Source: a virus
Length of the DNA stretch: 64,000 bases
Strand: one strand, 5' to 3'
Virus record (IMG/VR): IMGVR_UViG_3300008267_000007
Span: 1-64,000 of that record
The notes under the pieces are model-generated. The model had not been told where the DNA came from and did no database searches. It was given only the letters and a program-made list of their open reading frames with translations. How positions within the stretch are numbered: the stretch's first letter is position 1; each line of letters begins with the position of its first letter. A program made the position numbers and the translations under genes. Positions 1 to 64,000 of this stretch are shown here, one piece after another.

Positions 1-6
1 ATCTAC

Positions 7-396
7 TTGGAATGGAAAGAGGATGGAAAGTTAAAAGAAAAGCACGAAAAGCCTCAAATAGGATTCAGTCTTTGGATGAGTCCATTCAATCAGTTTTATA
101 CTTGGCAGACAACTGTTATTACAGAAATCATTGAACAGACACAAACCACTCTGCATTTTAAAACAGAGAACTCAGAATATCACCTAGAACAAATTGAGGA
201 TGATTTTAAAGATCGTTCTGCACAAGAGTTCTTAGAAGAACTAGAAAAAGGTGAAGCTATAACTGTAAAAACTTACTCATTGGATAAACCAAAGAGTACA
301 ATCTGGTTAGAAGAGGCAGATGAAGTTACCTTAACAGACTTAGGATTAGATTCACAAAGCCTACAGGATTTGTTGGATGAGGATAATTTATTATAA
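7..396 (+). CDS. hypothetical protein (may be truncated at window start)
   Basis: ORF track; no motif recognised. Confidence 0.5.
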   Translation: MEWKEDGKLKEKHEKPQIGFSLWMSPFNQFYTWQTTVITEIIEQTQTTLHFKTENSEYHLEQIEDDFKDRSAQEFLEELEKGEAITVKTYSLDKPKSTIWLEEADEVTLTDLGLDSQSLQDLLDEDNLL

Positions 397-420
397 AAAA
401 GTAGGATTCGAACTAAATAG

Positions 421-440
421 TTCGTATATTTAGGTATAAT
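421..440 (+). promoter_or_regulatory. phage early-type promoter motif TTCGTATATTTAGGTATAAT
   Basis: Same motif recurs 36 times in the window upstream of ORFs; followed here by AAAGGTTATG start at 459. Confidence 0.75.
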
Positions 441-458
441 AGTAAAACGATAAAGGTT

Positions 459-719
459 ATGAAAAATCCAAAAGAAAAACAAAAACAACATCTTATTGAT
501 ATGATGAAATCTGACAAAGAGTTAGGATTGTATGAAGCTGCTGAATATAAGTCGCATCACAGTGAAGAAGATTTTATTAGAGGTGCTAAATGGCAACAAG
601 AAAGAAGTTATAGTGAGGAAGAAGTATTAAAACTATTGGTAAAAATGAACGAATGGCCTACTACTTTTAATGGTGAAGAAGAAGTAGAAGAGTGGTTTGA
701 ACAATTTAAAAAGAAATAA
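459..719 (+). CDS. hypothetical protein, GAKWQQERSYSEE family
   Basis: Shares a 41-bp identical block with ORF 36194..36667. Confidence 0.75.
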   Translation: MKNPKEKQKQHLIDMMKSDKELGLYEAAEYKSHHSEEDFIRGAKWQQERSYSEEEVLKLLVKMNEWPTTFNGEEEVEEWFEQFKKK

Positions 720-722
720 GTC

Positions 723-977
723 ATGAAAGCAACACTAAAATTTGATCTAGATAATCCAGACGATGTTACAAATCATTTACGAGCTGTAAAGTCATTAGAC
801 TTAGCTATTGCAATTGATAATATATTAAGTATTAGAAAAAAACTAGAAAGAAGATTTGAGAATACGGACAATACTGATAATGATGTGTTTGACGGAATTG
901 ATGCATATGCAGATGAAGTGTCAAAGATATTAGACGATTGTGGGATTAATATTGATGAGTTATTAAGAAATATCTAA
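723..977 (+). CDS. hypothetical protein
   Basis: ORF track, tight packing. Confidence 0.7.
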   Translation: MKATLKFDLDNPDDVTNHLRAVKSLDLAIAIDNILSIRKKLERRFENTDNTDNDVFDGIDAYADEVSKILDDCGINIDELLRNI

Positions 978-984
978 ATAAGTT

Positions 985-1236
985 ATGATAATAGGAGAAA
1001 TAATGAAATCTTTAGTTGCAGCTCAAGAATACAAAGATCTGAAGCTAGAAAATTTAAAGACTTATTTTGAAAATTTAACAGAAAAAGCTAAAGACGTAGA
1101 GAAGCTTGAACCAAAAGGGTGTTATAGTGAGGAAGATTTAAAATATGCTTATGAGCAAGGAAAATTATATTCACACATATGTTATAGTAGAACCTTTGAA
1201 AATGTACTTGAAATTATAAAAATTAAAAAAAAATAA
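985..1236 (+). CDS. hypothetical protein (N-terminus paralogous to 36877..37068)
   Basis: MIIGEIMKSLVAAQEY vs MTVGEIMQALIMAEDY. Confidence 0.7.
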   Translation: MIIGEIMKSLVAAQEYKDLKLENLKTYFENLTEKAKDVEKLEPKGCYSEEDLKYAYEQGKLYSHICYSRTFENVLEIIKIKKK

Positions 1237-1239
1237 GTT

Positions 1240-1452
1240 ATGGGAAAAGGAAAAGGAATGGGATTATATCAAATAATTGATTTGGAAATCTCACAAACAT
1301 TAGGAGTAGACGTAGAGGATTATATCAGAATAATTGACCACAAATGTACTGAGGATGAAGCTAATTTTATTATCTTTACAATTCTAGACAACGTCACAGA
1401 GGATATGGAAGAAGCCAAAAGAATTTTTAACTCATACTTGAAAGATGAATAG
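1240..1452 (+). CDS. hypothetical protein
   Basis: ORF track. Confidence 0.65.
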   Translation: MGKGKGMGLYQIIDLEISQTLGVDVEDYIRIIDHKCTEDEANFIIFTILDNVTEDMEEAKRIFNSYLKDE

Positions 1453-1915
1453 TGAAGACAAAAAACAATTAAAGCAATATCCAAAACTAGGATTGCTTAA
1501 TTTTGAAGGAGATGTAATCAGAGCTTACAAAGTCAACAGCAACAAGTACATCATAATGGATGGACATGGAGAGTTTATTGGTGAGTACCGTTTCTGGGAA
1601 CTACGTAACTTCCTAACAGGACATTCAGACATTACAATCTCAGATGGTAAGACTTACAACTACTTAAAGGAACATCCAGAGGCAAGACCAAAGCCACAAA
1701 AACTAGAGGAGTTCTTAGGAGAGATGTACCAAGCCTTTCTAAGAACAGACCAGTACGTAATTGTGGATCTTAGAAACATGGACTTTATGAAAGATAAAAG
1801 TGGAAACATAAGCTACTACGACACAGAAGAAGAGGCCTCAGAAATTTGTGGGATGTATGAATTTGAAAATGCTTGGGTAATGAAATTAATTTATAATCAT
1901 ATTGAACGTGAATAA
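1445..1915 (+). CDS. hypothetical protein
   Basis: ORF track, overlaps neighbours. Confidence 0.65.
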   Translation: MNSEDKKQLKQYPKLGLLNFEGDVIRAYKVNSNKYIIMDGHGEFIGEYRFWELRNFLTGHSDITISDGKTYNYLKEHPEARPKPQKLEEFLGEMYQAFLRTDQYVIVDLRNMDFMKDKSGNISYYDTEEEASEICGMYEFENAWVMKLIYNHIERE

Positions 1916-2732
1916 AATTATTGAGATATTTAAACAATACAAATGTCAACTGAGTTGGATATATCTTTTTATGTTATTAGCGGAGTTGTCAATTCTACTA
2001 ACACCTTTCTTGCTTGGAAAAAGTATTGACGGATTAATTAGTGGTAGTTGGTTCTGGACCATACTTTTAGGTATCTCATACTTCCTATCTAATTTTTTTA
2101 ATTATAAGCGAATGGTGTATGATACAAAAGTTTATACAAAAATTTATAATGACATATCATTAAACTTTCTTAGAAAAAATGATGTTGATGTTTCTACTAA
2201 AATAGCAAGAACTGATATGGCATATGACGTAGTCCATGTTCTGGAAGGGTATGTACACTACTATATAGCAACAATCATAACCATACTAGGCTCCATTACA
2301 TTTATCTACTCAGAAAACTGGAGAGTTGGATTATTAGTTAGTATTGCAGTTATCTTTATTATTGGAACGGTTTTTATATACTACAAAAAAATAAGACAAG
2401 GTATAAATGTAAGAAACAATCACTACGAGAAAAAAGTAAAATCTATTGAAGATGGATACAAACATTCGGAATCCTTTTTTAACAGAAAACGAAAAATAGA
2501 GATTTATGAATCAACGGTACAAGGTAAGAATTGGTTTTTAGTTGGTACCGTTAAGAATATATTTTTACTTTTATCAATAATACTTCTAGTAACAACAACA
2601 GAAAATATTACAATAGGTAGTGTAGTAACTGTTTATTCCTATGTAAATAACTTTCTAATCTCATTACTATCAGCACCAGTTGCTATTGAAATGTTTTTGA
2701 GGATTAGTGATATCTTAAAAAGATTAGATTAG
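1908..2732 (+). CDS. ABC exporter-type six-transmembrane domain protein (no ATPase)
   Basis: About six hydrophobic segments; PFLLGKSIDGL N-terminal motif and TIGSVVTVYSYV C-terminal motif typical of ABC exporter TMDs; GTG start assumed. Confidence 0.7.
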   Translation: MNKIIEIFKQYKCQLSWIYLFMLLAELSILLTPFLLGKSIDGLISGSWFWTILLGISYFLSNFFNYKRMVYDTKVYTKIYNDISLNFLRKNDVDVSTKIARTDMAYDVVHVLEGYVHYYIATIITILGSITFIYSENWRVGLLVSIAVIFIIGTVFIYYKKIRQGINVRNNHYEKKVKSIEDGYKHSESFFNRKRKIEIYESTVQGKNWFLVGTVKNIFLLLSIILLVTTTENITIGSVVTVYSYVNNFLISLLSAPVAIEMFLRISDILKRLD

Positions 2733-2753
2733 AACCAAATTATAAAAATAGAT

Positions 2754-3929
2754 ATGAATAAATTAGACAAAGCATATACAGACCTACTTCAAGACATCCT
2801 TGATAATGGTAGTACTAAAGGTGACCGTACTGGTACAGGAACTCTCTCAGTATTCGGAAGACAGATACGACATAATATGAAAGATGGGTTTCCACTTCTT
2901 ACAACAAAGAAGATGCCATTCAAAACAATCGTAACTGAATTGTTGTGGTTCTTACGAGGTGATACAAATATTAAGTATTTGGTTGATAATAATTGTCATA
3001 TCTGGGATGGTGATGCTTATATGAATTACCGTATGAATGTTCAAGAGTATGAAAAATTACCTAATGATAATGATGTTAAAAGTATGAAAATGATATTGGA
3101 TTCTCAAGGTAATTCTCACCCTTCATCAGTACCTTTTAATCAAGAAGAATTCATCAACAAAATAAAAACAGATGATAAGTTTGCTAAGAAGTTTGGGGAG
3201 TTAGGTCCAATTTATGGTAGCCAATGGAGAAGTTGGGAATACCATGAAGGTTATGGAGATATGGGACAGATAGACCAAATCGCAAACCTAATCAACGACC
3301 TTAACACAAATCCCAACTCAAGACGATTGATGGTGAATGCGTGGAATCCAGCGGATTTACAAGATATGGTTTTGCCACCTTGTCATTATGGATTTCAAGT
3401 CTATACAAGAGAGTTGAGTTTGGAGGAAAGGGAAGAGTTGTATAGAGCACATTGTATGAAACATTTTTGGGCAATAAAATTAAACCAAACTAATGAGGTA
3501 CATTATGAAAGAGCAAACATCCCAACCAGAGCAATCTCGTTAATGTGGAATCAACGTTCAGTAGATACATTCTTAGGTTTGCCATTTAACATCGCTTCTT
3601 ATGGATTGTTATTAGAGATAATTGCAAAATCTGTCAATATGATTCCAGATGAATTGATTGGCAACCTTGGAGATGTTCATTTGTATTCAAATCATATCGA
3701 ACAAGCAAAAGAACAAACCGGTAGAGAACCTTTTCCATTACCAAAATTAAACATCAACACAGAGTTTTGGCCAACAGAAGGTGGTTCATGTGGTGAAGGA
3801 CCTATAGATGCTCTAGCAGTATTTAATGGTTTTTTTAATGATGACTTCTGCAAGTGCTTATTAGAAGAAGATATACAGTTAAGTAATTATCAATCACACC
3901 CAACAATAAAAGCACCTTTAAGTAATTAA
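2754..3929 (+). CDS. thyA: thymidylate synthase
   Basis: DRTGTGT, ELLWFLRG, LPPCH catalytic motif, QRSVDTFLGLPFN, GDVHLY. Confidence 0.97.
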   Translation: MNKLDKAYTDLLQDILDNGSTKGDRTGTGTLSVFGRQIRHNMKDGFPLLTTKKMPFKTIVTELLWFLRGDTNIKYLVDNNCHIWDGDAYMNYRMNVQEYEKLPNDNDVKSMKMILDSQGNSHPSSVPFNQEEFINKIKTDDKFAKKFGELGPIYGSQWRSWEYHEGYGDMGQIDQIANLINDLNTNPNSRRLMVNAWNPADLQDMVLPPCHYGFQVYTRELSLEEREELYRAHCMKHFWAIKLNQTNEVHYERANIPTRAISLMWNQRSVDTFLGLPFNIASYGLLLEIIAKSVNMIPDELIGNLGDVHLYSNHIEQAKEQTGREPFPLPKLNINTEFWPTEGGSCGEGPIDALAVFNGFFNDDFCKCLLEEDIQLSNYQSHPTIKAPLSN

Positions 3930-3931
3930 TT

Positions 3932-4081
3932 ATGTGGGACATCGTAGTAATAAAACAAGACGGAGATAGCTATATCGTAATGACTCCTAATGGAGATGTG
4001 CATAGTATCTCAAAAGAAACTTTTCAAACCTTTGAGAAGGCTGGTAGGGTAAGTTATAACCCTGAACACAGAGAAATATAA
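3932..4081 (+). CDS. small hypothetical protein (49 aa)
   Basis: Read by hand: MWDIVVIKQDGDSY... Confidence 0.5.
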   Translation: MWDIVVIKQDGDSYIVMTPNGDVHSISKETFQTFEKAGRVSYNPEHREI

Positions 4082-4106
4082 ATTAAGTATTTAAAATAAA
4101 ACAAAC

Positions 4107-4277
4107 ATGAAAAAGTACAAACTAATTAAAACCTATCCAGGAAGTCCTAAATTAGGAACAATAGCTGAGGGCATTTACGGAGGAGAGAGTTACAGTTATA
4201 ATGAATACTCAAATGTAAGTAAAGGAGCAATTGAGGATTATCCAGAGTACTGGGAAGAGGTAATTGAAAATAAATAA
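4107..4277 (+). CDS. small hypothetical protein (56 aa)
   Basis: Read by hand: MKKYKLIKTYPGSPKLGT...YPEYWEEV. Confidence 0.6.
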   Translation: MKKYKLIKTYPGSPKLGTIAEGIYGGESYSYNEYSNVSKGAIEDYPEYWEEVIENK

Positions 4278-4336
4278 GAAGATATTAGGAATTCTTAAAA
4301 TTTGATCGTATATTTAAATACACAAATAAAATAATT

Positions 4337-4510
4337 ATGGAAAAATTTAATGAATACCAGGTGTTTAATGACAATAGGAAATATTCTCCTATAATAGATC
4401 ACAGAAAAAAACCTAAGAAACGAATAAACTGGACATTTATTATAGCATGGGCAGTCATAGGTGCAGTAGTATGCTGTCTAGTAAACACTTTATATAACTT
4501 AATAAACTAA
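4337..4510 (+). CDS. small membrane protein (57 aa)
   Basis: Read by hand; C-terminal hydrophobic WTFIIAWAVIGAVVCCLV; promoter-like motif upstream. Confidence 0.55.
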   Translation: MEKFNEYQVFNDNRKYSPIIDHRKKPKKRINWTFIIAWAVIGAVVCCLVNTLYNLIN

Positions 4511-4512
4511 GA

Positions 4513-4974
4513 ATGAAATTTCAATCAACAAAATTATTTGACGGGTACTCTACATGTTTCAGACAGTGGAAAGCAGAAGGTACTCATTGTAAGTTCTTAC
4601 ACGGATACGCTGTATCTTTTAGAGTGTGGTTCGAAGGAGACTTAGATGAAAGAAACTGGATCTTTGACTTTGGAGGAATGAAAAGAGCTACCTCAACTAT
4701 TGATGGCTTTAATCCAAAAGCATACTTCGATTATTTATTAGATCACACAACTATTATTGCTGAGAATGATCCTTACTTGGAAAACTTCAAGCAGATGGAT
4801 AGAGATGGTATTATTCAACTAAGAATACTTCCTACAGTAGGTTGTGAGAGATTTGCAGAATTCTTATATGAAAAGATTAATACATTCTTACTAGAAGAAA
4901 CAAAAGGAAGAGTAAAAGCTACAAAGGTAGAAGTATACGAACATGAAAAGAACTCAGCATCTTATGGAGAGTAA
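4513..4974 (+). CDS. queD: 6-carboxy-5,6,7,8-tetrahydropterin synthase
   Basis: CKFLHGY, IFDFG, LDHT, E-x-x-A motifs of the PTPS/QueD T-fold family. Confidence 0.9.
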   Translation: MKFQSTKLFDGYSTCFRQWKAEGTHCKFLHGYAVSFRVWFEGDLDERNWIFDFGGMKRATSTIDGFNPKAYFDYLLDHTTIIAENDPYLENFKQMDRDGIIQLRILPTVGCERFAEFLYEKINTFLLEETKGRVKATKVEVYEHEKNSASYGE

Positions 4975-5749
4975 ATTAAAAAGAGTAGAAGATTATAACA
5001 AAACACTTCCAATCGTAGAACTATACACTGCAGTTCAATCAGAAGGAAGTAGAGCAGGATATCCTACAGTAGTAATTAGAACTACAGGATGTACTCATAG
5101 ATGTTGGTTCGGAGATGGAGGATGGTGTGATTCTTGGTACACAAGTATTCATCCTGAGAAAGGACATATCAGTTTCCAAGACATTATTAATATGTATGAT
5201 GCAAATCCCCACATCACAGAGATGATGTTAACAGGAGGATCACCTACTATGCATCCAGCATTAGTAAATGAACTAACACATTTCGCACATGATAGAGGAA
5301 TTTTCATTACTATTGAAACCGAAGGGAGTCACTTTTTGGAGACTGATTACCCTATTAACTTACTTAGCATTAGCCCTAAATTTTCTAATTCTGTTCCTAA
5401 AGTTGGGGTTAAAACACCTCAAGGAGACATCGTTGATGAGAAGATGGTTAAGCAACACAACAAGTTTAGATTAAACTTTGAAGCAATGTCTAAGATGATT
5501 TCATATCATTCAGATTACCACCTAAAACCAGTATGGGATGGAGTAGATGAGCAAGCATTACAAGAGATCCTAGGATGCATCAAAGTACTAGACATACCTC
5601 AGGAAAAAGTATGGTTCATGCCAGCAGGAGATTCAAGAGAGGCTTTATTTCAATCTTATCCAAAGTTATTTGATTGGGTAAGAGATAATGGTTACAGATT
5701 AACTTGGAGACCTCACATCATTGCATTTGAAGATCAAAGAGAAGTATAA
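4964..5749 (+). CDS. queE: 7-carboxy-7-deazaguanine synthase (radical SAM)
   Basis: ELYTAVQSEG, RTTGCTHRC...WCDS, LTGGSP, IETEGS, ISPK; adjacent to queD and folE. Confidence 0.9.
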   Translation: MESKLKRVEDYNKTLPIVELYTAVQSEGSRAGYPTVVIRTTGCTHRCWFGDGGWCDSWYTSIHPEKGHISFQDIINMYDANPHITEMMLTGGSPTMHPALVNELTHFAHDRGIFITIETEGSHFLETDYPINLLSISPKFSNSVPKVGVKTPQGDIVDEKMVKQHNKFRLNFEAMSKMISYHSDYHLKPVWDGVDEQALQEILGCIKVLDIPQEKVWFMPAGDSREALFQSYPKLFDWVRDNGYRLTWRPHIIAFEDQREV

Positions 5750-5750
5750 T

Positions 5751-5936
5751 ATGAGAAAAGCAACAAATTTTGAAACATTACATGTCCTGCACTCTTTATG
5801 GAGAGCAGGGCAGGTTGATGTTAATTGGGTTAAGCATATATTATTAACAGTTTGCCAATTACACCTAACATCATTAACAAATGAAGGAATCACAGCTGAG
5901 ACATTTGCTGGAGGATCTAAATATAAATTAAAATAA
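5751..5936 (+). CDS. hypothetical protein
   Basis: ATG right after queE stop. Confidence 0.5.
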   Translation: MRKATNFETLHVLHSLWRAGQVDVNWVKHILLTVCQLHLTSLTNEGITAETFAGGSKYKLK

Positions 5937-5987
5937 ATTTGGATTTCGTAAAAATATTTATTATATTTAAATATAAAATTATTAAAA

Positions 5988-6683
5988 ATGGAGAATAATA
6001 GAAAAAAAACCCACAATGATTTAGAAGTGGTACAAGAAGGTTTTGCTAATGGTGTGGCACCTGGTTTCCCTCTAGATGATAAAGCTAAAACCAAAATGAT
6101 TGAGAAGGCTGCTAAAGCCTATGGTGATTTTTTAACAGCATTAGGTTGTGATTGGAAAAATGACCCAAATAGTGATAATACTCCAATGAGAGTAGCTAAA
6201 GCTTATGTTAATGATTTATGGAAAGGTAGATATACCGCTATGTCTGAAATCACATCATTCCCTTCAGATGGTTATGATGGTATTGTGATCGAAAGAAATA
6301 TTCCTCTTACTTCAATGTGTTCTCACCATCATCAAACAATTGGGGGGGTAGTACATATTGGTTATGTTGTAGGTGAAAATGGTAGAGTAATTGGTTTATC
6401 TAAATTAAATAGAATAGTTGAATTGTTTGGTAGAAGAGGAGCAATTCAAGAGCAATTAACATCTGCTATCCATAATGCTGTAAGTAAAATTTGTGAAAAT
6501 AATAGAGGTGTAATTGTAACTGTAGTAGGTACTCACAATTGTGTTTCTTGTAGAGGAGTTAGACATCAAGGTGCATCCATGATAACAACTAAAGCAGATG
6601 GTGTATTTATGGAAAATGGTAATTTAGCTCGTGAGGAGTTTTTTGATTCAATTAAAATTAATAACGGTAACCACCCAGTATAA
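5988..6683 (+). CDS. folE: GTP cyclohydrolase I
   Basis: TPMRVAK, SMCSHH, IGLSKLNR, IQEQLT, HNCVSCRGV. Confidence 0.96.
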   Translation: MENNRKKTHNDLEVVQEGFANGVAPGFPLDDKAKTKMIEKAAKAYGDFLTALGCDWKNDPNSDNTPMRVAKAYVNDLWKGRYTAMSEITSFPSDGYDGIVIERNIPLTSMCSHHHQTIGGVVHIGYVVGENGRVIGLSKLNRIVELFGRRGAIQEQLTSAIHNAVSKICENNRGVIVTVVGTHNCVSCRGVRHQGASMITTKADGVFMENGNLAREEFFDSIKINNGNHPV

Positions 6684-7081
6684 TGTTTAAAAATTTAGAC
6701 GGAAAACTTTATTTAAGTTGGAGTAATATTCAACAAGCAGTAGACACTATATGTGAAGCTGTACTAGCTTCAGAATTAGAAATAACATCAGTAACTGGGT
6801 TAAAACGCGGCGGGTTAATTCCTGCCGTGATGGTATCACATAAATTAAATTTACCGTGGTCTGACGTAATATTGCCTGGTACTTTAGTAATAGATGACAT
6901 TTGTGACACAGGGGAAACATTAAAAAATATAGCAGAAGGGGTACCAACAGCTGTATTGCATTATAAACCAACAGCTAGTATTCAACCAACATTTTACGCT
7001 AAGGAGGTAGGAGAAGAGTGGATAGTTTATCCTTGGGAAAGAGCAGATTCACAAGCTATCCCAGATTATTTAAGAGTATAA
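6683..7081 (+). CDS. type I purine phosphoribosyltransferase (Gpt-like)
   Basis: RGGLIPA, VIDDICDTGETL PRPP-binding loop, WIVYPWE. Confidence 0.9.
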   Translation: MFKNLDGKLYLSWSNIQQAVDTICEAVLASELEITSVTGLKRGGLIPAVMVSHKLNLPWSDVILPGTLVIDDICDTGETLKNIAEGVPTAVLHYKPTASIQPTFYAKEVGEEWIVYPWERADSQAIPDYLRV

Positions 7082-7083
7082 CA

Positions 7084-7470
7084 ATGGAAAATTTTGACCC
7101 TACCCAACCTTCAGAAGGTTTAGGTGACACTATAGCGAAAATTACTCATTATACTGGAATAAGTAAATTAACAGAGGTTATTACTGATGCTCTGGGTATA
7201 GAAGATTGTGGATGTAATGGAAGAAGAGAAGATTTAAATAATTTGCATCCTTATAGTATTAAACCTAATTCACCACCTGCTTACAATCCAAATGATTACC
7301 CCGAAGCCGAAGTAGGAATATATGAGGTAAAACATCAAATTAGTGCTACTAAGGGAGGGCAAAAATTTGAATTCTCTCCTGGTGATAAAATTTTGATAAA
7401 TGAGAATCATTTATTATATTCAGATTGGCCTTATTATATTATAATAGGAGCTGTTATAAAAACAACCTAA
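7084..7470 (+). CDS. conserved phage hypothetical protein (GLGDTIAK...DCGC motif)
   Basis: ATG at 7084 after PRTase stop. Confidence 0.65.
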   Translation: MENFDPTQPSEGLGDTIAKITHYTGISKLTEVITDALGIEDCGCNGRREDLNNLHPYSIKPNSPPAYNPNDYPEAEVGIYEVKHQISATKGGQKFEFSPGDKILINENHLLYSDWPYYIIIGAVIKTT

Positions 7471-7479
7471 AAACAAGTT

Positions 7480-8094
7480 ATGAATTTATTAGTACAAAAA
7501 CAACAAGAATTAATTAATCTTTTAACAAACCAAGTTGCGGACTTAACTATGATGTCAAAAATCGAGTTAGGAGATGATGTAATTGAAGAACTACAAAAAA
7601 TTAATGGTCAGATAGAGAGCCTTAAAACCTCAGTACCCTTTATTGATGAAGTAGAGATATTTAATGCCACAATGGGTAAACCAAATAACTATGAACCTAC
7701 TATCCCAGACTATAAAGAATGGAAATTTGTATATGACTTCATCCTTGAAGAACTTGAAGAATATAGAGAAGCTTGCGAAGCAGGAGACATCGTTGAAATT
7801 TTGGATGCTTTGTGTGATATTACTTATGTTGCCACTGGGAACGGTGCTATGTTACATGGCCTTAAGGATAAGATATGGCCAGCATATCAAGAAGTACAAG
7901 CTTCAAATATGTCAAAAGCTTGCAGAAATGAAGAAGAAGCTAAAGCTACTGTCATTAAGAGAAGCGTCGAGCAAAATGAAAAATGCCATTACGAAAAAGT
8001 TGGAGACTATTATATCGTCTATAGAAGCCGAGATAAGAAAGTAATGAAGAATGTAAACTACTTTAAACCAAATCTAAAACAATTTTTTAATTAA
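7480..8094 (+). CDS. MazG-like / PRA-PH all-alpha NTP pyrophosphohydrolase
   Basis: EELEEY...EILDALCDITYV...SNMSK...KVMK pattern. Confidence 0.85.
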   Translation: MNLLVQKQQELINLLTNQVADLTMMSKIELGDDVIEELQKINGQIESLKTSVPFIDEVEIFNATMGKPNNYEPTIPDYKEWKFVYDFILEELEEYREACEAGDIVEILDALCDITYVATGNGAMLHGLKDKIWPAYQEVQASNMSKACRNEEEAKATVIKRSVEQNEKCHYEKVGDYYIVYRSRDKKVMKNVNYFKPNLKQFFN

Positions 8095-8105
8095 AAACAG
8101 ATAAT

Positions 8106-8474
8106 ATGGAAACTATTATATTACTAATTGTAACTACAATATTCGTATCAGTACTCGTTGCATACTTCCTAACAAGACAAGAGGATATACAAGAGGAATC
8201 TCCCCTACAAAAGGTATTGAACAAGTCAATGGAAAAATCGGCAAAAGACATTAAGGTAAAGGATGCAGTAGTGGTAAAACCCAGAGTAACCAAGGTTAAT
8301 GCCTCACCCGAGCTACTACAGCTTATAGAGCATTCCAACGAACTCGCCAAGGAGCTAGAGAACATTCCTACAGAAGACCTCGTAGCCTACGCAGCCAATA
8401 TAAGCACGCAAGGCAGAGAACCGGTAAAGTCTGTTAAAAAAAGAAAGTACTATCCTAAGGCACCTAAAAAGTAA
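8106..8474 (+). CDS. membrane-anchored hypothetical protein
   Basis: N-terminal hydrophobic helix, basic tail. Confidence 0.65.
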   Translation: METIILLIVTTIFVSVLVAYFLTRQEDIQEESPLQKVLNKSMEKSAKDIKVKDAVVVKPRVTKVNASPELLQLIEHSNELAKELENIPTEDLVAYAANISTQGREPVKSVKKRKYYPKAPKK

Positions 8475-8502
8475 ATACTTCTTTAGTTACGTTATTTCAA
8501 TT

Positions 8503-8536
8503 GCACTAACACCTAATCACTGTTAGTGCTTTTGTT
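8503..8536 (+). terminator. intrinsic terminator candidate
   Basis: GCACTAACA-N9-TGTTAGTGC followed by TTTTGTT. Confidence 0.6.
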
Positions 8537-8614
8537 ATCTTGTAACAATTATTACGAATTTATTTGGAATCTCAACTAAAATAACGTATATTATACAATA
8601 AAAAGGTTTATAAA

Positions 8615-10345
8615 ATGAGTTATAAAAATATTACAACAACATCCTTAGGTAAAAATCGTCATCAAATCACATTATGGACTGATGATGGGGTTGAGCAGTA
8701 TGAATTTCAAAATTATGCTTATGAGAAATGTTATGAAAAAGACTCAACTCATACTAGTTTAAAGGGTGAACCCCTAAAAAAGGTTACTTACTGGGAACGT
8801 GACAATCCTTTTATTCATTACCATGATATGCCTATACATCAAAAATTTTTAATTGATAAGTATGGCATTAATGATGAACCCTCAACTTCACATAAAGAAA
8901 TATTCTTTGATATTGAGATTGAAATGGGAGGAGCACTTACCCCAGAATATATAAAAAGAGCACCTAAACCCGTTACCTCAATTGCTTGGTGGTATAAGCA
9001 AGAAGATAAATGGTATATCTTAATTTTAGATAAAGAAGGTAAAATCCCATCATCAACTGTGGGGAATAAACAAATAATCTCAGTCCCCAATGAAAGGGAA
9101 TTATTAACTAAATGGTTAAATTATCTAAATAAAATCCAACCTGATATATTAATTGGGTATAATAGTGATTATTTTGATATACCTTACCTATATTGGAGAA
9201 TGTACCATCAATTAGGTGAGCGTAAAGCTAATTCATTTTCTCCTATAGGTAAAATAAAAGAACCATCATTTCAGGGTACAGATGGGAATACTATATTCGA
9301 CCCAGATCAACCTATTAGAATTGAGGGTTTATATTCTTTAGATTATATTCGTTTACATAAAAAGTATTCTATGTCTGATGAACCGTCTTATAAATTAGAT
9401 GCTTTAGGTGAAAAATATTGTAAATTAGGTAAAATTGAATACGATGGTAGTTTAGATAGGTTATTTGAAACCGATAAAGAAAAATTTATTGAATATAACT
9501 TTCGTGATGTTGAAATCTTAAAAGCTCTAGATGCCAAATTTAATTATATTGGTCTAACTAAAAACTTGGCACATAAAGGTAAAATCCATTATGATGATGT
9601 ATATCAATCATCTAAAATCCATGATGGTGCTATTTCAGCATATCTGTTAAGTGAAGGTATAGTTCCACCTTCAAGAGATAGAAACTTAATGAGCAAGAAA
9701 AATTATGCTGGTGGTTACTTATTCTGCCCTAAAGCTGGGTTATACCGCTACATGTTTGATGAGGATTTAACTTCATTATACCCTTCAATTATCATGTCTC
9801 TTAATATTGGAAAAGAAACATTAGTTGGTAGAATACTGGATTTCAATGATAGGAATAATAGATTAGGTTTAAATGATTTACAAGCAGATGAAGAAGACCA
9901 ACTACGAAATATGGAATGGTTTACTAACCAAAACAAATTCAACAAAATTGATTGGACAAGCTCAAAATTAGTTAAACTACTCACTCAATATAATTTGGCT
10001 ATATCAGCAAATGGTGTTATATTCCGAACTGATACCCCATCTGTATTATCTACAATTTTAGCAAAATGGTTTGAAGAAAGGGTTTTATACAAGAATCTAA
10101 TGAAAAAAGCATATAAAGCTGGAGACGTAGTAGGTGGTGAAAAATATCATTTAATGCAATATACCATGAAAATCTTGCTAAATTCGCTATATGGAGCTAC
10201 AGCTTTACCTACATTTAGATATGGAAATGTAATTTTATCTGAGGCTATTACATTAAGTGGTCAACGTATCATTCAAGAATCAGCACTTTGTGCTAATAGA
10301 CATATGAACAAAGTTATTCGTAATGAAATTAAATTAGAAATATAA
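8615..10345 (+). CDS. family B DNA polymerase, N-terminal part (3'-5' exonuclease, motifs A and B)
   Basis: FDIEI (Exo I), GYNSDYFD (Exo II), YNFRDV (Exo III), DLTSLYPSII (motif A), KILLNSLYG (motif B). Confidence 0.93.
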   Translation: MSYKNITTTSLGKNRHQITLWTDDGVEQYEFQNYAYEKCYEKDSTHTSLKGEPLKKVTYWERDNPFIHYHDMPIHQKFLIDKYGINDEPSTSHKEIFFDIEIEMGGALTPEYIKRAPKPVTSIAWWYKQEDKWYILILDKEGKIPSSTVGNKQIISVPNERELLTKWLNYLNKIQPDILIGYNSDYFDIPYLYWRMYHQLGERKANSFSPIGKIKEPSFQGTDGNTIFDPDQPIRIEGLYSLDYIRLHKKYSMSDEPSYKLDALGEKYCKLGKIEYDGSLDRLFETDKEKFIEYNFRDVEILKALDAKFNYIGLTKNLAHKGKIHYDDVYQSSKIHDGAISAYLLSEGIVPPSRDRNLMSKKNYAGGYLFCPKAGLYRYMFDEDLTSLYPSIIMSLNIGKETLVGRILDFNDRNNRLGLNDLQADEEDQLRNMEWFTNQNKFNKIDWTSSKLVKLLTQYNLAISANGVIFRTDTPSVLSTILAKWFEERVLYKNLMKKAYKAGDVVGGEKYHLMQYTMKILLNSLYGATALPTFRYGNVILSEAITLSGQRIIQESALCANRHMNKVIRNEIKLEI

Positions 10346-10608
10346 TGGCGTTAAAGGGACAATCAATTAGAAATGGGGTTACTATTACTCAAGATGGTAA
10401 AAAAGTAGAAAAACAAGTAATTCTTGATGAAAGTGTGAATTGGGTTGAATCTCAAGAAAATTTCTTCAAAAAAATGCTTAAGCAAGGAGGTAAGTGTAAG
10501 ATAAATGGCCATTTATATGAAATATTTCTTAAAGAGAGAACAGACATAGACTCAAAAGGGAATAGACCCGTTAATTTACCACCAGTTCCAGGAGAAAGAA
10601 CATTTTAA
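10345..10608 (+). CDS. hypothetical protein inserted between the two polymerase parts
   Basis: 87-aa ORF with TAATG overlap at its 5' end, ending 1 nt before the next ATG. Confidence 0.7.
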   Translation: MALKGQSIRNGVTITQDGKKVEKQVILDESVNWVESQENFFKKMLKQGGKCKINGHLYEIFLKERTDIDSKGNRPVNLPPVPGERTF

Positions 10609-10609
10609 T

Positions 10610-11545
10610 ATGAAACATTTAGAAGATACCCCATGGTGGATTTGCGATGAAGGTGATTTTAACTTCTGTGCTTATGTTGACACAGATTCCAATTATTTTA
10701 ATGCTGAGCCTTTATTATTACACCTTTATCCTGATTTTGAAACTAAAACTGATCAAGAAAAAGATGATATATTAGAAAAAGTGGCTCTTAAGTATCAAGA
10801 CATTATAACAGAATATTATAATACATTAGCTAAAGAAGCTTTTAATGTCCCAACTCATAGGCTTGAAATGAAAACTGAAGCTGTTATACGTTCTGCTTAT
10901 TTTAGAGCGACTCGTAGATATGCTCAATGGATTACTAAAAAAGAGGGTAGGCCTATAGAAGAACTTGATATTAAGGGATTAGAATTCAAAAAAGCTAACT
11001 TCCCTAAATATTTTGGAACATTTTATCAAAGTATATTAGAATTAATTATTAAAGGTACTCCTCAATCTATTATTGATAAACAAATATCAGATTTTAGAAA
11101 TGAAGCGACCTCACCTAATGTAGATTTTTGTTTAATAGGTAATCCAACATCTGTTAAGGTGTTAAATGATTATGTTGAATCTATTCCTAAACCTGGTAAA
11201 ATATTATCTATTCTTAAAAAAGGTGCAGGTGCAAATGTTAAAGCTGCTACTTGCTATAATGATTTACTAAGATTTTGGAATTTAGATAAAGATTATAGTC
11301 AAATTGTACAAGGTGATAAAATTAAATGGGTATATTTAAAAGATAACCCATATAAAATGGAAGCAATCGCATTCATGGAGTTTGATATGCCAGATAAAAT
11401 TAGAGATTTTATTAACGAGTACATTGATAGAGATAAAAGTTTTCAAACTATATTACAAAACAAATTACAAGGGTTTTATGATGACCTAGAATGGTCTTTA
11501 CCCCCTGCTAACCCACTTATTTATAAATTCTTTACATTCGGATAA
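10610..11545 (+). CDS. family B DNA polymerase, C-terminal part (motif C, thumb)
   Basis: YVDTDS catalytic motif, RRYA, IKGLE, GDKIKWVY. Confidence 0.92.
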   Translation: MKHLEDTPWWICDEGDFNFCAYVDTDSNYFNAEPLLLHLYPDFETKTDQEKDDILEKVALKYQDIITEYYNTLAKEAFNVPTHRLEMKTEAVIRSAYFRATRRYAQWITKKEGRPIEELDIKGLEFKKANFPKYFGTFYQSILELIIKGTPQSIIDKQISDFRNEATSPNVDFCLIGNPTSVKVLNDYVESIPKPGKILSILKKGAGANVKAATCYNDLLRFWNLDKDYSQIVQGDKIKWVYLKDNPYKMEAIAFMEFDMPDKIRDFINEYIDRDKSFQTILQNKLQGFYDDLEWSLPPANPLIYKFFTFG

Positions 11546-11547
11546 AC

Positions 11548-12270
11548 ATGGACAAAAAGTTATTAGTACAAACCATAGATAGTTTTTATTTAAATGGTCT
11601 AACCTCACAAGTAAAGCTTAAAGTGAAAGACAATCAAGTTCACGTTAAGTTTGCTACAGATAATAAAGACTGTATAGGTGAAATCACAGCCCCAATTGAG
11701 TTAGAGGATTGCGAAATAGGAATATACAATACGGGACAACTTCTTAAATTATTAGGAATTACCAATGATTATATTGATCTTAAACTTGCTAAGCAAGGAA
11801 ATCATTTTTTACGTTTAAATATCAGTGATAATCAATTTGATTTGGTTTATAACCTAAGCGATTTGGGGTTAATTCAAGATCCAAGTGTTATATCAAATTT
11901 ACCACCACATGACTTAGAATTTAATATTAATTTTGAATTTTGCCAAAAACTTATTAAGGCCCATAATGCTCTTGATAAACCTCCAAGACTCGAGATTGGA
12001 ATTACTAAAGATTTTCAAGACCAAGATGTTATTGGTTTTATTATAGGAGAAAAATCATCATATTCTAATAAAGTAAATTTCTCGGAACCAGGTACTATTA
12101 CTAACACAATAAAACCTATCCCATTTAGTGCTTTAAATCTTAGAGAAATAGTATCCGTTAATAAAAATGCTAAAGGTAAAGCATATATTTTTAAAGATGG
12201 TCTAATGAAAATCCAATTAGAAGAAGATGGAATTCAATCAGAATATTATCTTGTTGCTTTCTCTGAATAA
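11548..12270 (+). CDS. sliding clamp (T4 gp45/PCNA-like)
   Basis: 240 aa, GIYNTGQLLKLL motif, terminal EYYLVA, between polymerase and clamp loader. Confidence 0.75.
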   Translation: MDKKLLVQTIDSFYLNGLTSQVKLKVKDNQVHVKFATDNKDCIGEITAPIELEDCEIGIYNTGQLLKLLGITNDYIDLKLAKQGNHFLRLNISDNQFDLVYNLSDLGLIQDPSVISNLPPHDLEFNINFEFCQKLIKAHNALDKPPRLEIGITKDFQDQDVIGFIIGEKSSYSNKVNFSEPGTITNTIKPIPFSALNLREIVSVNKNAKGKAYIFKDGLMKIQLEEDGIQSEYYLVAFSE

Positions 12271-12320
12271 AAATTTGGATATCTGAATCTCATTTTGTAT
12301 ATTAACTTAAACATAAAATT

Positions 12321-12617
12321 ATGGCAAATCCACAATTCAAAGGTCGTCAAAAAGGCGATATTAAAAGTAAAACACTTATTGAAGATCCACTATTAGGTGA
12401 TTTTAAAATTAGTATAGATGATAATTGTTATAATTTGATTTATACTGACCCAAAAACTAAAAGTGAAAAAACTACAGGTTATTTTACTAATTTATCTAAT
12501 GCTTTATTTTCAATTTGTAAACAACAAGCTTTAGATACTCCCAATTATACTCTAAAAGAGTATGCTAAACAAATAGAAACAAATTTTAACACATTAACAA
12601 ATTCAATTAAACTATGA
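12321..12617 (+). CDS. hypothetical protein
   Basis: ORF track. Confidence 0.65.
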   Translation: MANPQFKGRQKGDIKSKTLIEDPLLGDFKISIDDNCYNLIYTDPKTKSEKTTGYFTNLSNALFSICKQQALDTPNYTLKEYAKQIETNFNTLTNSIKL

Positions 12618-12907
12618 GTAAATTAAAACCTAGAATGGGCCAAATTGTCCTAAAACCTCTAGAAGAATCAGAAATGATGGTAGGTAATATTATTATCCCA
12701 GATGTTGGTAATGAAAAAACACTTACAGCTACAATTGTTGCAGTATCTGATGTTTACAACTATCATAGAGGTGAGTTAATACCTACAGATTTAGAAGTAG
12801 GTATGAAAGTTGTAGTACCACCAATGGGTGTACAAAAACATAAATTAAATAATGAAGAATATCTTATTACTTCACAAGAAAACATTTTATCAATTATTGA
12901 AGATTAA
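12614..12907 (+). CDS. groES: co-chaperonin GroES
   Basis: LKP...IVLK, GNIIIPD mobile loop, VVAV-like strand, ENILSII; directly before groEL. Confidence 0.88.
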   Translation: MSKLKPRMGQIVLKPLEESEMMVGNIIIPDVGNEKTLTATIVAVSDVYNYHRGELIPTDLEVGMKVVVPPMGVQKHKLNNEEYLITSQENILSIIED

Positions 12908-12909
12908 TT

Positions 12910-14547
12910 ATGACAGAAACATCATTCGGAACAGAATTAAAAAGTAAATTACTATCAGGAGTTAAAAAGTTAAATGATAGTGTATCATCTACCTTAGGAC
13001 CTGCAGGTAGAACGGTATTAATCAAAGGTGAATATGGCCAGTTAACAGTAACTAAAGACGGTGTATCTGTTGCAAAGGCCTTTAAAGAATTAGAAGATCC
13101 AATTGAATCAACTGGGGCTGAATTAGTACAAAAAGTATCAATTAAATCTGCTAATGAGGTTGGAGATGGTACAACTACAAGTACTTTATTAACATATGCT
13201 ATTTTAGAAGAAGGTCTAAAACATGTTAATGCGGGCCAAAATGCAGTTGAAATTAAAAAAGGTATTGATGCTGCCGTAGAGGAATTAAAAGTAGCTCTTA
13301 ATAACTTGACAGAAGATATTTCCGATAATCAACAAATTAAAGAAGTTGCTACTATTTCTGGTAACAATGATGAAGAAATTGGAAACCTAATTGCTACTGC
13401 TTTAGAAAAAGTAGGTAGAGATGGAGTTGTAGCTATTGAAGAATCTAAATCAGGTGAAACGTCATTAGAAATTGTTGAAGGTATGCAATTTGACAGAGGT
13501 TATAAATCACCTTATTTTGTTACTGATAACAATACAATGACTGCTACATTAGATAATCCTTACATCTTAATCTATAACGGTAGAATTGGCAATGTAAATG
13601 AGTTAGTAAACGCTTTAACAATAGCGAATTCAGAAACTAAATCATTATTGATTGTTGCAGAAGATATTGATGGAGAAGCATTAGCAGTAACAATTGTTAA
13701 TAAAATGAGAGGTGTTGTAAATGTTGTGGCCGTTAAAGCACCAGATTTTGGAGATCGTAGAACAATGGCTTTAGAAGATTTAGCTATTATTACAGGTGGT
13801 CAAGTATTATCTAAAGACAAAGGTCATAAGTTAGATAAAATTGATGTTGCTACTTTAAAACAATGTATGGGTACAGCTCGTACTGCTACAATTGGTAAAG
13901 ATAAAACCACTATTGTAGATGGTAAGGGTGAAGAAGAAGTAATCACAGCTAGAGCAGCTGAAATTAAAACCCAAATTGATAATGCTAGTTCATCATTTGA
14001 AAAAGAGAAATTACAAGAACGTTTAGGTAAACTAATTGGGGGAGTAGCTATCATTAATGTAGGTGGTAATAGTGAATTAGAAATTAGAGAGAAAAAAGAT
14101 AGAGTAGAAGATGCTTTATTTGCTACAAAAGCTGCTTTAGAAGAAGGTATTGTAGTAGGTGGTGGAACTGCTTTATTATATGCTAGAAAATCAATTACTT
14201 TTGAAGGATCAAATGATTTTGTTTTAGGTAAGAAAATAGTTTACAGAGCTGTAGCTTCACCATTCCAAAAAATCCTAACTAACGCTGGTCATGATATTGT
14301 AGAAGTACAATACCTGGGTTCTAAATTAACTGACTCTGATAAAGGAAGTAATTGGGCTGGTCTTAACTATAAAGATTTATCAACTATTGATTTTAAAGAA
14401 GCTGGTATTATTGATCCTAAAAAAGTAACTCGTATTGCTTTGGAAAATGCAGCGTCAGTTGCAGGTACTATTTTAACAACAGAATCTGTAATTTACGAAA
14501 GGAAAGAAGATAAAGAAGAACAAAATCCACAACAAGGGATGATGTAA
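12910..14547 (+). CDS. groEL: chaperonin GroEL
   Basis: [51 protein letters not shown]. Confidence 0.98.
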
Positions 14548-14554
14548 TAAATTA

Positions 14555-14574
14555 GGAGCCATGAAAATGGCTCC
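14555..14574 (+). terminator. hairpin after groEL
   Basis: GGAGCCAT-GAAA-ATGGCTCC. Confidence 0.55.
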
Positions 14575-14587
14575 ATATATTTAAGTT

Positions 14588-15499
14588 ATGATAAATAAAA
14601 AACATTCACTTTGGACAGAAAAGTATAGACCTGATACTTTAGAAGGATATATTGGTAATGATAATTTCAAATCATCTTTACAGCAATGGATTGATTCTAA
14701 TGATATTCCACATCTATTACTTTGTGGGGGTGCAGGAACTGGTAAAACTACTGCCGCCAAATTAATCGTAAATAACATCAATTGCGATTCACTATACATT
14801 AATTGTTCAGATGAGAATGGTATTGATACCATTAGAGATAAGGTAAAATCATTTGCGTCAACTGCTAGCTTCAAACCACAAAAAGTGGTTGTAATGGATG
14901 AAGCTGATTTCTTGACAATTAATGCTCAAGCCGCTCTTCGTAATGTTATCGAAACATTTAGTTTAAACACTCGTTTTATCTTTACTTGTAATTATGTTGA
15001 ACGTATAATTGATCCTATTCAATCTAGAACTGTAGTATTTGAATTAACTCCACCTTCAATGAAAGATGTAGCTATGAAATGTATTCAAATTTTAGATGCT
15101 GAAGAAGTAACTTACTCTAAACCTGATGTCGCTGGTATTGTTAAACAAACCTACCCTGATATTAGAAAAAGTTTAAACTTATTGCAATCATCTGTTAAAG
15201 ATGGTGTATTAGAACCTAGTAGACTAATTACTAATTTTAATCAAACATCTGATAAGATTATAGAATTGCTAAAAACTAAAAATATTAAAAATTTTAACAC
15301 TATAAGACAGATAGTTGCTGATTCTAATATTAGAGATTACAATGAACTTTACAGAGCATTATTTGAAAGAGCAGATGAACATACAGACTCAGCCTTAGCT
15401 ACACTTATAATAGCAGACTATCAACATAAATCTATAATGGCACCAGATAAAGAAATAACTTTTTGTGCCTGCATATCAAAATTATTAACAACTAAATAA
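14588..15499 (+). CDS. clamp loader AAA+ subunit (RFC / T4 gp44-like)
   Basis: WTEKYRP, GGAGTGKTT, DEAD, AQAALR, IQSR. Confidence 0.93.
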   Translation: MINKKHSLWTEKYRPDTLEGYIGNDNFKSSLQQWIDSNDIPHLLLCGGAGTGKTTAAKLIVNNINCDSLYINCSDENGIDTIRDKVKSFASTASFKPQKVVVMDEADFLTINAQAALRNVIETFSLNTRFIFTCNYVERIIDPIQSRTVVFELTPPSMKDVAMKCIQILDAEEVTYSKPDVAGIVKQTYPDIRKSLNLLQSSVKDGVLEPSRLITNFNQTSDKIIELLKTKNIKNFNTIRQIVADSNIRDYNELYRALFERADEHTDSALATLIIADYQHKSIMAPDKEITFCACISKLLTTK

Positions 15500-15506
15500 A
15501 TAAACA

Positions 15507-15743
15507 ATGGAAAAACCACAAGTAAGTTTAGATTTAAACAAGACTACACCTATTTTAACAGCTGCTGGAGGAAAAATTTGGCACCAAGGGTACATTTTAA
15601 GAAAAGTATCTAAATTTGTAACAGGGTCACCTGATGATAATGTTTTACCTATTCAAGTATTTTACGATCCTGAAACCGGAGATATCTTAAAAGAAGGATT
15701 ACCTGATGAACTTAGATTCATAATCGAGGATGCCACAAATTAA
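15507..15743 (+). CDS. hypothetical protein
   Basis: ORF track. Confidence 0.65.
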   Translation: MEKPQVSLDLNKTTPILTAAGGKIWHQGYILRKVSKFVTGSPDDNVLPIQVFYDPETGDILKEGLPDELRFIIEDATN

Positions 15744-16149
15744 ATCAGTTTTTGATTGGGTGAAACAAATCCAATATGATAAGTTACCATGGTCCTCATT
15801 TTCGAATGAGGAGCATGATATCTTTAGCAATTTTATGGTTAATAAGATAATATCAATGGACCCCCAATACATTGAAGTGGTTGCTGAGGTACAAGAATTT
15901 TCCATACCCAAGGAAAAGTTATATCAATTATATTGTCAAGTTTTACCCAAACAAAAATCGTTTTCAAAGTATATTAGACCCGCTAAGGCTATTTACAATA
16001 ATGAAGTACTAAGTTTATTAGCTTCTTATTTTCAAATTAGTACTAGAGAAGTTATAGATTATTGTAGTATTATAACTAAACAAGATGTTATAGAAATTTT
16101 ATTGCAAACTGGGAAACAAGATAAAGAAATTAAAAAATTATTAAAATGA
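15730..16149 (+). CDS. putative clamp loader small subunit (T4 gp62-like)
   Basis: Size, position, FMVNKIISM...LPK..FSKY and YFQISTRE patterns. Confidence 0.6.
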   Translation: MPQIKSVFDWVKQIQYDKLPWSSFSNEEHDIFSNFMVNKIISMDPQYIEVVAEVQEFSIPKEKLYQLYCQVLPKQKSFSKYIRPAKAIYNNEVLSLLASYFQISTREVIDYCSIITKQDVIEILLQTGKQDKEIKKLLK

Positions 16150-16568
16150 GTGACTCAATAACTAAATTTGAAGATATGAATCCAAGAGAAGGAAAAGTTA
16201 CAATAGATGAACCTAGGTTTACATCCAAACCTAATACTATTTCACAATTAGAGAAAGAATACCCTATTATAGCTAATGAATTCAAAGCAATTCTAGAAGC
16301 CCAATATGAATTATTCTCCCAAAAAATGTTATCATATGGTATGTCTAACATATCTATGGGTTCTAATTTAGAAACTAAAGATGAAGTTAAATTTTCACTT
16401 ACCTCAATCTGGATCAGAATGAATGATAAGATGAATAGATTAAAAAATCTAGTATTACTAGGTAATAAAAATCCTTTAGATAATGAACCCACTATGGATT
16501 CATGGATTGATCTAACTAACTATGGTATTATAGCCCAAATAGTTAGCAAAGGTAAATGGAGAAAATAA
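16146..16568 (+). CDS. DUF1599 / nucleotide-modification-associated domain 1-like protein
   Basis: K..SYG, IRMNDKMNRL, DSWIDLTNYGII. Confidence 0.75.
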   Translation: MSDSITKFEDMNPREGKVTIDEPRFTSKPNTISQLEKEYPIIANEFKAILEAQYELFSQKMLSYGMSNISMGSNLETKDEVKFSLTSIWIRMNDKMNRLKNLVLLGNKNPLDNEPTMDSWIDLTNYGIIAQIVSKGKWRK

Positions 16569-17548
16569 TGAAAGATACAACCCCTAAAATACTAAAAGAA
16601 ATAAAATCAGTAATAGTTCCCGAAGTACAATATGGGGTTCAAAAATCTGTATCTTATTCTCAATTTAATATATTCTCTACTTGTCCTCACCAGTGGGGTT
16701 TAAAGTATAGGGATGGTCATAAAGTCTATACACCTAGTATACACGCGGTATTTGGTACGGCATTACATACAACTATTCAACAGTATCTAACGTTATTCTA
16801 CAATGAAAGTGTAGCAGCGGCTGACAGATTAGATTTGAATTTCATACTTAAAGAATCGCTAAGAACTGAATATCTATCATCTAAAGAGAAAAACAATAAC
16901 ACTAATTTCAGTACCTCTTCAGAATTAAGTGAGTTTTATGAGGATGGGGTTAATATAATAAAATACATTAAAACCAAAAAGGCTAAATACTTTTCTAAAA
17001 GAGGATGGCATTTGGTTGGTGTAGAATTGCCATTAAATTTGCAACCTAATAATACGTTAGACAATGTTAGATTTATTGGGTTCTTAGATTTGGTTCTATA
17101 TCATGAAGATACAAATACTATTAAAATTGTAGATATAAAAACTTCTACTCGTGGTTGGGGAGATAAAGAAAAAAAAGATGAAATAAAACAATCTCAATTA
17201 ATTCTATATAAAAAATTATTTGCTGAACAATATAATTTCCCTGTAGATAATATTGAAATTGAATTTTTCATTACTCGTAGAAAAATATTTGAAGAAGGAG
17301 ATTTTCCTCAAAAACGTATTCAAGAATTCATACCAGCATCCGGTAAAGTTAAACTTAATAAAGCTGGGCAGTTATTAGATTCTTTCTTAAATAATGTGTT
17401 TAACACTGATGGGAGTTACAAACAAGTTGATCTTGAAAAACGACCAAGTAAGAATAATTGTAGGTTTTGCCCCTATAAAGATAATTCCGATTTATGTGAC
17501 CAAAATGAAAAACCTATAACAATTCCTTCATTTTTCCAATCTATGTAG
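16556..17548 (+). CDS. PD-(D/E)XK nuclease, Cas4/AddB-like with Fe-S cysteines
   Basis: SYSQ..CP, GTALH, GFLDLV...VDIKT, QL.LY, CRFCPY...C. Confidence 0.85.
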   Translation: MEKIMKDTTPKILKEIKSVIVPEVQYGVQKSVSYSQFNIFSTCPHQWGLKYRDGHKVYTPSIHAVFGTALHTTIQQYLTLFYNESVAAADRLDLNFILKESLRTEYLSSKEKNNNTNFSTSSELSEFYEDGVNIIKYIKTKKAKYFSKRGWHLVGVELPLNLQPNNTLDNVRFIGFLDLVLYHEDTNTIKIVDIKTSTRGWGDKEKKDEIKQSQLILYKKLFAEQYNFPVDNIEIEFFITRRKIFEEGDFPQKRIQEFIPASGKVKLNKAGQLLDSFLNNVFNTDGSYKQVDLEKRPSKNNCRFCPYKDNSDLCDQNEKPITIPSFFQSM

Positions 17549-17587
17549 ATATTTATATATAACAATATAAATTTAAAAACAAAAATT

Positions 17588-17776
17588 ATGTCACAAAATC
17601 AACAACTAACAAGTGTAAAGGTAGATAAAGATATCTTCGAAGCATTTAAGATTACATCTATCAAAACTAAATTCTCATTACAAAAATTAGCAGACAGGTG
17701 TATGCATTTATACCTAACTGATCCTGAGTTTCAAAAATTAGTTCATAACCATATGAATTTAGAATTAGAAAAATAA
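17588..17776 (+). CDS. small ribbon-helix-helix-like DNA-binding protein
   Basis: LTSVKVD beta strand followed by two helices. Confidence 0.55.
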   Translation: MSQNQQLTSVKVDKDIFEAFKITSIKTKFSLQKLADRCMHLYLTDPEFQKLVHNHMNLELEK

Positions 17777-17790
17777 TAAATAAATAGTTT

Positions 17791-19218
17791 ATGTTAAAAG
17801 AAAGTTATATACCTAAAGACCAAAGAAAGAAAATAATATTCATCTGTGATGATATTAGAATGCATTCTGGGGTAGCAACAATGGCCAGAGAAATAGTTTT
17901 AGGAACTTCCCATCATTATAATTGGGTAGTAGTAGGAGCAGCTATAAACCATCCAGAACATGGGCAAAGATTAGATCTATCTAGTGCCACTAATCAAGAA
18001 ACTGGCAATACTGATTCCTCTATTACACTTTATCCAAATAATGGATACGGTAATGCTGATTTAATTAGATCTTTAATCAAAACTGAAAAACCTGATGGGT
18101 TGTTCTTTTTTACAGATCCAAGATATTATGATTGGTTATTTGCTATAGAGAATGAGGTTAGAAAACAAATCCCAATGATTTATTTAAATATATGGGATGA
18201 TTTACCAGCGCCCCTATATAATAGAGCCTTCTATGAGTCTTGTGACGCATTATTAGCTATCTCCAAACAAACCAAAAATATTAATGAAATGGTTCTAGGT
18301 AAGAAAGCTAAGGATAAAATTATTACTTATGTTCCTCATGGAATAAATGAAAAACAATTCTTCCCAATTGATAATAAGGATTTATTAAAAGAAACTAAAA
18401 AGAAATTATTTGGTGATAAAGAATTTGATTTTGTATTATTCTTTAATTCAAGAAATATTAGGAGGAAATGTATTAGCGATTTATTAGCAGCCCACAAGAT
18501 ATTTTTAGATACCTTACCTAAAGAGAAAGCAGACAAGATTGCATTAGTACTCCACACTCAACCTATAGATAATAATGGTACTGATTTATATGCTGTGAGA
18601 GAATTACTATTTGGAAAAGACTCAAATGTTATATTCTCAGATAATAGAATAGATACATCCGAATTAAACCAAATATATAATCTTGCAGATGTAACTGTAT
18701 TACCTACTTCAAATGAAGGGTGGGGATTAGCTCTTACTGAAGCTATGATGGCAGGTAAGATGATTATTGCTAACGTAACAGGAGGTATGCAAGATCAAAT
18801 GAGATTCGAAGATGAAAATGGTAAATGGATTGATTTTACTACTGAATTTCCTTCTAATCATTTTGGTACTTATAAAAAACATGGTAAATGGGCTGTACCT
18901 GTATTCCCAAATAATATGTCATTAGTTGGTTCACCTACTACTCCTTACATTTGGGATGATAAATTAGATTTTAGAGAATTAGCTTTAGCAATTCAACAAG
19001 TTTATGAAATGTCTCCTGAAACTAGAAAAGAAAATGGATTAGCAGCTAGAGAATGGGTAACATCAGATGAATCAGGAATGTCAGCTCGAATGATGTGCAA
19101 CAATGTTATCAAAGATATTGATTTAACATTAGAAAAATTTAAACCTAGAAAAACTTTTGAATTTCTTAAGACAGGAGATTTGGATACCCTAGAATTAGTT
19201 CATAAATTAACGTATTAA
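17791..19218 (+). CDS. glycosyltransferase, GT-B fold (GT4-like)
   Basis: SGVA, VPHGI, RNIRRK, EGWGLALTEAM. Confidence 0.88.
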   Translation: MLKESYIPKDQRKKIIFICDDIRMHSGVATMAREIVLGTSHHYNWVVVGAAINHPEHGQRLDLSSATNQETGNTDSSITLYPNNGYGNADLIRSLIKTEKPDGLFFFTDPRYYDWLFAIENEVRKQIPMIYLNIWDDLPAPLYNRAFYESCDALLAISKQTKNINEMVLGKKAKDKIITYVPHGINEKQFFPIDNKDLLKETKKKLFGDKEFDFVLFFNSRNIRRKCISDLLAAHKIFLDTLPKEKADKIALVLHTQPIDNNGTDLYAVRELLFGKDSNVIFSDNRIDTSELNQIYNLADVTVLPTSNEGWGLALTEAMMAGKMIIANVTGGMQDQMRFEDENGKWIDFTTEFPSNHFGTYKKHGKWAVPVFPNNMSLVGSPTTPYIWDDKLDFRELALAIQQVYEMSPETRKENGLAAREWVTSDESGMSARMMCNNVIKDIDLTLEKFKPRKTFEFLKTGDLDTLELVHKLTY

Positions 19219-19227
19219 TAAGATAAA

Positions 19228-20529
19228 ATGAAAAATACATTTGTAATAAGCTGCCCAATTGACACTTACAGTGGATATGGTTCTCGTAGTAGAGATTTAG
19301 TTAAAGCGTTAATTAATTTGGACAAATATGACGTTAAAATATTACCTCAACGTTGGGGTAATACCCCACACAATTTTATAGAAGATCATAAAGAAGAATG
19401 GGGTTTCTTACAACCACATGTTGTAACTACTCAATTAACAGCACAACCTGATATTTGGGCTCAAATAACAGTTCCAAATGAATTTCAAGCTGTAGGTAAA
19501 TTTAATATAGGAATAACAGCTGGGATCGAAACTACAATCTGTGCTCCACAGTGGATTGAAGGGATGAATAGAATGAATTTAAATTTAGTATCATCTGAAC
19601 ATTCTAAAAAAGTATTCCAAGATTCTAAATTCCAAAAACAAGATGATAATACTAAACAAATAGTTGGTACAGTTGAGTTAACTGCTCCAATAGAAGTATT
19701 ATTTGAAGGAGTAGACATTACTAAATACTTTGCTTCTCCGTCACCCCCAGCTTCAGAGATAGGACAATCTCTAAATAAAATTGAGGAAGAATTTGCTTTC
19801 CTATTTGTTGGTCATTGGCTTCAAGGTGATTTTGGTCAGGATAGAAAAGATGTAGGAGGATTAATTCGTGTGTTTTTAGAAACATTTAAAAACAAACAAA
19901 AGAAACCAGCTTTAGTATTAAAAACAATGGCTGGACCTGCTAGTATTGTAGACAGGGACCAAATATTGAAGAAAATAGATGCTATCAAAGGATCTATTAA
20001 TTCTAAAAATTTACCTAACATTTACTTACTTCACGGTGAGGTGTCAGATGATGAGATGAATCAGTTGTATAACCATTCTAAGATCAAAGCTATGATTAGT
20101 TTAACTAAGGGTGAAGGGTTTGGTAGACCATTATTAGAATTTACTCAAGTTAAAAAACCTGTAATCGCTCCTAATTGGAGTGGTCAGATAGATTTCTTGA
20201 ATCATGAATTTGCATCACTAATCCCTGGAAATCTAACACCAATACACCCATCAGCTCAAGTACCTGATATGCTTATTGAAGGTTCACAGTGGTTCACAGC
20301 TGATTATGGATTTGTAAGTGGTTTATTAAAAGATTATTTTGATAATTATAAGAAATATCAAGAAAATGGTAAACGATTAGGTTTTTATTGTAAAACTAAT
20401 TTTTCATTTGAAAAAATGCAAGATAAGTTGGATTCAATACTATCTTCAAAAGTACCTGAAATACCTAAACAAGTTCAATTAAAGTTACCTCAACTTAAAA
20501 AAATTGAATTACCTAAATTAAAAAAATAG
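19228..20529 (+). CDS. glycosyltransferase, GT-B fold (GT4-like)
   Basis: SGYG, FLFVG, EGFGRPLLE. Confidence 0.85.
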   Translation: MKNTFVISCPIDTYSGYGSRSRDLVKALINLDKYDVKILPQRWGNTPHNFIEDHKEEWGFLQPHVVTTQLTAQPDIWAQITVPNEFQAVGKFNIGITAGIETTICAPQWIEGMNRMNLNLVSSEHSKKVFQDSKFQKQDDNTKQIVGTVELTAPIEVLFEGVDITKYFASPSPPASEIGQSLNKIEEEFAFLFVGHWLQGDFGQDRKDVGGLIRVFLETFKNKQKKPALVLKTMAGPASIVDRDQILKKIDAIKGSINSKNLPNIYLLHGEVSDDEMNQLYNHSKIKAMISLTKGEGFGRPLLEFTQVKKPVIAPNWSGQIDFLNHEFASLIPGNLTPIHPSAQVPDMLIEGSQWFTADYGFVSGLLKDYFDNYKKYQENGKRLGFYCKTNFSFEKMQDKLDSILSSKVPEIPKQVQLKLPQLKKIELPKLKK

Positions 20530-20533
20530 AATA

Positions 20534-21055
20534 ATGAGTAGGTGGATAGAATTATCATATATTGAGGATGTAAAAACCCTTACAAAGTATGGTTTGAATG
20601 AGTATTACAATAAAGCTAATCAAGGATTATTTGAATTTATAAATCCTTCTTTATCCTATGATTATGAAGAGGTTAATATGTCTGATGGTCAAAAGATGTG
20701 GAAGGTTGAAAAGCAAAACAATGATCCTCAATTTTTAATTACTTTAAAAAATGATGAGTCTTTAGATGAAAATTGGAAAGTTTTTGATTTTTATTTTTTT
20801 GAGACAGGTTTTGATAAACAATCAGGTTTAGAAGGTAAACATTATTTGGATACTTTAAGTAAAGTAATAAAAGATAATATAATTCCATATTTTTCATCTT
20901 TTCCTGAATTAGTTCTTTATTTTAATCCCTATAATGGGGATGGGGGGGGAGAAACTAGAAAAAAGGTATTTGAAAGGATGATTAATAAATTTATGGATAA
21001 AAATAAATTTGATATAGAAATTGATGGTGAAGAATTTATAATAAAAAAAAAATAG
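20534..21055 (+). CDS. hypothetical protein
   Basis: ORF track. Confidence 0.6.
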   Translation: MSRWIELSYIEDVKTLTKYGLNEYYNKANQGLFEFINPSLSYDYEEVNMSDGQKMWKVEKQNNDPQFLITLKNDESLDENWKVFDFYFFETGFDKQSGLEGKHYLDTLSKVIKDNIIPYFSSFPELVLYFNPYNGDGGGETRKKVFERMINKFMDKNKFDIEIDGEEFIIKKK

Positions 21056-21061
21056 AATAAA

Positions 21062-21517
21062 ATGAAAGATAAATTAAGTATTTGTCCTCGTTGTGGGAGT
21101 GACGCTTGTTATGTAACGCCCGTAAATGAGGCTAAAAATAATTATTATTGCTTTGGATGTGGTTTTCAAACTAACGATTTAATGGTAGAAGGAGAATTCG
21201 ACTTTGAATCATATGAAGAAACACTACCTGAACTCTACAAAGACATTAAATCAGTAGATGATAAAAAACGTGTTTGGTACCCAATAACTATCAACATTCA
21301 GGATAAAGGAACGGTATTTGCTAATGGTACTTACAAAGATAATTGGCAATGGAGTGGAATATTAGCAATTGAAGTGAGCGATGATGAGAAGGGTAAATTC
21401 AAAATACCTGGAACTGAGGAATTTTATACTCATAAAACTGATATTAAAACATTAAAAAGCTTCCCTCAAAATGATTTTATAGAAGCATTGGATTATATTA
21501 ATTTCTTCACAGAATAG
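21062..21517 (+). CDS. Zn-ribbon protein
   Basis: CPRC...CFGC. Confidence 0.65.
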   Translation: MKDKLSICPRCGSDACYVTPVNEAKNNYYCFGCGFQTNDLMVEGEFDFESYEETLPELYKDIKSVDDKKRVWYPITINIQDKGTVFANGTYKDNWQWSGILAIEVSDDEKGKFKIPGTEEFYTHKTDIKTLKSFPQNDFIEALDYINFFTE

Positions 21518-21518
21518 T

Positions 21519-22136
21519 ATGAAAATAAGTTATGCCATAACGGTTTGTAACGAATTAGAGGAGATCAAGAAACTAATTGATTTCCTCTTAGTTTACAAAC
21601 AAGATGAAGATGAGATAGTTGTACTACTAGACGACTCAAAAGGTAAAGGAGAGGTCTACGATTACTTGTTAACTACCTCACCCGAAGTAACTTGTTATAG
21701 GGACAGGTTTGAAGGACACTTTGCTGATTGGAAGAACAAACTAACATCATACTGTACTGGAGATTATATAGTAAACATTGATGCAGATGAGATTCCTAAC
21801 AATCAGCTAGTACTAAATCTCCCTTCAATATTAGAATACAACCCTGAAATAGATGTATACTGTGTACCTAGAGTAAATACTGTAGAAGGATTGACATCTA
21901 AGCATATTGCTAAATGGGGATGGAGAGTAGATGAAAAAGGTTGGGTTAACTGGCCAGATTATCAAATGAGAGTTTATAAGAATAGTCCTGAGATAAAATG
22001 GAAAAATAAAGTGCATGAAGTGTTGGAAGGCTACAAAATAATAACTACCTTACCTACTGAAGAAGAATATGCATTGTATCATCCAAAGACAATTGAGAGG
22101 CAAGAAAAGCAAAACAACTACTACGATACATTATGA
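21519..22136 (+). CDS. glycosyltransferase family 2
   Basis: ISYAITVCNE, IDADE (DxD), VHE. Confidence 0.85.
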   Translation: MKISYAITVCNELEEIKKLIDFLLVYKQDEDEIVVLLDDSKGKGEVYDYLLTTSPEVTCYRDRFEGHFADWKNKLTSYCTGDYIVNIDADEIPNNQLVLNLPSILEYNPEIDVYCVPRVNTVEGLTSKHIAKWGWRVDEKGWVNWPDYQMRVYKNSPEIKWKNKVHEVLEGYKIITTLPTEEEYALYHPKTIERQEKQNNYYDTL

Positions 22137-23491
22137 TAAAATTTATAATATTTGATTTGGATGGAGTTTTAGTAGAAGCTAAAAATATTCATTTTGAAGC
22201 ATTAAATGAGGCTTTAGGGCCTAAATATGAGATATCCTGGAATGAACATTTAAGTAGATATGATGGTTTAAAAACTAATCAGAAACTTGAAATGTTAACT
22301 CAAGATAAAGGACTGCCTGTAGAGTTATATAAACAAGTTTGGGATGAAAAGCAACGATTAACATTACAAAAATTAAAGAGTTTAAAACCTGATACTCAAT
22401 TAATGGTTTGTATGGATCTATTAGTACAGCAAGGTTATAAATTAGCAGTGTGTTCAAATAGCATACGTAAAACTGTACTAACAGTATTATCTAAACTAAA
22501 TATAATTGAAAATTTTGATTTAATATTATCCAATGAAGATGTAAAAAATAGCAAACCTCACCCTGAAATATACTGGAAAGCTATATCACAAATGGGATTT
22601 TTACCTGAAGAAACTTTAATAGTTGAAGATTCACCCTATGGGTTATTAGCCGCTTCTCGTAGTAAATCCCATGTGATGAGAGTTGGATCCCCAAAAGACA
22701 TTTCGTATAATAACATCTATAAATACTTAAATCCAGAAAAAATGAATTTAATACCTAAATGGAACGATGATAAATTAAATGTTTTAATTCCTATGGCTGG
22801 GGCAGGTTCAAGATTTGAGCAAGCAGGTTATACATTTCCTAAACCTCTTATTGAGGTGAAAGGAAAACCTATGATTCAAGTTGTAGTTGAAAATCTAAAT
22901 TTAGAAGCTAACTACATTTATGTAGTACAAAAAGCTCATAGGCAAAAGTATAATTTAGATACATTGCTAAACCTAATTACACCTGGATGTAAAATTGTAG
23001 AGACTGATGGGTTAACCGAAGGAGCAGCATGTACTGCTTTATTAGCTAAAGAATTTATAGATAATGATTCACCTTTATTCTTTGCCAACTCAGATCAGTT
23101 TGTAGAATGGGATTCAAATGAATTTATGTATAAGATGAATGAAACTAATGCTGATGGTGGTATTGTTTCATTTACTGCTACACACCCTAAATGGTCATTT
23201 GCTAAAATTAATGAAGAGGGGTTAGTAACCAAAGTAGCTGAGAAAAACCCAATATCAAATATTGCAACAGTAGGTTATTACTATTGGAAAAATGGATCTG
23301 ACTTTGTTAAATATGCTGAGCAAATGATTGACAAGAATATCAGGGTTAATAATGAATTTTATGTATGCCCTGTATTTAATCAAGCAATTGAAGATCATAA
23401 ACAAATTAGAACATTTAACACAGCAGGGATGTGGGGTTTAGGAACACCAGAAGACTTAAATTATTATCTAGAACATTATAAAAACCAATAG
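22133..23491 (+). CDS. HAD phosphatase fused to sugar-nucleotidyltransferase
   Basis: N-terminal FDLDGVL, KPHP, VEDS; C-terminal IPMAGAGSRF...PKPLI, GLGTPEDL. Confidence 0.88.
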   Translation: MIKFIIFDLDGVLVEAKNIHFEALNEALGPKYEISWNEHLSRYDGLKTNQKLEMLTQDKGLPVELYKQVWDEKQRLTLQKLKSLKPDTQLMVCMDLLVQQGYKLAVCSNSIRKTVLTVLSKLNIIENFDLILSNEDVKNSKPHPEIYWKAISQMGFLPEETLIVEDSPYGLLAASRSKSHVMRVGSPKDISYNNIYKYLNPEKMNLIPKWNDDKLNVLIPMAGAGSRFEQAGYTFPKPLIEVKGKPMIQVVVENLNLEANYIYVVQKAHRQKYNLDTLLNLITPGCKIVETDGLTEGAACTALLAKEFIDNDSPLFFANSDQFVEWDSNEFMYKMNETNADGGIVSFTATHPKWSFAKINEEGLVTKVAEKNPISNIATVGYYYWKNGSDFVKYAEQMIDKNIRVNNEFYVCPVFNQAIEDHKQIRTFNTAGMWGLGTPEDLNYYLEHYKNQ

Positions 23492-23492
23492 T

Positions 23493-24062
23493 ATGGCCCA
23501 TAAAGAACAAATAGATTATGTTAATAGAATAAAAAAATTATTCCCAAATTATTTTACCGGTCAAAAGGTATTAGGTATAGGAACTTTTAATGTTTGTGGG
23601 ACAGAAGATGAATACTTCACTAATTGTGATTATTCTGGATTAGATCTAGGCCCGGGACCCGGAGTAGATATAGTATGTCCTGCTCAAGAGTATGATGCTC
23701 CTGATAATACCTTTGATGTAATTATATCATGTGAATGTTTTGAACATAACCCATTTTATAAAGAAACTATCCAAAATTCCTATAGAATGCTTAAGCCTGG
23801 AGGGATGTTTATTTTTACTTGTGCCACTACCGGGAGACCAATTCATGGTGTAGCATCTTTAGAACAAGAGAGTAAAGAAAAGTGGGAAAATTGGAAAACT
23901 ATGCCTAATGTTTCAAGAGAAAATTGGGATAATGAATATTATAAAAATCTTACTGAAGAAGATATTAGAGAGTGTATTAATATAGATGAGGTTTTTTCTT
24001 CTTATGAATTTGAAGTTGAAACCAACCATTATGATCTATATTTTTGGGGAATTAAAAAGTAA
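23493..24062 (+). CDS. class I SAM-dependent methyltransferase
   Basis: VLGIGT, FDVIISCECFEH, LKPGG. Confidence 0.82.
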   Translation: MAHKEQIDYVNRIKKLFPNYFTGQKVLGIGTFNVCGTEDEYFTNCDYSGLDLGPGPGVDIVCPAQEYDAPDNTFDVIISCECFEHNPFYKETIQNSYRMLKPGGMFIFTCATTGRPIHGVASLEQESKEKWENWKTMPNVSRENWDNEYYKNLTEEDIRECINIDEVFSSYEFEVETNHYDLYFWGIKK

Positions 24063-24065
24063 TAT

Positions 24066-24701
24066 ATGATATCAGTTATTATACCTACTTTATGGAAACC
24101 TAAGGGTTTTTTAGAGAGACTTGAAGAAATTTCAAAAAATTCATTTGTTGGAGAGATTATTTTAATTGATAATTCTACTTTAAATATAGATACATCTCAT
24201 ATTTCTAAAATAAATCATATTAAAGAAAATCAAAATACTTACGTTATCCCAGCATGGAATAAAGGAGTAAAATTAGCTAAATATGATAAATTATTAATAG
24301 TTAATGATGATGTAGAAACTGATTGGGGAGTTATAGATACTGTATACCCCCATATTACTGAAGATAAGGGTCTTATAGGAGCTGGAGTTAGTTGTTGGAA
24401 ACCCGATAATAAAATAGGAGATATTTCTCCTGTACAGTATATGCCTAATTGTTATGCTTGTTTTTTCTTCATTCATAAAAACTCTTACATTGAAATCCCA
24501 GAGATGAGAATTCATTTTGGAGATAATTGGATGTTTGATAGTATAAGACTCCAAGGTAAACCTAATTATGAAATACTAAACTGGAGTATGGGGGGAGAAT
24601 CAGAACAAACTAGTGGTTTAGAAGAATTTAATACTATTAAACATCAAGATTTAATTATATATCACAAATTAGCTCAAATTCAGTATGGAAATAACAAATA
24701 A
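24066..24701 (+). CDS. glycosyltransferase family 2
   Basis: ISVIIPT, IILIDN, AWNKG, NDD. Confidence 0.8.
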   Translation: MISVIIPTLWKPKGFLERLEEISKNSFVGEIILIDNSTLNIDTSHISKINHIKENQNTYVIPAWNKGVKLAKYDKLLIVNDDVETDWGVIDTVYPHITEDKGLIGAGVSCWKPDNKIGDISPVQYMPNCYACFFFIHKNSYIEIPEMRIHFGDNWMFDSIRLQGKPNYEILNWSMGGESEQTSGLEEFNTIKHQDLIIYHKLAQIQYGNNK

Positions 24702-25479
24702 GTGGGTAGTGTACTGTGCTGGTAACTCAGAATATATTTTATCGAAAAATCAAGAACCTATTCTCATGTTAAAATCTTTCCAAAGACATTTTGGGGATGA
24801 ACTAGATTATGTATATTTTACTGACATAAATGAAAGTAGAATAGATGAAATTGAAAAGGTTTGTGTTAATAATGGGATTAAATTAGTAAAGGGAAATTGT
24901 AAAGTTAATTACGATCAATATTCTGATATACAGTATACCCAAACTGGTTTAAATGGGCGATGGCCTGATGCCATGTATTGGTATTGTGATGCCCCTGAAT
25001 ATCTAGAGGGTTTATATGATTTTGCTATTAAGTGTGATGGAGATATGTTATGCAATACTAAATTTGATTTAACAGAGTTAGAAAGCCATTTACCCATATC
25101 TATAGCAGAGGCACCGGATTGGTATATTCCCTTTGATAAACATTCACCGAATGCTGGGTTTCAAATATTAAATTTAAAAGAATATGAAGATTCTAAAATC
25201 AACCTACTATTTCGAGAAGCAGCTAAACAAACGGCAACATTCAATAGTGACACTCCAGCCTTAGATTATTTTATAGGTTCAAATCAAATTTGGGCTAAAC
25301 GTCTAAGCTCAGAATATAATTATCTATTATTTGATGTAGATGAAGTTAACAATCTAAAACTCGAAGAAGTTTCAAATGTAAAAATATTTCATTTTGTAGG
25401 TAGTAAACCTTATAACTTAGATCCCAAAATGGAAGGATCTATAAAAGAATATTTTTCTAAAATTTATTTAAATGGATAG
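24685..25479 (+). CDS. glycosyltransferase (GT8-like)
   Basis: DGD, NAG, EYN, IFHFVGSKP. Confidence 0.7.
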   Translation: MEITNKWVVYCAGNSEYILSKNQEPILMLKSFQRHFGDELDYVYFTDINESRIDEIEKVCVNNGIKLVKGNCKVNYDQYSDIQYTQTGLNGRWPDAMYWYCDAPEYLEGLYDFAIKCDGDMLCNTKFDLTELESHLPISIAEAPDWYIPFDKHSPNAGFQILNLKEYEDSKINLLFREAAKQTATFNSDTPALDYFIGSNQIWAKRLSSEYNYLLFDVDEVNNLKLEEVSNVKIFHFVGSKPYNLDPKMEGSIKEYFSKIYLNG

Positions 25480-26080
25480 AATAGAATTAATTAATTATTA
25501 TCTTTCAAAGAAAGATTCTAAAAAATACCTTGAAATAGGAGTATACAAGGGGCATAGCTACAACCATGTAGAAGCAAATATCAAAGATTCAGTAGATCCC
25601 GATGTAACAACACCGGCTGTATATCATTTAACATCTGATGACTTCTTTGAAAATGTAGCACCTACCTTAGACTATAAGTATAATGTAGTTTTTATTGATG
25701 GATTACATCATAGTGAACAAGTTAATAAAGATATTAAAAACTCTTTAAATTTTTTAGAGGAGGATGGTGTAATAGTATTACATGATTGTAACCCACAAAG
25801 TGAAATGAGACAAAGAGTGCCTGCAGATTTTGATATATGGGAATATGGCTGGAATGGAGATGTTTGGAAATCCATAGTGGATTTTAGAAAGAATAATTCT
25901 CACTTAAAGTATAACGTGTTTGTTATAAATGATGATGAGGGGTTAGGAATAATAAAATCAGGAATTGGAAAAGAATTGAAATTAAAAATACCTAAAGAGT
26001 TAGATTATGATTTTCTAGAAAAATATAGAATTGATTTACTGAATTTAATAACTTCTAAACAGTTTTATTTAAATGAATAG
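25472..26080 (+). CDS. SAM-dependent methyltransferase (Methyltransf_24-like)
   Basis: YLEIGV, FIDGLH, GVIVLHD. Confidence 0.82.
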   Translation: MDRIELINYYLSKKDSKKYLEIGVYKGHSYNHVEANIKDSVDPDVTTPAVYHLTSDDFFENVAPTLDYKYNVVFIDGLHHSEQVNKDIKNSLNFLEEDGVIVLHDCNPQSEMRQRVPADFDIWEYGWNGDVWKSIVDFRKNNSHLKYNVFVINDDEGLGIIKSGIGKELKLKIPKELDYDFLEKYRIDLLNLITSKQFYLNE

Positions 26081-26933
26081 TTGTATATTTACTACTCATG
26101 CTACTCTAAATTTGGAGCATGCTAATTATAGTTTGAAGTCCCTATTGGGGCTTCAAAATTGTGATATAATATGGGATAATTTTGTAATCTATAATACCCA
26201 TGAACATGAACTTCCTAATGAAGACCTAATATCTCTAATCCAGAAATATGATACTAAGAATTATATAAAAGAAATTTTAATTTTTCCTTATGACCCTGAT
26301 AGTAACAAGAAAAATCTACTTCAAGATATAAGAAATTGGTATGACATTTCACTTTCATTAGGGTGCCAAAATACTAAAGGTAAAACATTGTGGTTAAAAT
26401 CAGACTATTGTGTATCTAATAATTTTAACGAGATATTTTTAGAAAATAATCTTAACAATTGTATGTGGTCTCTGCCTACATTAGGGGCTAAACAAAAAAT
26501 TAGTTATGATACCATATTAACAAAACTTAATTTACCTGAGTTCACTCCATCAGATTTTGAAACGTATTATAGGGGAGGAGATAATCCTCATAATACTTTA
26601 CCTAATGAAGAAGTATCACCTAATGGGGAAATGGATTATCACCCATCTATAAATTATGTTTCTCACAATTATGTTCATGATTTTAATTTGCATGTTGTGT
26701 CTAATGATACTTTAGAATTAGGTAGAGAATTAGCCTATCACCCACAAGTATTTGACATGAATTCAACTTGGGGTGGGCCTCATAATTTATTCTATGGTTT
26801 AAAACAAAATGGAGTTTATTTTAATGGTGAATATAGAGCTTATGGTATTCATATGTTCCATGAAATAATTTCTGAAAATAGGTTGGAAGACCGAGGAGAT
26901 GATCGTAAATTACATATAGGAGAAAAATATTAA
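26073..26933 (+). CDS. hypothetical protein, possible glycosyltransferase
   Basis: Context in GT island; WGG and HMFH near C-terminus. Confidence 0.45.
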   Translation: MNSCIFTTHATLNLEHANYSLKSLLGLQNCDIIWDNFVIYNTHEHELPNEDLISLIQKYDTKNYIKEILIFPYDPDSNKKNLLQDIRNWYDISLSLGCQNTKGKTLWLKSDYCVSNNFNEIFLENNLNNCMWSLPTLGAKQKISYDTILTKLNLPEFTPSDFETYYRGGDNPHNTLPNEEVSPNGEMDYHPSINYVSHNYVHDFNLHVVSNDTLELGRELAYHPQVFDMNSTWGGPHNLFYGLKQNGVYFNGEYRAYGIHMFHEIISENRLEDRGDDRKLHIGEKY

Positions 26934-26936
26934 ATT

Positions 26937-27383
26937 ATGATATTAATTTCACATAGAGGGAATATTAATGGTAAAAATACTGAAAGAGAAAATCACCCTG
27001 ACTATATTGATGAAGCTATAGCTTTGGGTTATGATGTAGAGATTGATATTTGGGTAGTTGATTCAGATATAATGCTAGGTCATGATGAACCTCAGTATAA
27101 AGTAACAAGTAAATGGTTAGAACAAAGACTTCATAAACTATGGATACATTGTAAGAATACACCTGCTTTAGAATACGCCAACTATTTTCATGATAGAGAA
27201 GACCTAACTTACTTTTGGCATGAGAATGATATAGCTACACTAACAAGTAAAGGTGATATATGGGTATACCCTGGTAAACAACCTATTGAAAATAGTATTG
27301 CAGTGATGCCTGAAATTTGTAATGACGATGTTACACATTGTAAGGGGGTATGTAGTGATTATATAGAAAACTATAAGAAATGA
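26937..27383 (+). CDS. glycerophosphodiester phosphodiesterase-like protein
   Basis: ISHRGN, EN, VEIDIW, GHD, WIHCKN, VCSD. Confidence 0.75.
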   Translation: MILISHRGNINGKNTERENHPDYIDEAIALGYDVEIDIWVVDSDIMLGHDEPQYKVTSKWLEQRLHKLWIHCKNTPALEYANYFHDREDLTYFWHENDIATLTSKGDIWVYPGKQPIENSIAVMPEICNDDVTHCKGVCSDYIENYKK

Positions 27384-28093
27384 AAATAGCAATTTGCATA
27401 AGTGGTCAGCCCAGAAATTTTAAACATGGTTATGAAAGTTTAAAAACTCATTTTTTAGACAAGTATGATTGTGATATTTACTTCCATACTTGGAAAACTG
27501 ATAGTTTTGAATCAACTAATTTCGGGTTTGGTAATCATCAATATAATTTTGATAGAGATGATTATTATAGTTTAAATTTTATATATCAACCTAAAAATCA
27601 TATTTTAGAAAGTCCTATAACATTTGATGCTAGTGATTATAAATGTCCAATTTGGAGACAACCCCTAAATAATACATTAAGTATGTTTTATTCTACATAC
27701 AAGTCATTTCAACTAATTGAAGGTGATTATGATTATGTTGTTAGAACTAGATTTGATGTAGATTATTCTAAATTTAATTTGGAATTTCCAAAAGAAGGTA
27801 TTATATTACCTGAATGGAATACAGATAGTAGAGTCAAATCCAGAGGTTATTATGATGTGTTTGCCTTGGGCAAACCCGAAGATATGAAAGTATACTCACA
27901 AGTATTTTCAAATGTTATATCATATGTAACTAATGATGAAAATTTCCTTAACTTCCTAACAGGAGGCTGGCCAGGACAAGATTCACCATTACGAAATGAA
28001 TATTTGTTGAAATGGCATCTATTAAAAAATAACATTAAAGTAAAAGAACTACCAACATTAGAAACAAAAGCTGATGTTGGTCTAATAAGATAA
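27380..28093 (+). CDS. putative glycosyltransferase-like protein
   Basis: IAICISGQPR, HTW, YDYVVRTRFD motifs seen in polysaccharide-cluster proteins. Confidence 0.6.
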   Translation: MKIAICISGQPRNFKHGYESLKTHFLDKYDCDIYFHTWKTDSFESTNFGFGNHQYNFDRDDYYSLNFIYQPKNHILESPITFDASDYKCPIWRQPLNNTLSMFYSTYKSFQLIEGDYDYVVRTRFDVDYSKFNLEFPKEGIILPEWNTDSRVKSRGYYDVFALGKPEDMKVYSQVFSNVISYVTNDENFLNFLTGGWPGQDSPLRNEYLLKWHLLKNNIKVKELPTLETKADVGLIR

Positions 28094-28094
28094 T

Positions 28095-29009
28095 ATGAAA
28101 GGAGTTATAACAATATTTGCATTACCTCAAGAATTAGAAGACTTAGCATTAACCCTATATAATCTAAAACGTAATTCAATTTACCTAGACCCCCAAAATG
28201 AGTATTTAGTAGATATAACAATGTGTCTATCAGATGAGTTAACAGATTGGGATAAATCTAAATTGCCAAAAGACTATATTGAACAACGAACTATTGAGTT
28301 ATGTAATAAGTTTTTAGATTGGTGTAAATATGATTTGAATATCGAAAAAGAAGATCGTATATTAGGATGTGTTTCACAAAGGAGATATAGTTTAGGTAAA
28401 CATGAAGATGCTGATTTCTTTATTTGGTTAGATTGTGATTTTATATTTAAAGATATTACATTACAATACATGACATATGCTTATGAAAATCTAAAATTAA
28501 CAGGAGTAGAGGATTTTATTATAACACCTCAATTTGTTAGACAATGGGATGCATCATGGGATATATTAGTTAATGAAAAATTTATAAATCATCCTCTATA
28601 TTACCATGAATCAGCAGATGTTTATATTGATACTCTTCCCCAAAATGATGAAATACAAATTAAACATATTAATGATATTAAATTTGCAGGAGGTTGGTTC
28701 ACATTAATATCAGGCAAATTATTAAGAGAAATAACCATTCCTGAATCTTTAGGCCATTATGGCTTAGAGGATAATTTTGTTATAGAATGTTCTAAAATAT
28801 TAAAACAAAGAGGTATAGGTGTGTCTCAATTTGTATTAGAGGGGCTTGTTATAGGTGAGAGTTATACCCATCGTCCAAATGGAACTATTAAAAACTTTAT
28901 TGCAAGTAGAAATCGAAAATTAGAATTTACTCAAATAGCTCAAAATAATTTTCCAATTGAATTAAATAAATTTTATGAAAGAAGTAACAGTAGTACTAAC
29001 AGCTTGTAA
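28095..29009 (+). CDS. putative glycosyltransferase (GT-A)
   Basis: WLDCD (DxD), GGWF, YGLED. Confidence 0.6.
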   Translation: MKGVITIFALPQELEDLALTLYNLKRNSIYLDPQNEYLVDITMCLSDELTDWDKSKLPKDYIEQRTIELCNKFLDWCKYDLNIEKEDRILGCVSQRRYSLGKHEDADFFIWLDCDFIFKDITLQYMTYAYENLKLTGVEDFIITPQFVRQWDASWDILVNEKFINHPLYYHESADVYIDTLPQNDEIQIKHINDIKFAGGWFTLISGKLLREITIPESLGHYGLEDNFVIECSKILKQRGIGVSQFVLEGLVIGESYTHRPNGTIKNFIASRNRKLEFTQIAQNNFPIELNKFYERSNSSTNSL

Positions 29010-29664
29010 TAGAGCAGATTTATTAGAAAAAACTTTAGATAGTTTTTTTCAAATGAACACTTACCCAATTAAGCGTTTCATTATTATAGACGATGGAATG
29101 AATTTTGGTTGTAATGATTTTGTTAAGTCCCAATATGATTTCCCTATAGAACTTATATATAATGACCCTAAATTATTTCAAATTAGATCAATCGATGCTG
29201 CTTATTCATTGGTTGACACTGATTATGTATTTCATATGGAAGAAGATTGGTTATTCTTAAAACCAGGATTTATTGAAGACTCAATGTCAGTATTAGAAGA
29301 GGATCCTAACATATTACAAGTATGGTTAAGAGGAATTGATGATACAACCTTACCTCATCCTTGGCATCCTGACATGTATGAAGTCAATGGAAAGCAATTA
29401 GTTATGAATCAACAAGTTGGAATGTGGGGAGGAATAAGCTTCAATCCTGGACTAAATAGATTAAGTGATTGGAAATCATTTCCTGAGGGATATAATGGAT
29501 GTGAAAGAATAACACCAGCTGAATTAAGTGGTGGAGTAACTTTGGAATGCGATGTATCAATTGAATATATGAAACGAGGTAGAATAACTATGAGATTTCT
29601 TGAATCCTATATAGAACACATAGGGTGGGATAGACACATAGTTGATGGGGTTAATGGTAAATAA
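28975..29664 (+). CDS. glycosyltransferase family 2
   Basis: LTACNR, IIDD, HMEEDW, HIG. Confidence 0.78.
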   Translation: MKEVTVVLTACNRADLLEKTLDSFFQMNTYPIKRFIIIDDGMNFGCNDFVKSQYDFPIELIYNDPKLFQIRSIDAAYSLVDTDYVFHMEEDWLFLKPGFIEDSMSVLEEDPNILQVWLRGIDDTTLPHPWHPDMYEVNGKQLVMNQQVGMWGGISFNPGLNRLSDWKSFPEGYNGCERITPAELSGGVTLECDVSIEYMKRGRITMRFLESYIEHIGWDRHIVDGVNGK

Positions 29665-29674
29665 AAAATAAAAC

Positions 29675-30853
29675 ATGTATAAAACATCTGACATATCAAT
29701 TGTAATACCTAGTTACAATAACCTAGAATACCTAAAATCAGTTTACAAATCAGTTAGAGAAATATCTAAAGATATTGAATTAATTCTATATGATGATAAT
29801 AGTGATGATGGTACTAGAGAATGGCTTTTAGGATTAGAAAAAGAAGAAAATGACATAATTGAAACTTTTGATAAAAAGGTTGGTCATCCCGTTCTATATG
29901 ATGTAGGGTTTAATTTAACTGAGAGAAAAATTATAGGTATACTTCATGCTGACATGATTGTCCATAAAGATTTCTTTACAAACATACTGAAACACATTAA
30001 TCGCAATACTGTAGTATGTGGGACTTGTGCCGAACCCCCAATCCACCCACCAGGAAATGAGAAGTATATCTTGGATGCTGGTTTTTATCCTAATGAGTTT
30101 AATCAATCTACTTTTAATAATTTTTATGAAACTTTAAATAAGGGGGAAACTAATAATGGTATATTTGCTCCTTGGTTTTTATTGAAAGAAGATTATATTA
30201 GAATTATAGGGAAGCATGATACTTCATTTTTTTATTGTGAAGATGTTGATATGTTTAATAGAATGGTAATAGTAGGGTTTAATATAATACAAAGTAGAGA
30301 TGCATTAGTGTATCATTTTACACAGCGTGGTCATAAGTTCGAAAAGGGTGTTATAGGAAAAGTACAACATGATTACCAAGATAGAGTCAATAAAGACACC
30401 AGAAATTATATAAGAAAGTGGGGTAGCATGTATAAATTCGATGTAAACCATCGTCCAATACCTTCACCTAAATATAATATAGCATTTGTAATTAAAAATT
30501 GTAATTACAACATATTAGAGACATTAGAACCATGGTGTGACAGAATCTATATAGAAGATGAAATGCAAGTATTAACTTCCCATTACATTGAAAAAGAGCA
30601 ACCTAACACCAGCTTTGACTTAACAAAACGTGTAATGACAATTGAATACAACGACCCAATAGGGGAGAATGATATAGTTGTAGAATTTAACTACTTACAA
30701 CTCACTCCTGAGTCATGGGGCATGCTTCAACAATTACCTAATATAATAAAAGATAATGGAGAGGTAGGAGAATTTGAATTAGACATATTCAAAATAACTA
30801 TTAACTCAATGGTTGAAAGTCAAAATGATTTAATAACTTTACCAACTAATTAA
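29675..30853 (+). CDS. glycosyltransferase family 2
   Basis: ISIVIPSYN, DDNSDDGT, HAD, EDVD, VYH. Confidence 0.85.
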   Translation: MYKTSDISIVIPSYNNLEYLKSVYKSVREISKDIELILYDDNSDDGTREWLLGLEKEENDIIETFDKKVGHPVLYDVGFNLTERKIIGILHADMIVHKDFFTNILKHINRNTVVCGTCAEPPIHPPGNEKYILDAGFYPNEFNQSTFNNFYETLNKGETNNGIFAPWFLLKEDYIRIIGKHDTSFFYCEDVDMFNRMVIVGFNIIQSRDALVYHFTQRGHKFEKGVIGKVQHDYQDRVNKDTRNYIRKWGSMYKFDVNHRPIPSPKYNIAFVIKNCNYNILETLEPWCDRIYIEDEMQVLTSHYIEKEQPNTSFDLTKRVMTIEYNDPIGENDIVVEFNYLQLTPESWGMLQQLPNIIKDNGEVGEFELDIFKITINSMVESQNDLITLPTN

Positions 30854-30875
30854 TATTTATATCAAAACAAAAATT

Positions 30876-31295
30876 ATGGGATTCAAATTACGTGATTTCT
30901 TCTTAAATGAAGAATTTCTTAACGAAGAAGGTGAATTAAATTATAATGCCACTTACGGAGGTGAAAACTTTAAAGTTGTGGTTGATGTAAATAAAAATCC
31001 AACTAAAAAAGGTATTAAAGTTAAATTCTTTCCTATTAATGAAGCAGGACAAGTGTTAACCAATTTATCACCTGAAGAAGTAGATACACTACAAAATAGC
31101 ATTGCAACTACCGTGTCTAAGAAATTTGCTGAATTTGGTCTAGAATTTGACCGTGATACTGATGCACCAGATAAAGGAGCAGCTAACTTTCAAATACCAC
31201 TAGACTCAGTATTTACATTTATTAGAGATAAAATATTAGGTGGAGGTGAAGAAAAATCAACAACAGGTTCTGAAGATGAAGAAGCAGTCGCCTAA
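30876..31295 (+). CDS. hypothetical protein, possible virion protein
   Basis: N-terminal FKLRDFFLNEEFLNEE; ATATTTATA upstream. Confidence 0.65.
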   Translation: MGFKLRDFFLNEEFLNEEGELNYNATYGGENFKVVVDVNKNPTKKGIKVKFFPINEAGQVLTNLSPEEVDTLQNSIATTVSKKFAEFGLEFDRDTDAPDKGAANFQIPLDSVFTFIRDKILGGGEEKSTTGSEDEEAVA

Positions 31296-31602
31296 CATAG
31301 TATTTTTAGAGTATAGTTTAAGGGGTATTATGGACACCATTTTTACCCCTAAAATACAACATCTACTGTTTGAAACAGTTGTGGAAGGGATAAAATTAGC
31401 CCTTAGGAGTAATAAAAAGGAATTTACTATTTGTAGTATAAATCACCTTGAAGTGAATATAACTATACCAAAGGCTGGTTTTGTCTCTGCTTTAAAATCA
31501 GCATTAGACCATTTTATTAAAACTGAAGATTATCTAAAGTGTTCTCAAATTAATGAATTAATCCAAGAAGCAAATGGACAAAGAACTACAAAACAATCTT
31601 GA
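31276..31602 (+). CDS. hypothetical protein with C-terminal EDYxxC motif
   Basis: Paralogous C-terminus with 34394..34708. Confidence 0.6.
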   Translation: MKKQSPNIVFLEYSLRGIMDTIFTPKIQHLLFETVVEGIKLALRSNKKEFTICSINHLEVNITIPKAGFVSALKSALDHFIKTEDYLKCSQINELIQEANGQRTTKQS

Positions 31603-32002
31603 AGAAGGCTTTGAAAAGTTATTTAATACTCCTGTTATATTAAAAAAACAAAGACAGAATAAAGCATTAAAGAAGAAAGCCTTATTTATATCTCTAATAG
31701 AGCAGTATGAAACTTCAATAATCAAATCTGCTAGATTACAAGCCGAATTTGGTATTGATTTATTTGAATACGAAGAAGCATTTTATAGCATTATAGACAA
31801 ATTGATGGTATTAATGTGGGGTGAAAGTGGATATGATTTAATTGCTTTCTATTTACATGAAAGAATAGCATTAGATGGTTCAATTAATCATTTATTTCAA
31901 ATGAACGAGGATGGAACTGAATCTGAAGTTGAATTAAACACACCAGAAGATCTTTATAGCTACTTAATAAAAATAAATCCAAATTTTTTAAACGAAAAAT
32001 AA
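31574..32002 (+). CDS. hypothetical protein
   Basis: ORF track. Confidence 0.7.
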   Translation: MDKELQNNLEEGFEKLFNTPVILKKQRQNKALKKKALFISLIEQYETSIIKSARLQAEFGIDLFEYEEAFYSIIDKLMVLMWGESGYDLIAFYLHERIALDGSINHLFQMNEDGTESEVELNTPEDLYSYLIKINPNFLNEK

Positions 32003-32003
32003 G

Positions 32004-32116
32004 TTTGGCAATCTAACTTACCTTTCGTATATTTATTTATATAATTTAAAAATATAAAACATGAATAATAACTTTAATTTAAAACAATTCCTTGCTGAAG
32101 GGAAATTATTAAAAGA
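32004..32116 (+). repeat. cassette 5' repeat, copy 1 (promoter + leader + first ~18 codons)
   Basis: Aligns without gaps to 33121..33233. Confidence 0.9.
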
Positions 32117-32402
32117 AGAACAAGAAGGAAATATTACTGAATCTGAAAAAAAATTATACGGTATTGAAAAAAATTATTCACCATATGAATTTGGACCATT
32201 TACATATGAAGAAGCTAAAGCTAAAGCTCAACAGTATATGAGTGAAGATCCTTATAGTATGTTTCAACCTAGACTATATAACGATATGCGTGATGAATTG
32301 CCTGCTAATGAGAGAATGGGTATGCCTATTATAGATAAAGATGGCAATCTTTATGATACTGATAGTACACCTTTTAGTCAAGGTGATTTAGCAGATTACT
32401 AA
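32061..32402 (+). CDS. hypothetical protein with FNLKQFLAEGKLLKE leader
   Basis: Leader shared with 33178..33546; remainder unrelated. Confidence 0.8.
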   Translation: MNNNFNLKQFLAEGKLLKEEQEGNITESEKKLYGIEKNYSPYEFGPFTYEEAKAKAQQYMSEDPYSMFQPRLYNDMRDELPANERMGMPIIDKDGNLYDTDSTPFSQGDLADY

Positions 32403-32417
32403 ATTAAATCTCTTTAC

Positions 32418-32475
32418 ATACAAACTAATTTGGCTCCCGTAGGGAGCCTTATTACATTTCAATAAAAAATTATGG
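32418..32475 (+). repeat. cassette 3' repeat, copy 1 (58 bp, hairpin GGCTCCC-GTA-GGGAGCC)
   Basis: Identical to 33555..33612. Confidence 0.92.
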
Positions 32476-33119
32476 CTAGAGCCGCGAAGATATATAGCAA
32501 AGAAGATTTACTTCGTGCTATGAAAGTTACAAAATCAATTAGAGCAGCAGCACGATATCTTAATTGTTCATACCAACATATTAAACCTTACTTTAAATCA
32601 TATCGAATAGATGATAGTGATATAAATTCACCTACACTATTCGATCTACATAAAAACCAATTAGGAAAAGGCATCCCTAAATTTCTAAAACATCATGGTA
32701 AGGAACCTGATTTAAAGAAAATATTAAATGGTGAGTTATACACTGAATCATTCAGTATAGATAAATTCAAACGTCGTTTAATTCAAGAAGCTATATTAGC
32801 TGAGGAATGTACATGCTGTGGATTCAAAGAGCAACGAGTATCAGATTATCGAGTACCATTACTAATTAATTTTAAGGATTATAATAAACGTAATTGGAAA
32901 CAAGACAATTTAGAATTCCTTTGCTATAACTGCTACTTTTTGACTATAGGAGATGTATTTACTAAAAAACAAGAACAAGGTATAGAAGACTATATGGACG
33001 TTCCTAAAACACAACAAATAACATGGGAATTAGATAGTTATGCTGAAGAACACTTCAGGTCATTGGGTTTGATGGACGATGACGATAAAGAGGATGATTT
33101 TGTCTCTTATAATAAATAA
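32472..33119 (+). CDS. HTH + degenerate HNH/Zn-binding protein
   Basis: SIRAAARYLNCSY HTH; CTCCG...DNLEFLCYNC. Confidence 0.65.
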   Translation: MARAAKIYSKEDLLRAMKVTKSIRAAARYLNCSYQHIKPYFKSYRIDDSDINSPTLFDLHKNQLGKGIPKFLKHHGKEPDLKKILNGELYTESFSIDKFKRRLIQEAILAEECTCCGFKEQRVSDYRVPLLINFKDYNKRNWKQDNLEFLCYNCYFLTIGDVFTKKQEQGIEDYMDVPKTQQITWELDSYAEEHFRSLGLMDDDDKEDDFVSYNK

Positions 33120-33120
33120 A

Positions 33121-33233
33121 TTTGACAATCTAACTTTTATTTCGTATATTTATTTATATAATTTAAAAACATAAAAAATGGAAAATACATTTAATTTAAA
33201 ACAATTTCTTGCTGAAGGTAAATTATTGAAAGA
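33121..33233 (+). repeat. cassette 5' repeat, copy 2
   Basis: Aligns to 32004..32116. Confidence 0.9.
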
Positions 33234-33546
33234 GAATACTTTAAAGAACGATATTGAAGACTTTAAAAATTCTATTGAAATTGATAATTATCAAAGATCT
33301 GATGATGATGATTATGAAGAGGCTGAGGCTGATTTAGAATTCTTTTTAGATATGTACCCTGAATATAAAGGTAGAGAAGAAGAAATTCAACAGATCTTAA
33401 ATTCTCCTTCAACTCTCTCTCCTAATGTTGCTCTCTCTAATAAAGAAGATATTAAAAATCAAATAAAAGACTTAACAACTAAGTATATGGCTGGGGATTC
33501 ATCAGTATTACCTCAATTAAAAGCTTTACAATCTAAATTAAGATAA
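33178..33546 (+). CDS. hypothetical protein with FNLKQFLAEGKLLKE leader
   Basis: Leader shared with 32061..32402. Confidence 0.8.
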   Translation: MENTFNLKQFLAEGKLLKENTLKNDIEDFKNSIEIDNYQRSDDDDYEEAEADLEFFLDMYPEYKGREEEIQQILNSPSTLSPNVALSNKEDIKNQIKDLTTKYMAGDSSVLPQLKALQSKLR

Positions 33547-33554
33547 AAGTTTAT

Positions 33555-33612
33555 ATACAAACTAATTTGGCTCCCGTAGGGAGCCTTATTACATTTCAAT
33601 AAAAAATTATGG
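33555..33612 (+). repeat. cassette 3' repeat, copy 2
   Basis: Identical to 32418..32475. Confidence 0.92.
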
Positions 33613-33992
33613 AATATAGTACTTTTATAAAGTTAATAATAACTAACAAAAAAATTGGAGAAAACATGCATAATTTATATCAAGTTGGAGTAGATATGTT
33701 TGAATCCAAATATGCTGTAGCGGAACATATATCTTCAATGTTTAATGCTTCTCTTGAGTCACACTATAACCAAGAGGGAATTGATTGGGTATCATGGTTC
33801 ATGTATGAAAATGAATATGGTCAAGCCGATTGGAGTAAATGCCCCAGTTATAAAACTGATGATAATGGAAACATGGTTCTAGACAAAGAAGCAGGCGAAA
33901 TTAGATATGGAGCATACGATAAAGAAGGTAACCCAATTGCCTTTAGTTATGAGTCACTATATGAACTTTTAGAAAAAGATTATAAATTGTAG
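33609..33992 (+). CDS. hypothetical protein
   Basis: ORF track. Confidence 0.7.
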   Translation: MEYSTFIKLIITNKKIGENMHNLYQVGVDMFESKYAVAEHISSMFNASLESHYNQEGIDWVSWFMYENEYGQADWSKCPSYKTDDNGNMVLDKEAGEIRYGAYDKEGNPIAFSYESLYELLEKDYKL

Positions 33993-34037
33993 GATAATAA
34001 ATTTATCTTTCGTATATTTAGGTATAAATAAGAAATT

Positions 34038-34394
34038 ATGGCAAAAGGTAGACCTATTGAAAACGACGATGTTATAAAGATCTATACTCAAGAGTTTAGA
34101 GACCATACAGGTGAAACTTTTACTTGGGAATGGGATAAAACCCAATTCAAAAACGGACCATTAAGTGTTGAAGTTAAAGACCCAACTTGGACCACATTTG
34201 ACAAGAAGGAAAAACAATTAGCAGCTTTATTATCCAAATATGAATCAAATGGTAAAGAACGTAAACAACGTATTACTAAAGCTGATAAATTGGAAATTGA
34301 AACCCTAGAAAGTGAAATAAATGAAATGTGGTATAATAATTTTCCAGAGGATAGACCAAAAGTTAGAAAACAACGAACTTCTAAAACTAAATAA
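34038..34394 (+). CDS. hypothetical protein
   Basis: Promoter motif at 34009. Confidence 0.7.
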   Translation: MAKGRPIENDDVIKIYTQEFRDHTGETFTWEWDKTQFKNGPLSVEVKDPTWTTFDKKEKQLAALLSKYESNGKERKQRITKADKLEIETLESEINEMWYNNFPEDRPKVRKQRTSKTK

Positions 34395-34708
34395 TGAAAG
34401 CTAAAAAACTTAAAATGCGAGATATGGATTCGGTATTAGAATATACTGAAAATAATCCTAAAATTCTCCATGATCAAACTTATAATATGTTAAGTAAAGC
34501 TTGGAATAAAAGGAATAAAATATCAATGATTACTTTATTTGCTATAGAGTTAACTCACGATGAAGATTTAGATCAAGCTATCCTAACCATTGATGAACAT
34601 GAATGGGAAAAAGCTTTAGAGTTAGGATTAAAGTATTATGAAAGCATAGAAGATTATGAACAATGTTCAAAAGTAAATAATTTATTAATATCAATTAAAA
34701 ACAATTAA
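34394..34708 (+). CDS. hypothetical protein with C-terminal EDYEQC motif
   Basis: Paralogous to 31276..31602. Confidence 0.65.
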   Translation: MKAKKLKMRDMDSVLEYTENNPKILHDQTYNMLSKAWNKRNKISMITLFAIELTHDEDLDQAILTIDEHEWEKALELGLKYYESIEDYEQCSKVNNLLISIKNN

Positions 34709-34712
34709 GATT

Positions 34713-34919
34713 ATGGCCTATTTTTTAACAAGTGTAGAAATCGTTGATATGAGCGATAAAGGTAAACAAACAAAAATGAGAGAACAATATTTAGTAGACG
34801 CAGTAAGTGTTACGGATGCAGAAGTAAAAGTTACAAAAATGTTTGAAGATGAAGGAATGTCAACAGACTTCCAAGTAAAAAGTGTTAAGGAAACAAAAAT
34901 ACTTCAAGTAATAGAATAA
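34713..34919 (+). CDS. DUF4494-like protein (Bacteroidota-type)
   Basis: EQYLVDAVSVTDAE motif. Confidence 0.7.
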   Translation: MAYFLTSVEIVDMSDKGKQTKMREQYLVDAVSVTDAEVKVTKMFEDEGMSTDFQVKSVKETKILQVIE

Positions 34920-34978
34920 TTCTACCCTGCCCTCCATACTTACATCCGTATATACTAACCTATGTATAATTACATTCT

Positions 34979-35248
34979 ATGAAACAGCTATTCCAATACC
35001 ATGATACACTATATTTAGTAGTTAGGGCAATGCCTATACATCAATTTCACGATAAAACCGGCGTATTCAATAATGAAAAATTAAAAGCATGGAAGGAGTG
35101 GTTAGGATGTGATCATGTATTAAAACACAATGAGATGTACTTGTTTGTAGAGACAATACCGGAATATGAGTTTGAAGAATTACCCCAATGGGATGAAGAA
35201 CACGCATTAGATTTGGTTTTAAATAATATATTAGAAGAAAATGAATAA
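34979..35248 (+). CDS. hypothetical protein
   Basis: ORF track. Confidence 0.65.
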   Translation: MKQLFQYHDTLYLVVRAMPIHQFHDKTGVFNNEKLKAWKEWLGCDHVLKHNEMYLFVETIPEYEFEELPQWDEEHALDLVLNNILEENE

Positions 35249-35289
35249 TAGTTTTGGTGTGTTCCTTGGATTTACATATATTTATTATC

Positions 35290-35856
35290 ATGGAACCGAC
35301 AATAATATATTATTTACACAATGGGAATGAAGTTCCATTTTACGTAGGAAAAACCAATAAGTTAAGTTTTAGAATTGGTCATCATAGAAAAACCTATGGT
35401 AATAACATTCAAATGGAAGTATTAGATATTGTAGATACAGATAATTGGGTATTTTGGGAACGTTATTGGATATCTCAATTTAAAACATGGGGTTTTAATC
35501 TAACTAATGCTAATGATGGGGGTGGTGGGTTAACTAAATGTGATTTCGGACCTGAACGTGGGAAGAAAATTTCCCAATCAAGTAAGGGTCAATCTCGAAG
35601 TAATAAAGGTAAACCCTTCACCGAAGAGCATAAAGCTAAAATTAAAGCCAAACGGGGCCATCTTAAAGAAAGAAAAAATACTTGGACTTTAATTCAAGTA
35701 ATTCAATTAGATTTAGAAGGTAATTTTATTAAAGAATGGGAATCACAAACACAAGCCCAACTTTATTTTAATAAACCTAATAGTGATGGAGTAGGGGCAT
35801 GCTGTAGGGGAGAACAAAAAACCGCTTACGGTTACAAATGGAAATTTAAAAATTAA
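35290..35856 (+). CDS. free-standing GIY-YIG homing endonuclease with NUMOD3/NUMOD1-like repeats
   Basis: IYYL...FYVGKT...R, E.YWI, LTN..DGG, FTEEHKAKI, QLDLEGNFIKEWES, CCRG..KTAYGYKW. Confidence 0.85.
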   Translation: MEPTIIYYLHNGNEVPFYVGKTNKLSFRIGHHRKTYGNNIQMEVLDIVDTDNWVFWERYWISQFKTWGFNLTNANDGGGGLTKCDFGPERGKKISQSSKGQSRSNKGKPFTEEHKAKIKAKRGHLKERKNTWTLIQVIQLDLEGNFIKEWESQTQAQLYFNKPNSDGVGACCRGEQKTAYGYKWKFKN

Positions 35857-35862
35857 ATAAAT

Positions 35863-36114
35863 ATGAAAACAGTATTGAAATACGGAGGTACCTGGTGCGG
35901 ACCTTGCAAAGTTTATGCTCCTAAATTTGAACAAATTAAAAATGAAATGAACGGTATAAAATTTGAATCCATAGATGTTGATTCAGGTGATCCAAGAATA
36001 TTGGAGCATGGGATTAGAAACGTTCCAACTACAGTAGTAATTGATGAGAAAGGAAACGTTCGTAAGCAAACTGGGGTGATGAATGTAGATCAATTGAGAG
36101 CATTTATTGGATAA
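35863..36114 (+). CDS. thioredoxin
   Basis: WCGPC, VPT. Confidence 0.92.
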   Translation: MKTVLKYGGTWCGPCKVYAPKFEQIKNEMNGIKFESIDVDSGDPRILEHGIRNVPTTVVIDEKGNVRKQTGVMNVDQLRAFIG

Positions 36115-36137
36115 AATAAAATTTATATATACAAATT

Positions 36138-36173
36138 AGGCTCCCTTTGGGAGCCTTCGTATATTTAAGTATA
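36138..36173 (+). promoter_or_regulatory. hairpin fused to promoter motif (start of promoter array)
   Basis: AGGCTCCC-TTT-GGGAGCCT runs directly into TTCGTATATTTAAGTATA. Confidence 0.75.
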
Positions 36174-36193
36174 GAAATGGAAAAATAAAAGTT

Positions 36194-36667
36194 ATGGTAG
36201 ATTTAAGAAATTGCAAGCCTGGTGACAAATTAATATCAAAACATGGTTTAGTATTAGAGTACGTACGTCCGTTACCTGAGGATGGTTATATGGATCATGA
36301 GGTAAGGTATCCTGACGAAGCTCCTTACAAAGGTAGTATAGGAACTAGAACTCACGAGGGATACGTGATGAGAAGGAAGAGACTTGAAGAGGATCATGAT
36401 ATTGTAAGAATAGTTAGTAGTGAAGTTATGAAAGTAGAAACACTTGAAGAAGCTGCTGAAAGTTATATACCACAGTCAAGTAGATGGACTTTGAAAGAAA
36501 TTTTTATTGATGGTGCTAAATGGCAACAAGAAAGAAGTTATAGTGAGGAAGATATGGAAAAAGCTATTAAATTTGGAGCTGATGGAATGTATGGTTGGCA
36601 AATGGGAGAAGAAGGATACTATGTTAATCAAGTAAAAAGATTTTTAGAAACATTTAAAAAGAAATAG
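36194..36667 (+). CDS. hypothetical two-module protein (C-terminal GAKWQQERSYSEE family)
   Basis: 41-bp identity with 582..622. Confidence 0.72.
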   Translation: MVDLRNCKPGDKLISKHGLVLEYVRPLPEDGYMDHEVRYPDEAPYKGSIGTRTHEGYVMRRKRLEEDHDIVRIVSSEVMKVETLEEAAESYIPQSSRWTLKEIFIDGAKWQQERSYSEEDMEKAIKFGADGMYGWQMGEEGYYVNQVKRFLETFKKK

Positions 36668-36671
36668 TACT

Positions 36672-36863
36672 ATGGACTTTAGAACAGAACTATCAAAATG
36701 GGGTTACAATAAAGGTGACTCAATTGATGTTGATATATTGGTTAATGAAATACTACCAAGTTTATTTTCTCAACAAGAGAAAATATGTGATTCAGAAGTG
36801 ATCCAAAGAATTAGAGCAAGTAAGTCTGACGCAGAAGCCAGAAGAATTATTAGAACAATTTAA
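36672..36863 (+). CDS. hypothetical protein
   Basis: ORF track. Confidence 0.6.
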   Translation: MDFRTELSKWGYNKGDSIDVDILVNEILPSLFSQQEKICDSEVIQRIRASKSDAEARRIIRTI

Positions 36864-36876
36864 AAAGAAATAAGTT

Positions 36877-37068
36877 ATGACAGTAGGAGAAATAATGCAA
36901 GCCTTAATTATGGCTGAGGATTACAACAAAGTAAGAGTAAATGTATCTGATGAATTTATTAATATGGCTAAGGCTATGTTAGGGGATTTTGTATACATTA
37001 AGGAAAAAGAAGAAAAGTACCAGAAGGTGGTACAAGTTCTTGCAGACGCCGGAATTAAATTAAAATAA
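36877..37068 (+). CDS. hypothetical protein
   Basis: Paralog of 985..1236. Confidence 0.65.
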   Translation: MTVGEIMQALIMAEDYNKVRVNVSDEFINMAKAMLGDFVYIKEKEEKYQKVVQVLADAGIKLK

Positions 37069-37071
37069 AGC

Positions 37072-37368
37072 ATGGGAAAAGAAACATTATCAGATTTCAT
37101 TAGAAGGATCTATTTAGAGAGGGCATCAGAGATGCCAGCACTTAGTGCTATGGACTTTGAAGATGCAATCTATTTAGGAGTACAATGGCAGAAGGATCAA
37201 ACCGAGATGGAGGCTAAGGAACTAATTAAACAGTACACAGCTAATCTCAATAGAGTAGAAGTTATAGATTATAGTAAAGGGGGAAGAGCATACACCAACT
37301 ATAGTGTGAGGGGTGTTCAAATATCATTTCAGGATAAAGGAGAGACATTAAAAGTGTTTGTAAAATAA
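37072..37368 (+). CDS. hypothetical protein
   Basis: ORF track. Confidence 0.65.
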   Translation: MGKETLSDFIRRIYLERASEMPALSAMDFEDAIYLGVQWQKDQTEMEAKELIKQYTANLNRVEVIDYSKGGRAYTNYSVRGVQISFQDKGETLKVFVK

Positions 37369-37377
37369 TTATAAATT

Positions 37378-37644
37378 ATGGAGAAAACCGGAAATACTGA
37401 ATCGTTAAAGTATGATTTTAATACTGCTTCAAATTTAGAGGTTTTTATGCCTAATTTAGATGGTTGGTATAGAGTTACTTCAAGGGAATTTAGATCATTT
37501 AATGGTAAACGACGTATCAATAGTGAACCATATAGTGGTAAAACATACTATTATGCTACAAATAGAATTGCAGACTTGTCTATATCAGAACCCGATAAAA
37601 TAGTAGAACATAATTGGAAAAGTGTTAGGAGACCTGGTGATTAA
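37378..37644 (+). CDS. hypothetical protein
   Basis: ORF track. Confidence 0.65.
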   Translation: MEKTGNTESLKYDFNTASNLEVFMPNLDGWYRVTSREFRSFNGKRRINSEPYSGKTYYYATNRIADLSISEPDKIVEHNWKSVRRPGD

Positions 37645-37866
37645 TTCGTATATTTAAGTATTAATAATAAAAACGGAGGTTATGAAAATTATTTACATGG
37701 AATGTACTTTAGCTCTACTTGCAGGTATTAACCCAATTATGGTTGAAGAATTATCTAAACAGGGTAAATTGAAACAAAATGAAATTACAAGGTATTTAGT
37801 AATTGAAGATTAGGTTTATTAAAATAGATTTCGTATATTCAAGTATAATAAGTAAAAATAAAAGTT

Positions 37867-38481
37867 ATGGAAGTAAAAATTTACAGAGAACCAGAAAATG
37901 AGTCTCTAATTTTAGATGAAGTTCAATTAGCAGAGTACAATTCAATAGCTCTAGAGCTTGGTCTCGCTACACATGAAAATGTAGAAGCCGAAAATGTACC
38001 TAATGTTTATATCAGTCTTAATACCGCTATGGAGAAACAGCTTAAAGCTATTTGTCCTATGAAAGTAGATGCTGCTGAATATAAAAAGTCAACTATCCCA
38101 TTGGAGGTACTGAAAGTATATAAATTCTGTAAAGACAATAATATGTTTGATGGGTATCATATTTGGTATAATGATGTTGATCCTGATCCAATGTTAATAG
38201 GTTGGAATTGGAAATCAGAAAATGACAAGAAAAACAATTACACATGGTGTATAAACAGGTTCTTAATTGCTCGTTGGGGAGATTGTGCATTAGAACTTCC
38301 TGAATTACTTGAATTAGGTTTTCAAAAAATGAAACAAGAAGTATTAGACAAAGCACAGTCTGCAATAGATAAATGTAATGCAGTTTTATCTAATCCAGAC
38401 CTTCACATTAGAAAGATATTAAGTAATACAACTGATTCGGATATTACATTACAAATTAACTCATCAGGAACAATTTATTAA
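37867..38481 (+). CDS. hypothetical protein
   Basis: Promoter motif at 37830; DPMLIG...ARWG. Confidence 0.75.
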   Translation: MEVKIYREPENESLILDEVQLAEYNSIALELGLATHENVEAENVPNVYISLNTAMEKQLKAICPMKVDAAEYKKSTIPLEVLKVYKFCKDNNMFDGYHIWYNDVDPDPMLIGWNWKSENDKKNNYTWCINRFLIARWGDCALELPELLELGFQKMKQEVLDKAQSAIDKCNAVLSNPDLHIRKILSNTTDSDITLQINSSGTIY

Positions 38482-38482
38482 A

Positions 38483-38677
38483 ATGGAAAAATTAGGAGTA
38501 TTTTTAGGGGCAATTGGGGTATTAATATTAACAGCGGTATTATTAGCTTTGCCTGTACAATGGCTTTGGAATGAATGCTTAGTAGGGGCAGTAGAGGGAG
38601 TTCATGAAATTAGATTTTGGCAGGCCTTAGGAATTACATTTTTGTTCAACATGTTGTTTAAACCAAATAATAAATAA
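38483..38677 (+). CDS. small two-TM membrane protein
   Basis: WLWN...FWQALG hydrophobic pattern. Confidence 0.7.
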   Translation: MEKLGVFLGAIGVLILTAVLLALPVQWLWNECLVGAVEGVHEIRFWQALGITFLFNMLFKPNNK

Positions 38678-38680
38678 GAT

Positions 38681-38863
38681 ATGACAGGAAATTATTATCA
38701 AGTAGTATTAAAAACAGGTAAAACTCACCCTTCACTTTATGTTAACATTCAAACTGCTATTAAAAAGGTAGGAGCAGAAAATATAAAGCAGATTAAGGAA
38801 ATTAGAAGAGAATTAGTGGACACTAAATACACTGAGATTGTTGGTACAGTAAATATAGATTAA
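38681..38863 (+). CDS. hypothetical protein
   Basis: ORF track. Confidence 0.55.
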   Translation: MTGNYYQVVLKTGKTHPSLYVNIQTAIKKVGAENIKQIKEIRRELVDTKYTEIVGTVNID

Positions 38864-39088
38864 TTTGGCTTTATAATTTTTAATTCGTATATTCAAGTAT
38901 TAATAATTAAAAACAATAAAGGTTATGATTTACTATGAAGGGTATAAGATATCATTAAATGATTATAATTATGATAATGGCTTACATACTAAATATGTAT
39001 TTTACAACATAGATAACAGTGATGATCCACATTTACATGGTACAGGGATGAGTGTTGAAGATTGTGAAAAACAAATAGACGAACTAAT

Positions 39089-40216
39089 ATGGTAAAAGTA
39101 TTCCCAACATTATATAAACGTTCTAATAGTAAAGAACATATCAATCAATGGCAAATTGAAGTTGATGGAGATAGTTTTAGAACCACAACTGGATTTGTTA
39201 ATATGAAGCAATTCACTGGTGACTGGACTAAATGTGAGCCTAAAAATATAGGTAAAAAGAATTCTACAACTTCTGAAGAGCAAGCGTTATTTGAAGCCAA
39301 TGCTATGTTTACTAAACGTAAAGATTTAGGTTATTGGGAAGATATTAATAATTGTGATAAGAAGGTGTTTTTTACACCAATGTTAGCACAAGATTATGAT
39401 AAACGTAAAGATAAGGTTAAATTTCCAATCCTATCACAACCTAAACTAGATGGTATTAGATGTGTAGTCAAATCTGATGGGATGTGGACTAGAAATGGTA
39501 AAGAAATTATATCTGCACCTCATGTGTATGAAAATTTAAAGCATATATTTGATTTACAACCTGACCTAGTATTAGACGGTGAATTGTATACTTCAAATAA
39601 GGACGTTGATTTTAACACTATTATTTCATGTGTTAGAAAAACTAAACCAACACAAGCTGATTTGGATTTGTCTGCTCAATATATTGAGTATTGGATGTAT
39701 GATATGTTAGATCCTAATGAAGTTGATTATGGTTATGAAGGGAGATGTGAAAATTTATTTGATTTAAAACGAGAATTTAATTTAGACCCGTTTATTTATA
39801 AAGTAATTGCAACTTATGAATTACCTGATGCTAAACAGGTAAATGAACAGTTAAGTCATTATATTGAACAAGGGTTTGAAGGTCAAATATTAAGAGACCC
39901 AAATTCATTATATGAAAATAAACGTTCCAATGGTTTATTAAAACATAAAACATTCCATGATGATGAGTTTAAGATATTATCAGTTAATGAAGGAGTAGGT
40001 AAATTTGCTAACAAAGCCGCTACTATGTCATTCCAAACACCAGAAGGAGTTAAATTTGACTCAACTATTAATGGTACAATGGAGTATTTAGAAGAAATAT
40101 GGGCCATTAAGGATCAATTAATAGGTAAGTTAGCAACTGTTAAGTATTTTGAAAAAACAACTGATGGTTCATTAAGATTTCCTAAAGTTATTCAAATAGA
40201 TCGTTTGGATATGTAA
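39089..40216 (+). CDS. ATP-dependent DNA ligase
   Basis: PMLA, KLDGIR (motif I), LDGELY, EGQILR, LLKHK, SLRFP. Confidence 0.93.
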   Translation: MVKVFPTLYKRSNSKEHINQWQIEVDGDSFRTTTGFVNMKQFTGDWTKCEPKNIGKKNSTTSEEQALFEANAMFTKRKDLGYWEDINNCDKKVFFTPMLAQDYDKRKDKVKFPILSQPKLDGIRCVVKSDGMWTRNGKEIISAPHVYENLKHIFDLQPDLVLDGELYTSNKDVDFNTIISCVRKTKPTQADLDLSAQYIEYWMYDMLDPNEVDYGYEGRCENLFDLKREFNLDPFIYKVIATYELPDAKQVNEQLSHYIEQGFEGQILRDPNSLYENKRSNGLLKHKTFHDDEFKILSVNEGVGKFANKAATMSFQTPEGVKFDSTINGTMEYLEEIWAIKDQLIGKLATVKYFEKTTDGSLRFPKVIQIDRLDM

Positions 40217-40339
40217 AATATATTTCGTATATTTAAGTGTTAAAAAGATATGATATGAAAAATTTAAAAGACTTTAGTTTAGCAATGTTATTATGGTTAG
40301 CATTTTATTTAGGAGCAATGCTGCTAATGTAATTAAAAT

Positions 40340-40429
40340 AGTCAGGTGGTGAAATGGTAAACACATGGTAGGCACTGTCCCCATATAGGTGAGAAACCTT
40401 GACTACAGGTTCGAGTCCTGTCCTGACAA
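40340..40429 (+). ncRNA. tRNA-like RNA 1 (type II body, non-canonical anticodon arm)
   Basis: GTCAGG/CCTGAC acceptor, GTG-AAATGGTAAA-CAC D-arm, AGGT-GAGAA-ACCT variable arm, ACAGG-TTCGAGT-CCTGT T-arm. Confidence 0.75.
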
Positions 40430-40438
40430 CAAATACAA

Positions 40439-40560
40439 GGTTCCTGAGATAAAGGATTAACTTAGCACTAACTAACTAAATACTTAAACTCCAGCATAAA
40501 GGTTTGCGACCCCAGTTAGTGATGGTGGTGGAAAGATAGGTTCAACTCCTGTAGGGACTA
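40439..40560 (+). ncRNA. tRNA-like RNA 2 (acceptor + T-arm, long insert in place of anticodon arm)
   Basis: GGTTCCT/AGGGACT acceptor, ATAGG-TTCAACT-CCTGT T-arm, CACTAACT/AGTTAGTG stem. Confidence 0.65.
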
Positions 40561-40569
40561 CTAAATAAA

Positions 40570-40651
40570 ACTCTATAAGATGTTATTGTCTCTAGTCTAG
40601 AATAGATTCAATGATACGATTCGTAGCTCCAAGGGTAGTGGCTTATAGAGT
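40570..40651 (+). ncRNA. putative structured RNA
   Basis: ACTCTATAAG/CTTATAGAGT 10-bp closing stem with internal hairpins. Confidence 0.4.
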
Positions 40652-40658
40652 ACCTGGA

Positions 40659-40734
40659 GATCAAGTAAGTTAAAAAGGTATAACATTCTGTCGAAAGGCA
40701 GAAAGGGTTGCAGGTTCGAATCCTGTCTTGGTTG
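40659..40734 (+). ncRNA. tRNA-like RNA 3 (anticodon arm capped by GAAA tetraloop, or an 8-nt loop)
   Basis: GATCAAG/CTTGGTT acceptor, GTTA/TAAC D-stem, TTCTGTC-GAAA-GGCAGAA, GCAGG-TTCGAAT-CCTGT. Confidence 0.75.
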
Positions 40735-40737
40735 CAA

Positions 40738-40799
40738 AAATAAAGAGAACCGTTATCTGCACCTTCGAGGTAGTAGAGAGCAGACGTCATACTTTATTT
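40738..40799 (+). ncRNA. putative structured RNA
   Basis: AAATAAAG/CTTTATTT closing stem, TCTGC/GCAGA, ACCT-TCG-AGGT. Confidence 0.4.
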
Positions 40800-40804
40800 A
40801 AATT

Positions 40805-40873
40805 TATTGTGTAGTCTCAGTGGTGGAGCTAGTCAAAATAAGACTGCAGTAGGTTCGATTCCTACCACAATAT
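40805..40873 (+). ncRNA. tRNA-like RNA 4 (loop AAAATAA, no U33, very short variable region)
   Basis: TATTGTG/CACAATA acceptor, CTC/GAG D-stem, TAGTC/GACTG stem, GTAGG-TTCGATT-CCTAC. Confidence 0.72.
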
Positions 40874-41045
40874 CAAAGAAATTAATTTAAAACCCAACAA
40901 AAATGAGTAAAAATAGTGCGAAGAAGAATTACCAATCATTAATTGAGTGGTTACCAACTTTAAATCAACCTAAAGTTAAGAAAGAGTTATCAACAACGAA
41001 ATTTTCCAAAGCGGATCATTATAAACAAAACGGAGTGAAATAATT

Positions 41046-41210
41046 ATGACAAGACGACAACAACTTATTAAAGAGGTAAAGGGACTAAACATCAAAACTA
41101 TTAGACCCGCGCATATGTGTACAACAGAGTATTTAGAATCAATAGTAAGTACTCCTAAAGCAGAGAAAGTAAGTTTTTTTAAAAGATTTCTACAGGGTGT
41201 TGGATTTTAA
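41046..41210 (+). CDS. 54-aa protein homologous to the N-terminus of the AT-hook protein
   Basis: Read by hand: MTRRQQLIKEVKGLNIKTIRPAHMCTTEYLESIV... Confidence 0.65.
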   Translation: MTRRQQLIKEVKGLNIKTIRPAHMCTTEYLESIVSTPKAEKVSFFKRFLQGVGF

Positions 41211-41349
41211 GTAACTTTTCGTATATTTAGGTATAATAATTAGATATATGAAAAAAGTACAATTCACAATGCAAGAAATTTGGGCAGCGTCACGACACAT
41301 TGTTCAAAAGAATAAGAAAAAGTATAATCGTAAAGAAAAGCATAATAGA

Positions 41350-41371
41350 AAGGACCCTAATAAGGGTCCTT
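41350..41371 (+). terminator. hairpin/terminator
   Basis: AAGGACCCT-AATA-AGGGTCCTT then ATTT. Confidence 0.6.
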
Positions 41372-41452
41372 ATTTAGTTTGTTAATAAGGGTTTTGAGAA
41401 GTATAATAAATTTCGTATATTTAAGTATTATTAATTTAAAACAACAAAGGTT

Positions 41453-42253
41453 ATGAAAAGTTTAAAAGCATTATCAAAAGAAGAATTACAATCATTAGCT
41501 CCTTCAGTTTTCAACCACACAATTAAACAAGGTTTGACTGATAAGTATGTTCACATCCCTACTGACACAATTGTTGAAGACATGGAAGCCTTAGGTTGGT
41601 TTCCATACGAAGTTAAAACAGTTCGCTCCAGAACCAAAAATGCTGCTACTAAAAAGCATTTAATTCAGTTTTTTAACCCTGATATTGTAATCAATAATGA
41701 AGCAGGTGAAGCTGATATGTACCCAGCATTACTTTTAATTAATTCTCATGATGGTTCAACAGCTGTTAGGTTTGAAATGGGAGTATTTAGAATGGTTTGT
41801 TCAAATGGTTTGGTTATTAAATCTCAAGATTTTGGAGGATTTAAAATGAAACATATGGGGTATTCATTTGAGGATTTACGTAATTATATTAGTGAATTAG
41901 TAAATACCTTACCAATAGTTGTTGAAAATCTTAACAAATTTTCTCAATTTGAAATGACACCTGAAGAACAATACACTTTTGCTGTTAAAGCGGTTGAAGC
42001 AAGATTTGGCGAAGAAAAACAATTACCTGAATGTGAAATCAACAATTTACTAACTGCTGATAGAAAAGAAGATGAAGGTAATTCAGTTTGGGTGGTTTTG
42101 AATAGAGTTCAAGAAAAATTAACAAATGGTGGTTTTGGTTACCTAAATGTTAAAGGTAAGCCAAGAAAAGCAAGAGCTGTTAAAAATTTCACACAAGACT
42201 TGTCAATGAACCAAAAATTGTGGGAATTAGCTGAGGAATTTATTGCATCATAA
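41453..42253 (+). CDS. DUF932/DUF945 family protein
   Basis: APSVF, LINSHDGS, GVFRMVCSNGLV, W..LNRVQE. Confidence 0.85.
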   Translation: MKSLKALSKEELQSLAPSVFNHTIKQGLTDKYVHIPTDTIVEDMEALGWFPYEVKTVRSRTKNAATKKHLIQFFNPDIVINNEAGEADMYPALLLINSHDGSTAVRFEMGVFRMVCSNGLVIKSQDFGGFKMKHMGYSFEDLRNYISELVNTLPIVVENLNKFSQFEMTPEEQYTFAVKAVEARFGEEKQLPECEINNLLTADRKEDEGNSVWVVLNRVQEKLTNGGFGYLNVKGKPRKARAVKNFTQDLSMNQKLWELAEEFIAS

Positions 42254-42332
42254 TTGAAATTTAATAAAAGGAAGGGGATCTACGGATCTCCTTTCGTATA
42301 TTACAGTATATTAATAAAAAATATAAAGGGTT

Positions 42333-42731
42333 ATGAGTAGAATAGCGGTTCAATTCAAAGATAAACCAGACATAGTAATTTATAAAATTGTTGGTTTTAC
42401 AAAAGATAAACATGACATATTAATGGAAAATGTTAAGGATTTTCTTAAACACCCATTAATTGAATCATATGAGATGATTGAAGATAAACACAAGGCAGGC
42501 CATAATGAAGGTGGAAGTAAAAACTATGAATCCAAATATGAAAGGGAAAATAATAAATTACCTAAAGCAATCGCTAAGGAGGTAATTCAAGTAGCTACTT
42601 CATTAAAGGGTTGTACTAAAGACACTATTGATCGATGGAACACACATTTAGATTTTGACTTAAATGAAAAATTAAATGGTAAGTATGGATTTACTGGTGC
42701 TAAAAGATTATATAATATATTTGGCTTGTAA
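42333..42731 (+). CDS. hypothetical protein
   Basis: Own promoter motif at 42293, preceded by a hairpin. Confidence 0.7.
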   Translation: MSRIAVQFKDKPDIVIYKIVGFTKDKHDILMENVKDFLKHPLIESYEMIEDKHKAGHNEGGSKNYESKYERENNKLPKAIAKEVIQVATSLKGCTKDTIDRWNTHLDFDLNEKLNGKYGFTGAKRLYNIFGL

Positions 42732-42787
42732 ATTTTAAATTCGTATATTTAAGTATTAATAAGATAAATAATTAAAAAATAAAGGTT

Positions 42788-43525
42788 ATGAAAAATTTAG
42801 AAGAACAAAAAGCAATCGTTTTAGTAAGAAAAGAAGAATTAGAAAACAAAAGAGCTGAAATTTATGTTAGAGAGAAAGCTGCAATGGGAGAAACTATAGG
42901 AAGCTTCTTCAAAACATTCCCTCAAGATGTAGAGATTACAGTAAGTAGTGGTTCAGTTTATTTCAAAATAGATCATCCAGATTACTCTTACAAAAAGGAA
43001 TTATTTAATTTATATTTAAGAGAGAATTGGAGTGAGGATGGAAGAGCTTACAATGGGGTTGATTTGTCTTATTATACAACTTCGACAAAAGGAATGGATA
43101 GTTGGGAATTGAAAAGGTTACAATTGTTAGGTAAGTTAGCTGAAATTGTTTTTGAAGATCAAGAAAAGATAGTTGATGCTGCAAACAATACTGCAAATGA
43201 GTTTAAAGAAGAATATAAAGAGGTTTATGCTGAATTACAAATTGTAGGAAAAGAGTTAGGGGAGATAAATGAAAAGATAAAGGTAATTAAAGATCATGAA
43301 ACTGAGATTAAATTACGTAGTGAAGAAGGAGTAATGTTTGATAAGGAGGTACATATTGAATTAAAAAGAAATTACACTGCTAGAATTGCTAAAATCAAAA
43401 TAGTTGAAATTAAAGGTAAAACTTGTACAGTTGCAATTGAAACAAATAATAATTATAAAACAACAGAATCAAGAGTAAATGTTGAAAATCTTATTAGACA
43501 AGTTAAGTATCATAGTGCATTGTAA
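42788..43525 (+). CDS. hypothetical coiled-coil protein
   Basis: Own promoter motif at 42740. Confidence 0.75.
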   Translation: MKNLEEQKAIVLVRKEELENKRAEIYVREKAAMGETIGSFFKTFPQDVEITVSSGSVYFKIDHPDYSYKKELFNLYLRENWSEDGRAYNGVDLSYYTTSTKGMDSWELKRLQLLGKLAEIVFEDQEKIVDAANNTANEFKEEYKEVYAELQIVGKELGEINEKIKVIKDHETEIKLRSEEGVMFDKEVHIELKRNYTARIAKIKIVEIKGKTCTVAIETNNNYKTTESRVNVENLIRQVKYHSAL

Positions 43526-43588
43526 TTAAAGGAAGGGGATTTTATATCCCCTTTTCGTATATTTAAGTATAATTGAAAAATAAATGTT

Positions 43589-43792
43589 ATGGAAAGTAAA
43601 GTAAATGAATTAAGAAATGCAATAGGTAAAGAATTTAGTGATAATCATTCTAATACCTTACGTTCAGTTTTATTAAGTGTTTCCAAATGTGGTAACGTTT
43701 GTTATACAATGAGTGTAGATTCTTATGATAAAAAAGGAGGTAAAATAAGTAAACAACCTAGTTGGTTAACTTGGAATGCTATGTTTTATTAA
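43589..43792 (+). CDS. hypothetical protein
   Basis: Own promoter motif at 43554. Confidence 0.7.
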   Translation: MESKVNELRNAIGKEFSDNHSNTLRSVLLSVSKCGNVCYTMSVDSYDKKGGKISKQPSWLTWNAMFY

Positions 43793-44028
43793 AGGAATTT
43801 GAGATTATAAATGAATTTCGTATATTTAAGTATTAATAATTTAAAACAATAAAGGTTATGTCACACCCATCAAATCAGGAATTTTTAGAATATTGGACGG
43901 AATTTTATATGAATCAAGGAATTGATTTAGAAAGAGCAATTGAGTTAGCTGAGAAGGAATTGAATGGTTGGGATTAAGTTCGTATATTTAAGTATAAGAA
44001 AAATTAATAATTTAAAACAATAAAGGTT

Positions 44029-44340
44029 ATGGCAACTAAAACAGAAAAAAGTACAAATGGAACTTCATTTCATGATGTAACAATTAAAGCAAGTGCTCAA
44101 GATTTAATTAATGTATTTGGTGAACCAACTATTCAGGATAATACAGGTGAAGATAAAGTTAATATGGAGTGGTGCATGGAAACTGAAAGTGGAGATGTAT
44201 TTGCAATATATGATTGGAAGTATTATAGAAAATTAGAATTAGATGAAATTGTTGAGTGGCACGTAGGAGCTCATTCAAGAAGTATTTCAGGTGAAGCTCA
44301 ATACGAAGTGATGAGGGAGTTAGGTAATTATGTTGAGTAA
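44029..44340 (+). CDS. hypothetical protein
   Basis: Own promoter motif; FGEP...IYDWK...WHVG. Confidence 0.75.
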   Translation: MATKTEKSTNGTSFHDVTIKASAQDLINVFGEPTIQDNTGEDKVNMEWCMETESGDVFAIYDWKYYRKLELDEIVEWHVGAHSRSISGEAQYEVMRELGNYVE

Positions 44341-44650
44341 AGCAGAAATTGCAAGGTATTTAAGTAAAGAAGTTAATGCTTCTAAAGGTGAATTGGTACA
44401 GTTCTTACATTCAAACTTCTATAAAGATGGATTAAATGAAGAGCAGTACCTTCATACCTTTAAACAATTTATAATTGAATTAAATGAATTCTTACTTGAT
44501 TCAAAAGAATTTAGTATAAATGATACCTTTCTTAAAAACAAACCATTTACTACTTCTAAAATACCTAAAAAAGTATTAAAGCAAATGGAATTAGATTATT
44601 TAGAGAATCAAAAGTCTATAGAACAAATAATACGGGAAATAGATAATTAA
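44330..44650 (+). CDS. hypothetical protein
   Basis: ORF track. Confidence 0.6.
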   Translation: MLSKAEIARYLSKEVNASKGELVQFLHSNFYKDGLNEEQYLHTFKQFIIELNEFLLDSKEFSINDTFLKNKPFTTSKIPKKVLKQMELDYLENQKSIEQIIREIDN

Positions 44651-44707
44651 TTCAAATTTCGTATATTTAAGATGTAAGAAAGATAAATAATTAAAACAAC
44701 AAATGTT

Positions 44708-45061
44708 ATGACTCGAGACTTCAGACCTTCACAAGTTCAATTAGATTATTTGAATGTAGATATGATTCCTCACTTGGAGAAATTAGGAATAGATGTAGAG
44801 AATTATGAATATGAAATTAAAGTAATTGAATGGTACAATTGGGATCATAAGCCAAGATGGTTTGTTCATATCTCAAAGTATTCTGGATTAGGTAAAAAGG
44901 TAGGATATGTAGAAGTTGATATGTACTGTAATGGATATAATGGAGAGGATCATCCACTTGGAGATATCTCAATAGAATTAGCAGATCATGGATTTCCTTG
45001 CATAGCTACTACTATAGTTCGACTTGAAGATGATGGATATGTTATTACAGAAGTTGAATAA
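44708..45061 (+). CDS. hypothetical protein
   Basis: Own promoter motif at 44658. Confidence 0.7.
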   Translation: MTRDFRPSQVQLDYLNVDMIPHLEKLGIDVENYEYEIKVIEWYNWDHKPRWFVHISKYSGLGKKVGYVEVDMYCNGYNGEDHPLGDISIELADHGFPCIATTIVRLEDDGYVITEVE

Positions 45062-45123
45062 AAAAGTTGCTTACTAAAATAAAATTCGTATATTTAAGTA
45101 TTATAAATTTAAAAATAAAGGTT

Positions 45124-45309
45124 ATGAATATAGAAGATTTAAGAGGAAGAGAATTTATTTATCACAATGATGAATCAACTGTGTATATTGTAGGTAGAGG
45201 AAAAGATGGTAAAACTGTGATTAACTGGAAAGGTTCTGCAGATACTACAGTATACAGAGATGGTGAGATTGAAAATTTTTTTGAAAGAGGAAGATGGATT
45301 TTATTGTAA
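45124..45309 (+). CDS. hypothetical protein
   Basis: AAAGGTTATG start after promoter motif at 45085. Confidence 0.7.
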   Translation: MNIEDLRGREFIYHNDESTVYIVGRGKDGKTVINWKGSADTTVYRDGEIENFFERGRWILL

Positions 45310-45373
45310 AAAAGTTGTTTAGTATTAAAATCTTTCGTATATTTAAGTATTAATAATAAAATAAATAAAAGTT

Positions 45374-45640
45374 ATGGAAAATCTAGTAGAACAATTGTTA
45401 AAAGAAACTGCAAACAAACGAATTTTTACAGTAACATTTGTAAAAAAGGACGGTAGCATTAGAAAAATGAATGCTATGAGAGGTGTTAGAAAAGGTGTTA
45501 AAGGTGTAGGTTATAGTTTTAACCCTTCAGAAAAAAACCTATTAACTGTATATGATATGAAAATAAAAGAATTTAGATTTGTAAATTTGAATGACGTGTT
45601 ATCATTTACTGCTAATAAAAAGAAATTTGTAAAGGAATAA
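45374..45640 (+). CDS. SH3-like beta-barrel protein (DUF2693/WYL_2-like)
   Basis: FTVTFVKKDGSIRKM...VYDM..KEFR. Confidence 0.65.
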   Translation: MENLVEQLLKETANKRIFTVTFVKKDGSIRKMNAMRGVRKGVKGVGYSFNPSEKNLLTVYDMKIKEFRFVNLNDVLSFTANKKKFVKE

Positions 45641-45692
45641 TTTAGAAAATAAAATTTCGTATATTTAAGTATAATTTAAATAATAAAAGAAA

Positions 45693-45899
45693 ATGGAAAC
45701 AGTAAATTATGCAGGTTTTGAATTTAAATTTGATTACAATTACCAACCAGCAGAAAAACAAACTTGGGATTATCCAGGTTGTGACGAGAGTTTTGAGATA
45801 TTTAATGTTACTTTAAATAACATTGATGCCTCAGAATTGCTTGAGAGTCAAATTGATGAGTTTGAAGAAGAAGTAATTAATATGCTTAAAGGAAGATAA
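45693..45899 (+). CDS. small acidic hypothetical protein
   Basis: Own promoter motif at 45656. Confidence 0.7.
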   Translation: METVNYAGFEFKFDYNYQPAEKQTWDYPGCDESFEIFNVTLNNIDASELLESQIDEFEEEVINMLKGR

Positions 45900-46104
45900 T
45901 ATGAGTAAGAAAAATAAATCGGTTTGGAATGAACCTACTGAAAAGGAACCAGATGTGTATAAAATTATTAAAGATGAAAATCTTGATAGTTTACTCAATG
46001 AGGGACTAGATGAAGATGATTTTGATTATGAGTTAGGATATGACGATGAATACTAAAAAGTAATTCGTATATTCAAGTATTATTAATTTAAAACAATAAA
46101 GGTT

Positions 46105-46359
46105 ATGCTAGACACGTATAATGACAACAATTTCAATTCCAACAACCCTGATAACTTTCCAGAGGAAGATTATTTAGATTATTCATTAATTGACAATATT
46201 GTATTTGGGGGAATTGACCCTGAAGATCATCCTCACTATTGTGACGCTTATATTGAAAGTGCAGACTATAATGGAAGAGAATTAACAGAAGCTGAATTGG
46301 AAGTAATTAATTTAGATATTAGTTATTGGCATATGGATATTGTAGAAGCAGCATTTTAG
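46105..46359 (+). CDS. very acidic hypothetical protein
   Basis: About 21 D/E vs 1 R and 0 K in 84 aa. Confidence 0.7.
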   Translation: MLDTYNDNNFNSNNPDNFPEEDYLDYSLIDNIVFGGIDPEDHPHYCDAYIESADYNGRELTEAELEVINLDISYWHMDIVEAAF

Positions 46360-46422
46360 ATAAGGAATTTGATTAATAAATAATAGTTCGTATATTTAAG
46401 TATAATAATAAAAATAAAAGTT

Positions 46423-46674
46423 ATGGAAAATGCAACATATAAAAAGATAGAAGGTAAAAACCTAATAATAGGAAATACATACTATCTAGATAATGGTGGA
46501 ATAAATAAAGCAATCTATGAGGGGATAATGGAAGGTGGTGCCGGGAAAGATAGATGTTTATTCACTCCCATAGGACATACACAATACTTTTTGTATGATG
46601 ATTCTCACCATGGGGGGGGATATGGGGGAATGTTTACTATATGGACTGAAGGGAACTTTTATGAGAAGGAATAG
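46423..46674 (+). CDS. hypothetical protein
   Basis: Own promoter motif at 46387. Confidence 0.7.
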   Translation: MENATYKKIEGKNLIIGNTYYLDNGGINKAIYEGIMEGGAGKDRCLFTPIGHTQYFLYDDSHHGGGYGGMFTIWTEGNFYEKE

Positions 46675-46729
46675 TATATTATAATTTAATTTCGTATATT
46701 TAAGTATATTAATAATAAAAACAAAGGTT

Positions 46730-47074
46730 ATGAAAACTACAAAACAAAATGTTATCGCTCAGGTTCAAAATTCAGTTAGTTCAATCTTTTCAAAAGAAGA
46801 TGTAATTAATTTAATCAATTCTATTCAAGCAGATAGAGTAATTACTACAAGAGATATTGAAAGAGCAATTGATAGTGTTGTAAGTAATTTTGAAATGAAC
46901 AATCAAGATGTTGTTGAACTTCATACTGCAGAATTTAATATTGGGTATAACAATCAATTAGAAGTTGACAACGTTGGTTTAAATTTAGATTATATTAGAG
47001 AAGCACTTGAAAATCAATTTATGGATTTTGGTGAAGTTGAAAATGATGAAGAAGTAGATTTAAATAAAATATAG
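46730..47074 (+). CDS. hypothetical protein
   Basis: Own promoter motif at 46691. Confidence 0.72.
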   Translation: MKTTKQNVIAQVQNSVSSIFSKEDVINLINSIQADRVITTRDIERAIDSVVSNFEMNNQDVVELHTAEFNIGYNNQLEVDNVGLNLDYIREALENQFMDFGEVENDEEVDLNKI

Positions 47075-47136
47075 GTAATTAATTATTAAAATAAAATTCG
47101 TATATTCAAGTATTAATAAGATAAAAACCAAAACAC

Positions 47137-47325
47137 ATGACATTACAGGTAGTAAATCCAACATTAGAAAAGTTCAACCAATTCAGAACTACAACTAAAA
47201 CATTGTTCCAAGATGTTAAGGAACGAGGGTGGAATATAAAAGATTGTAAAGTAACAGAATTAAAAGAGGAATTAATACATACCTTATACCGAAGTGCAGA
47301 TGGAAAAAACTGTGCCAGGAATTAA
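47137..47325 (+). CDS. hypothetical protein
   Basis: Own promoter motif at 47097. Confidence 0.6.
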   Translation: MTLQVVNPTLEKFNQFRTTTKTLFQDVKERGWNIKDCKVTELKEELIHTLYRSADGKNCARN

Positions 47326-47373
47326 CAACATAATTGTTTCATAACCAATTATTATTTTTTAATTATACTAGTG

Positions 47374-47396
47374 AATGGTCCCTTAAGGGGACCATT
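47374..47396 (+). terminator. hairpin/terminator
   Basis: AATGGTCCCT-TAA-GGGGACCATT followed by T-rich tract. Confidence 0.6.
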
Positions 47397-47481
47397 TATG
47401 TTTTAAAGAATGAATAGTTTATTATAATATAATTTCGTATATTTAAGTGTTAATAAGATAAATAATTAAAAAATAAAGGTC

Positions 47482-47760
47482 ATGACAAAAGATCAATTCA
47501 CATCAAGAGAATCATTTAAAGTAAAAGGAGAAGGAAATTACAAAGGGGCTTGCACATTTAAGTTTAATGGAGATCACCTATGGAAAGAGACTAGATCTTC
47601 AATAGATGATTCAGTATTGTTTACTTCTTATCATTTAAACATAGACAAGATAACTAAAGTAGGCTTTGAAGGGTTTGTTTATGTAATGTCTAAGTTAGTG
47701 AAAGTTAAATACAGATTTGAGGATTTAGTAGAATTTGAAATCGAGGAAGCGCTTAATTAA
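47482..47760 (+). CDS. hypothetical protein
   Basis: Own promoter motif at 47434. Confidence 0.7.
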   Translation: MTKDQFTSRESFKVKGEGNYKGACTFKFNGDHLWKETRSSIDDSVLFTSYHLNIDKITKVGFEGFVYVMSKLVKVKYRFEDLVEFEIEEALN

Positions 47761-47815
47761 AAGCGCTTTCGTATATTTAAGTGTTAATAAGATAAATAAT
47801 TAAAAAACAAAGGTT

Positions 47816-48082
47816 ATGGAAATTAAATTAAATACTGAAGCAAAGGGAAATAGAATTAATAAATTTTACCTTGAGGCATTGGATAAAATAGCTAGCGCTG
47901 CTGAAGATGGTTATGATTTAACTGAACATGTATTTCCAAAAGATATATATGATGAAGTGAGAACTAAAATAAATGAACATATGAAAGCATTTAATGTTGA
48001 ATTTGTTTGGCCAAGTATAGGTAATATGAGTAGTGTTGCTGTGGGGGACGGTCGTTTAATGAGATTTAAACTATTAAGTTAG
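47816..48082 (+). CDS. hypothetical protein
   Basis: Own promoter motif at 47768. Confidence 0.7.
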   Translation: MEIKLNTEAKGNRINKFYLEALDKIASAAEDGYDLTEHVFPKDIYDEVRTKINEHMKAFNVEFVWPSIGNMSSVAVGDGRLMRFKLLS

Positions 48083-48141
48083 GGTATTTGAGAGTATAAA
48101 TTAGTTTCGTATATTCAAGCATAATTAAATAAGTATATATC

Positions 48142-48324
48142 ATGGAAAGCAGATTTGGAATTGAATTAAAGGTATTGGAACAAGCCCTAGAAAATATGAA
48201 GGTAGGAGGCTATTTAGGTAAGGATAGTACAATTGAGGATTTGGAGGACATGGCATATTCATGTTGTGAAGGAATAGATTGGTATGCCAAAAAGAAGTTA
48301 TATCAATGGGCGAGTGAACTATAA
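48142..48324 (+). CDS. hypothetical protein
   Basis: Own promoter motif at 48106. Confidence 0.65.
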   Translation: MESRFGIELKVLEQALENMKVGGYLGKDSTIEDLEDMAYSCCEGIDWYAKKKLYQWASEL

Positions 48325-48677
48325 TTTAAAAAATCAAAGGTTATGAAAAATGAATTAGAATTATTATTAGAAAAATTAGAAGCAGTTGAACTTCAATTAG
48401 TTGAAAATAATATTATCCAAGATGAAGGTAGATTGAGTGATGCTTTAGGTGTTATCAAAAGTAAAATAATGGATAAAATAAATAAGGCATATTAGAGTAT
48501 AAATACATTTCGTATATTCAAGTATAATAATAAAAAATAAAATGTTATGAAAGCAATTAAGGTATTATCAGTTAAAGTTGGAATTGTATTGAGAGAAATG
48601 GCTAGTGGAGCAGGTACTGCTTTGAGATCATAAAAACAGTTCGTATATTTAAGTGTAATAATTAAAAAACAAAGGTT

Positions 48678-48989
48678 ATGTTAAATACAACTTATTTAGG
48701 TAGAGAAATCACAAGACGTGATAACGTGAAAGTAGAAGGTACATTCAGCTCAGTTCATGAAGCAGAAAAACGATTGAAGGGAATGGGTTATATAATAGGA
48801 AGTATGTGTGGGGGTGATCCAATAGGGTTCGCATGTGAGGAAAAATATAACTACATCTCAAAGTGGCATAACATGAATAGAGAAGATCAAAACAAATTAG
48901 ATGGGGTAATGATCTCTAGTAATTGGAGAGAAGGCAGTGTTGAAATAATATGGTTTATGGAACCAAAAACCGCAAAACAAGACATATAA
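48678..48989 (+). CDS. hypothetical protein
   Basis: Own promoter motif at 48640. Confidence 0.72.
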   Translation: MLNTTYLGREITRRDNVKVEGTFSSVHEAEKRLKGMGYIIGSMCGGDPIGFACEEKYNYISKWHNMNREDQNKLDGVMISSNWREGSVEIIWFMEPKTAKQDI

Positions 48990-49120
48990 TATCAGCAACA
49001 CGGGGGACGAGAAGAATAATACTACACACGTGGGGGAAAGATATCAAAAGGCATAACGTATTATAAATCAATTTCGTATATTCAAGTATAAGAAAGATAA
49101 ATAATATAAAAACAAAGGTT

Positions 49121-49309
49121 ATGAAAACAGAAATGGGGTTAATCGACAAAGTAATTGTTATAGATGGAATGTTAAACAAATTGGGGTATGACACTTCTAA
49201 AATGACGATGGATGAAATGCTGGATATAAAAAATGCTATAGAAAAGGCGGTGGTAAAGGCACAACTGCCTGTGAAGGGTTATGAACACCCATCTAAGGTA
49301 TTAGTTTAA
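49121..49309 (+). CDS. hypothetical protein
   Basis: Own promoter motif at 49073. Confidence 0.65.
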   Translation: MKTEMGLIDKVIVIDGMLNKLGYDTSKMTMDEMLDIKNAIEKAVVKAQLPVKGYEHPSKVLV

Positions 49310-49320
49310 GTAATGTGGAG

Positions 49321-49357
49321 AGACTTCCCCGCGGTGGAAACACTGTTGGGGAAGTTT
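49321..49357 (+). other. 16-bp GNRA-capped hairpin (terminator or ncRNA part)
   Basis: AGACTTCCCC-GCGGTG-GAAA-CACTGT-T-GGGGAAGTTT. Confidence 0.6.
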
Positions 49358-49720
49358 TATTTAAAATAATGTGGTATGTGGAGAACTGAGAGACGTGATG
49401 TGGAACATGGGGGGCAGGGTATGCTTTTTCTTCCCTAGACACCCTAGTTCCCTCCCCTAAAACAAAAGTATATACTATTTAAACAAGGGAATGTGAGGAT
49501 TAAGTTGCATTTCGTATATTTAAGTATAAATTAAAATAAAAAGGTTATGAGAAAAGAAATAAAAAATTTGGCAGATGACTTATTTTTAAAAGGTAATAAA
49601 AGAAAGGCATTTATACTTGAATTTGAAAGTGCAGTGGTTTTAATGCGAGAAAATGATTTTGATCAATTCTATGCTTTCGCCGATATTATAATGCAAAAAT
49701 ATAATTAAAATAAAAAGGTT

Positions 49721-49942
49721 ATGAGAATAATTAAATTGACAAGTCAGGACAAATCCCTAATTTACATTAATGTGGAACATATAGGGCATTTTTATGAAGT
49801 AGCAGATAAAATGGAGTATGGAAGAGTTACAGAAGTAAAACATACCAGAGTGGGGGTAACAACTCACAACAACGGGGGTTTCAAAGTAACTGAAAGTGTA
49901 TCCAAAATTCTTAAATTAATTAGTGAGAGTAAAGGAATTTGA
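49721..49942 (+). CDS. small FlbD-like hypothetical protein
   Basis: IIKLT...YINVEHI...KVTESV pattern. Confidence 0.5.
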   Translation: MRIIKLTSQDKSLIYINVEHIGHFYEVADKMEYGRVTEVKHTRVGVTTHNNGGFKVTESVSKILKLISESKGI

Positions 49943-50242
49943 TGTTATAAATCAGTTTCGTATATTCAAGTATAATTAAAAAGATAATATCATGACATTA
50001 GAACAAATGAATACCGAAAACAAATTGATGGAGGAAAAACACCTTGTAGTGAAGGAATTAATGAATTACCTACATGAAGCTCAATTTGATAGAACTACCT
50101 TAACAAGTGTAATGTTGAGAGAGTTGAGACATAAAGTTAATGAAATGTTAAAAAACGATTTCTAAAAAGGAATATGATTAGTAAAATCAGTTTCGTATAT
50201 TTAAGTGTTAAAAAGAAATAATAATTATAAAAAATAAAGGTT

Positions 50243-50644
50243 ATGAACAGAATTGAAATTATTGCCCGTGTAAAAGAATTAGGTTTAACAACTGAAAAAC
50301 CTGCTCAACAATGTAAAACTGCTTACTTGGAGGAATTGTTAAATGCAAGTCACAGCATTACAGTAAAAACATCTAAACGTGGAAGGCCAGCCAACCCTGA
50401 AAGTGCTGCATTTAAACGTAAAGCGGATTTGGAAGCAAGACGCGCCGCGGGGGAATTGAAACGTGGTAGACCAGTTGAAACAACAAGTGAACGTCAAATC
50501 AGATTATCACTACAGGGAACATTACCATTAGGTAGAAAACCAAATCCTGAAAGTGCTGCATACAAACGTAAGGCTGAATTAGAGGCAAGACGTGCCGCTG
50601 GTACATTAAAGAGAGGTAGACCAGCTGCCCCTAAAGCAGAGTAA
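50243..50644 (+). CDS. basic AT-hook repeat DNA-binding protein
   Basis: Three KRGRP motifs; duplicated NPESAA.KRKA.LEARRAAG.LKRGRP. Confidence 0.75.
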   Translation: MNRIEIIARVKELGLTTEKPAQQCKTAYLEELLNASHSITVKTSKRGRPANPESAAFKRKADLEARRAAGELKRGRPVETTSERQIRLSLQGTLPLGRKPNPESAAYKRKAELEARRAAGTLKRGRPAAPKAE

Positions 50645-50655
50645 TAATGTATAAT

Positions 50656-50681
50656 GGGGGGTTAATAGTTAGCCCCCCTTT
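50656..50681 (+). terminator. hairpin/terminator
   Basis: GGGGGGTTAA-TAG-TTAGCCCCCC-TTT. Confidence 0.65.
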
Positions 50682-51264
50682 AACTTAACAATTATTATAT
50701 TGGAGACCTCTACCGTATCAAACAGGAAATACGTTGACAATTATAAAAAACAGAAAAACACTCCACCACCACCCTCATCACCGCTTGTGGGATGCATTTA
50801 CCAGGGAAAAACCACGTCAAATAACAAAGTAATAGGCATGTTAATGGAGTATGGCGAGGCCAATTCAATCATTAAAGATAAACATGGTAAATCGCATGTT
50901 ATACTCTCCAACACACTATTAAGCATCCAATAAGGAATTTGATGTTATAACTTAATTTCGTATATTTAAGTGTAATTAAAAAATAAATGTTATGGAAGCA
51001 GTTTTATTATGGGGGTTAGTTATAGTGTTATGTTGGGTGAAATTTTTAGTATTTAAACATATAACAGATAAAAAATAATATCATGAAAAAATTATCATTA
51101 CAGCAAACGGCCAACATATTAAAAGTATTAGTAATTATTATTTGGGTTTGGTTCATGTATTCCTTCATTACGTCATAAAATAAATTTGGAGTATTAAAAA
51201 TAATTTCGTATATTTAAGTGTTAAAAAGAAATAATAATAATAATAATAATAAAAAATCAAGGTT

Positions 51265-51498
51265 ATGAAAAATTTTAAAATTAAATCGGTATTTGAACAA
51301 ATTGCATCTGAAGTATTCACAATGCGTGATGTAAACAAGGCAAAATCATTCATTAATGAGTTTATAACAAGTAAAGGCATAAACGGCGTAGACAAACAAA
51401 TAATTGTTAATAACGTTGCCAATTGCAAAAGCATATCAGCAATTCAAACTTACATTTGTAATTCATTGCTTAAATACGAAGGCATGAGTTTAAATTAA
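51265..51498 (+). CDS. hypothetical protein
   Basis: Own promoter motif at 51205. Confidence 0.72.
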   Translation: MKNFKIKSVFEQIASEVFTMRDVNKAKSFINEFITSKGINGVDKQIIVNNVANCKSISAIQTYICNSLLKYEGMSLN

Positions 51499-51526
51499 AT
51501 ACCCGCCATACAAATTAGTATATGCC

Positions 51527-51555
51527 AGGGGACCTAGAAATAGGTCCCTTTTTTT
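51527..51555 (+). terminator. strong intrinsic terminator near the end of the early-gene array
   Basis: AGGGGACCTA-GAAA-TAGGTCCCT followed by a T tract. Confidence 0.8.
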
Positions 51556-51570
51556 CTTCTCAAAACAATT

Positions 51571-51690
51571 TCGGTCCGGCATTGGATGCTAGCGGGACAG
51601 GACTGGATGCCCACGCAGCGTTGAGGTCCATCGGCGGTCGTGTGTGGTTCCGGAAAAAATTTCCCCACTCTTCAGATCGAAAACGATCTT
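51571..51690 (+). ncRNA. GC-rich structured element, putative ncRNA or cis site
   Basis: 51/80 GC over 51571..51650; nested stems with G-U pairs. Confidence 0.4.
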
Positions 51691-51780
51691 TACACCAAAT
51701 CCCCATATATACGAATATATCAAAGTAAATGCAGTTCTCCCAATGGGGTACATACTTATACGAAACTTAAAAAACACAAA

Positions 51781-52011
51781 ATGAAACAGATGAAAGTCCT
51801 ATTGATGGCAAATAAAACTTTATCTTTGATGATGGAAGATTTAGCCACACTATTAGAAGGAATGGATAACCTTGATTTAGTAACGGATCTTGAAGACAAT
51901 GTCCTCTCCTCTTTAGAAGATGCTCAAGCACAACTTGACATGATAATTGATGATATAGATGAGGGCGCGTATGAAAGTATGCCAGATGAAGATTTCGAAG
52001 AGTGGAATTAA
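51781..52011 (+). CDS. very acidic small protein
   Basis: ATG after an A-rich leader; 21 D/E vs 3 K in 76 aa. Confidence 0.7.
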   Translation: MKQMKVLLMANKTLSLMMEDLATLLEGMDNLDLVTDLEDNVLSSLEDAQAQLDMIIDDIDEGAYESMPDEDFEEWN

Positions 52012-52147
52012 TATATTTTCCATAAATTCGTAAAAAAGAGATTTTAAAAAGATTTTTGGCCCTCCCCACATATATACTTGTGCGGAGGGCTTGGTTTTCC
52101 AAAATATGCTTCGTATATTATATATTGATAATTTAAATAAAAATGTT

Positions 52148-52375
52148 ATGACACCAAAGGAAAAAGCTCAAGAGTTAGTTGATAAGTTTATGGATATAAA
52201 AAATGTAAAGCTATCAGACTACTCAGTAATATACTTACCAACAGCTAAGCAGTGTGCATTAATAACAGTAAATTATATAATGTCATCAAACCCACATAGT
52301 AATCTATTTGATACAGAAGGTAAATCAACTATATCTTATTGGATGTTAACTAAACAAGAAATACAGAACCTATGA
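52148..52375 (+). CDS. MTPKEKA-family protein 1
   Basis: Tandem paralog. Confidence 0.75.
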   Translation: MTPKEKAQELVDKFMDIKNVKLSDYSVIYLPTAKQCALITVNYIMSSNPHSNLFDTEGKSTISYWMLTKQEIQNL

Positions 52376-52608
52376 CACCAAAAGAAAAGGCAAGAGACTT
52401 AGTAGATACATTTTACTATTCACTTCCTAATAATGGAAGTACAGAAGGAATAAACAGTACTACAAGAAGGTATGCAGAAGCTAAACAATGTGCTTCAATA
52501 TCAGTTGATGAGATAATTAATTGTGATACATTTTTTAAAACACTACAAGATAGTAAAGATTTTATATATTATTGGTATAAAGTACATCAAGAAATAGAAA
52601 ACCTATGA
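52372..52608 (+). CDS. MTPKEKA-family protein 2
   Basis: Tandem paralog. Confidence 0.75.
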   Translation: MTPKEKARDLVDTFYYSLPNNGSTEGINSTTRRYAEAKQCASISVDEIINCDTFFKTLQDSKDFIYYWYKVHQEIENL

Positions 52609-52835
52609 CACCAAAAGAAAAAGCATCTTATCTATTCCAGAAGTATCTTCCATACACCGATGGAAGTAATGTAGAAAGAATTAGATACAATACATTAGTT
52701 TGTGCATTGATAGTGGTAGATGAAATATTAGAGGAGTTAGAACCCCTATTAGATGCAGACGAACGAGCAAATGCAGCTACATTTTATTCATGGGAGTTTT
52801 GGAAAGAAGTTAAAGAAGAACTACACAAGATATGA
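52605..52835 (+). CDS. MTPKEKA-family protein 3
   Basis: Tandem paralog. Confidence 0.75.
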   Translation: MTPKEKASYLFQKYLPYTDGSNVERIRYNTLVCALIVVDEILEELEPLLDADERANAATFYSWEFWKEVKEELHKI

Positions 52836-53053
52836 AAACAATCATTCACGTAAACCAGCATGTAATAAAAGCTAATAAGAAGAATGGGGTAGAAAATCCT
52901 GTTCTTACTGTTAAGACTTATAAAAGCAATACTTACGCACATGAAGTTGATATCAAAGGCGATAGTAAGATAATATATAGCCCCGATAAGCCTCTAAGTT
53001 GTGGAGCACATGTTTGGATTGAAACACATAACGAAGTAGTGATAGTAAAATGA
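52832..53053 (+). CDS. conserved phage hypothetical protein
   Basis: IHVNQHVIKAN...PLSCGAHVWIET. Confidence 0.75.
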   Translation: MKTIIHVNQHVIKANKKNGVENPVLTVKTYKSNTYAHEVDIKGDSKIIYSPDKPLSCGAHVWIETHNEVVIVK

Positions 53054-53238
53054 GAAAGTTATACTATAGGCTAGTTAGGTTAATAGGATACACCTTCCTG
53101 TTAGAAGATAGATACAACCCCGAAACATTTGAACTAGATAAAAAGTACTCTAGCTTATCACTTTACAAGTTCATAGGAAACTACAAGCACGACGGCAGTT
53201 TAAGAATGATTCGTATTTGGCAAATTAAAATAAAATAA
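53050..53238 (+). CDS. hypothetical protein
   Basis: ORF track. Confidence 0.55.
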   Translation: MRKLYYRLVRLIGYTFLLEDRYNPETFELDKKYSSLSLYKFIGNYKHDGSLRMIRIWQIKIK

Positions 53239-53241
53239 GTT

Positions 53242-53883
53242 ATGAAAAAGGTTTTGTTAGTAGGGTTATTATTTTCATTAGCGGCATGTTCGTTAGACCC
53301 CTTTTCTCCCAACGTTTGCCTAGATGGCTCATGTGATGCAGCTTTTCTTGTTGACACAAATATTAATCCAGGCTCTTATCTGGATAATAAAAATGTATGG
53401 CATATAAAACGCTCAAAACAAAATTACTTTACTGTAAAAGGAATCGCAGATAAGCTCTCACCAGAATATGTAGTAAACGGAGTACCGTTAATTGAGACGG
53501 GGTATGACTCGGATTTCTTTTTTACTCCCACAAATATTCAATGGACTTATCCTGTGTATTCCTTTTTAGGTTTATTCTCAAATAATACCTTAACTACTGC
53601 TATTCCTTATGGTTATATAACTATAACATTGCCACAAATATTAGGAACAACTTCTGTTACTAATTTAGTGGGATATGAAATGAATTCGCATACAACATTC
53701 GATAAACCATACTCTCCCACGTTACTTTCAACGTATAGTAAGTATAACTACTCCCCTCAACATAATATGATATTTTTACCTAGTTTCGTTGGTAAATCCG
53801 CTGAAATTCATATTCGAGTAGTTTGGGGAGAAGGTAGAAGTGAAACTAAATTTTATAAATTGAAAATAATTTTTGAAAATTAA
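53242..53883 (+). CDS. putative lipoprotein
   Basis: MKK + hydrophobic stretch + LAAC lipobox. Confidence 0.72.
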   Translation: MKKVLLVGLLFSLAACSLDPFSPNVCLDGSCDAAFLVDTNINPGSYLDNKNVWHIKRSKQNYFTVKGIADKLSPEYVVNGVPLIETGYDSDFFFTPTNIQWTYPVYSFLGLFSNNTLTTAIPYGYITITLPQILGTTSVTNLVGYEMNSHTTFDKPYSPTLLSTYSKYNYSPQHNMIFLPSFVGKSAEIHIRVVWGEGRSETKFYKLKIIFEN

Positions 53884-53936
53884 GTATATATGTACGCAAG
53901 GCGTGGTGCAGATGGGTGCAATTAAATTAGATAAAT

Positions 53937-54125
53937 ATGGATTACATTATTAATTACCTTATTATAGGGTACTTTATTTCATTAGGTTTCCACTTAATGA
54001 TATACTTTTCACCGGTGCCAGAAAAATTTACTGCTAAAGATGCCCTTAGTACAATGGTTCTTTGGCCTTTAGTTACTTATGGATTTATAAAAGAATTAAT
54101 TAAAAGACATTATGATGGAGAATGA
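53937..54125 (+). CDS. small membrane protein
   Basis: Two hydrophobic segments, LWPL. Confidence 0.65.
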   Translation: MDYIINYLIIGYFISLGFHLMIYFSPVPEKFTAKDALSTMVLWPLVTYGFIKELIKRHYDGE

Positions 54126-54366
54126 TTTAGAAAAACAACTTATTCCTTATTTGGAACCTATAATTAATCAAACATTAGATATGATTGAGGGAATGTTTAA
54201 TGAAGGAAATTTTGATGAAGGAGAAATAAATGAATTGCTTTATCAACTACAAGATGATTTTGGTGAATATATTAATATGCTATCACCGCAAATTCGTGGT
54301 AGAATCTCAAAGATACACGATAAACTATTAAATTTGGATAATATATATGACTCAAAAGATTTATAG
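54112..54366 (+). CDS. acidic hypothetical protein
   Basis: ORF track. Confidence 0.6.
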   Translation: MMENDLEKQLIPYLEPIINQTLDMIEGMFNEGNFDEGEINELLYQLQDDFGEYINMLSPQIRGRISKIHDKLLNLDNIYDSKDL

Positions 54367-54505
54367 CGTAATATGCGACTCTCTAATAATTCAAAAACTT
54401 ATGACAAGAAGCTTGGCTTTTAGAGAAATGGGTTGTATAATTGAGGAGGGGAAAAGGTAAAACAAAAATGATAGAAAAATGGAAAATGAGAAAAGGGGAG
54501 GGGGG

Positions 54506-54778
54506 ATGATGGAAATAACGTTATACACGTTGGAAATGTGTAACAGATGTAACGAGATAAAAGATGAATTGGATAAAAGAGGTATAAGGTATCAAAATAT
54601 TAACATAAGTAACAATGATAGATTAGGAGATACTTTGGAAGATGTATATAAATGCTCTTCGTACCCTATGGTTCTAAAGAACAATATTATGTTTTTACCT
54701 TATACCTCTTTACCTATTACTCCTAATATTAAAATATATAATTCAATTGCTGAATTAGTACAATTACTTAACAAATAA
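54506..54778 (+). CDS. glutaredoxin/NrdH-like protein
   Basis: ITLYT..CNRC...YP motif. Confidence 0.7.
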   Translation: MMEITLYTLEMCNRCNEIKDELDKRGIRYQNINISNNDRLGDTLEDVYKCSSYPMVLKNNIMFLPYTSLPITPNIKIYNSIAELVQLLNK

Positions 54779-54784
54779 AATAAA

Positions 54785-54958
54785 ATGAGATATAAACAAT
54801 TAGTTTCGGACAAATTAGAACAATTAGACAACAGTTTTCAACAATTAGCTTATTTAATTAATACTCAAGACATATATCAAGCTAAGGATTTTATGGATAA
54901 AATGAGAGAGAAAATAGCTGATATTCAAACACTTATTAACACTAATACTGAAGATTAA
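54785..54958 (+). CDS. small coiled-coil protein (57 aa)
   Basis: Read by hand: MRYKQLVSDKLEQLD... Confidence 0.6.
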   Translation: MRYKQLVSDKLEQLDNSFQQLAYLINTQDIYQAKDFMDKMREKIADIQTLINTNTED

Positions 54959-54959
54959 T

Positions 54960-55721
54960 ATGGAAGTTAAATTAACAGCACAACAAATATCTGAGAATTG
55001 GGATATTTTAATGTCTAGAATAGATTCTTATATTGCTGAACCAAGATGTACTCAATTAAAAGAATTTTATTCTAAATTTCAAGAACGTATTATAATGATG
55101 CCTGCTTCTTATAAGAAAGAATACCATAACGCATTCCCAGGGGGGTACGTTGATCATGTTATAAGAGTTATAGATGGTGCCCTTAAATTAAATAAAGTTT
55201 GGAAGGATATGGGAGTAGATGACTCTACTTATACTATTGAAGAATTAGTATTTTCAGCTTTAAACCATGATTTAGGTAAAATAGGAGATGAAGAAAATGA
55301 ATCTTATATCCCTCAGACTGACCAATGGAGGAAAGATAAATTAGGAGAAGATTATATGTTTAATGAGAAATTAGCTTTTGCTTCTGTTCCTGATAGATCA
55401 CTATTTACACTTCAGTCATATGGCATTAAATATACTTTTAATGAAATGGTTGCCATCCAGACACATGATGGAATTTATGATGAGGGAAATAAAAAATATT
55501 TTATGTCGTTCACCCCAGGACAAAAACCAAGAACATCTTTACCTTTTATTTTACATCAAGCTGATTTAATGGCTTCACGTATTGAATTTGAGAAAGAATG
55601 GTTACCTAAATTAGGTAAAGATAAAAAAGTAGAAGTAAAAGCTCCTGCTAAATATTCTTCTAAAACACCTACTTTATCTAATGCTAATGCACCTTTTGCT
55701 AATCTTTTAAATAATTTATAA
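54960..55721 (+). CDS. HD-domain phosphohydrolase (YhaM-like)
   Basis: HNAFPGGYVDH, HDLGK, HDG, HQAD. Confidence 0.85.
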   Translation: MEVKLTAQQISENWDILMSRIDSYIAEPRCTQLKEFYSKFQERIIMMPASYKKEYHNAFPGGYVDHVIRVIDGALKLNKVWKDMGVDDSTYTIEELVFSALNHDLGKIGDEENESYIPQTDQWRKDKLGEDYMFNEKLAFASVPDRSLFTLQSYGIKYTFNEMVAIQTHDGIYDEGNKKYFMSFTPGQKPRTSLPFILHQADLMASRIEFEKEWLPKLGKDKKVEVKAPAKYSSKTPTLSNANAPFANLLNNL

Positions 55722-55723
55722 AA

Positions 55724-56002
55724 ATGGAATTAATTTATATTAATTTAGGAGTAATTATATTAGGAGTTATAACCTATGTAATTTGGAATCTGCTTAAAAA
55801 AGTAGAAAAACTTGAAAATCAAATTACAGTTCAAGAAAAATATATTTTAGAATTTTATGACTTAATTAAACAATCTGAGTTTAAAATTAAAGAAATAGAC
55901 AACAAACAATTATTTCAATCAGATGATGAAGTAGGTTTTTTCTTTACTAATTTAAAAACTATCCAAGAAGCACTTTCGGATTATATAAAATTTATAAAAT
56001 AG
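55724..56002 (+). CDS. membrane-anchored coiled-coil protein
   Basis: N-terminal TM, DDEVGFFF. Confidence 0.7.
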   Translation: MELIYINLGVIILGVITYVIWNLLKKVEKLENQITVQEKYILEFYDLIKQSEFKIKEIDNKQLFQSDDEVGFFFTNLKTIQEALSDYIKFIK

Positions 56003-56003
56003 T

Positions 56004-56804
56004 ATGGAAGTAGATTTAAATATAAAAAATGTATTGCTAGTACCCCAGGAAGAAACTGGGGTACAATTTACAAAGAAAGGAACAGTCCGAAAAAGAAAAC
56101 CTAAAGAAAAGAAACAATACTTTACTCAAGATACTGAAGATGCTATTATTGAGTATTTAGCTGAAACTGATCCTATAAAAAGGAATAAAATATACAATGA
56201 ACGTATTGATTATAGTTTTCATAAATTAACTGAAAATATAATTCATACTTTTAAATTTTATTATACTGAAGTAGAAACTATATCTGAACTTCAACATGAA
56301 GTAACATCATTTTTACTTGAAAAACTTCATTTATATAATCAATCAAAAGGGAAAGCTTTTTCATATTTTGGTACAATTGCTAAAAGGTATCTTATTTTAT
56401 ATAATAATAAGAATTATGAGAAGTTAAAAAATAAAGCTGAAGTTGAAGCTATAGATGAAGACCAAACTATTGTTTTAAATATAATAAATAATTCAAAAGA
56501 AGCAGATGATGTTTTAATGGGTGAAAGTTATTTTATAGATAAATTTATAACTTATACTGATGCTCATTTATTTAAAATATTCCCTGATTGTGAAGATGCT
56601 AAAACTGCAGATGCTATTATTCAGCTATTTAAACATAGAGAGAATTTAGATATTTTTAATAAGAAAGGAATTTACATTTATATTAGAGAGCAAACAGATC
56701 AAGATACTCCTCAAATTACTAAAGTAATTAAATCTCTTAAAAAAGTTCATTATAGATTATTACAACAATACTTAGATTATGGATACGTTAATTTAAATTA
56801 TTAA
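56004..56804 (+). CDS. putative phage RNA polymerase sigma factor (T4 gp55-like)
   Basis: YFT..TE.AI..Y; KAFSYFGTIAKRYLI resembles sigma region 2; lies upstream of structural genes. Confidence 0.6.
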   Translation: MEVDLNIKNVLLVPQEETGVQFTKKGTVRKRKPKEKKQYFTQDTEDAIIEYLAETDPIKRNKIYNERIDYSFHKLTENIIHTFKFYYTEVETISELQHEVTSFLLEKLHLYNQSKGKAFSYFGTIAKRYLILYNNKNYEKLKNKAEVEAIDEDQTIVLNIINNSKEADDVLMGESYFIDKFITYTDAHLFKIFPDCEDAKTADAIIQLFKHRENLDIFNKKGIYIYIREQTDQDTPQITKVIKSLKKVHYRLLQQYLDYGYVNLNY

Positions 56805-56841
56805 AAATTATAAAATTCCATATTTATAATAAAAACATATT

Positions 56842-57207
56842 ATGGATTTCAACTCAGTAGTATTATTTGGTAAAAAAACATTTGCCGATTTATTAAAAGA
56901 GATACACTCAAATTCTTCTAATAAGGAAAAACAAATAAAAGAAATGATTGAGCAATTAAAACCGTTTATCACCTCCGCAGGTGATGCGGTTATTATTGTC
57001 CCATTAATTAAGGATTATTTAGATGTATCAGTGAAAAATGATGATTTATTAATCAAAATGGCAGGTATTGTTCAAAGATCTATGAATACTAAAAATGGAG
57101 AAGATGAAGGATTTTTATCTGAAGGTGAAAAAGAACAACTTTTTCAATCCATTAAAGAATTAGATGAACAAGCAAAACAAGTAGCAGTAAAAGAATTAAA
57201 TGAGTAG
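56842..57207 (+). CDS. conserved phage hypothetical protein
   Basis: ATATTTATA upstream; ORF track. Confidence 0.7.
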   Translation: MDFNSVVLFGKKTFADLLKEIHSNSSNKEKQIKEMIEQLKPFITSAGDAVIIVPLIKDYLDVSVKNDDLLIKMAGIVQRSMNTKNGEDEGFLSEGEKEQLFQSIKELDEQAKQVAVKELNE

Positions 57208-58051
57208 TTTATATCCTAGTTTACAGGGTGCCATATCTAACATAGCTCAAGGTAAAGGGAATAAAGGTCAAAGTTTATTTTTTTTCGCTCGAGTTAATGA
57301 TATTTTATTATCTGTTAATACTAATACTAAAGATTTCTTTAAAGATGGAGGAGGTTGGGCTGGATTAGGTTCAATTAAATTTACTCCCACAGGTACTACA
57401 CCTGATGAAGGTAAACCTACTAAATTAATAGCTAAACCCTTATTTAATAATATTTCTAAATATCCTATTTTAAATGAATTAGTACTTATATTAAGTGCTC
57501 CTTCTTATGGATTAAATGAGGATCCTCAAGCTCAAACCTTTTATTATCTAACTACAGTAGGATTGTGGAATAGTGTTCATCATAACGCTTTTCCTGATAT
57601 ATCAACGTATAAAGGTGGTGAACTAAATTTTGGCCGTACATTTACCGAAAAAGAAGATATACGCAGTTTATTACCTGAAGAAGGAGATATATTATTAGAA
57701 GGTAGATGGGGTAATTCAATTAGATTTTCTTCTACTACTAAACAAAAGCAGCCTAATAATCCTTGGAGTTCACAAGGAGAAATAGGGATGCCTATTACTA
57801 TCATAAGAAATAACCAATCTAATATAGATATAAACCCTGACCCTTGGGTCCCAGTTTATGAAGATCCTAATAATGATGGATCATCAATCTACTTATGTGC
57901 TGGACAGGATATACCTTTAGAATTAGCTTCTAAAAATTTACAATCGTTTGGAGTAACAGTAGGTGCAGCCTTTAACAGTTCACTTCAGATTCCTGATCCT
58001 AAATTCCCATCACCTGACGTTTCACCTAAACAAGCAGATAATCTTAGATAA
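57200..58051 (+). CDS. putative baseplate hub/spike protein, N-terminal part (gp5-like)
   Basis: YPILNELV, EGDILLEGRWGNSIRF; baseplate context. Confidence 0.55.
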   Translation: MSSLYPSLQGAISNIAQGKGNKGQSLFFFARVNDILLSVNTNTKDFFKDGGGWAGLGSIKFTPTGTTPDEGKPTKLIAKPLFNNISKYPILNELVLILSAPSYGLNEDPQAQTFYYLTTVGLWNSVHHNAFPDISTYKGGELNFGRTFTEKEDIRSLLPEEGDILLEGRWGNSIRFSSTTKQKQPNNPWSSQGEIGMPITIIRNNQSNIDINPDPWVPVYEDPNNDGSSIYLCAGQDIPLELASKNLQSFGVTVGAAFNSSLQIPDPKFPSPDVSPKQADNLR

Positions 58052-58053
58052 CT

Positions 58054-58485
58054 ATGTCACTATATAAACCCGAATTCCCTTATTTGGGAGACCATATAAT
58101 AATCAATTCAGGTAGAGTTACTCTTAATTCTAAGGATGATTCTATATTTCTATTTGCTAAAGAGGCAATTGGTTTTTCTTCTGCAGGAGTAATTAACTTT
58201 GATTGTGATGATACTTTAACTATTAATGCTCCACTAATTCACTTAGGATTAGAAAGTGATGTTGATAAGTTACAATCTGCAATAAAAGGAGATAATTTAG
58301 TGTACTTACTAGATAGATTATTATCTTCTTTACAGGATTTAGGAACAGGATTAAGTTATGCTATTGATAGCAATGGGATAGAAATCCCATCAGTATCTGT
58401 ACCAGGAGAAAATATACAAAGTGATGCAACTAATTTACTAACCTTATTAGAGGGAATTAAATCTGATAAAACCTTTTTAATATAA
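58054..58485 (+). CDS. putative baseplate spike-associated protein
   Basis: Beta-repeat IIINSGRVTLNS...IHLG...KGD. Confidence 0.5.
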   Translation: MSLYKPEFPYLGDHIIINSGRVTLNSKDDSIFLFAKEAIGFSSAGVINFDCDDTLTINAPLIHLGLESDVDKLQSAIKGDNLVYLLDRLLSSLQDLGTGLSYAIDSNGIEIPSVSVPGENIQSDATNLLTLLEGIKSDKTFLI

Positions 58486-59975
58486 TGGCCGTACCTAAAG
58501 GATTATCTAGAATACTAAATGATGTGGCACCTAAAAGAATTAATAAGGTATCACAACAAATTATAAAAATTTTATTTAAAATTAATAGTGTTTTAAGTGA
58601 AATTAATTCTATTGACTTTTGTAATCCCTTAGGATACATTTTAACTAAAGCTTTACCTCCTGGAGGATTTTTAGAAGGTAAACTTTTAAAATATGGTAAA
58701 GATGCTTTAGATTTTGTAAACAATTTAGGAGATAAATTAAATCCTCTAAGATTAGAAAGCGAAACTATTACATCAGATGATACTCCTGAGAAAATAGCAG
58801 CTAAAGATGCAGCTTATAAAACCCGAATTCAATCCTACCAAGCATCTATTGAGGAAATAAGATTATCTCTAGAAGACATCATCCCTCCAGATGATTTAAT
58901 TGAAATTATCCCTGGTGGGGAGGGTTTAGCAAAAACTATCCAATCTATAAATTTAGCTTTAGTAGCTACTAGTGATGCTATAGATCCTACTACTGATATT
59001 GTGAATAAGATCACTATATTAAAATCATTTGCTAGAAAATTAAGTCCTTTTTTATCCCCAATTAACATAGCTACTTTAGCTTTAGGGGGGCAAGAAGCTG
59101 AAATTAATAAGAAGTTAGCTGGTATTATTCAACCTGAAAGGTTTAGAGAAAGTGTCGGTTTTTTAGTTAATCAAGTTAAAGCCATTGATAAAGCTATCGT
59201 ACAAATACAAGCTACAGTAAAACTTATTAATACAATTTTAAAAGTCATCAATGTATTAATTAAAATTTATAAATTTGTAGTTAAAATATTAACTAAACTC
59301 CAAACCCCACTAGCTGTAGGAGGTGGGGGATCTCCAGTTATATCACAAACTAATGCTGTAGTCAATACCCAATCTGACAGAATTTCTAAAACTAATCAAA
59401 TTACTGACGATTTACAAAAAATAATTAGTCAAATAACTACATTTTTAAGTGGTACTATTCTACTGAATATGAGAAGGATAAGAAGGGAAATATTAAGGCT
59501 ATTAAAGGGTCTTGATATTCTATATAAAAATCTCCAAGAGTGTGGGTATACTAACAATGATGATGCCCTTTTAAAAGCAGTACAAGGTAGTATTACTTCA
59601 TTAAAAAATAACTTAATTACTTTAGAAGAATTATTCCCTACATTAGGTAATAGAGCTAATTTACCTTCTTTATATAATGGGTACACAATTGATATTATAA
59701 AAGAGGAAGTAGCAGATGAAGGAATTACTTTATTAAGAAGGAGAGTAGTAGTAGCAGATCAAAGAGGAGTTATCCAATATGAAGGTACACCTACTTATGC
59801 TCCAGATGATCAAGTACTATTAAAAGAGGGGCAATATTATGTAAATAAGCAAGATCAAATTAGTACTAGTGATGAAGGTAATGATTCACCTACAGATCAA
59901 GAAGTAATAGATATAGTATCATTAACAGGATTGGATCCTAATAATACTATTGTGGGTTCTGTAACACCTGATTAA
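58485..59975 (+). CDS. putative structural protein (helical)
   Basis: Context among baseplate genes. Confidence 0.55.
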   Translation: MAVPKGLSRILNDVAPKRINKVSQQIIKILFKINSVLSEINSIDFCNPLGYILTKALPPGGFLEGKLLKYGKDALDFVNNLGDKLNPLRLESETITSDDTPEKIAAKDAAYKTRIQSYQASIEEIRLSLEDIIPPDDLIEIIPGGEGLAKTIQSINLALVATSDAIDPTTDIVNKITILKSFARKLSPFLSPINIATLALGGQEAEINKKLAGIIQPERFRESVGFLVNQVKAIDKAIVQIQATVKLINTILKVINVLIKIYKFVVKILTKLQTPLAVGGGGSPVISQTNAVVNTQSDRISKTNQITDDLQKIISQITTFLSGTILLNMRRIRREILRLLKGLDILYKNLQECGYTNNDDALLKAVQGSITSLKNNLITLEELFPTLGNRANLPSLYNGYTIDIIKEEVADEGITLLRRRVVVADQRGVIQYEGTPTYAPDDQVLLKEGQYYVNKQDQISTSDEGNDSPTDQEVIDIVSLTGLDPNNTIVGSVTPD

Positions 59976-60005
59976 AATAAGTTTTAATATTAAATATTTA
60001 TAAAC

Positions 60006-60491
60006 ATGAATTTAGACGCTTTTAGAAAAGTAATTAGAGAAGAAGTAAAAAAGGCTATTCAAGAAGAAATGAGAGAAGTTCTACTTGAAGCAGTTAAATC
60101 TGCTAGTAACCCTAAACCTTTAACCCAACAATATGCTCGTACTGAAGAGCCAACAAAACCCAAATTCTCAGAAGTAATTGCTGAACAACGATACACAGCA
60201 CCAAAACCTCTACCTTCAACCGGTAATCCCATGTTAGACATCTTAAATGAAACTGCTCAAGCAGGTGAATGGAGAACTTTAAATGGTGGTGACTATAATG
60301 CTTCAGATGCTGTAAGTTGGGCTGGAGGTATGCCAGGTATGGCAGGCGGATCAAATACTCCTGTAGTAGCATCAGTAGATGAAATGATTAAATCTCAAGG
60401 TCCAGTACGTGATATAAATGATGTACATATAGATGTTGTACCTGATTTTACTAAATTAATGGGTGCTTTAAAAGAAAAAGGTAGTTTATAA
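60006..60491 (+). CDS. hypothetical protein, possible virion protein
   Basis: N-terminal FRKVIREEVKKAIQEE; ATATTTATA upstream. Confidence 0.65.
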   Translation: MNLDAFRKVIREEVKKAIQEEMREVLLEAVKSASNPKPLTQQYARTEEPTKPKFSEVIAEQRYTAPKPLPSTGNPMLDILNETAQAGEWRTLNGGDYNASDAVSWAGGMPGMAGGSNTPVVASVDEMIKSQGPVRDINDVHIDVVPDFTKLMGALKEKGSL

Positions 60492-60904
60492 TGGCTTATA
60501 ATATAGTAAATATTAATCCTTTAGATCTATCTCCTAGTAAGGGGGTAGGAATCCAAGTACCTTTTAATGGTCCTACTGGATTAAATATTACTTATACTAC
60601 AAAAGAAGCTACTAAATCTAATATATTCAATTTTTTCCTTACAGGGAGAAGAGAGAGAGTAATGAACCCTACATTTGGTTCTGGTATTAGAGAACAATTA
60701 TTTGAACAGATTACTCAAGGTACTGTTCAAAATATAGAAGATATAATAAAATTTGGATTAAATGATTATTTTCCCCAAATAACAGTAAATAATTTGACAG
60801 TTAAAACGTCACCTGATCAAAATATAATTCAAGTTTATTTTAGTTATTCTATAAATAATACTAACATACAAGACGAAATTTTAATAAATTTCAATAATGG
60901 CTAA
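60491..60904 (+). CDS. baseplate wedge protein (gp25/GPW-like)
   Basis: LT..RERVMNPTFGSGI...LFE, YFP. Confidence 0.85.
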   Translation: MAYNIVNINPLDLSPSKGVGIQVPFNGPTGLNITYTTKEATKSNIFNFFLTGRRERVMNPTFGSGIREQLFEQITQGTVQNIEDIIKFGLNDYFPQITVNNLTVKTSPDQNIIQVYFSYSINNTNIQDEILINFNNG

Positions 60905-62777
60905 TACAAAGACAGTACAATACTTAAATCGCGATTTTGATAGTTTAAAAGCACAGTTAGTTAACTTTGCTAAAATATATTATCCCAACACTTATAATGA
61001 TTTTACTGAGGCATCACCTGGTATGATGCTTATAGAAATGGCTTCATATGTGGGAGATGTTATGTCTTTCTATATTGATAATCAAATTCAAGAAAATTTT
61101 CTACAATTTGCTAAACAAAGAAAAAACTTATTAGCCTTAGCATATAATTTTGGATATCGCCCTAAAGTAACAAGTGCTGCTTCAACTGTAGTTAGTGTTT
61201 ATCAAGTAGTACCATCTACTATGGTATCTGGTAGAGTTGAACCTGACTTTAATTATACTCTAATTTTAGAAGAAGGAACACAACTTCAATCAAGTCTAGA
61301 CTCATCTATATCATTTTACATAGATGAAAGAGTTGATTTTTCAACTGCAGAAACTTCCTCAGATACTGAAATTTCGGTATATTCTACTGATATAGATGGT
61401 AGACCTAATCTTTATTTACTTAAGAAACAGGTAAAAGCTACATCAGGAACCCTAACTTCGACAACATTTACATTTGGTAACCCTGAGCGTTATCCTACCG
61501 TGACTCTTAATGATAGTAACATACTAAACATATTAAGTGTAACCGATTCTGATAATAATTTGTGGTATGAAGTACCATATTTAGCACAAGATACAATATT
61601 TGAATCTACAGCTAATATTGCTTCAAATGATCCTAATTTATCCCAATACAACGACACAACACCTTATTTACTTAAATTAAAAAAAGTACCTAGAAGATTT
61701 GTATCTCGTTTTAAATCTAACAATTCCTTAGAACTTCAATTTGGGCCTGGTATATCAACCGGGGCAGATGAAGAAATTATTCCTAATTCTGATAATATAG
61801 GTTTAGGTTTACCTTATGGGGTTAACAAAATGAATACTGCTTGGGATCCTTCAAACTTTTTATATACTCAAACTTATGGAATTTCTCCTTCGAATACTAC
61901 TTTAACAGTAAATTATTTAAAGGGAGGAGGGGCAGTATCAAATACTCCTTCTAATACACTAACTAACAAAATTGGTGGTACAGTATCTTTTTCTAGTAGT
62001 AATAGAGATGGTGGGTTATCAACAACAGTTCTAAATTCACTTGCTTTCACAAATGAAAATGCAGCTGTGGGTGGGGGAGATGGAGATACAAATGAAGATA
62101 TTCGTTTAAATACTTTAGCTACTTACCCAACTCAATTAAGAGCTATAACTAAAGATGACTATATAATTAGAACCCTATCTTTACCTTCTAAGTTTGGTTT
62201 AGTTTCTAAGGCTTATGTTAATCAAGATTCAAGTATAGATGTTAATTTTAGAACAGGTTTACTTGCTACTCAAAACCCAAATGCTATATCATTATATATC
62301 CTATCTAAAGATAGTAATGGAAACCTAGCAGCACCTAGTCCTGCTCTTAAAGAAAATGTAAAAACTTACTTATCCGAATTTCGAATGATAACGGATGCAG
62401 TAAACATCAAAGAGGCTTTTATTATTAATATAGGAGTAAATTTTGATATAATAGTTAGACCTAACTATAATAATAAATTAGTATTAAATAATTGCTTAAC
62501 TACACTACAATCATTCTTTAATATTGATAAATGGCAAATCAATCAACCAATCATATTCTCAGATATTTATAGTTTACTAGATCAAGTAGAGGGGGTACAA
62601 ACTGTACAAAAAGTAGATATTATTAATAAAGCTGGAACTACCTCAGGATACTCACAATTTTCTTACGATATTAAAGGAGCTACTATTAATAATATTTTAT
62701 ATCCTTCTTTAGATCCTAGTGTTTTTGAAGTTAAAAATTTAACAACTGATCTTCAAGGTAGGGTAGTAACTTTATAA
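60897..62777 (+). CDS. baseplate wedge protein (T4 gp6 / baseplate J-like)
   Basis: RDFDSLK, SYVGDV, LA..FGY.P, QFG.G, GGGD, QLRAITKDDY. Confidence 0.88.
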   Translation: MANTKTVQYLNRDFDSLKAQLVNFAKIYYPNTYNDFTEASPGMMLIEMASYVGDVMSFYIDNQIQENFLQFAKQRKNLLALAYNFGYRPKVTSAASTVVSVYQVVPSTMVSGRVEPDFNYTLILEEGTQLQSSLDSSISFYIDERVDFSTAETSSDTEISVYSTDIDGRPNLYLLKKQVKATSGTLTSTTFTFGNPERYPTVTLNDSNILNILSVTDSDNNLWYEVPYLAQDTIFESTANIASNDPNLSQYNDTTPYLLKLKKVPRRFVSRFKSNNSLELQFGPGISTGADEEIIPNSDNIGLGLPYGVNKMNTAWDPSNFLYTQTYGISPSNTTLTVNYLKGGGAVSNTPSNTLTNKIGGTVSFSSSNRDGGLSTTVLNSLAFTNENAAVGGGDGDTNEDIRLNTLATYPTQLRAITKDDYIIRTLSLPSKFGLVSKAYVNQDSSIDVNFRTGLLATQNPNAISLYILSKDSNGNLAAPSPALKENVKTYLSEFRMITDAVNIKEAFIINIGVNFDIIVRPNYNNKLVLNNCLTTLQSFFNIDKWQINQPIIFSDIYSLLDQVEGVQTVQKVDIINKAGTTSGYSQFSYDIKGATINNILYPSLDPSVFEVKNLTTDLQGRVVTL

Positions 62778-62817
62778 AAGATATTTCTAATGTATATTTA
62801 TGTTATATATTAGATTT

Positions 62818-63819
62818 ATGGCCATTTATAAAATATTTTCTGAAAAAGATACTTTTATTTCTAAATATCGTAGTACTCAAAATTTTGGTAGAGACGAAAT
62901 TTTAGAAATTTCAAACGAAACTGATATTACATCCTTAAATGCTGATGTAACTCGTACTTTAATTAAGTTTTCTCCTTCCCAAATAAGCAATGTTTTAACT
63001 AATATAGTAAGTGGGAGTTTCACATCTAATTTAAAATTATTTTTGGCTAACGCCACTTTACCTGTAGATTATACTATATATGCTTACCCAATCTCACAGA
63101 GTTGGGATATGGGATTAGGTAAATCTGCTGATAAACCCATTACTACCGTTGGAGTTACATGGGATACTGCGCCATTATATATCACTTCATCCGGAGCATC
63201 CCAATCTTTTTCATACCCTGATAATAAAGATATTAATCTTAATTTAACTACCATTGTCAGTCAATGGAATTCAGGTTCACTTAGCAATCATGGAGTATTA
63301 TTAAAACTTTCTTCTAGTATAGAAGATAGTAATACACCTCTAATTACTAGTTTCTTCTCAATGGACACTCATACTATTTACCCACCTCAATTAGAATTTA
63401 GATGGGATGATAGTTCATATAGCTCTTCACTAACTCAGGTGACAACAACTGATTTTACTTCTGTAATTTCTAACAACAAACCTGAGTTTGAAGAGAATAC
63501 AACTTATAATTTTAGAATTAAATCCCGAGATAGATTTCCTGCTAGGGCATTTCAAACTTCTTCTGTATACTTAAATGTAAAAGCTTTACCTTCATCTTCA
63601 TATTGGGCATTAAAAGATGTTAAAACTGAAGAAATGGTAATTGATTTTGATACTAATTACACTAAAATAAGTTGTGATAATGTTAGTAATTACTTTAGAA
63701 TATATATGGGTGGTTTAGAGCCTGAAAGATATTATCAAATTTTAATAAAAACTATACTCCCAGATGGTGAAGTTATAGTTATAGATAATGAATCAAATTA
63801 TTTTAAAATAGTTAGATAA
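62818..63819 (+). CDS. virion structural protein (DNRLRE-like beta domain)
   Basis: KDT.I...NFG.DEILE, SW..G.G, NHG..LK, TIYPPQLEF.WDD. Confidence 0.55.
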   Translation: MAIYKIFSEKDTFISKYRSTQNFGRDEILEISNETDITSLNADVTRTLIKFSPSQISNVLTNIVSGSFTSNLKLFLANATLPVDYTIYAYPISQSWDMGLGKSADKPITTVGVTWDTAPLYITSSGASQSFSYPDNKDINLNLTTIVSQWNSGSLSNHGVLLKLSSSIEDSNTPLITSFFSMDTHTIYPPQLEFRWDDSSYSSSLTQVTTTDFTSVISNNKPEFEENTTYNFRIKSRDRFPARAFQTSSVYLNVKALPSSSYWALKDVKTEEMVIDFDTNYTKISCDNVSNYFRIYMGGLEPERYYQILIKTILPDGEVIVIDNESNYFKIVR

Positions 63820-64000
63820 TGGCTGAGATAGTTCAATTAAATAAAACAGTTTATGGTAAAATCACATATCCAAATGTGATTGATACTCAATTTACTCAAT
63901 TATTAAAACCCCAAACTGAAGTTACTTCATCTGCGATGACAATAAATCAATTTTTTCAGGGGTATAATGATTTATTTTATGAAATCCCTACTGAAGGAGA
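63819..64000 (+). CDS. partial ORF running off the window end
   Basis: TAATG overlap; MAEIVQLNKTVY... open to the end. Confidence 0.6.
   Translation, partial: MAEIVQLNKTVYGKITYPNVIDTQFTQLLKPQTEVTSSAMTINQFFQGYNDLFYEIPTEG

What the first reader, a model, noticed from the sequence alone, without database searches (positions are those of the whole stretch)
8615..11545. Family B DNA polymerase split between motifs B and C by a small gene, with both halves in the same frame
Seen: part 1 ends ...NEIKLEI* after motif B and part 2 begins MKHLEDTPWW...YVDTDS. Both are in the same reading frame. TTAGAA (Leu-Glu) occurs in frame at both junctions (10334-10339 and 10619-10624), so removing the 285 nt between them gives a seamless ...NEIKLEDTPWW... 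polymerase. The 87-aa intervening ORF is translationally coupled on both sides. No intein or group I/II intron hallmarks are visible. Established: two-subunit PolB enzymes exist in some T4-like phages and archaea. Inference: a self-punctuating insertion with a target-site duplication produced a two- or three-subunit enzyme. Splicing, excision or ribosome bypass are less likely alternatives, and the 6-bp match could be chance in AT-rich DNA.
Basis: partly seen in the sequence, partly recalled or inferred. Interest (0 to 1): 0.7.

Follow-up and report, generated by a model that had tools for sequence, protein, structure and literature searches.

The report
Clade-wide split phage DNA polymerase
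The replicative family B DNA polymerase of this uncultured aquatic phage is truly encoded as two genes with a small conserved gene of unknown function between them, an old trait shared by every relative fetched (about 170 contigs), but the proposed target-site duplication is a chance repeat.

Summary
In detail: PolB N-part (8615-10345), an 87-aa ORF (10345-10608) and PolB C-part (10610-11545), joined by TAATG and TAA-T-ATG.

- **Duplication refuted.** The nearest unsplit homolog (P0075, 851 aa) is colinear with part 1 plus part 2, with no residue gained or lost. It already has an internal Met-Lys-x-Leu-Glu-Asp where part 2 starts. The ancestral junction is therefore ...KLEI-MKHLED..., not KLEDTPWW. 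TTAGAA occurs 162 times in the window and is not conserved in close relatives.
- **Split is old.** All about 170 related contigs fetched have it. The gap ranges from -4 nt (ATGA overlap, no insert) to 2214 nt, and the two frames are often different, which excludes splicing or bypass.
- **The gap carries cargo.** It holds 19 gene families, including HNH and GIY-YIG homing endonucleases and sugar-metabolism genes.
- **The 87-aa gene.** It has no known family or fold and is under purifying selection (dN/dS about 0.2). In viral contigs it was found only in this slot. It is about as old as the split but was lost at least three times, so it is dispensable.
- **New break site.** The break lies between motifs B and C, unlike the Aeromonas gp43A/B and PhiKZ splits.

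First readers of this scan noted the same arrangement in eight other windows.

The parts
8615..10345 (+). PolB N-part (576 aa): N-terminal domain, 3'-5' exonuclease (Exo I-III), palm motif A (DLTSLYPS), fingers motif B (KILLNSLYG), and the palm helix that follows it
   Evidence: aligns to RB69 gp43 up to about residue 611. The motifs are invariant in 35 relatives. dN/dS is 0.07-0.16.
10343..10347 (+). TAATG stop/start overlap between the N-part and the 87-aa gene
   Evidence: The same geometry is seen throughout the window's subgroup; other subgroups use TTATGA.
10345..10608 (+). 87-aa conserved gene of unknown function ('mid'). The core is predicted as hairpin, two helices, hairpin, followed by a lower-confidence C-terminal tail ending ...PGERTF.
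   Evidence: No Pfam or PHROG match. The family has 138 clusters at 50% identity. dN/dS is 0.15-0.25. All 80 best viral loci lie between the two polymerase halves. AF2 mean pLDDT is 77 with no fold match.
10606..10612 (+). TAA-T-ATG junction between the 87-aa gene and the PolB C-part
10610..11545 (+). PolB C-part (311 aa): strand with motif C (YVDTDS, D24/D26), RRYA motif, thumb, and C-terminal aromatic tail (YKFFTFG)
   Evidence: PHROG 262 positions 565-844; D24, T25, D26 and S27 are invariant; dN/dS 0.07-0.12.
10334..10339 (+). First TTAGAA (Leu-Glu of ...KLEI*): a chance repeat, not a target-site duplication
10619..10624 (+). Second TTAGAA (Leu-Glu of MKHLED): ancestral polymerase codons, also present as LED in the unsplit homolog
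11548..12270 (+). Sliding-clamp-like gene directly downstream (context; same replication module)
   Evidence: phrog_223, DNA polymerase processivity factor, E 6.8e-9. There is no terminator-like site between 8000 and 12700.

Best explanation
This is a heritable, clade-wide split of the phage's replicative family B DNA polymerase. The break lies in an expanded surface loop of the palm, between the helix after motif B and the strand that carries motif C.

The N-part (exonuclease, motifs A and B) and the C-part (motif C, thumb, C-terminal tail) are translated as separate chains from one transcript. They are coupled by overlapping stop and start codons and must assemble non-covalently into one active site, with the two catalytic aspartate motifs on different chains.

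The C-part starts at a methionine that was already an internal residue of the unsplit ancestor, and no residue was lost or gained. The intergenic slot created by the break has since become a hotspot for inserted genes. The first and most persistent occupant is the 87-aa gene. It is a selected protein of unknown fold that entered at, or very near, the time of the split and may have caused it. It is not required to keep the split polymerase, because several lineages have lost it. Later occupants include HNH and GIY-YIG homing endonucleases and sugar or nucleotide-sugar metabolism genes.

Shown: the anatomy, colinearity with an unsplit homolog, age, selection, cargo diversity and loss of the 87-aa gene. 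Inferred: heterodimer assembly (by analogy with phage 25 gp43A/B and PhiKZ), translational coupling, and what the 87-aa protein does.
For: - Anatomy and motifs.
- All related loci are split. The gap runs from -4 to 2214 nt and the frames are the same or different.
- The unsplit P0075/L165 is colinear. Part 1 residue 571 maps to L165 nt 4569. Five codons follow, then part 2 residue 1 maps to nt 4585, which is a Met.
- In the trees the split rows form one group (SH-aLRT 83) sister to P0075. The 87-aa gene is in all major subgroups (64 of 75 unique loci), and the loci without it are nested.
- The tree of the 87-aa gene recovers the same four subgroups as the polymerase tree.
- dN/dS is 0.15-0.25 for the 87-aa gene and 0.07-0.16 for the halves.
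- Lineages without the gene keep all motifs and have dN/dS 0.08-0.20. Four such records, 52-74% complete, hold no copy elsewhere.
- The slot holds 19 gene families in 24 architectures, including HNH and GIY-YIG endonucleases. A homing-endonuclease footprint is seen in the closest relatives.
- No terminator-like site or repeated promoter-leader lies inside 8615-11545.
- Precedent for active two-chain PolB enzymes: PMC2988022 (phage 25 gp43A/B co-purify and are active) and PMC13648687 (PhiKZ 1:1 complex).
Against: - No biochemical or expression data exist for this clade, so heterodimer formation is inferred.
- The order of events on the stem branch cannot be resolved: either the split came first and the 87-aa gene was captured, or its insertion made the split.
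- Monophyly of the split rows relative to P0075 has only moderate support (SH-aLRT 83-89; unresolved in FastTree). P0075 sits on a long branch and could in principle be a secondary re-fusion.
- The conservation of the 87-aa gene, its fixed position right after the N-part and its conserved C-terminal tail would also fit a real role with the polymerase.
Confidence: 0.8

Rival explanations
1. One reading: a self-punctuating element inserted with a 6-bp target-site duplication (TTAGAA). Removing the 285 nt between the copies would restore the ancestral ...NEIKLEDTPWW... polymerase.
For: The two in-frame TTAGAA copies are real. The 87-aa gene is about as old as the split.
Against: - The nearest unsplit homolog keeps all residues of both halves, including I-M-K-x before LED. 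The proposed excision would make the loop 6 residues too short.
- The first hexamer is CTAGAT, TTAGAT or TTAGAG in close relatives, and is absent where the N-part ends ...KL*.
- The hexamer occurs 162 times in the window, including once inside the 'insert'.
Confidence: 0.03
2. The 87-aa protein is a functional partner of the split polymerase: a third subunit, an assembly or clamp-like accessory, or a regulator of the C-part's translation.
For: - In viral contigs it was found only in this slot, nearly always directly after the N-part.
- It diverges at a rate close to that of the polymerase between distant subgroups (52-61% against 58-61% identity).
- It is under purifying selection.
- Its C-terminal tail...NLPPVPGERTF or ...RF, is conserved across distant subgroups. 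This recalls the C-terminal aromatic docking tails of replisome proteins, a comparison made from my own knowledge and not tested.
Against: - It was lost in at least three nested lineages with no copy elsewhere in the records held, while both halves stay intact and selected.
- It is often separated from the C-part by 0.3-2 kb of unrelated genes.
- A mid-like core also occurs inside an unrelated sigma-like protein.
Confidence: 0.2
3. One contiguous polymerase is still made, by RNA splicing, protein splicing, ribosomal bypass or frameshifting across the gap.
For: The halves share a frame in this window. Matched GAA codons could be read as take-off and landing sites.
Against: - No intron family matches.
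- The gap is coding and under purifying selection.
- Colinearity leaves no room for intein halves.
- Gap length (-4 to 2214 nt) and relative frame vary among relatives.
- A 285-nt hop would be several times the 50 nt of T4 gene 60 (own knowledge).
Confidence: 0.02
4. The split arose first, by a small mutation that placed a stop next to the pre-existing internal Met (as in the ATGA-overlap loci). The 87-aa gene is only the earliest cargo captured by the new intergenic site, perhaps delivered by a homing endonuclease that was later lost.
For: - Insert-free loci with a 4-nt ATGA overlap exist in several subgroups.
- The site is still visited by HNH and GIY-YIG endonucleases, and endonuclease footprints remain.
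- The 87-aa cassette is exchanged between close relatives.
- A published gene-breaking model has free-standing endonucleases invading genes (PMC2677866).
Against: Parsimony on the polymerase tree puts the 87-aa gene at the base of the split clade and makes the insert-free loci derived. No similarity was found between the 87-aa protein and the endonucleases in the slot.
Confidence: 0.35

Closest known systems
gp43A/gp43B split DNA polymerase of Aeromonas T4-like phages 25 and 44RR2.8t (Petrov, Ratnayaka and Karam 2010, as summarised in PMC2988022)
   Same: A phage replicative PolB encoded as two adjacent genes. The gap may hold a homing endonuclease or only untranslated sequence. The halves co-purify and are active.
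   Different: The break site differs. In phage 25, gp43B starts about 45 residues upstream of motif B, in the fingers (L163). Here the break is about 50 residues downstream of motif B, before motif C. No small conserved gene and no metabolic cargo are annotated in the phage 25 gap. The polymerase here is only distantly related to those of named phages (27-37% identity for part 2).
PhiKZ (chimallivirus) DNAP-N/DNAP-C core polymerase (PMC13648687)
   Same: A B-family polymerase made of two chains with the catalytic aspartates of motifs A and C on different subunits, forming a stable 1:1 complex.
   Different: The PhiKZ break is just after motif A, inside a large palm-insertion domain. Its two genes (gp82 and gp50) carry widely separated gene numbers and it has an Rhc clamp-like third protein. 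Here the break is after motif B, the genes are adjacent, and the loop is short.
Fractured genes with split inteins and free-standing homing endonucleases in marine metagenomes (Dassa et al. 2009, PMC2677866)
   Same: Essential replication genes broken in two with a small gene between the halves. The gene-breaking model includes endonuclease invasion of intein-less genes.
   Different: There are no intein halves here, since the two parts are colinear with the unsplit homolog. The resident gene has no endonuclease motif. The slot holds many unrelated genes.
Split PolB3 of Methanobacteriales (Kelman et al. 1999; discussed in PMC4104785) and split-intein PolB of Nanoarchaeum
   Same: A family B polymerase encoded by two genes.
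   Different: These are archaeal and are thought to come from faulty intein excision or a split intein. The exact break site was not compared here.
mobE-split NrdA of Aeromonas phage Aeh1 (PMC3045599)
   Same: An essential phage enzyme split by a mobile gene and reassembled from two chains.
   Different: A different enzyme. There the interaction domains derive from the mobile element; here no extra residues flank the break.

Membership tests
Family B DNA polymerase (T4/RB69 gp43 type) | Exo I-III motifs, motif A (DxxSLYPS), motif B (KxxxNSxYG) and motif C (DTD[S]) all present and conserved | tested here: met
   Pfam and PHROG matches. Alignment to RB69 gp43. The motifs are invariant in 35 relatives.
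Aeromonas-type gp43A/gp43B split | Break in the fingers, upstream of motif B | tested here: not met
   Phage 25 gp43A is 498 aa, and gp43B begins about 45 residues before KILINSLYG. PHROGs 2062 and 1918 place that break near part 1 residue 500. Here the break follows residue 576, after motif B.
PhiKZ-type DNAP-N/DNAP-C split | Break after motif A, within a palm-insertion domain, with fingers and motif B on the C-subunit | tested here: not met
   PMC13648687, compared with motifs A and B both lying on the N-part here.
Intein or split intein ('fractured gene') | Extra intein sequence at the break (N-terminal Cys/Ser block, C-terminal His-Asn plus a nucleophile) | tested here: not met
   Part 1 plus part 2 is colinear with unsplit P0075/L165 with zero extra residues. 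PHROG 262 coverage is contiguous.
Group I/II intron | Ribozyme core in the intervening sequence | tested here: not met
   No Rfam match at E<=1 apart from a chance miRNA hit elsewhere. The 264-nt gap is a protein-coding gene with dN/dS about 0.2.
Programmed translational bypass (T4 gene 60 type) | Conserved take-off and landing codons, a short non-coding gap, and the same frame logic in relatives | tested here: not met
   The gap varies from -4 to 2214 nt and the relative frame varies too. The take-off hexamer is not conserved.
Transposon-like insertion with target-site duplication | A direct repeat flanks the insert, and an empty site has a single copy | tested here: not met
   The unsplit homolog and the insert-free relatives keep the residues on both sides. 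The hexamer is common in the window.
Free-standing homing endonuclease (for the 87-aa gene) | HNH, GIY-YIG, LAGLIDADG or similar catalytic motif | tested here: not met
   No Pfam or PHROG match. The invariant residues are Q, I, K, W, K, M, Q, G, G, with no His, Cys, Asp or Glu. There is no profile similarity to the HNH or GIY-YIG genes of the same slot.

The most novel reading that the evidence does not exclude
The 87-aa gene is a small mobile coding module that invades loops or linkers of phage information-processing genes. In PolB it sits as a self-contained ORF that supplies the stop for the upstream half and hands translation on to a resident internal Met, so it created the split. In a sigma-70-like protein of another genome, its 73-codon core sits as a clean in-frame insertion (281 aa against 208 aa in 80-83% identical relatives). 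Alternatively, or in addition, it is a new accessory subunit of a two-chain replicative polymerase.
Probability: 0.15. Interest if true: 0.75.

Novelty: new variant of a known kind. Interest (0 to 1): 0.5.

Why it matters
Split replicative polymerases are known from a few phages and archaea. Here the break is at a new position, between motifs B and C, so the two catalytic aspartate motifs sit on different chains. It is fixed across a large, abundant clade of uncultured aquatic phages.

The roughly 170 loci fetched capture many states of one site: insert-free, the 87-aa gene alone, endonuclease-bearing, endonuclease footprints, and up to five cargo genes. This is a natural series for studying how essential genes get broken and how a break turns into a hotspot for gene cargo. 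The site also shows where a family B polymerase tolerates backbone scission, which is useful for engineering split polymerases. Finally, it flags a widespread, selected 87-aa protein family with no known fold or function that lives almost only in this slot.

Tried and rejected
- **Complex prediction.** Complex prediction with N-part, C-part and the 87-aa protein as partner (alignments A2, A4, A3) gave 'no answer' (score 0.07, mark 0.32). This is no evidence either way.
- **Fold searches for the 87-aa protein.** Two AF2 models (pLDDT 67 and 77) were searched with Foldseek against PDB and BFVD and with VIA-align wide. Nothing was significant: best Z 3.6 and best E 0.13. Weak, repeated hints to NUMOD or I-HmuI-like DNA-binding modules were not confirmed.
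- **Sequence searches for the 87-aa protein.** Pfam and PHROG on single sequences and on all 35 members found nothing. A PDB profile search gave YetF at E 0.1 as the best hit. The ESM Atlas gave no usable hit. tblastn against named phages gave nothing significant.
- **Profile comparisons.** hhalign of the 87-aa family against both polymerase halves and against the slot's HNH and GIY-YIG genes showed no relation.
- **Named phages.** blastn of the locus found no match.
- **Odd fused forms.** The fusions among the profile hits (P0162, P0167, P0179, P0197, P0231 and others) are singletons on contigs of 0.5-1.8 kb, so I treat them as likely chimeras.
- **Closed or missing resources.** Petrov et al. 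2010 is not held; its content is cited through PMC2988022.
- **Sigma-like protein.** It was not found in the window's genome or in five relatives, nor in viral contigs.
- **Shine-Dalgarno idea.** AGGAG at 10590-10594 lies 15 nt before the C-part's ATG. That spacing is too long to call it a ribosome-binding site, so termination-reinitiation coupling is the more likely reading (inference).
Full report
**1. The observation**

The ORF map and the sequence confirm the description.
- The first gene, 8615-10345, is 576 aa and ends ...NEIKLEI*.
- An 87-aa ORF occupies 10345-10608.
- The second polymerase gene, 10610-11545, is 311 aa and starts MKHLEDTPWW, with YVDTDS at residues 22-27.
- The junctions are TAATG and TAA-T-ATG.
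- The two polymerase genes share a reading frame. TTAGAA occurs at 10334 and 10619.

Part 1 matches Pfam DNA_pol_B_exo1 and DNA_pol_B. On PHROG 262 (856 positions) part 1 covers 17-569 and part 2 covers 565-844, so no piece of the enzyme is missing. Part 1 residues 514-570 align to RB69 gp43 residues 555-611. This places the break in the loop between the palm helix after motif B and the strand bearing motif C. Rfam finds no intron. The window is part of a 111-kb IMG/VR virus record. The nearest named phage polymerase, that of Microcystis phage Mel-JY01, is unsplit and only 37% identical to part 2.

**2. Relatives**

A scan of viral contigs with part 2 gave 184 relatives, of which 80 were fetched. 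A scan with the 87-aa family gave 292, of which 80 were fetched. A scan with an unsplit homolog gave 24 more.
- In every locus close enough to the window (51-95% identity) the polymerase is split at the same point.
- The gap is highly variable. It is -4 nt where the two halves overlap as ATGA with nothing between them (L027, L033, L053, L069 and others). It is 259-264 nt with the 87-aa gene alone, and reaches 2214 nt with five genes.
- The relative frame of the halves is 'same' in some loci and 'different' in others.

This rules out any mechanism that needs a conserved frame or distance, namely splicing, bypass or frameshift.

**3. The target-site duplication is refuted**

A search for longer proteins found unsplit relatives of 851-916 aa. 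In trees of the concatenated halves the split loci form one group (SH-aLRT 83) whose sister is the unsplit P0075/P0290 (SH-aLRT 89).

P0075 reads ...NRDMNREIGNKEMTIQMKDLEDVPEYICNGDEGNYVAYCDTDS. The window reads ...NRHMNKVIRNEIKLEI|MKHLEDTPWWICDEGDFNFCAYVDTDS. The two stretches have the same length with no gap. At the DNA level, part 1 residue 571 maps to L165 nt 4569, five codons follow, and part 2 residue 1 maps to nt 4585, which is a Met codon.

So the initiator Met and the following K-x-L-E-D are ancestral polymerase residues. The clean 'insert' is the stop codon plus the 87-aa gene (267 nt, 10343-10609).

The first TTAGAA is CTAGAT, TTAGAT or TTAGAG in relatives that are 80-95% identical. 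The hexamer occurs 162 times in the window, including at 10367 inside the 'insert'. The loop itself is about 20 residues longer than in RB69 or Mel-JY01, and this expansion is shared by the unsplit sister clades. It therefore preceded the split.

**4. The 87-aa gene**

It has no Pfam, PHROG, PDB or Atlas match.
- A profile search of 1.84 billion representatives found 138 clusters, almost all proteins of 60-95 aa.
- All 80 best viral loci place it between the two polymerase halves. It usually sits directly after part 1, or after a homing endonuclease or a cupin gene.
- dN/dS is 0.15-0.25, about twice that of the halves.
- The residues invariant across 35 diverse members are Q6, I8, K23, W33, K43, M44, Q47, G48 and G49. 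There is no catalytic-type residue. A C-terminal tail...NLPPVPGERTF or ...RF, is conserved across distant subgroups.
- AF2 with 65 sequences gives a hairpin, two helices and a hairpin (pLDDT 83-86 in the core). No structural match reaches Z 4.
- The gene is present in all major subgroups (64 of 75 unique loci), and its tree recovers the same four subgroups as the polymerase tree. It is therefore about as old as the split.
- It is absent from three or four nested lineages. These keep all motifs, have dN/dS 0.08-0.20 and, in four records that are 52-74% complete, have no copy elsewhere. So it is dispensable.
- Among close relatives the cassette is exchanged. The window's halves are 94-95% identical to L004 but its 87-aa gene only 75%, and that gene groups with L083 and L017 instead.

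**5. The slot as a cargo site**

Across 75 unique loci the gap holds 19 gene families in 24 architectures.
- Endonucleases: an HNH endonuclease and two GIY-YIG endonucleases.
- Sugar and nucleotide-sugar metabolism: an NAD-dependent epimerase, a dTDP-sugar epimerase-like cupin, a mannose-6-phosphate-isomerase-type cupin, a cytidylyltransferase and a glycosyltransferase.
- Other enzymes: a PLP-dependent enzyme, a DAHP-synthase-family enzyme and a transaldolase.
- Small or unknown: an Smr domain, DUF2452, DUF6165 and several families with no match.

Where the HNH gene is present, the last six residues of part 1 are replaced by a different tail. The window's closest relatives L003 and L007 keep that tail without the endonuclease, which is a footprint of past occupancy.

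**6. Comparison with known splits**

- In Aeromonas phage 25, gp43A is 498 aa and gp43B starts about 45 residues before motif B. A GIY-YIG gene lies between them and a group I intron lies in 43B (PMC2988022).
- In PhiKZ the break follows motif A, inside a palm insertion (PMC13648687).
- The Methanobacteriales and Nanoarchaeum splits are linked to inteins (PMC4104785).
- The marine 'fractured genes' carry split inteins (PMC2677866).

The break described here, between motifs B and C, is a different and apparently independent event. I found no paper describing it. First readers of this scan noted the same arrangement in eight other windows.

**7. How it most likely works**

The three genes lie in one transcription unit. 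No terminator-like site, and no copy of the phage's repeated TTCGTATATT leader, lies inside it. Translation passes from gene to gene through overlapping or abutting stop and start codons. The two polymerase chains then assemble into one enzyme, as shown experimentally for the phage 25 and PhiKZ enzymes. That step is inferred here.

The role of the 87-aa protein stays open. My estimates for its function:
- about 0.2 that it is an accessory of the polymerase;
- about 0.15 that it is itself a mobile module;
- otherwise, that it is a long-resident passenger gene.

Whether its insertion created the split, or it was captured just after the split arose, is a separate question that the data do not resolve.

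**8. A lead seen in passing**

A 73-codon core of the same family sits as a clean in-frame insertion in a sigma-70-region-2-like protein. That protein is 281 aa in L189 and 208 aa in L193 and L192, which are 80-83% identical outside the insert. The inserted copy nests, with weak support, among the 87-aa genes of one polymerase subgroup. This is the only robust second context. Other apparent fusions are singletons on very short contigs.

**9. Limits**

- The complex prediction gave no verdict.
- The trees are quick or FastTree searches with moderate support at the key node.
- All sequences are metagenomic and the host is unknown. One cluster member is labelled as a Candidatus Pelagibacter MAG contig, which is only a hint.

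Noticed in passing
L189:2224-3066 versus L193:1270-1893 and L192:319-942: A 73-codon core of the 87-aa family is a clean in-frame insertion in a sigma-70-region-2-like protein (281 aa against 208 aa, 80-83% identical outside the insert). A-rich microhomology (TAAAA) flanks the insert. The 281-aa form has 20 cluster members and is seen on contigs up to 192 kb.
   Followed up: partly
L003:2850-3016, L007:4600-4766, L013:1430-1587 versus L010:3843-4736: Close relatives of the window carry an alternative 3' end of the N-part (..KFKEEF..SL*). In L010, L011, L012 and L026 this end precedes a 258-aa HNH endonuclease, so it looks like an endonuclease footprint. In L003 and L007 the spacer contains TTCGTATATT, the window's repeated promoter-like leader.
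   Followed up: partly
window 10345-10608 versus L004:4736-4996: The 87-aa gene is only 75% identical between the window and L004, although the flanking polymerase halves are 94-95% identical. The window's copy groups with L083 and L017, which points to cassette exchange by recombination.
   Followed up: partly
window 36000-52200: TTCGTATATT occurs 36 times without a mismatch, all on the + strand, and 50 times with up to one mismatch (11 expected). Almost all copies lie between 32 and 52 kb, and none lies inside the polymerase locus.
   Followed up: no
window 12614-14547: GroES-like (97 aa) and GroEL-like (545 aa) genes lie just downstream of the replication module, as judged from the translations only.
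   Followed up: no
window 7480-8094: A MazG/PRA-PH-like nucleotide pyrophosphohydrolase lies directly upstream of the polymerase (Pfam PF01503, E 8e-10; PHROG 671).
   Followed up: no
cluster of window:8615-10342: One 576-aa member of the N-part's 90% cluster is deposited as a hypothetical protein of a Candidatus Pelagibacter sp. MAG (MDB4232176.1, 24-kb contig). This is either a mis-binned phage contig or a host hint.
   Followed up: no

Follow-up and report, generated by a model that had tools for sequence, protein, structure and literature searches.

What should be made of a run of genes that keep the body of a tRNA and lack the part that decodes? The question arises from 534 nt (positions 40340–40873) of the 64,000 nt stretch analysed here, hereafter the window, which comprises positions 1 to 64,000 of the IMG/VR virus record IMGVR_UViG_3300008267_000007. 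A first-pass annotation, made from the letters of the window, had proposed that four elements in these 534 nt are non-decoding tRNA mimics and not plain pseudogenes, with two stem-closed spacers lying in between. The features of the region, all on the same strand, are:

40224–40238, + strand: promoter-like phage motif TTCGTATATTTAAGT, at the head of the transcription unit
40255–40332, + strand: small ORF of 25 aa (translation MKNLKDFSLAMLLWLAFYLGAMLLM), whose stop lies 7 nt upstream of element 1
40340–40429, + strand: element 1, a member of a tRNA-Leu-bodied family
40439–40560, + strand: element 2, a 122-nt tRNA-like RNA recognised from sequence and fold
40561–40658, + strand: spacer A, with a 10-bp closing stem (CUCUAUAAGA/UCUUAUAGAG-type) and an inner hairpin
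40659–40734, + strand: element 3, a 76-nt cloverleaf with a Leu-type body and G73
40735–40804, + strand: spacer B, with closing stem AAUAAAGA/ACUUUAUU and a UUCGA-capped hairpin inside
40805–40873, + strand: element 4, a 69-nt tRNA-like RNA found by relaxed ARAGORN
40903–41210, + strand: two small ORFs of 46 and 54 aa, from the ORF list, which close the unit

The four elements share a 7-bp acceptor stem and a 5-bp T stem capped by a UUC(G/A)A-type loop (TTCGAGT, TTCAACT, TTCGAAT and TTCGATT, respectively). Counted together, these stems retain 47 of their 48 pairs, and all four T loops are intact, whereas all four decoding arms are abnormal: none has an anticodon stem of 5 bp closing a 7-nt loop in which position 33 is U and position 37 a purine, and a usable anticodon loop is present in none of the four. 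The arm carries a bulge and A33 in element 1, is replaced by approximately 90 nt in element 2, ends in a GAAA tetraloop in element 3 and has the loop AAAAUAA in element 4. The annotation was thus right in placing the damage in the decoding arm, and right that CCA is not encoded, it being absent from the 3' side of every element. The elements retain a tRNA body (acceptor, T arm and, for the most part, D arm) but have other sequence in place of the anticodon and variable arms.

tRNA-finding programs respond accordingly. Default ARAGORN reports no tRNA and no tmRNA in the whole window; under relaxed settings it calls all four elements with odd or undetermined anticodons, as had been foreseen. Against the Rfam tRNA model (RF00005, gathering threshold 29 bits), element 4 (17 bits) and element 2 (no match) fail; elements 1 and 3 pass (38.9 and 37.6 bits) only by skipping the anticodon region. 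Searches of Rfam with the array at a lax E-value, and with 26 loci at gathering level, returned nothing but tRNA.

Could the elements nonetheless decode in an unusual manner, element 3 reading a four-base codon through an 8-nt loop (UCGAAAGG) and elements 1 and 4 working through loops with A33? ARAGORN can draw element 3 with such a loop and the anticodon GAAA. However, the loop folds up into a stem of 7 bp capped by a GNRA tetraloop, without U33; elements 1 and 4 have A at that position; the ORFs downstream are intact and are conserved in phages that have no array; and canonical anticodon arms occur in the family of element 1 at the level expected by chance (see below). We give this possibility almost no credence. 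An intron-bearing reading of element 1 (ARAGORN -i: Leu-GAG, the insert of 19 nt being non-canonically placed) was rejected, since a splicing system is lacking and a loop of this kind is not preserved in relatives.

The strongest evidence on the nature of the array comes from element 1. Related loci were gathered by an exact pattern for its two ends, which yielded at least 120 loci in IMG/VR with 122 distinct sequences; a covariance model of the family (R1) gives 155 matches in 100 loci among those listed. Element 1 scores 64.7 bits against this model, and the next best matches are the canonical tRNA-Leu genes of a relative. The body of the family consists of the acceptor AGUCAGG/CCUGACU, A73 followed by C74, a Leu-type D arm and the T arm RCAGG-UUCGAAU-CCUGU. 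Individual acceptor pairs are unchanged in 135 to 146 of 146 distinct sequences, an apparent invariance that is inflated because the loci were gathered by an exact pattern for the ends of the body; additional copies, found later with the model, have a body that is equally conserved. Across the same 146 sequences A73 is present in 135, U8 in 145, A14 in 138, A15 in 137, G18 in 141, G19 in 139 and U48 in 118, and CCA is encoded in only 4. Covariation among homologous loci, which had been suggested as a check, is evident in the D stem, where CG changes to UA in 9 sequences. The values observed for the body are reached by none of 500 shuffles.

What lies between the constant halves is altogether different. 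The middles measure from about 20 to 95 nt or more (median 51 nt) and fall into dozens of classes, giving family members of 68–190 nt that occur in up to about 10 tandem copies per locus. A canonical anticodon arm is in place in a single one of the 146 members, against 1.4 expected from shuffled middles. In the sole class tested, the GGUGGUAUAAAU class, the middle forms an 8-bp helix with three compensatory pairs, adjoined by an invariant single-stranded tail. Canonical tRNA genes are also present in 64 of the 120 listed loci; those in close proximity are co-oriented with the family members. A search for a protein travelling with the family found none: the commonest neighbouring cluster is terminase, in 18 of 132 loci, and DUF932 occurs in 8.

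Element 1 fits this description closely. Its acceptor is that of the family save that position 72 is A and not U, which leaves six pairs and an A:A mismatch at 1:72, and is followed by A73 and then CAA. The D arm is Leu-type, with a stem (GUG/CAC) that represents the covarying form, and the T arm is that of the family. The middle consists of a bulged hairpin (a stem of 4+2 bp interrupted by a UA bulge, whose loop, CACUGUC, has A at position 33) and a second hairpin, AGG-UGAGAAA-CCU. The same layout, a hairpin followed by AGG-UGAGAWR-CCU, recurs at three further loci (L063, L120 and L038), and across the middles of this class an inner pair changes from GG/CC to GC/GC and the second stem gains a paired insertion. 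The folding energy of element 1 is no better than that of shuffled sequences.

The remaining elements do not carry the acceptor AGUCAGG/CCUGACU with A73. Element 3 pairs GAUCAAG with CUUGGUU (seven pairs, two of them G:U), has in place of the anticodon arm the 7-bp stem and tetraloop described above, and, folded alone, adopts a cloverleaf as its minimum free energy structure (z −3.4). The T arm matches the G49 variant of the family exactly, the D and T arms taken together agree in part with those of the family, and R1 recognises it with 26.1 bits (E 0.0035); judged by these features it is a diverged Leu-type relative of the family of element 1. Element 2 has a seven-pair acceptor including two G:U pairs, a T arm and a D-loop-like AAAGGAUUAA; the segment that replaces its anticodon arm includes a perfect 8-bp helix (CACUAACU/AGUUAGUG), and its folding energy is no better than that of shuffles. 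The 3'-terminal 31 nt of element 2 share 90% identity with the terminus of a canonical tRNA-Met(CAU) on a 148-kb phage contig, which was the one match to its 3' half; no full-length homologue was found. The four elements therefore appear, from their Leu-like bodies and Met-like 3' end, to derive from different tRNA types. Element 4 has an acceptor of seven Watson–Crick pairs (UAUUGUG/CACAAUA), U73, and a 5-bp decoding stem whose loop has A33. Its homologue in a related phage (L175/L177/L182) resembles it in three parts alone, namely the acceptor stem, which differs by one compensatory pair, the T arm and the flank on the 3' side. Exact scans of IMG/VR with the 3' halves of elements 3 and 4 gave no match in either case.

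As claimed, the gaps are filled by closed stem elements: both spacers fold, with z scores of −1.4 (A) and −2.85 (B). Spacer A had no homologue in 153 loci, and a pattern search for spacer B gave a single chance match within a coding region. A near-identical unit of spacer B does occur on a 218-nt lake contig (depth 365), where it follows a different tRNA-like 3' end.

These observations bear directly on the simplest explanation for tRNA genes of abnormal appearance, that a duplicated piece of a tRNA cluster is eroding, at least in elements 2 and 4 and the spacers. Close homologues of element 2, element 3 and spacer A were sought and none was found; element 1 has its 1:72 mismatch; the array is missing from close relatives; and a normal tRNA array is probably present in the part of this phage that was not assembled. 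All of this is compatible with decay. Erosion, however, should distribute changes over all arms and leave no conservation in relatives, and neither element 1 nor element 4 shows that pattern. The body of the element 1 family is kept in 146 distinct sequences, the relatives of element 4 retain acceptor stem (with its compensatory pair), T arm and flank while the remainder differs, and the contrast between intact acceptor and T arms and abnormal decoding arms holds for all four elements. The stretch also stays noncoding in a densely coding genome, with a G+C content of 40.1% compared to 31% for the genome (top 0.8% among windows of equal size). Because element 1 belongs to a family with a near-invariant body and a variable middle, we reject decay as the explanation for the array; for the individual parts named above we see a slim chance that it applies. 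The proposal of non-decoding mimics is accordingly well supported for element 1, through its family, and to a lesser degree for elements 3 and 4.

The genomic setting provides further information. The array sits among the early small genes of an uncultured freshwater phage whose genome measures about 170 kb. The promoter-like motif TTCGTATATTTAAGT, named by the annotation as a promoter at 40224, is present at 31 sites of the window, every one of them on the + strand and mostly between 34 and 51 kb, against a chance expectation of 0.06, and next recurs at 41218, after the 46- and 54-aa ORFs. Those two ORFs are conserved in the relatives L005 and L006, both of which are without the array, and the same motif precedes alternative cassettes there. 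Canonical tRNAs in this slot of relatives, named in advance as the finding that would speak for plain pseudogenes, were not found: in the nearest relatives the slot holds one or more small ORFs behind the motif, and for this reason we regard the array as an accessory cassette. The 25-aa ORF that precedes element 1 may encode a membrane peptide.

An array that lies between ORFs, within one promoter-to-promoter unit and with stem-closed spacers, might serve as punctuation, its RNase P and RNase Z signals separating or stabilising the flanking ORFs or freeing the spacer RNAs. RNase P needs only a minihelix, however, and the D arm, G18G19, the 15–48 pair and A73 are likewise retained in the family. 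A role purely in punctuation is disfavoured because a conserved D arm and elbow would then be unneeded; moreover, the downstream ORFs occur without the array in L005 and L006, and most family members lie among tRNA genes and not between ORFs. We consider it very unlikely.

On the basis of these data we propose, with a probability of roughly 0.6, that the array, as an accessory cassette, encodes four non-decoding, tRNA-bodied small RNAs in which the body is a handle and the middle is the working part. The unit would be transcribed from the motif at 40224. As the tRNA anatomy of the elements implies, host RNase P would cut the 5' end of each of elements 1–4, a host 3' nuclease would trim to just past the discriminator, and the host CCA enzyme would complete the 3' end. 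The outcome would be four stable L-shaped RNAs, perhaps accompanied by two spacer RNAs. The constant body would provide a handle for processing, for stability and for binding by proteins that recognise tRNA, and the variable middle would be a structured module, binding or imitating some factor of host or phage in takeover or counter-defence. A search of this record and of a complete relative for a CCA enzyme, RtcB and peptidyl-tRNA hydrolase found none. Antisense matches of the middles and spacers to the phage's own genome, and to the tRNA region of a relative, are no longer than those of shuffled controls.

Among tRNA-recognising proteins, leucyl-tRNA synthetase (LeuRS) is a plausible partner. 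In Escherichia coli the determinants of leucylation are A73, A15–U48, G18G19 and D/T-loop contacts, and the anticodon and variable arms are dispensable (PMC9976931). Leucine charging of the constant body is plausible because the body keeps every element that the E. coli enzyme needs: the corresponding sequence features are kept in 81–100% of the family, and A73, A15–U48, G18G19 and the D/T tertiary contacts are all present in element 1. Elements 3 and 4 depart from the A73 rule with G73 and U73, respectively, and G73 disfavours LeuRS in E. coli.

A different function for the same body is that of a decoy or inhibitor, in which the constant part targets a host factor that recognises acceptor and elbow (an anticodon nuclease of the PrrC/RloC type, a Schlafen-type tRNase, a toxin that modifies the CCA end, or LeuRS), either by competing for it or by blocking it, and the middle need only be uncleavable and non-decoding. 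The conservation of body sequence beyond the needs of folding would follow naturally, and the early region that holds the cassette is variable, as is typical where counter-defence genes reside. There is also a precedent: defences that target tRNA are known to be evaded or countered by phage tRNAs, among them T5-type tRNAs whose anticodon loops are altered (PMC10264068). Like the array, those tRNAs are phage-borne and differ from host tRNAs in the region of the anticodon loop, and they are interpreted as taking part in a conflict over tRNAs; unlike the array elements, which have no usable anticodon, they still decode and have a 7-nt loop. A decoy leaves unexplained the dozens of middle classes (20–95 nt), the compensatory changes and the invariant single-stranded motif in the class tested, and the occurrence of several different members per genome. 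We judge it unlikely and prefer a middle that does the work.

If the working middle is extended to the whole family, one invariant, leucine-chargeable tRNA body may be used by freshwater phages as a universal natural scaffold for structured RNA effectors (aptamer-like binders, mimics or sponges), with cassettes swapped between unrelated phages; the array would then be a set of four effectors deployed early against host functions or defences. We put this forward tentatively, as a conjecture we would sooner doubt than rely upon.

Several known systems offer points of comparison. Phage T4 encodes in its tRNA cluster two small, stable, non-decoding RNAs, RNAC and RNAD (species 1 and 2 RNAs), which have tRNA-like ends and are processed together with tRNAs; to our knowledge their function is still not known, a puzzle of 50 years' standing. 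By description they resemble the present family in being phage-encoded, tRNA-ended RNAs near tRNA genes. The family differs in having a near-invariant Leu-type body in more than 100 phages, a modular middle and tandem arrays, and it was not found in the cultured phages searched: blastn with the array gave no match, and a family member, searched under a permissive threshold, matched ordinary tRNAs only, generically and in the T arm. The engineered tRNA scaffold, in which a structured RNA cargo takes the place of the anticodon arm and the acceptor, D and T arms are kept for processing and stability, has the same architecture as the family, but is a laboratory design where the family is natural. 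The canonical tRNA-Leu has the same GGCGGAAUUGGUAGACGC-type D arm, A73, A15–U48 pair and T loop; the family, by contrast, has no anticodon stem-loop, an acceptor unlike that of the phage's own tRNA-Leu, and a middle of up to 95 nt or more. tmRNA and YrlA are likewise tRNA mimics in which a T arm and an acceptor-like stem are joined to a large non-tRNA part. Neither identity can be assigned here: ARAGORN detects no tmRNA, Rfam gives no match, element 2 lacks G3:U70 and there is no tag reading frame; and the ends of YrlA lie at the opposite pole of its tRNA-like domain, whereas the ends of the array elements form the acceptor stem, again with no Rfam match to YrlA or Y RNA.

Rfam holds no separate entry for the family of element 1, and no description of such a family was found in the literature; it is apparently a very large, undescribed phage family that is abundant in lake viromes. 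Odd phage tRNA genes are usually written off as pseudogenes or prediction errors, and element 1 is instead a member of an abundant family. Should the middles be effectors, the family would represent a large untapped natural set of small RNAs in phage–host conflict, as well as a natural precedent for modular RNA expression. Should the body be charged with leucine and yet not decode, it would raise a new question, that of the use of aminoacyl-tRNA mimics by phages. Either way, the family provides a testable handle on non-decoding tRNA-like RNAs such as RNAC and RNAD.

There remains the possibility that selection acts on the DNA, the constant halves being homology arms through which phages exchange cassettes, with the RNA shape left over as a relic. 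The same ends are found in phages with two different terminase types, and lake contigs link element 1-like ends to other units, with short flanks only. Compensatory changes speak against it. In addition to those in the D stem, a variant acceptor, UGUUGUG/CACAACA, shows a compensatory change relative to the family acceptor (a search for the body with this variant found three contigs only). Changes of this kind in the D stem and in the variant acceptor therefore point to selection on RNA, and we regard selection on DNA as highly improbable.

Pieces of the array were recovered, at 97–100% identity, from two lake metagenomes of different studies, and the array is therefore not an assembly artefact. 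One lake variant of element 4 has a loop that is 3 nt shorter. Two contigs from RNA libraries touch the region, one spanning 40816–41028 and the other bearing a relative of element 1; both may represent DNA carry-over, and the metagenome material mapped consists of assembled contigs (four runs), from which transcription, ends and strand are not readable and in which gaps in coverage carry no meaning. In one lake sample, k-mers of the family reach 20–60 times the depth of the unique sequence of this phage.

The window covers the first 64 kb of a linear 111-kb IMG/VR virus record (~65% complete, 31% G+C) whose + strand carries all large ORFs. In it, ~690 nt with a single plausible coding frame separate an ATP-dependent DNA ligase gene from two small ORFs. 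The features of this interval are as follows.

Features of the array and its immediate surroundings
40216, end of the ATP-dependent DNA ligase gene
40255-40332, ORF for a 25-aa hydrophobic peptide
40340-40429, + strand, tRNA-like element 1
40439-40560, + strand, tRNA-like element 2
40561-40658, spacer A
40659-40734, + strand, tRNA-like element 3
40735-40804, spacer B
40805-40873, + strand, tRNA-like element 4
40903, start of the small-ORF pair

All four elements were recovered where the first-pass annotation had placed them. Across the four, 47 of 48 acceptor and T-stem pairs are formed; each carries a UUCRA-type T loop, in none does a 5-bp anticodon stem close a 7-nt loop with U33, and no CCA is encoded 3' of any of them. 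Folding likewise bears out the two stem-closed units described in the gaps, with closing stems of 8-10 bp in spacers A and B (z of -1.4 and -2.85, respectively). Element 3 folds spontaneously into a cloverleaf (z -3.4) whose anticodon arm is a 7-bp stem capped by a GAAA tetraloop; the folding energies of elements 1 and 2 are no better than those of shuffled sequences. As anticipated, tRNA programs returned undetermined or implausible anticodons, or no call: default ARAGORN finds no tRNA or tmRNA in the whole 64-kb window, relaxed ARAGORN calls all four elements with such anticodons, and the Rfam tRNA model scores elements 1 and 3 at 38.9 and 37.6 bits (passing threshold only when the anticodon region is skipped), element 4 at 17 bits and element 2 not at all. 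Identity with tmRNA or YrlA was ruled out (ARAGORN tmRNA-negative, no Rfam match). At 40.1% G+C the 534-nt array falls in the top 0.8% of equal-sized windows of this genome, and pieces of it occur at 97-100% identity in two lake metagenomes from different studies. The original observation is confirmed; its interpretation, that these are non-decoding tRNA mimics, is partly supported.

The two ends of element 1 match an aberrant 105-nt element of G001, the complete genome of a relative, while the middles are unrelated. Scanning IMG/VR with an exact pattern for these ends, allowing 55-85 free bases between them, gathered a family of at least 131 matches (at least 122 distinct sequences, 87-117 nt) in at least 120 loci. 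A covariance model of the shared body gave 155 matches at E<1e-6 in 100 loci, many of them copies not reached by the exact pattern. Members often stand in tandem (~10 copies in L042; 4-5 each in L129, L113, L050 and L061), with spacers typically of 60-130 nt and elements of 68-190 nt; the window thus shows the family's usual layout. Canonical tRNA genes also occur in 64 of the 120 loci, among the matches listed, on the same strand where close by.

The body of these RNAs is strongly conserved. Every acceptor pair is unchanged in 135-146 of 146 distinct sequences and the T arm is nearly invariant, an invariance exaggerated by collecting loci with an exact pattern; the extra copies found by the covariance model, free of that requirement, are equally conserved. 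Covariation is seen in the D stem, with C-G changed to U-A in nine of the 146 and further changes of other types. The observed pairing values were not attained in any of 500 shuffles, and pairing falls from 98% to 26-41% when the partners are shifted by 1-3 columns. A second, rare body joins the same D and T arms to a fully compensated acceptor stem, UGUUGUG/CACAACA.

After the family itself, the best scores of the covariance model belong to the relative's own tRNA-Leu(UAA) (38.5 bits) and tRNA-Leu(UAG) (31.8 bits). The discriminator is A73 in 135 of 146 sequences, followed by C in ~92%, and CCA is encoded in four. U8 (145/146), A14 (138/146), A15 (137/146), G18 (141/146) and G19 (139/146) are retained, as is the U before the T stem, position 48 (118/146). 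E. coli LeuRS relies on A73, the A15-U48 pair and G18G19, together with contacts of the D loop with the T loop, and can dispense with the anticodon and variable arms (PMC9976931). Judged from sequence, the family keeps exactly these requirements and has replaced exactly the parts that are not required; from the determinants kept, the body may be charged with leucine.

The decoding part has been replaced by a middle that is modular and at least partly structured. A canonical arm (5-bp stem, 7-nt loop, U33, purine 37) stands in place in one of 146 sequences, shuffled middles giving 1.4 on average. That sole member is Lys-UUU-like (70 nt, L061:13032-13101), and a short member at L079:4958-5029 has the family acceptor stem and T arm with a normal-looking Ile-UAU anticodon arm; a decoder, too, can thus be built on this body. 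The middles range from 20 to 95 nt, with a median of 51, and are somewhat more structured than shuffled sequences (mean z -0.74). They fall into dozens of classes, several of which recur across different contigs. One class of five, ending in an invariant GGUGGUAUAAAU, forms an 8-bp helix directly 3' of the D arm, with compensatory changes at three of its 8 pairs. The class of element 1 also includes members from L063, L120 and L038: its first hairpin is kept around a 7-nt loop of variable sequence, with inner pairs changing from GG/CC to GC/GC, and its second retains AGG-UGAGAWR-CCU, one member having an extra pair, added on both sides. We read the family as non-decoding and its middles as something other than junk. 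A pure decoy, in which the tRNA body itself would be the active part, accords with the near-invariant body and sits less easily with middles of this kind; we consider it unlikely.

The remaining elements seem to differ in origin. Element 3 scores 26 bits on the covariance model (E 0.0035) and shares its T arm, without a difference, with the family's G49 variant (24/146); four acceptor pairs differ from the family, two of them on both sides, and the discriminator is G73. We take it for a probable relative of Leu type that has diverged and whose minimal middle is capped by a tetraloop. A homologue of element 4 lies on three metagenome contigs (one related phage), beside an ORF with 85% protein identity to window 37867-38481. 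It keeps the acceptor stem, in which one pair is compensatory, as well as the 3' flank and the entire T arm; the D arm is different and the middle is just 19 nt. An abundant relative of element 4 in one lake sample has other flanks and an 'anticodon' loop 3 nt shorter. No full homologue of element 2 was found; another large phage has a canonical tRNA-Met(CAU) whose end is 90% identical to the last 31 nt of this element. The four thus seem to derive from different tRNA types, each minus the same arm. Taken with what the family shows, this is difficult to square with random decay. The preference of the first-pass annotation for mimicry over decay is well supported for element 1 and less so for elements 3 and 4; for element 2, element 3 and spacer A taken alone, selection is not demonstrated.

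The array is an accessory cassette, preceded by a motif that resembles a phage promoter. This motif, TTCGTATATTTARGT, has 31 copies in the window, all on the + strand (0.06 expected by chance); 30 lie within 34009-51219, mostly ahead of small ORFs, and the remaining copy is at 421. The putative promoter noted at 40224 is one of these copies. Since the next copy 3' of the array is at 41218, the array and flanking small ORFs are bracketed as one unit. Its region has the look of an early, accessory stretch of the genome, and the motif set that of phage-specific promoters serving a long series of small early genes. At 41350-41371, just ahead of the next promoter motif, a 9-bp hairpin without mismatch, AAGGACCCT-AATA-AGGGTCCTT, with a T-rich tail after it, reads as a bidirectional (both-strand) terminator.

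A search with the ligase gene gave eleven related phage loci, none with tRNA genes within 4 kb of that gene (ARAGORN, Rfam). Canonical tRNAs in the corresponding slot, as expected of plain pseudogenes, were not found; in the closest relatives small ORFs are there instead. In the two closest relatives (ligase gene 91% identical in nucleotides), window 40262-40883 is replaced by ~230-260 nt.

Counterparts of the slot
L005:5178-5439
L006:5148-5376

Each holds a small ORF of ~70-90 aa behind the same motif, the two being unrelated. The slot 3' of the ligase gene carries different cargo in each close relative, and in the window an RNA array. The closest relative, G001 (168 kb, terminal repeats), has ~22 canonical tRNA genes at 44-51 kb, and several aberrant tRNA-like ones besides. 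On G001 the two ends of the record that contains the window align at ~32 kb and ~87 kb, so the part that would carry the normal tRNA array is absent from this record, and the window's array is a cassette additional to the phage's tRNA set. Immediately upstream of the G001 tRNA array there are two further aberrant tRNA-like genes (L036, i.e. G001:43500-52500, reverse strand, 1776-1861 and 1880-1966); one has an 8-bp acceptor stem and drew a UUA 'stop' anticodon from relaxed ARAGORN. In L008 (ligase protein identity 75%), a family member of 129 nt (8920-9048), whose acceptor stem contains a G:U, lies ~3.8 kb downstream of the ligase gene, and the family therefore occupies different places in related genomes.

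We suggest that the array would be transcribed from 40224, cleaved 5' by RNase P, trimmed 3' after the discriminator and given CCA, and that the RNAs may be leucylated; the body would be a handle, and the middle would carry the specific action of each RNA on a host or phage factor. We give this reading as a whole a probability of about 60%; what the decoy leaves is shared by decay, punctuation, DNA-level modules and odd decoding jointly. No genes for CCA enzyme, RtcB or peptidyl-tRNA hydrolase were found in this record or the complete relative, and maturation would therefore rely on the host. The closest natural analogues of the elements are T4 RNAC and RNAD, stable, non-decoding, tRNA-like products of the phage tRNA cluster, for which we know of no function; the closest architecture to the family is the engineered tRNA scaffold. 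Unlike the array elements, the nuclease-evading phage tRNAs still decode (PMC10264068). Our literature search found no published description of this tRNA-Leu-bodied family.

Sequence searches found no family member in cultured phages. Among 185,579 species genomes there were 12 matches, all on MAG contigs from water samples; six are labelled Bacteroidota, a weak hint of host, as labels may reflect phage contigs placed in bins. Three very long MAG contigs with family members (L159, L161 and L164; 118-254 kb), whose labels are Chitinophagia, Bacteroidetes and Peribacteria, may represent prophages or large phage genomes placed in bins. Runs containing the window's sequence are freshwater and lake metagenomes, and in one lake sample k-mers of the body reach depths of 200-750 against ~12 for sequence unique to the phage. 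Two different terminase types occur among the neighbours, so the family extends across phage lineages; none of the neighbour genes encodes a protein that accompanies it. A gene for a DUF932 protein is found close to the array (41453-42253) and in 8 family loci; in L110 it (4474-5283) directly adjoins the tRNA-like element.
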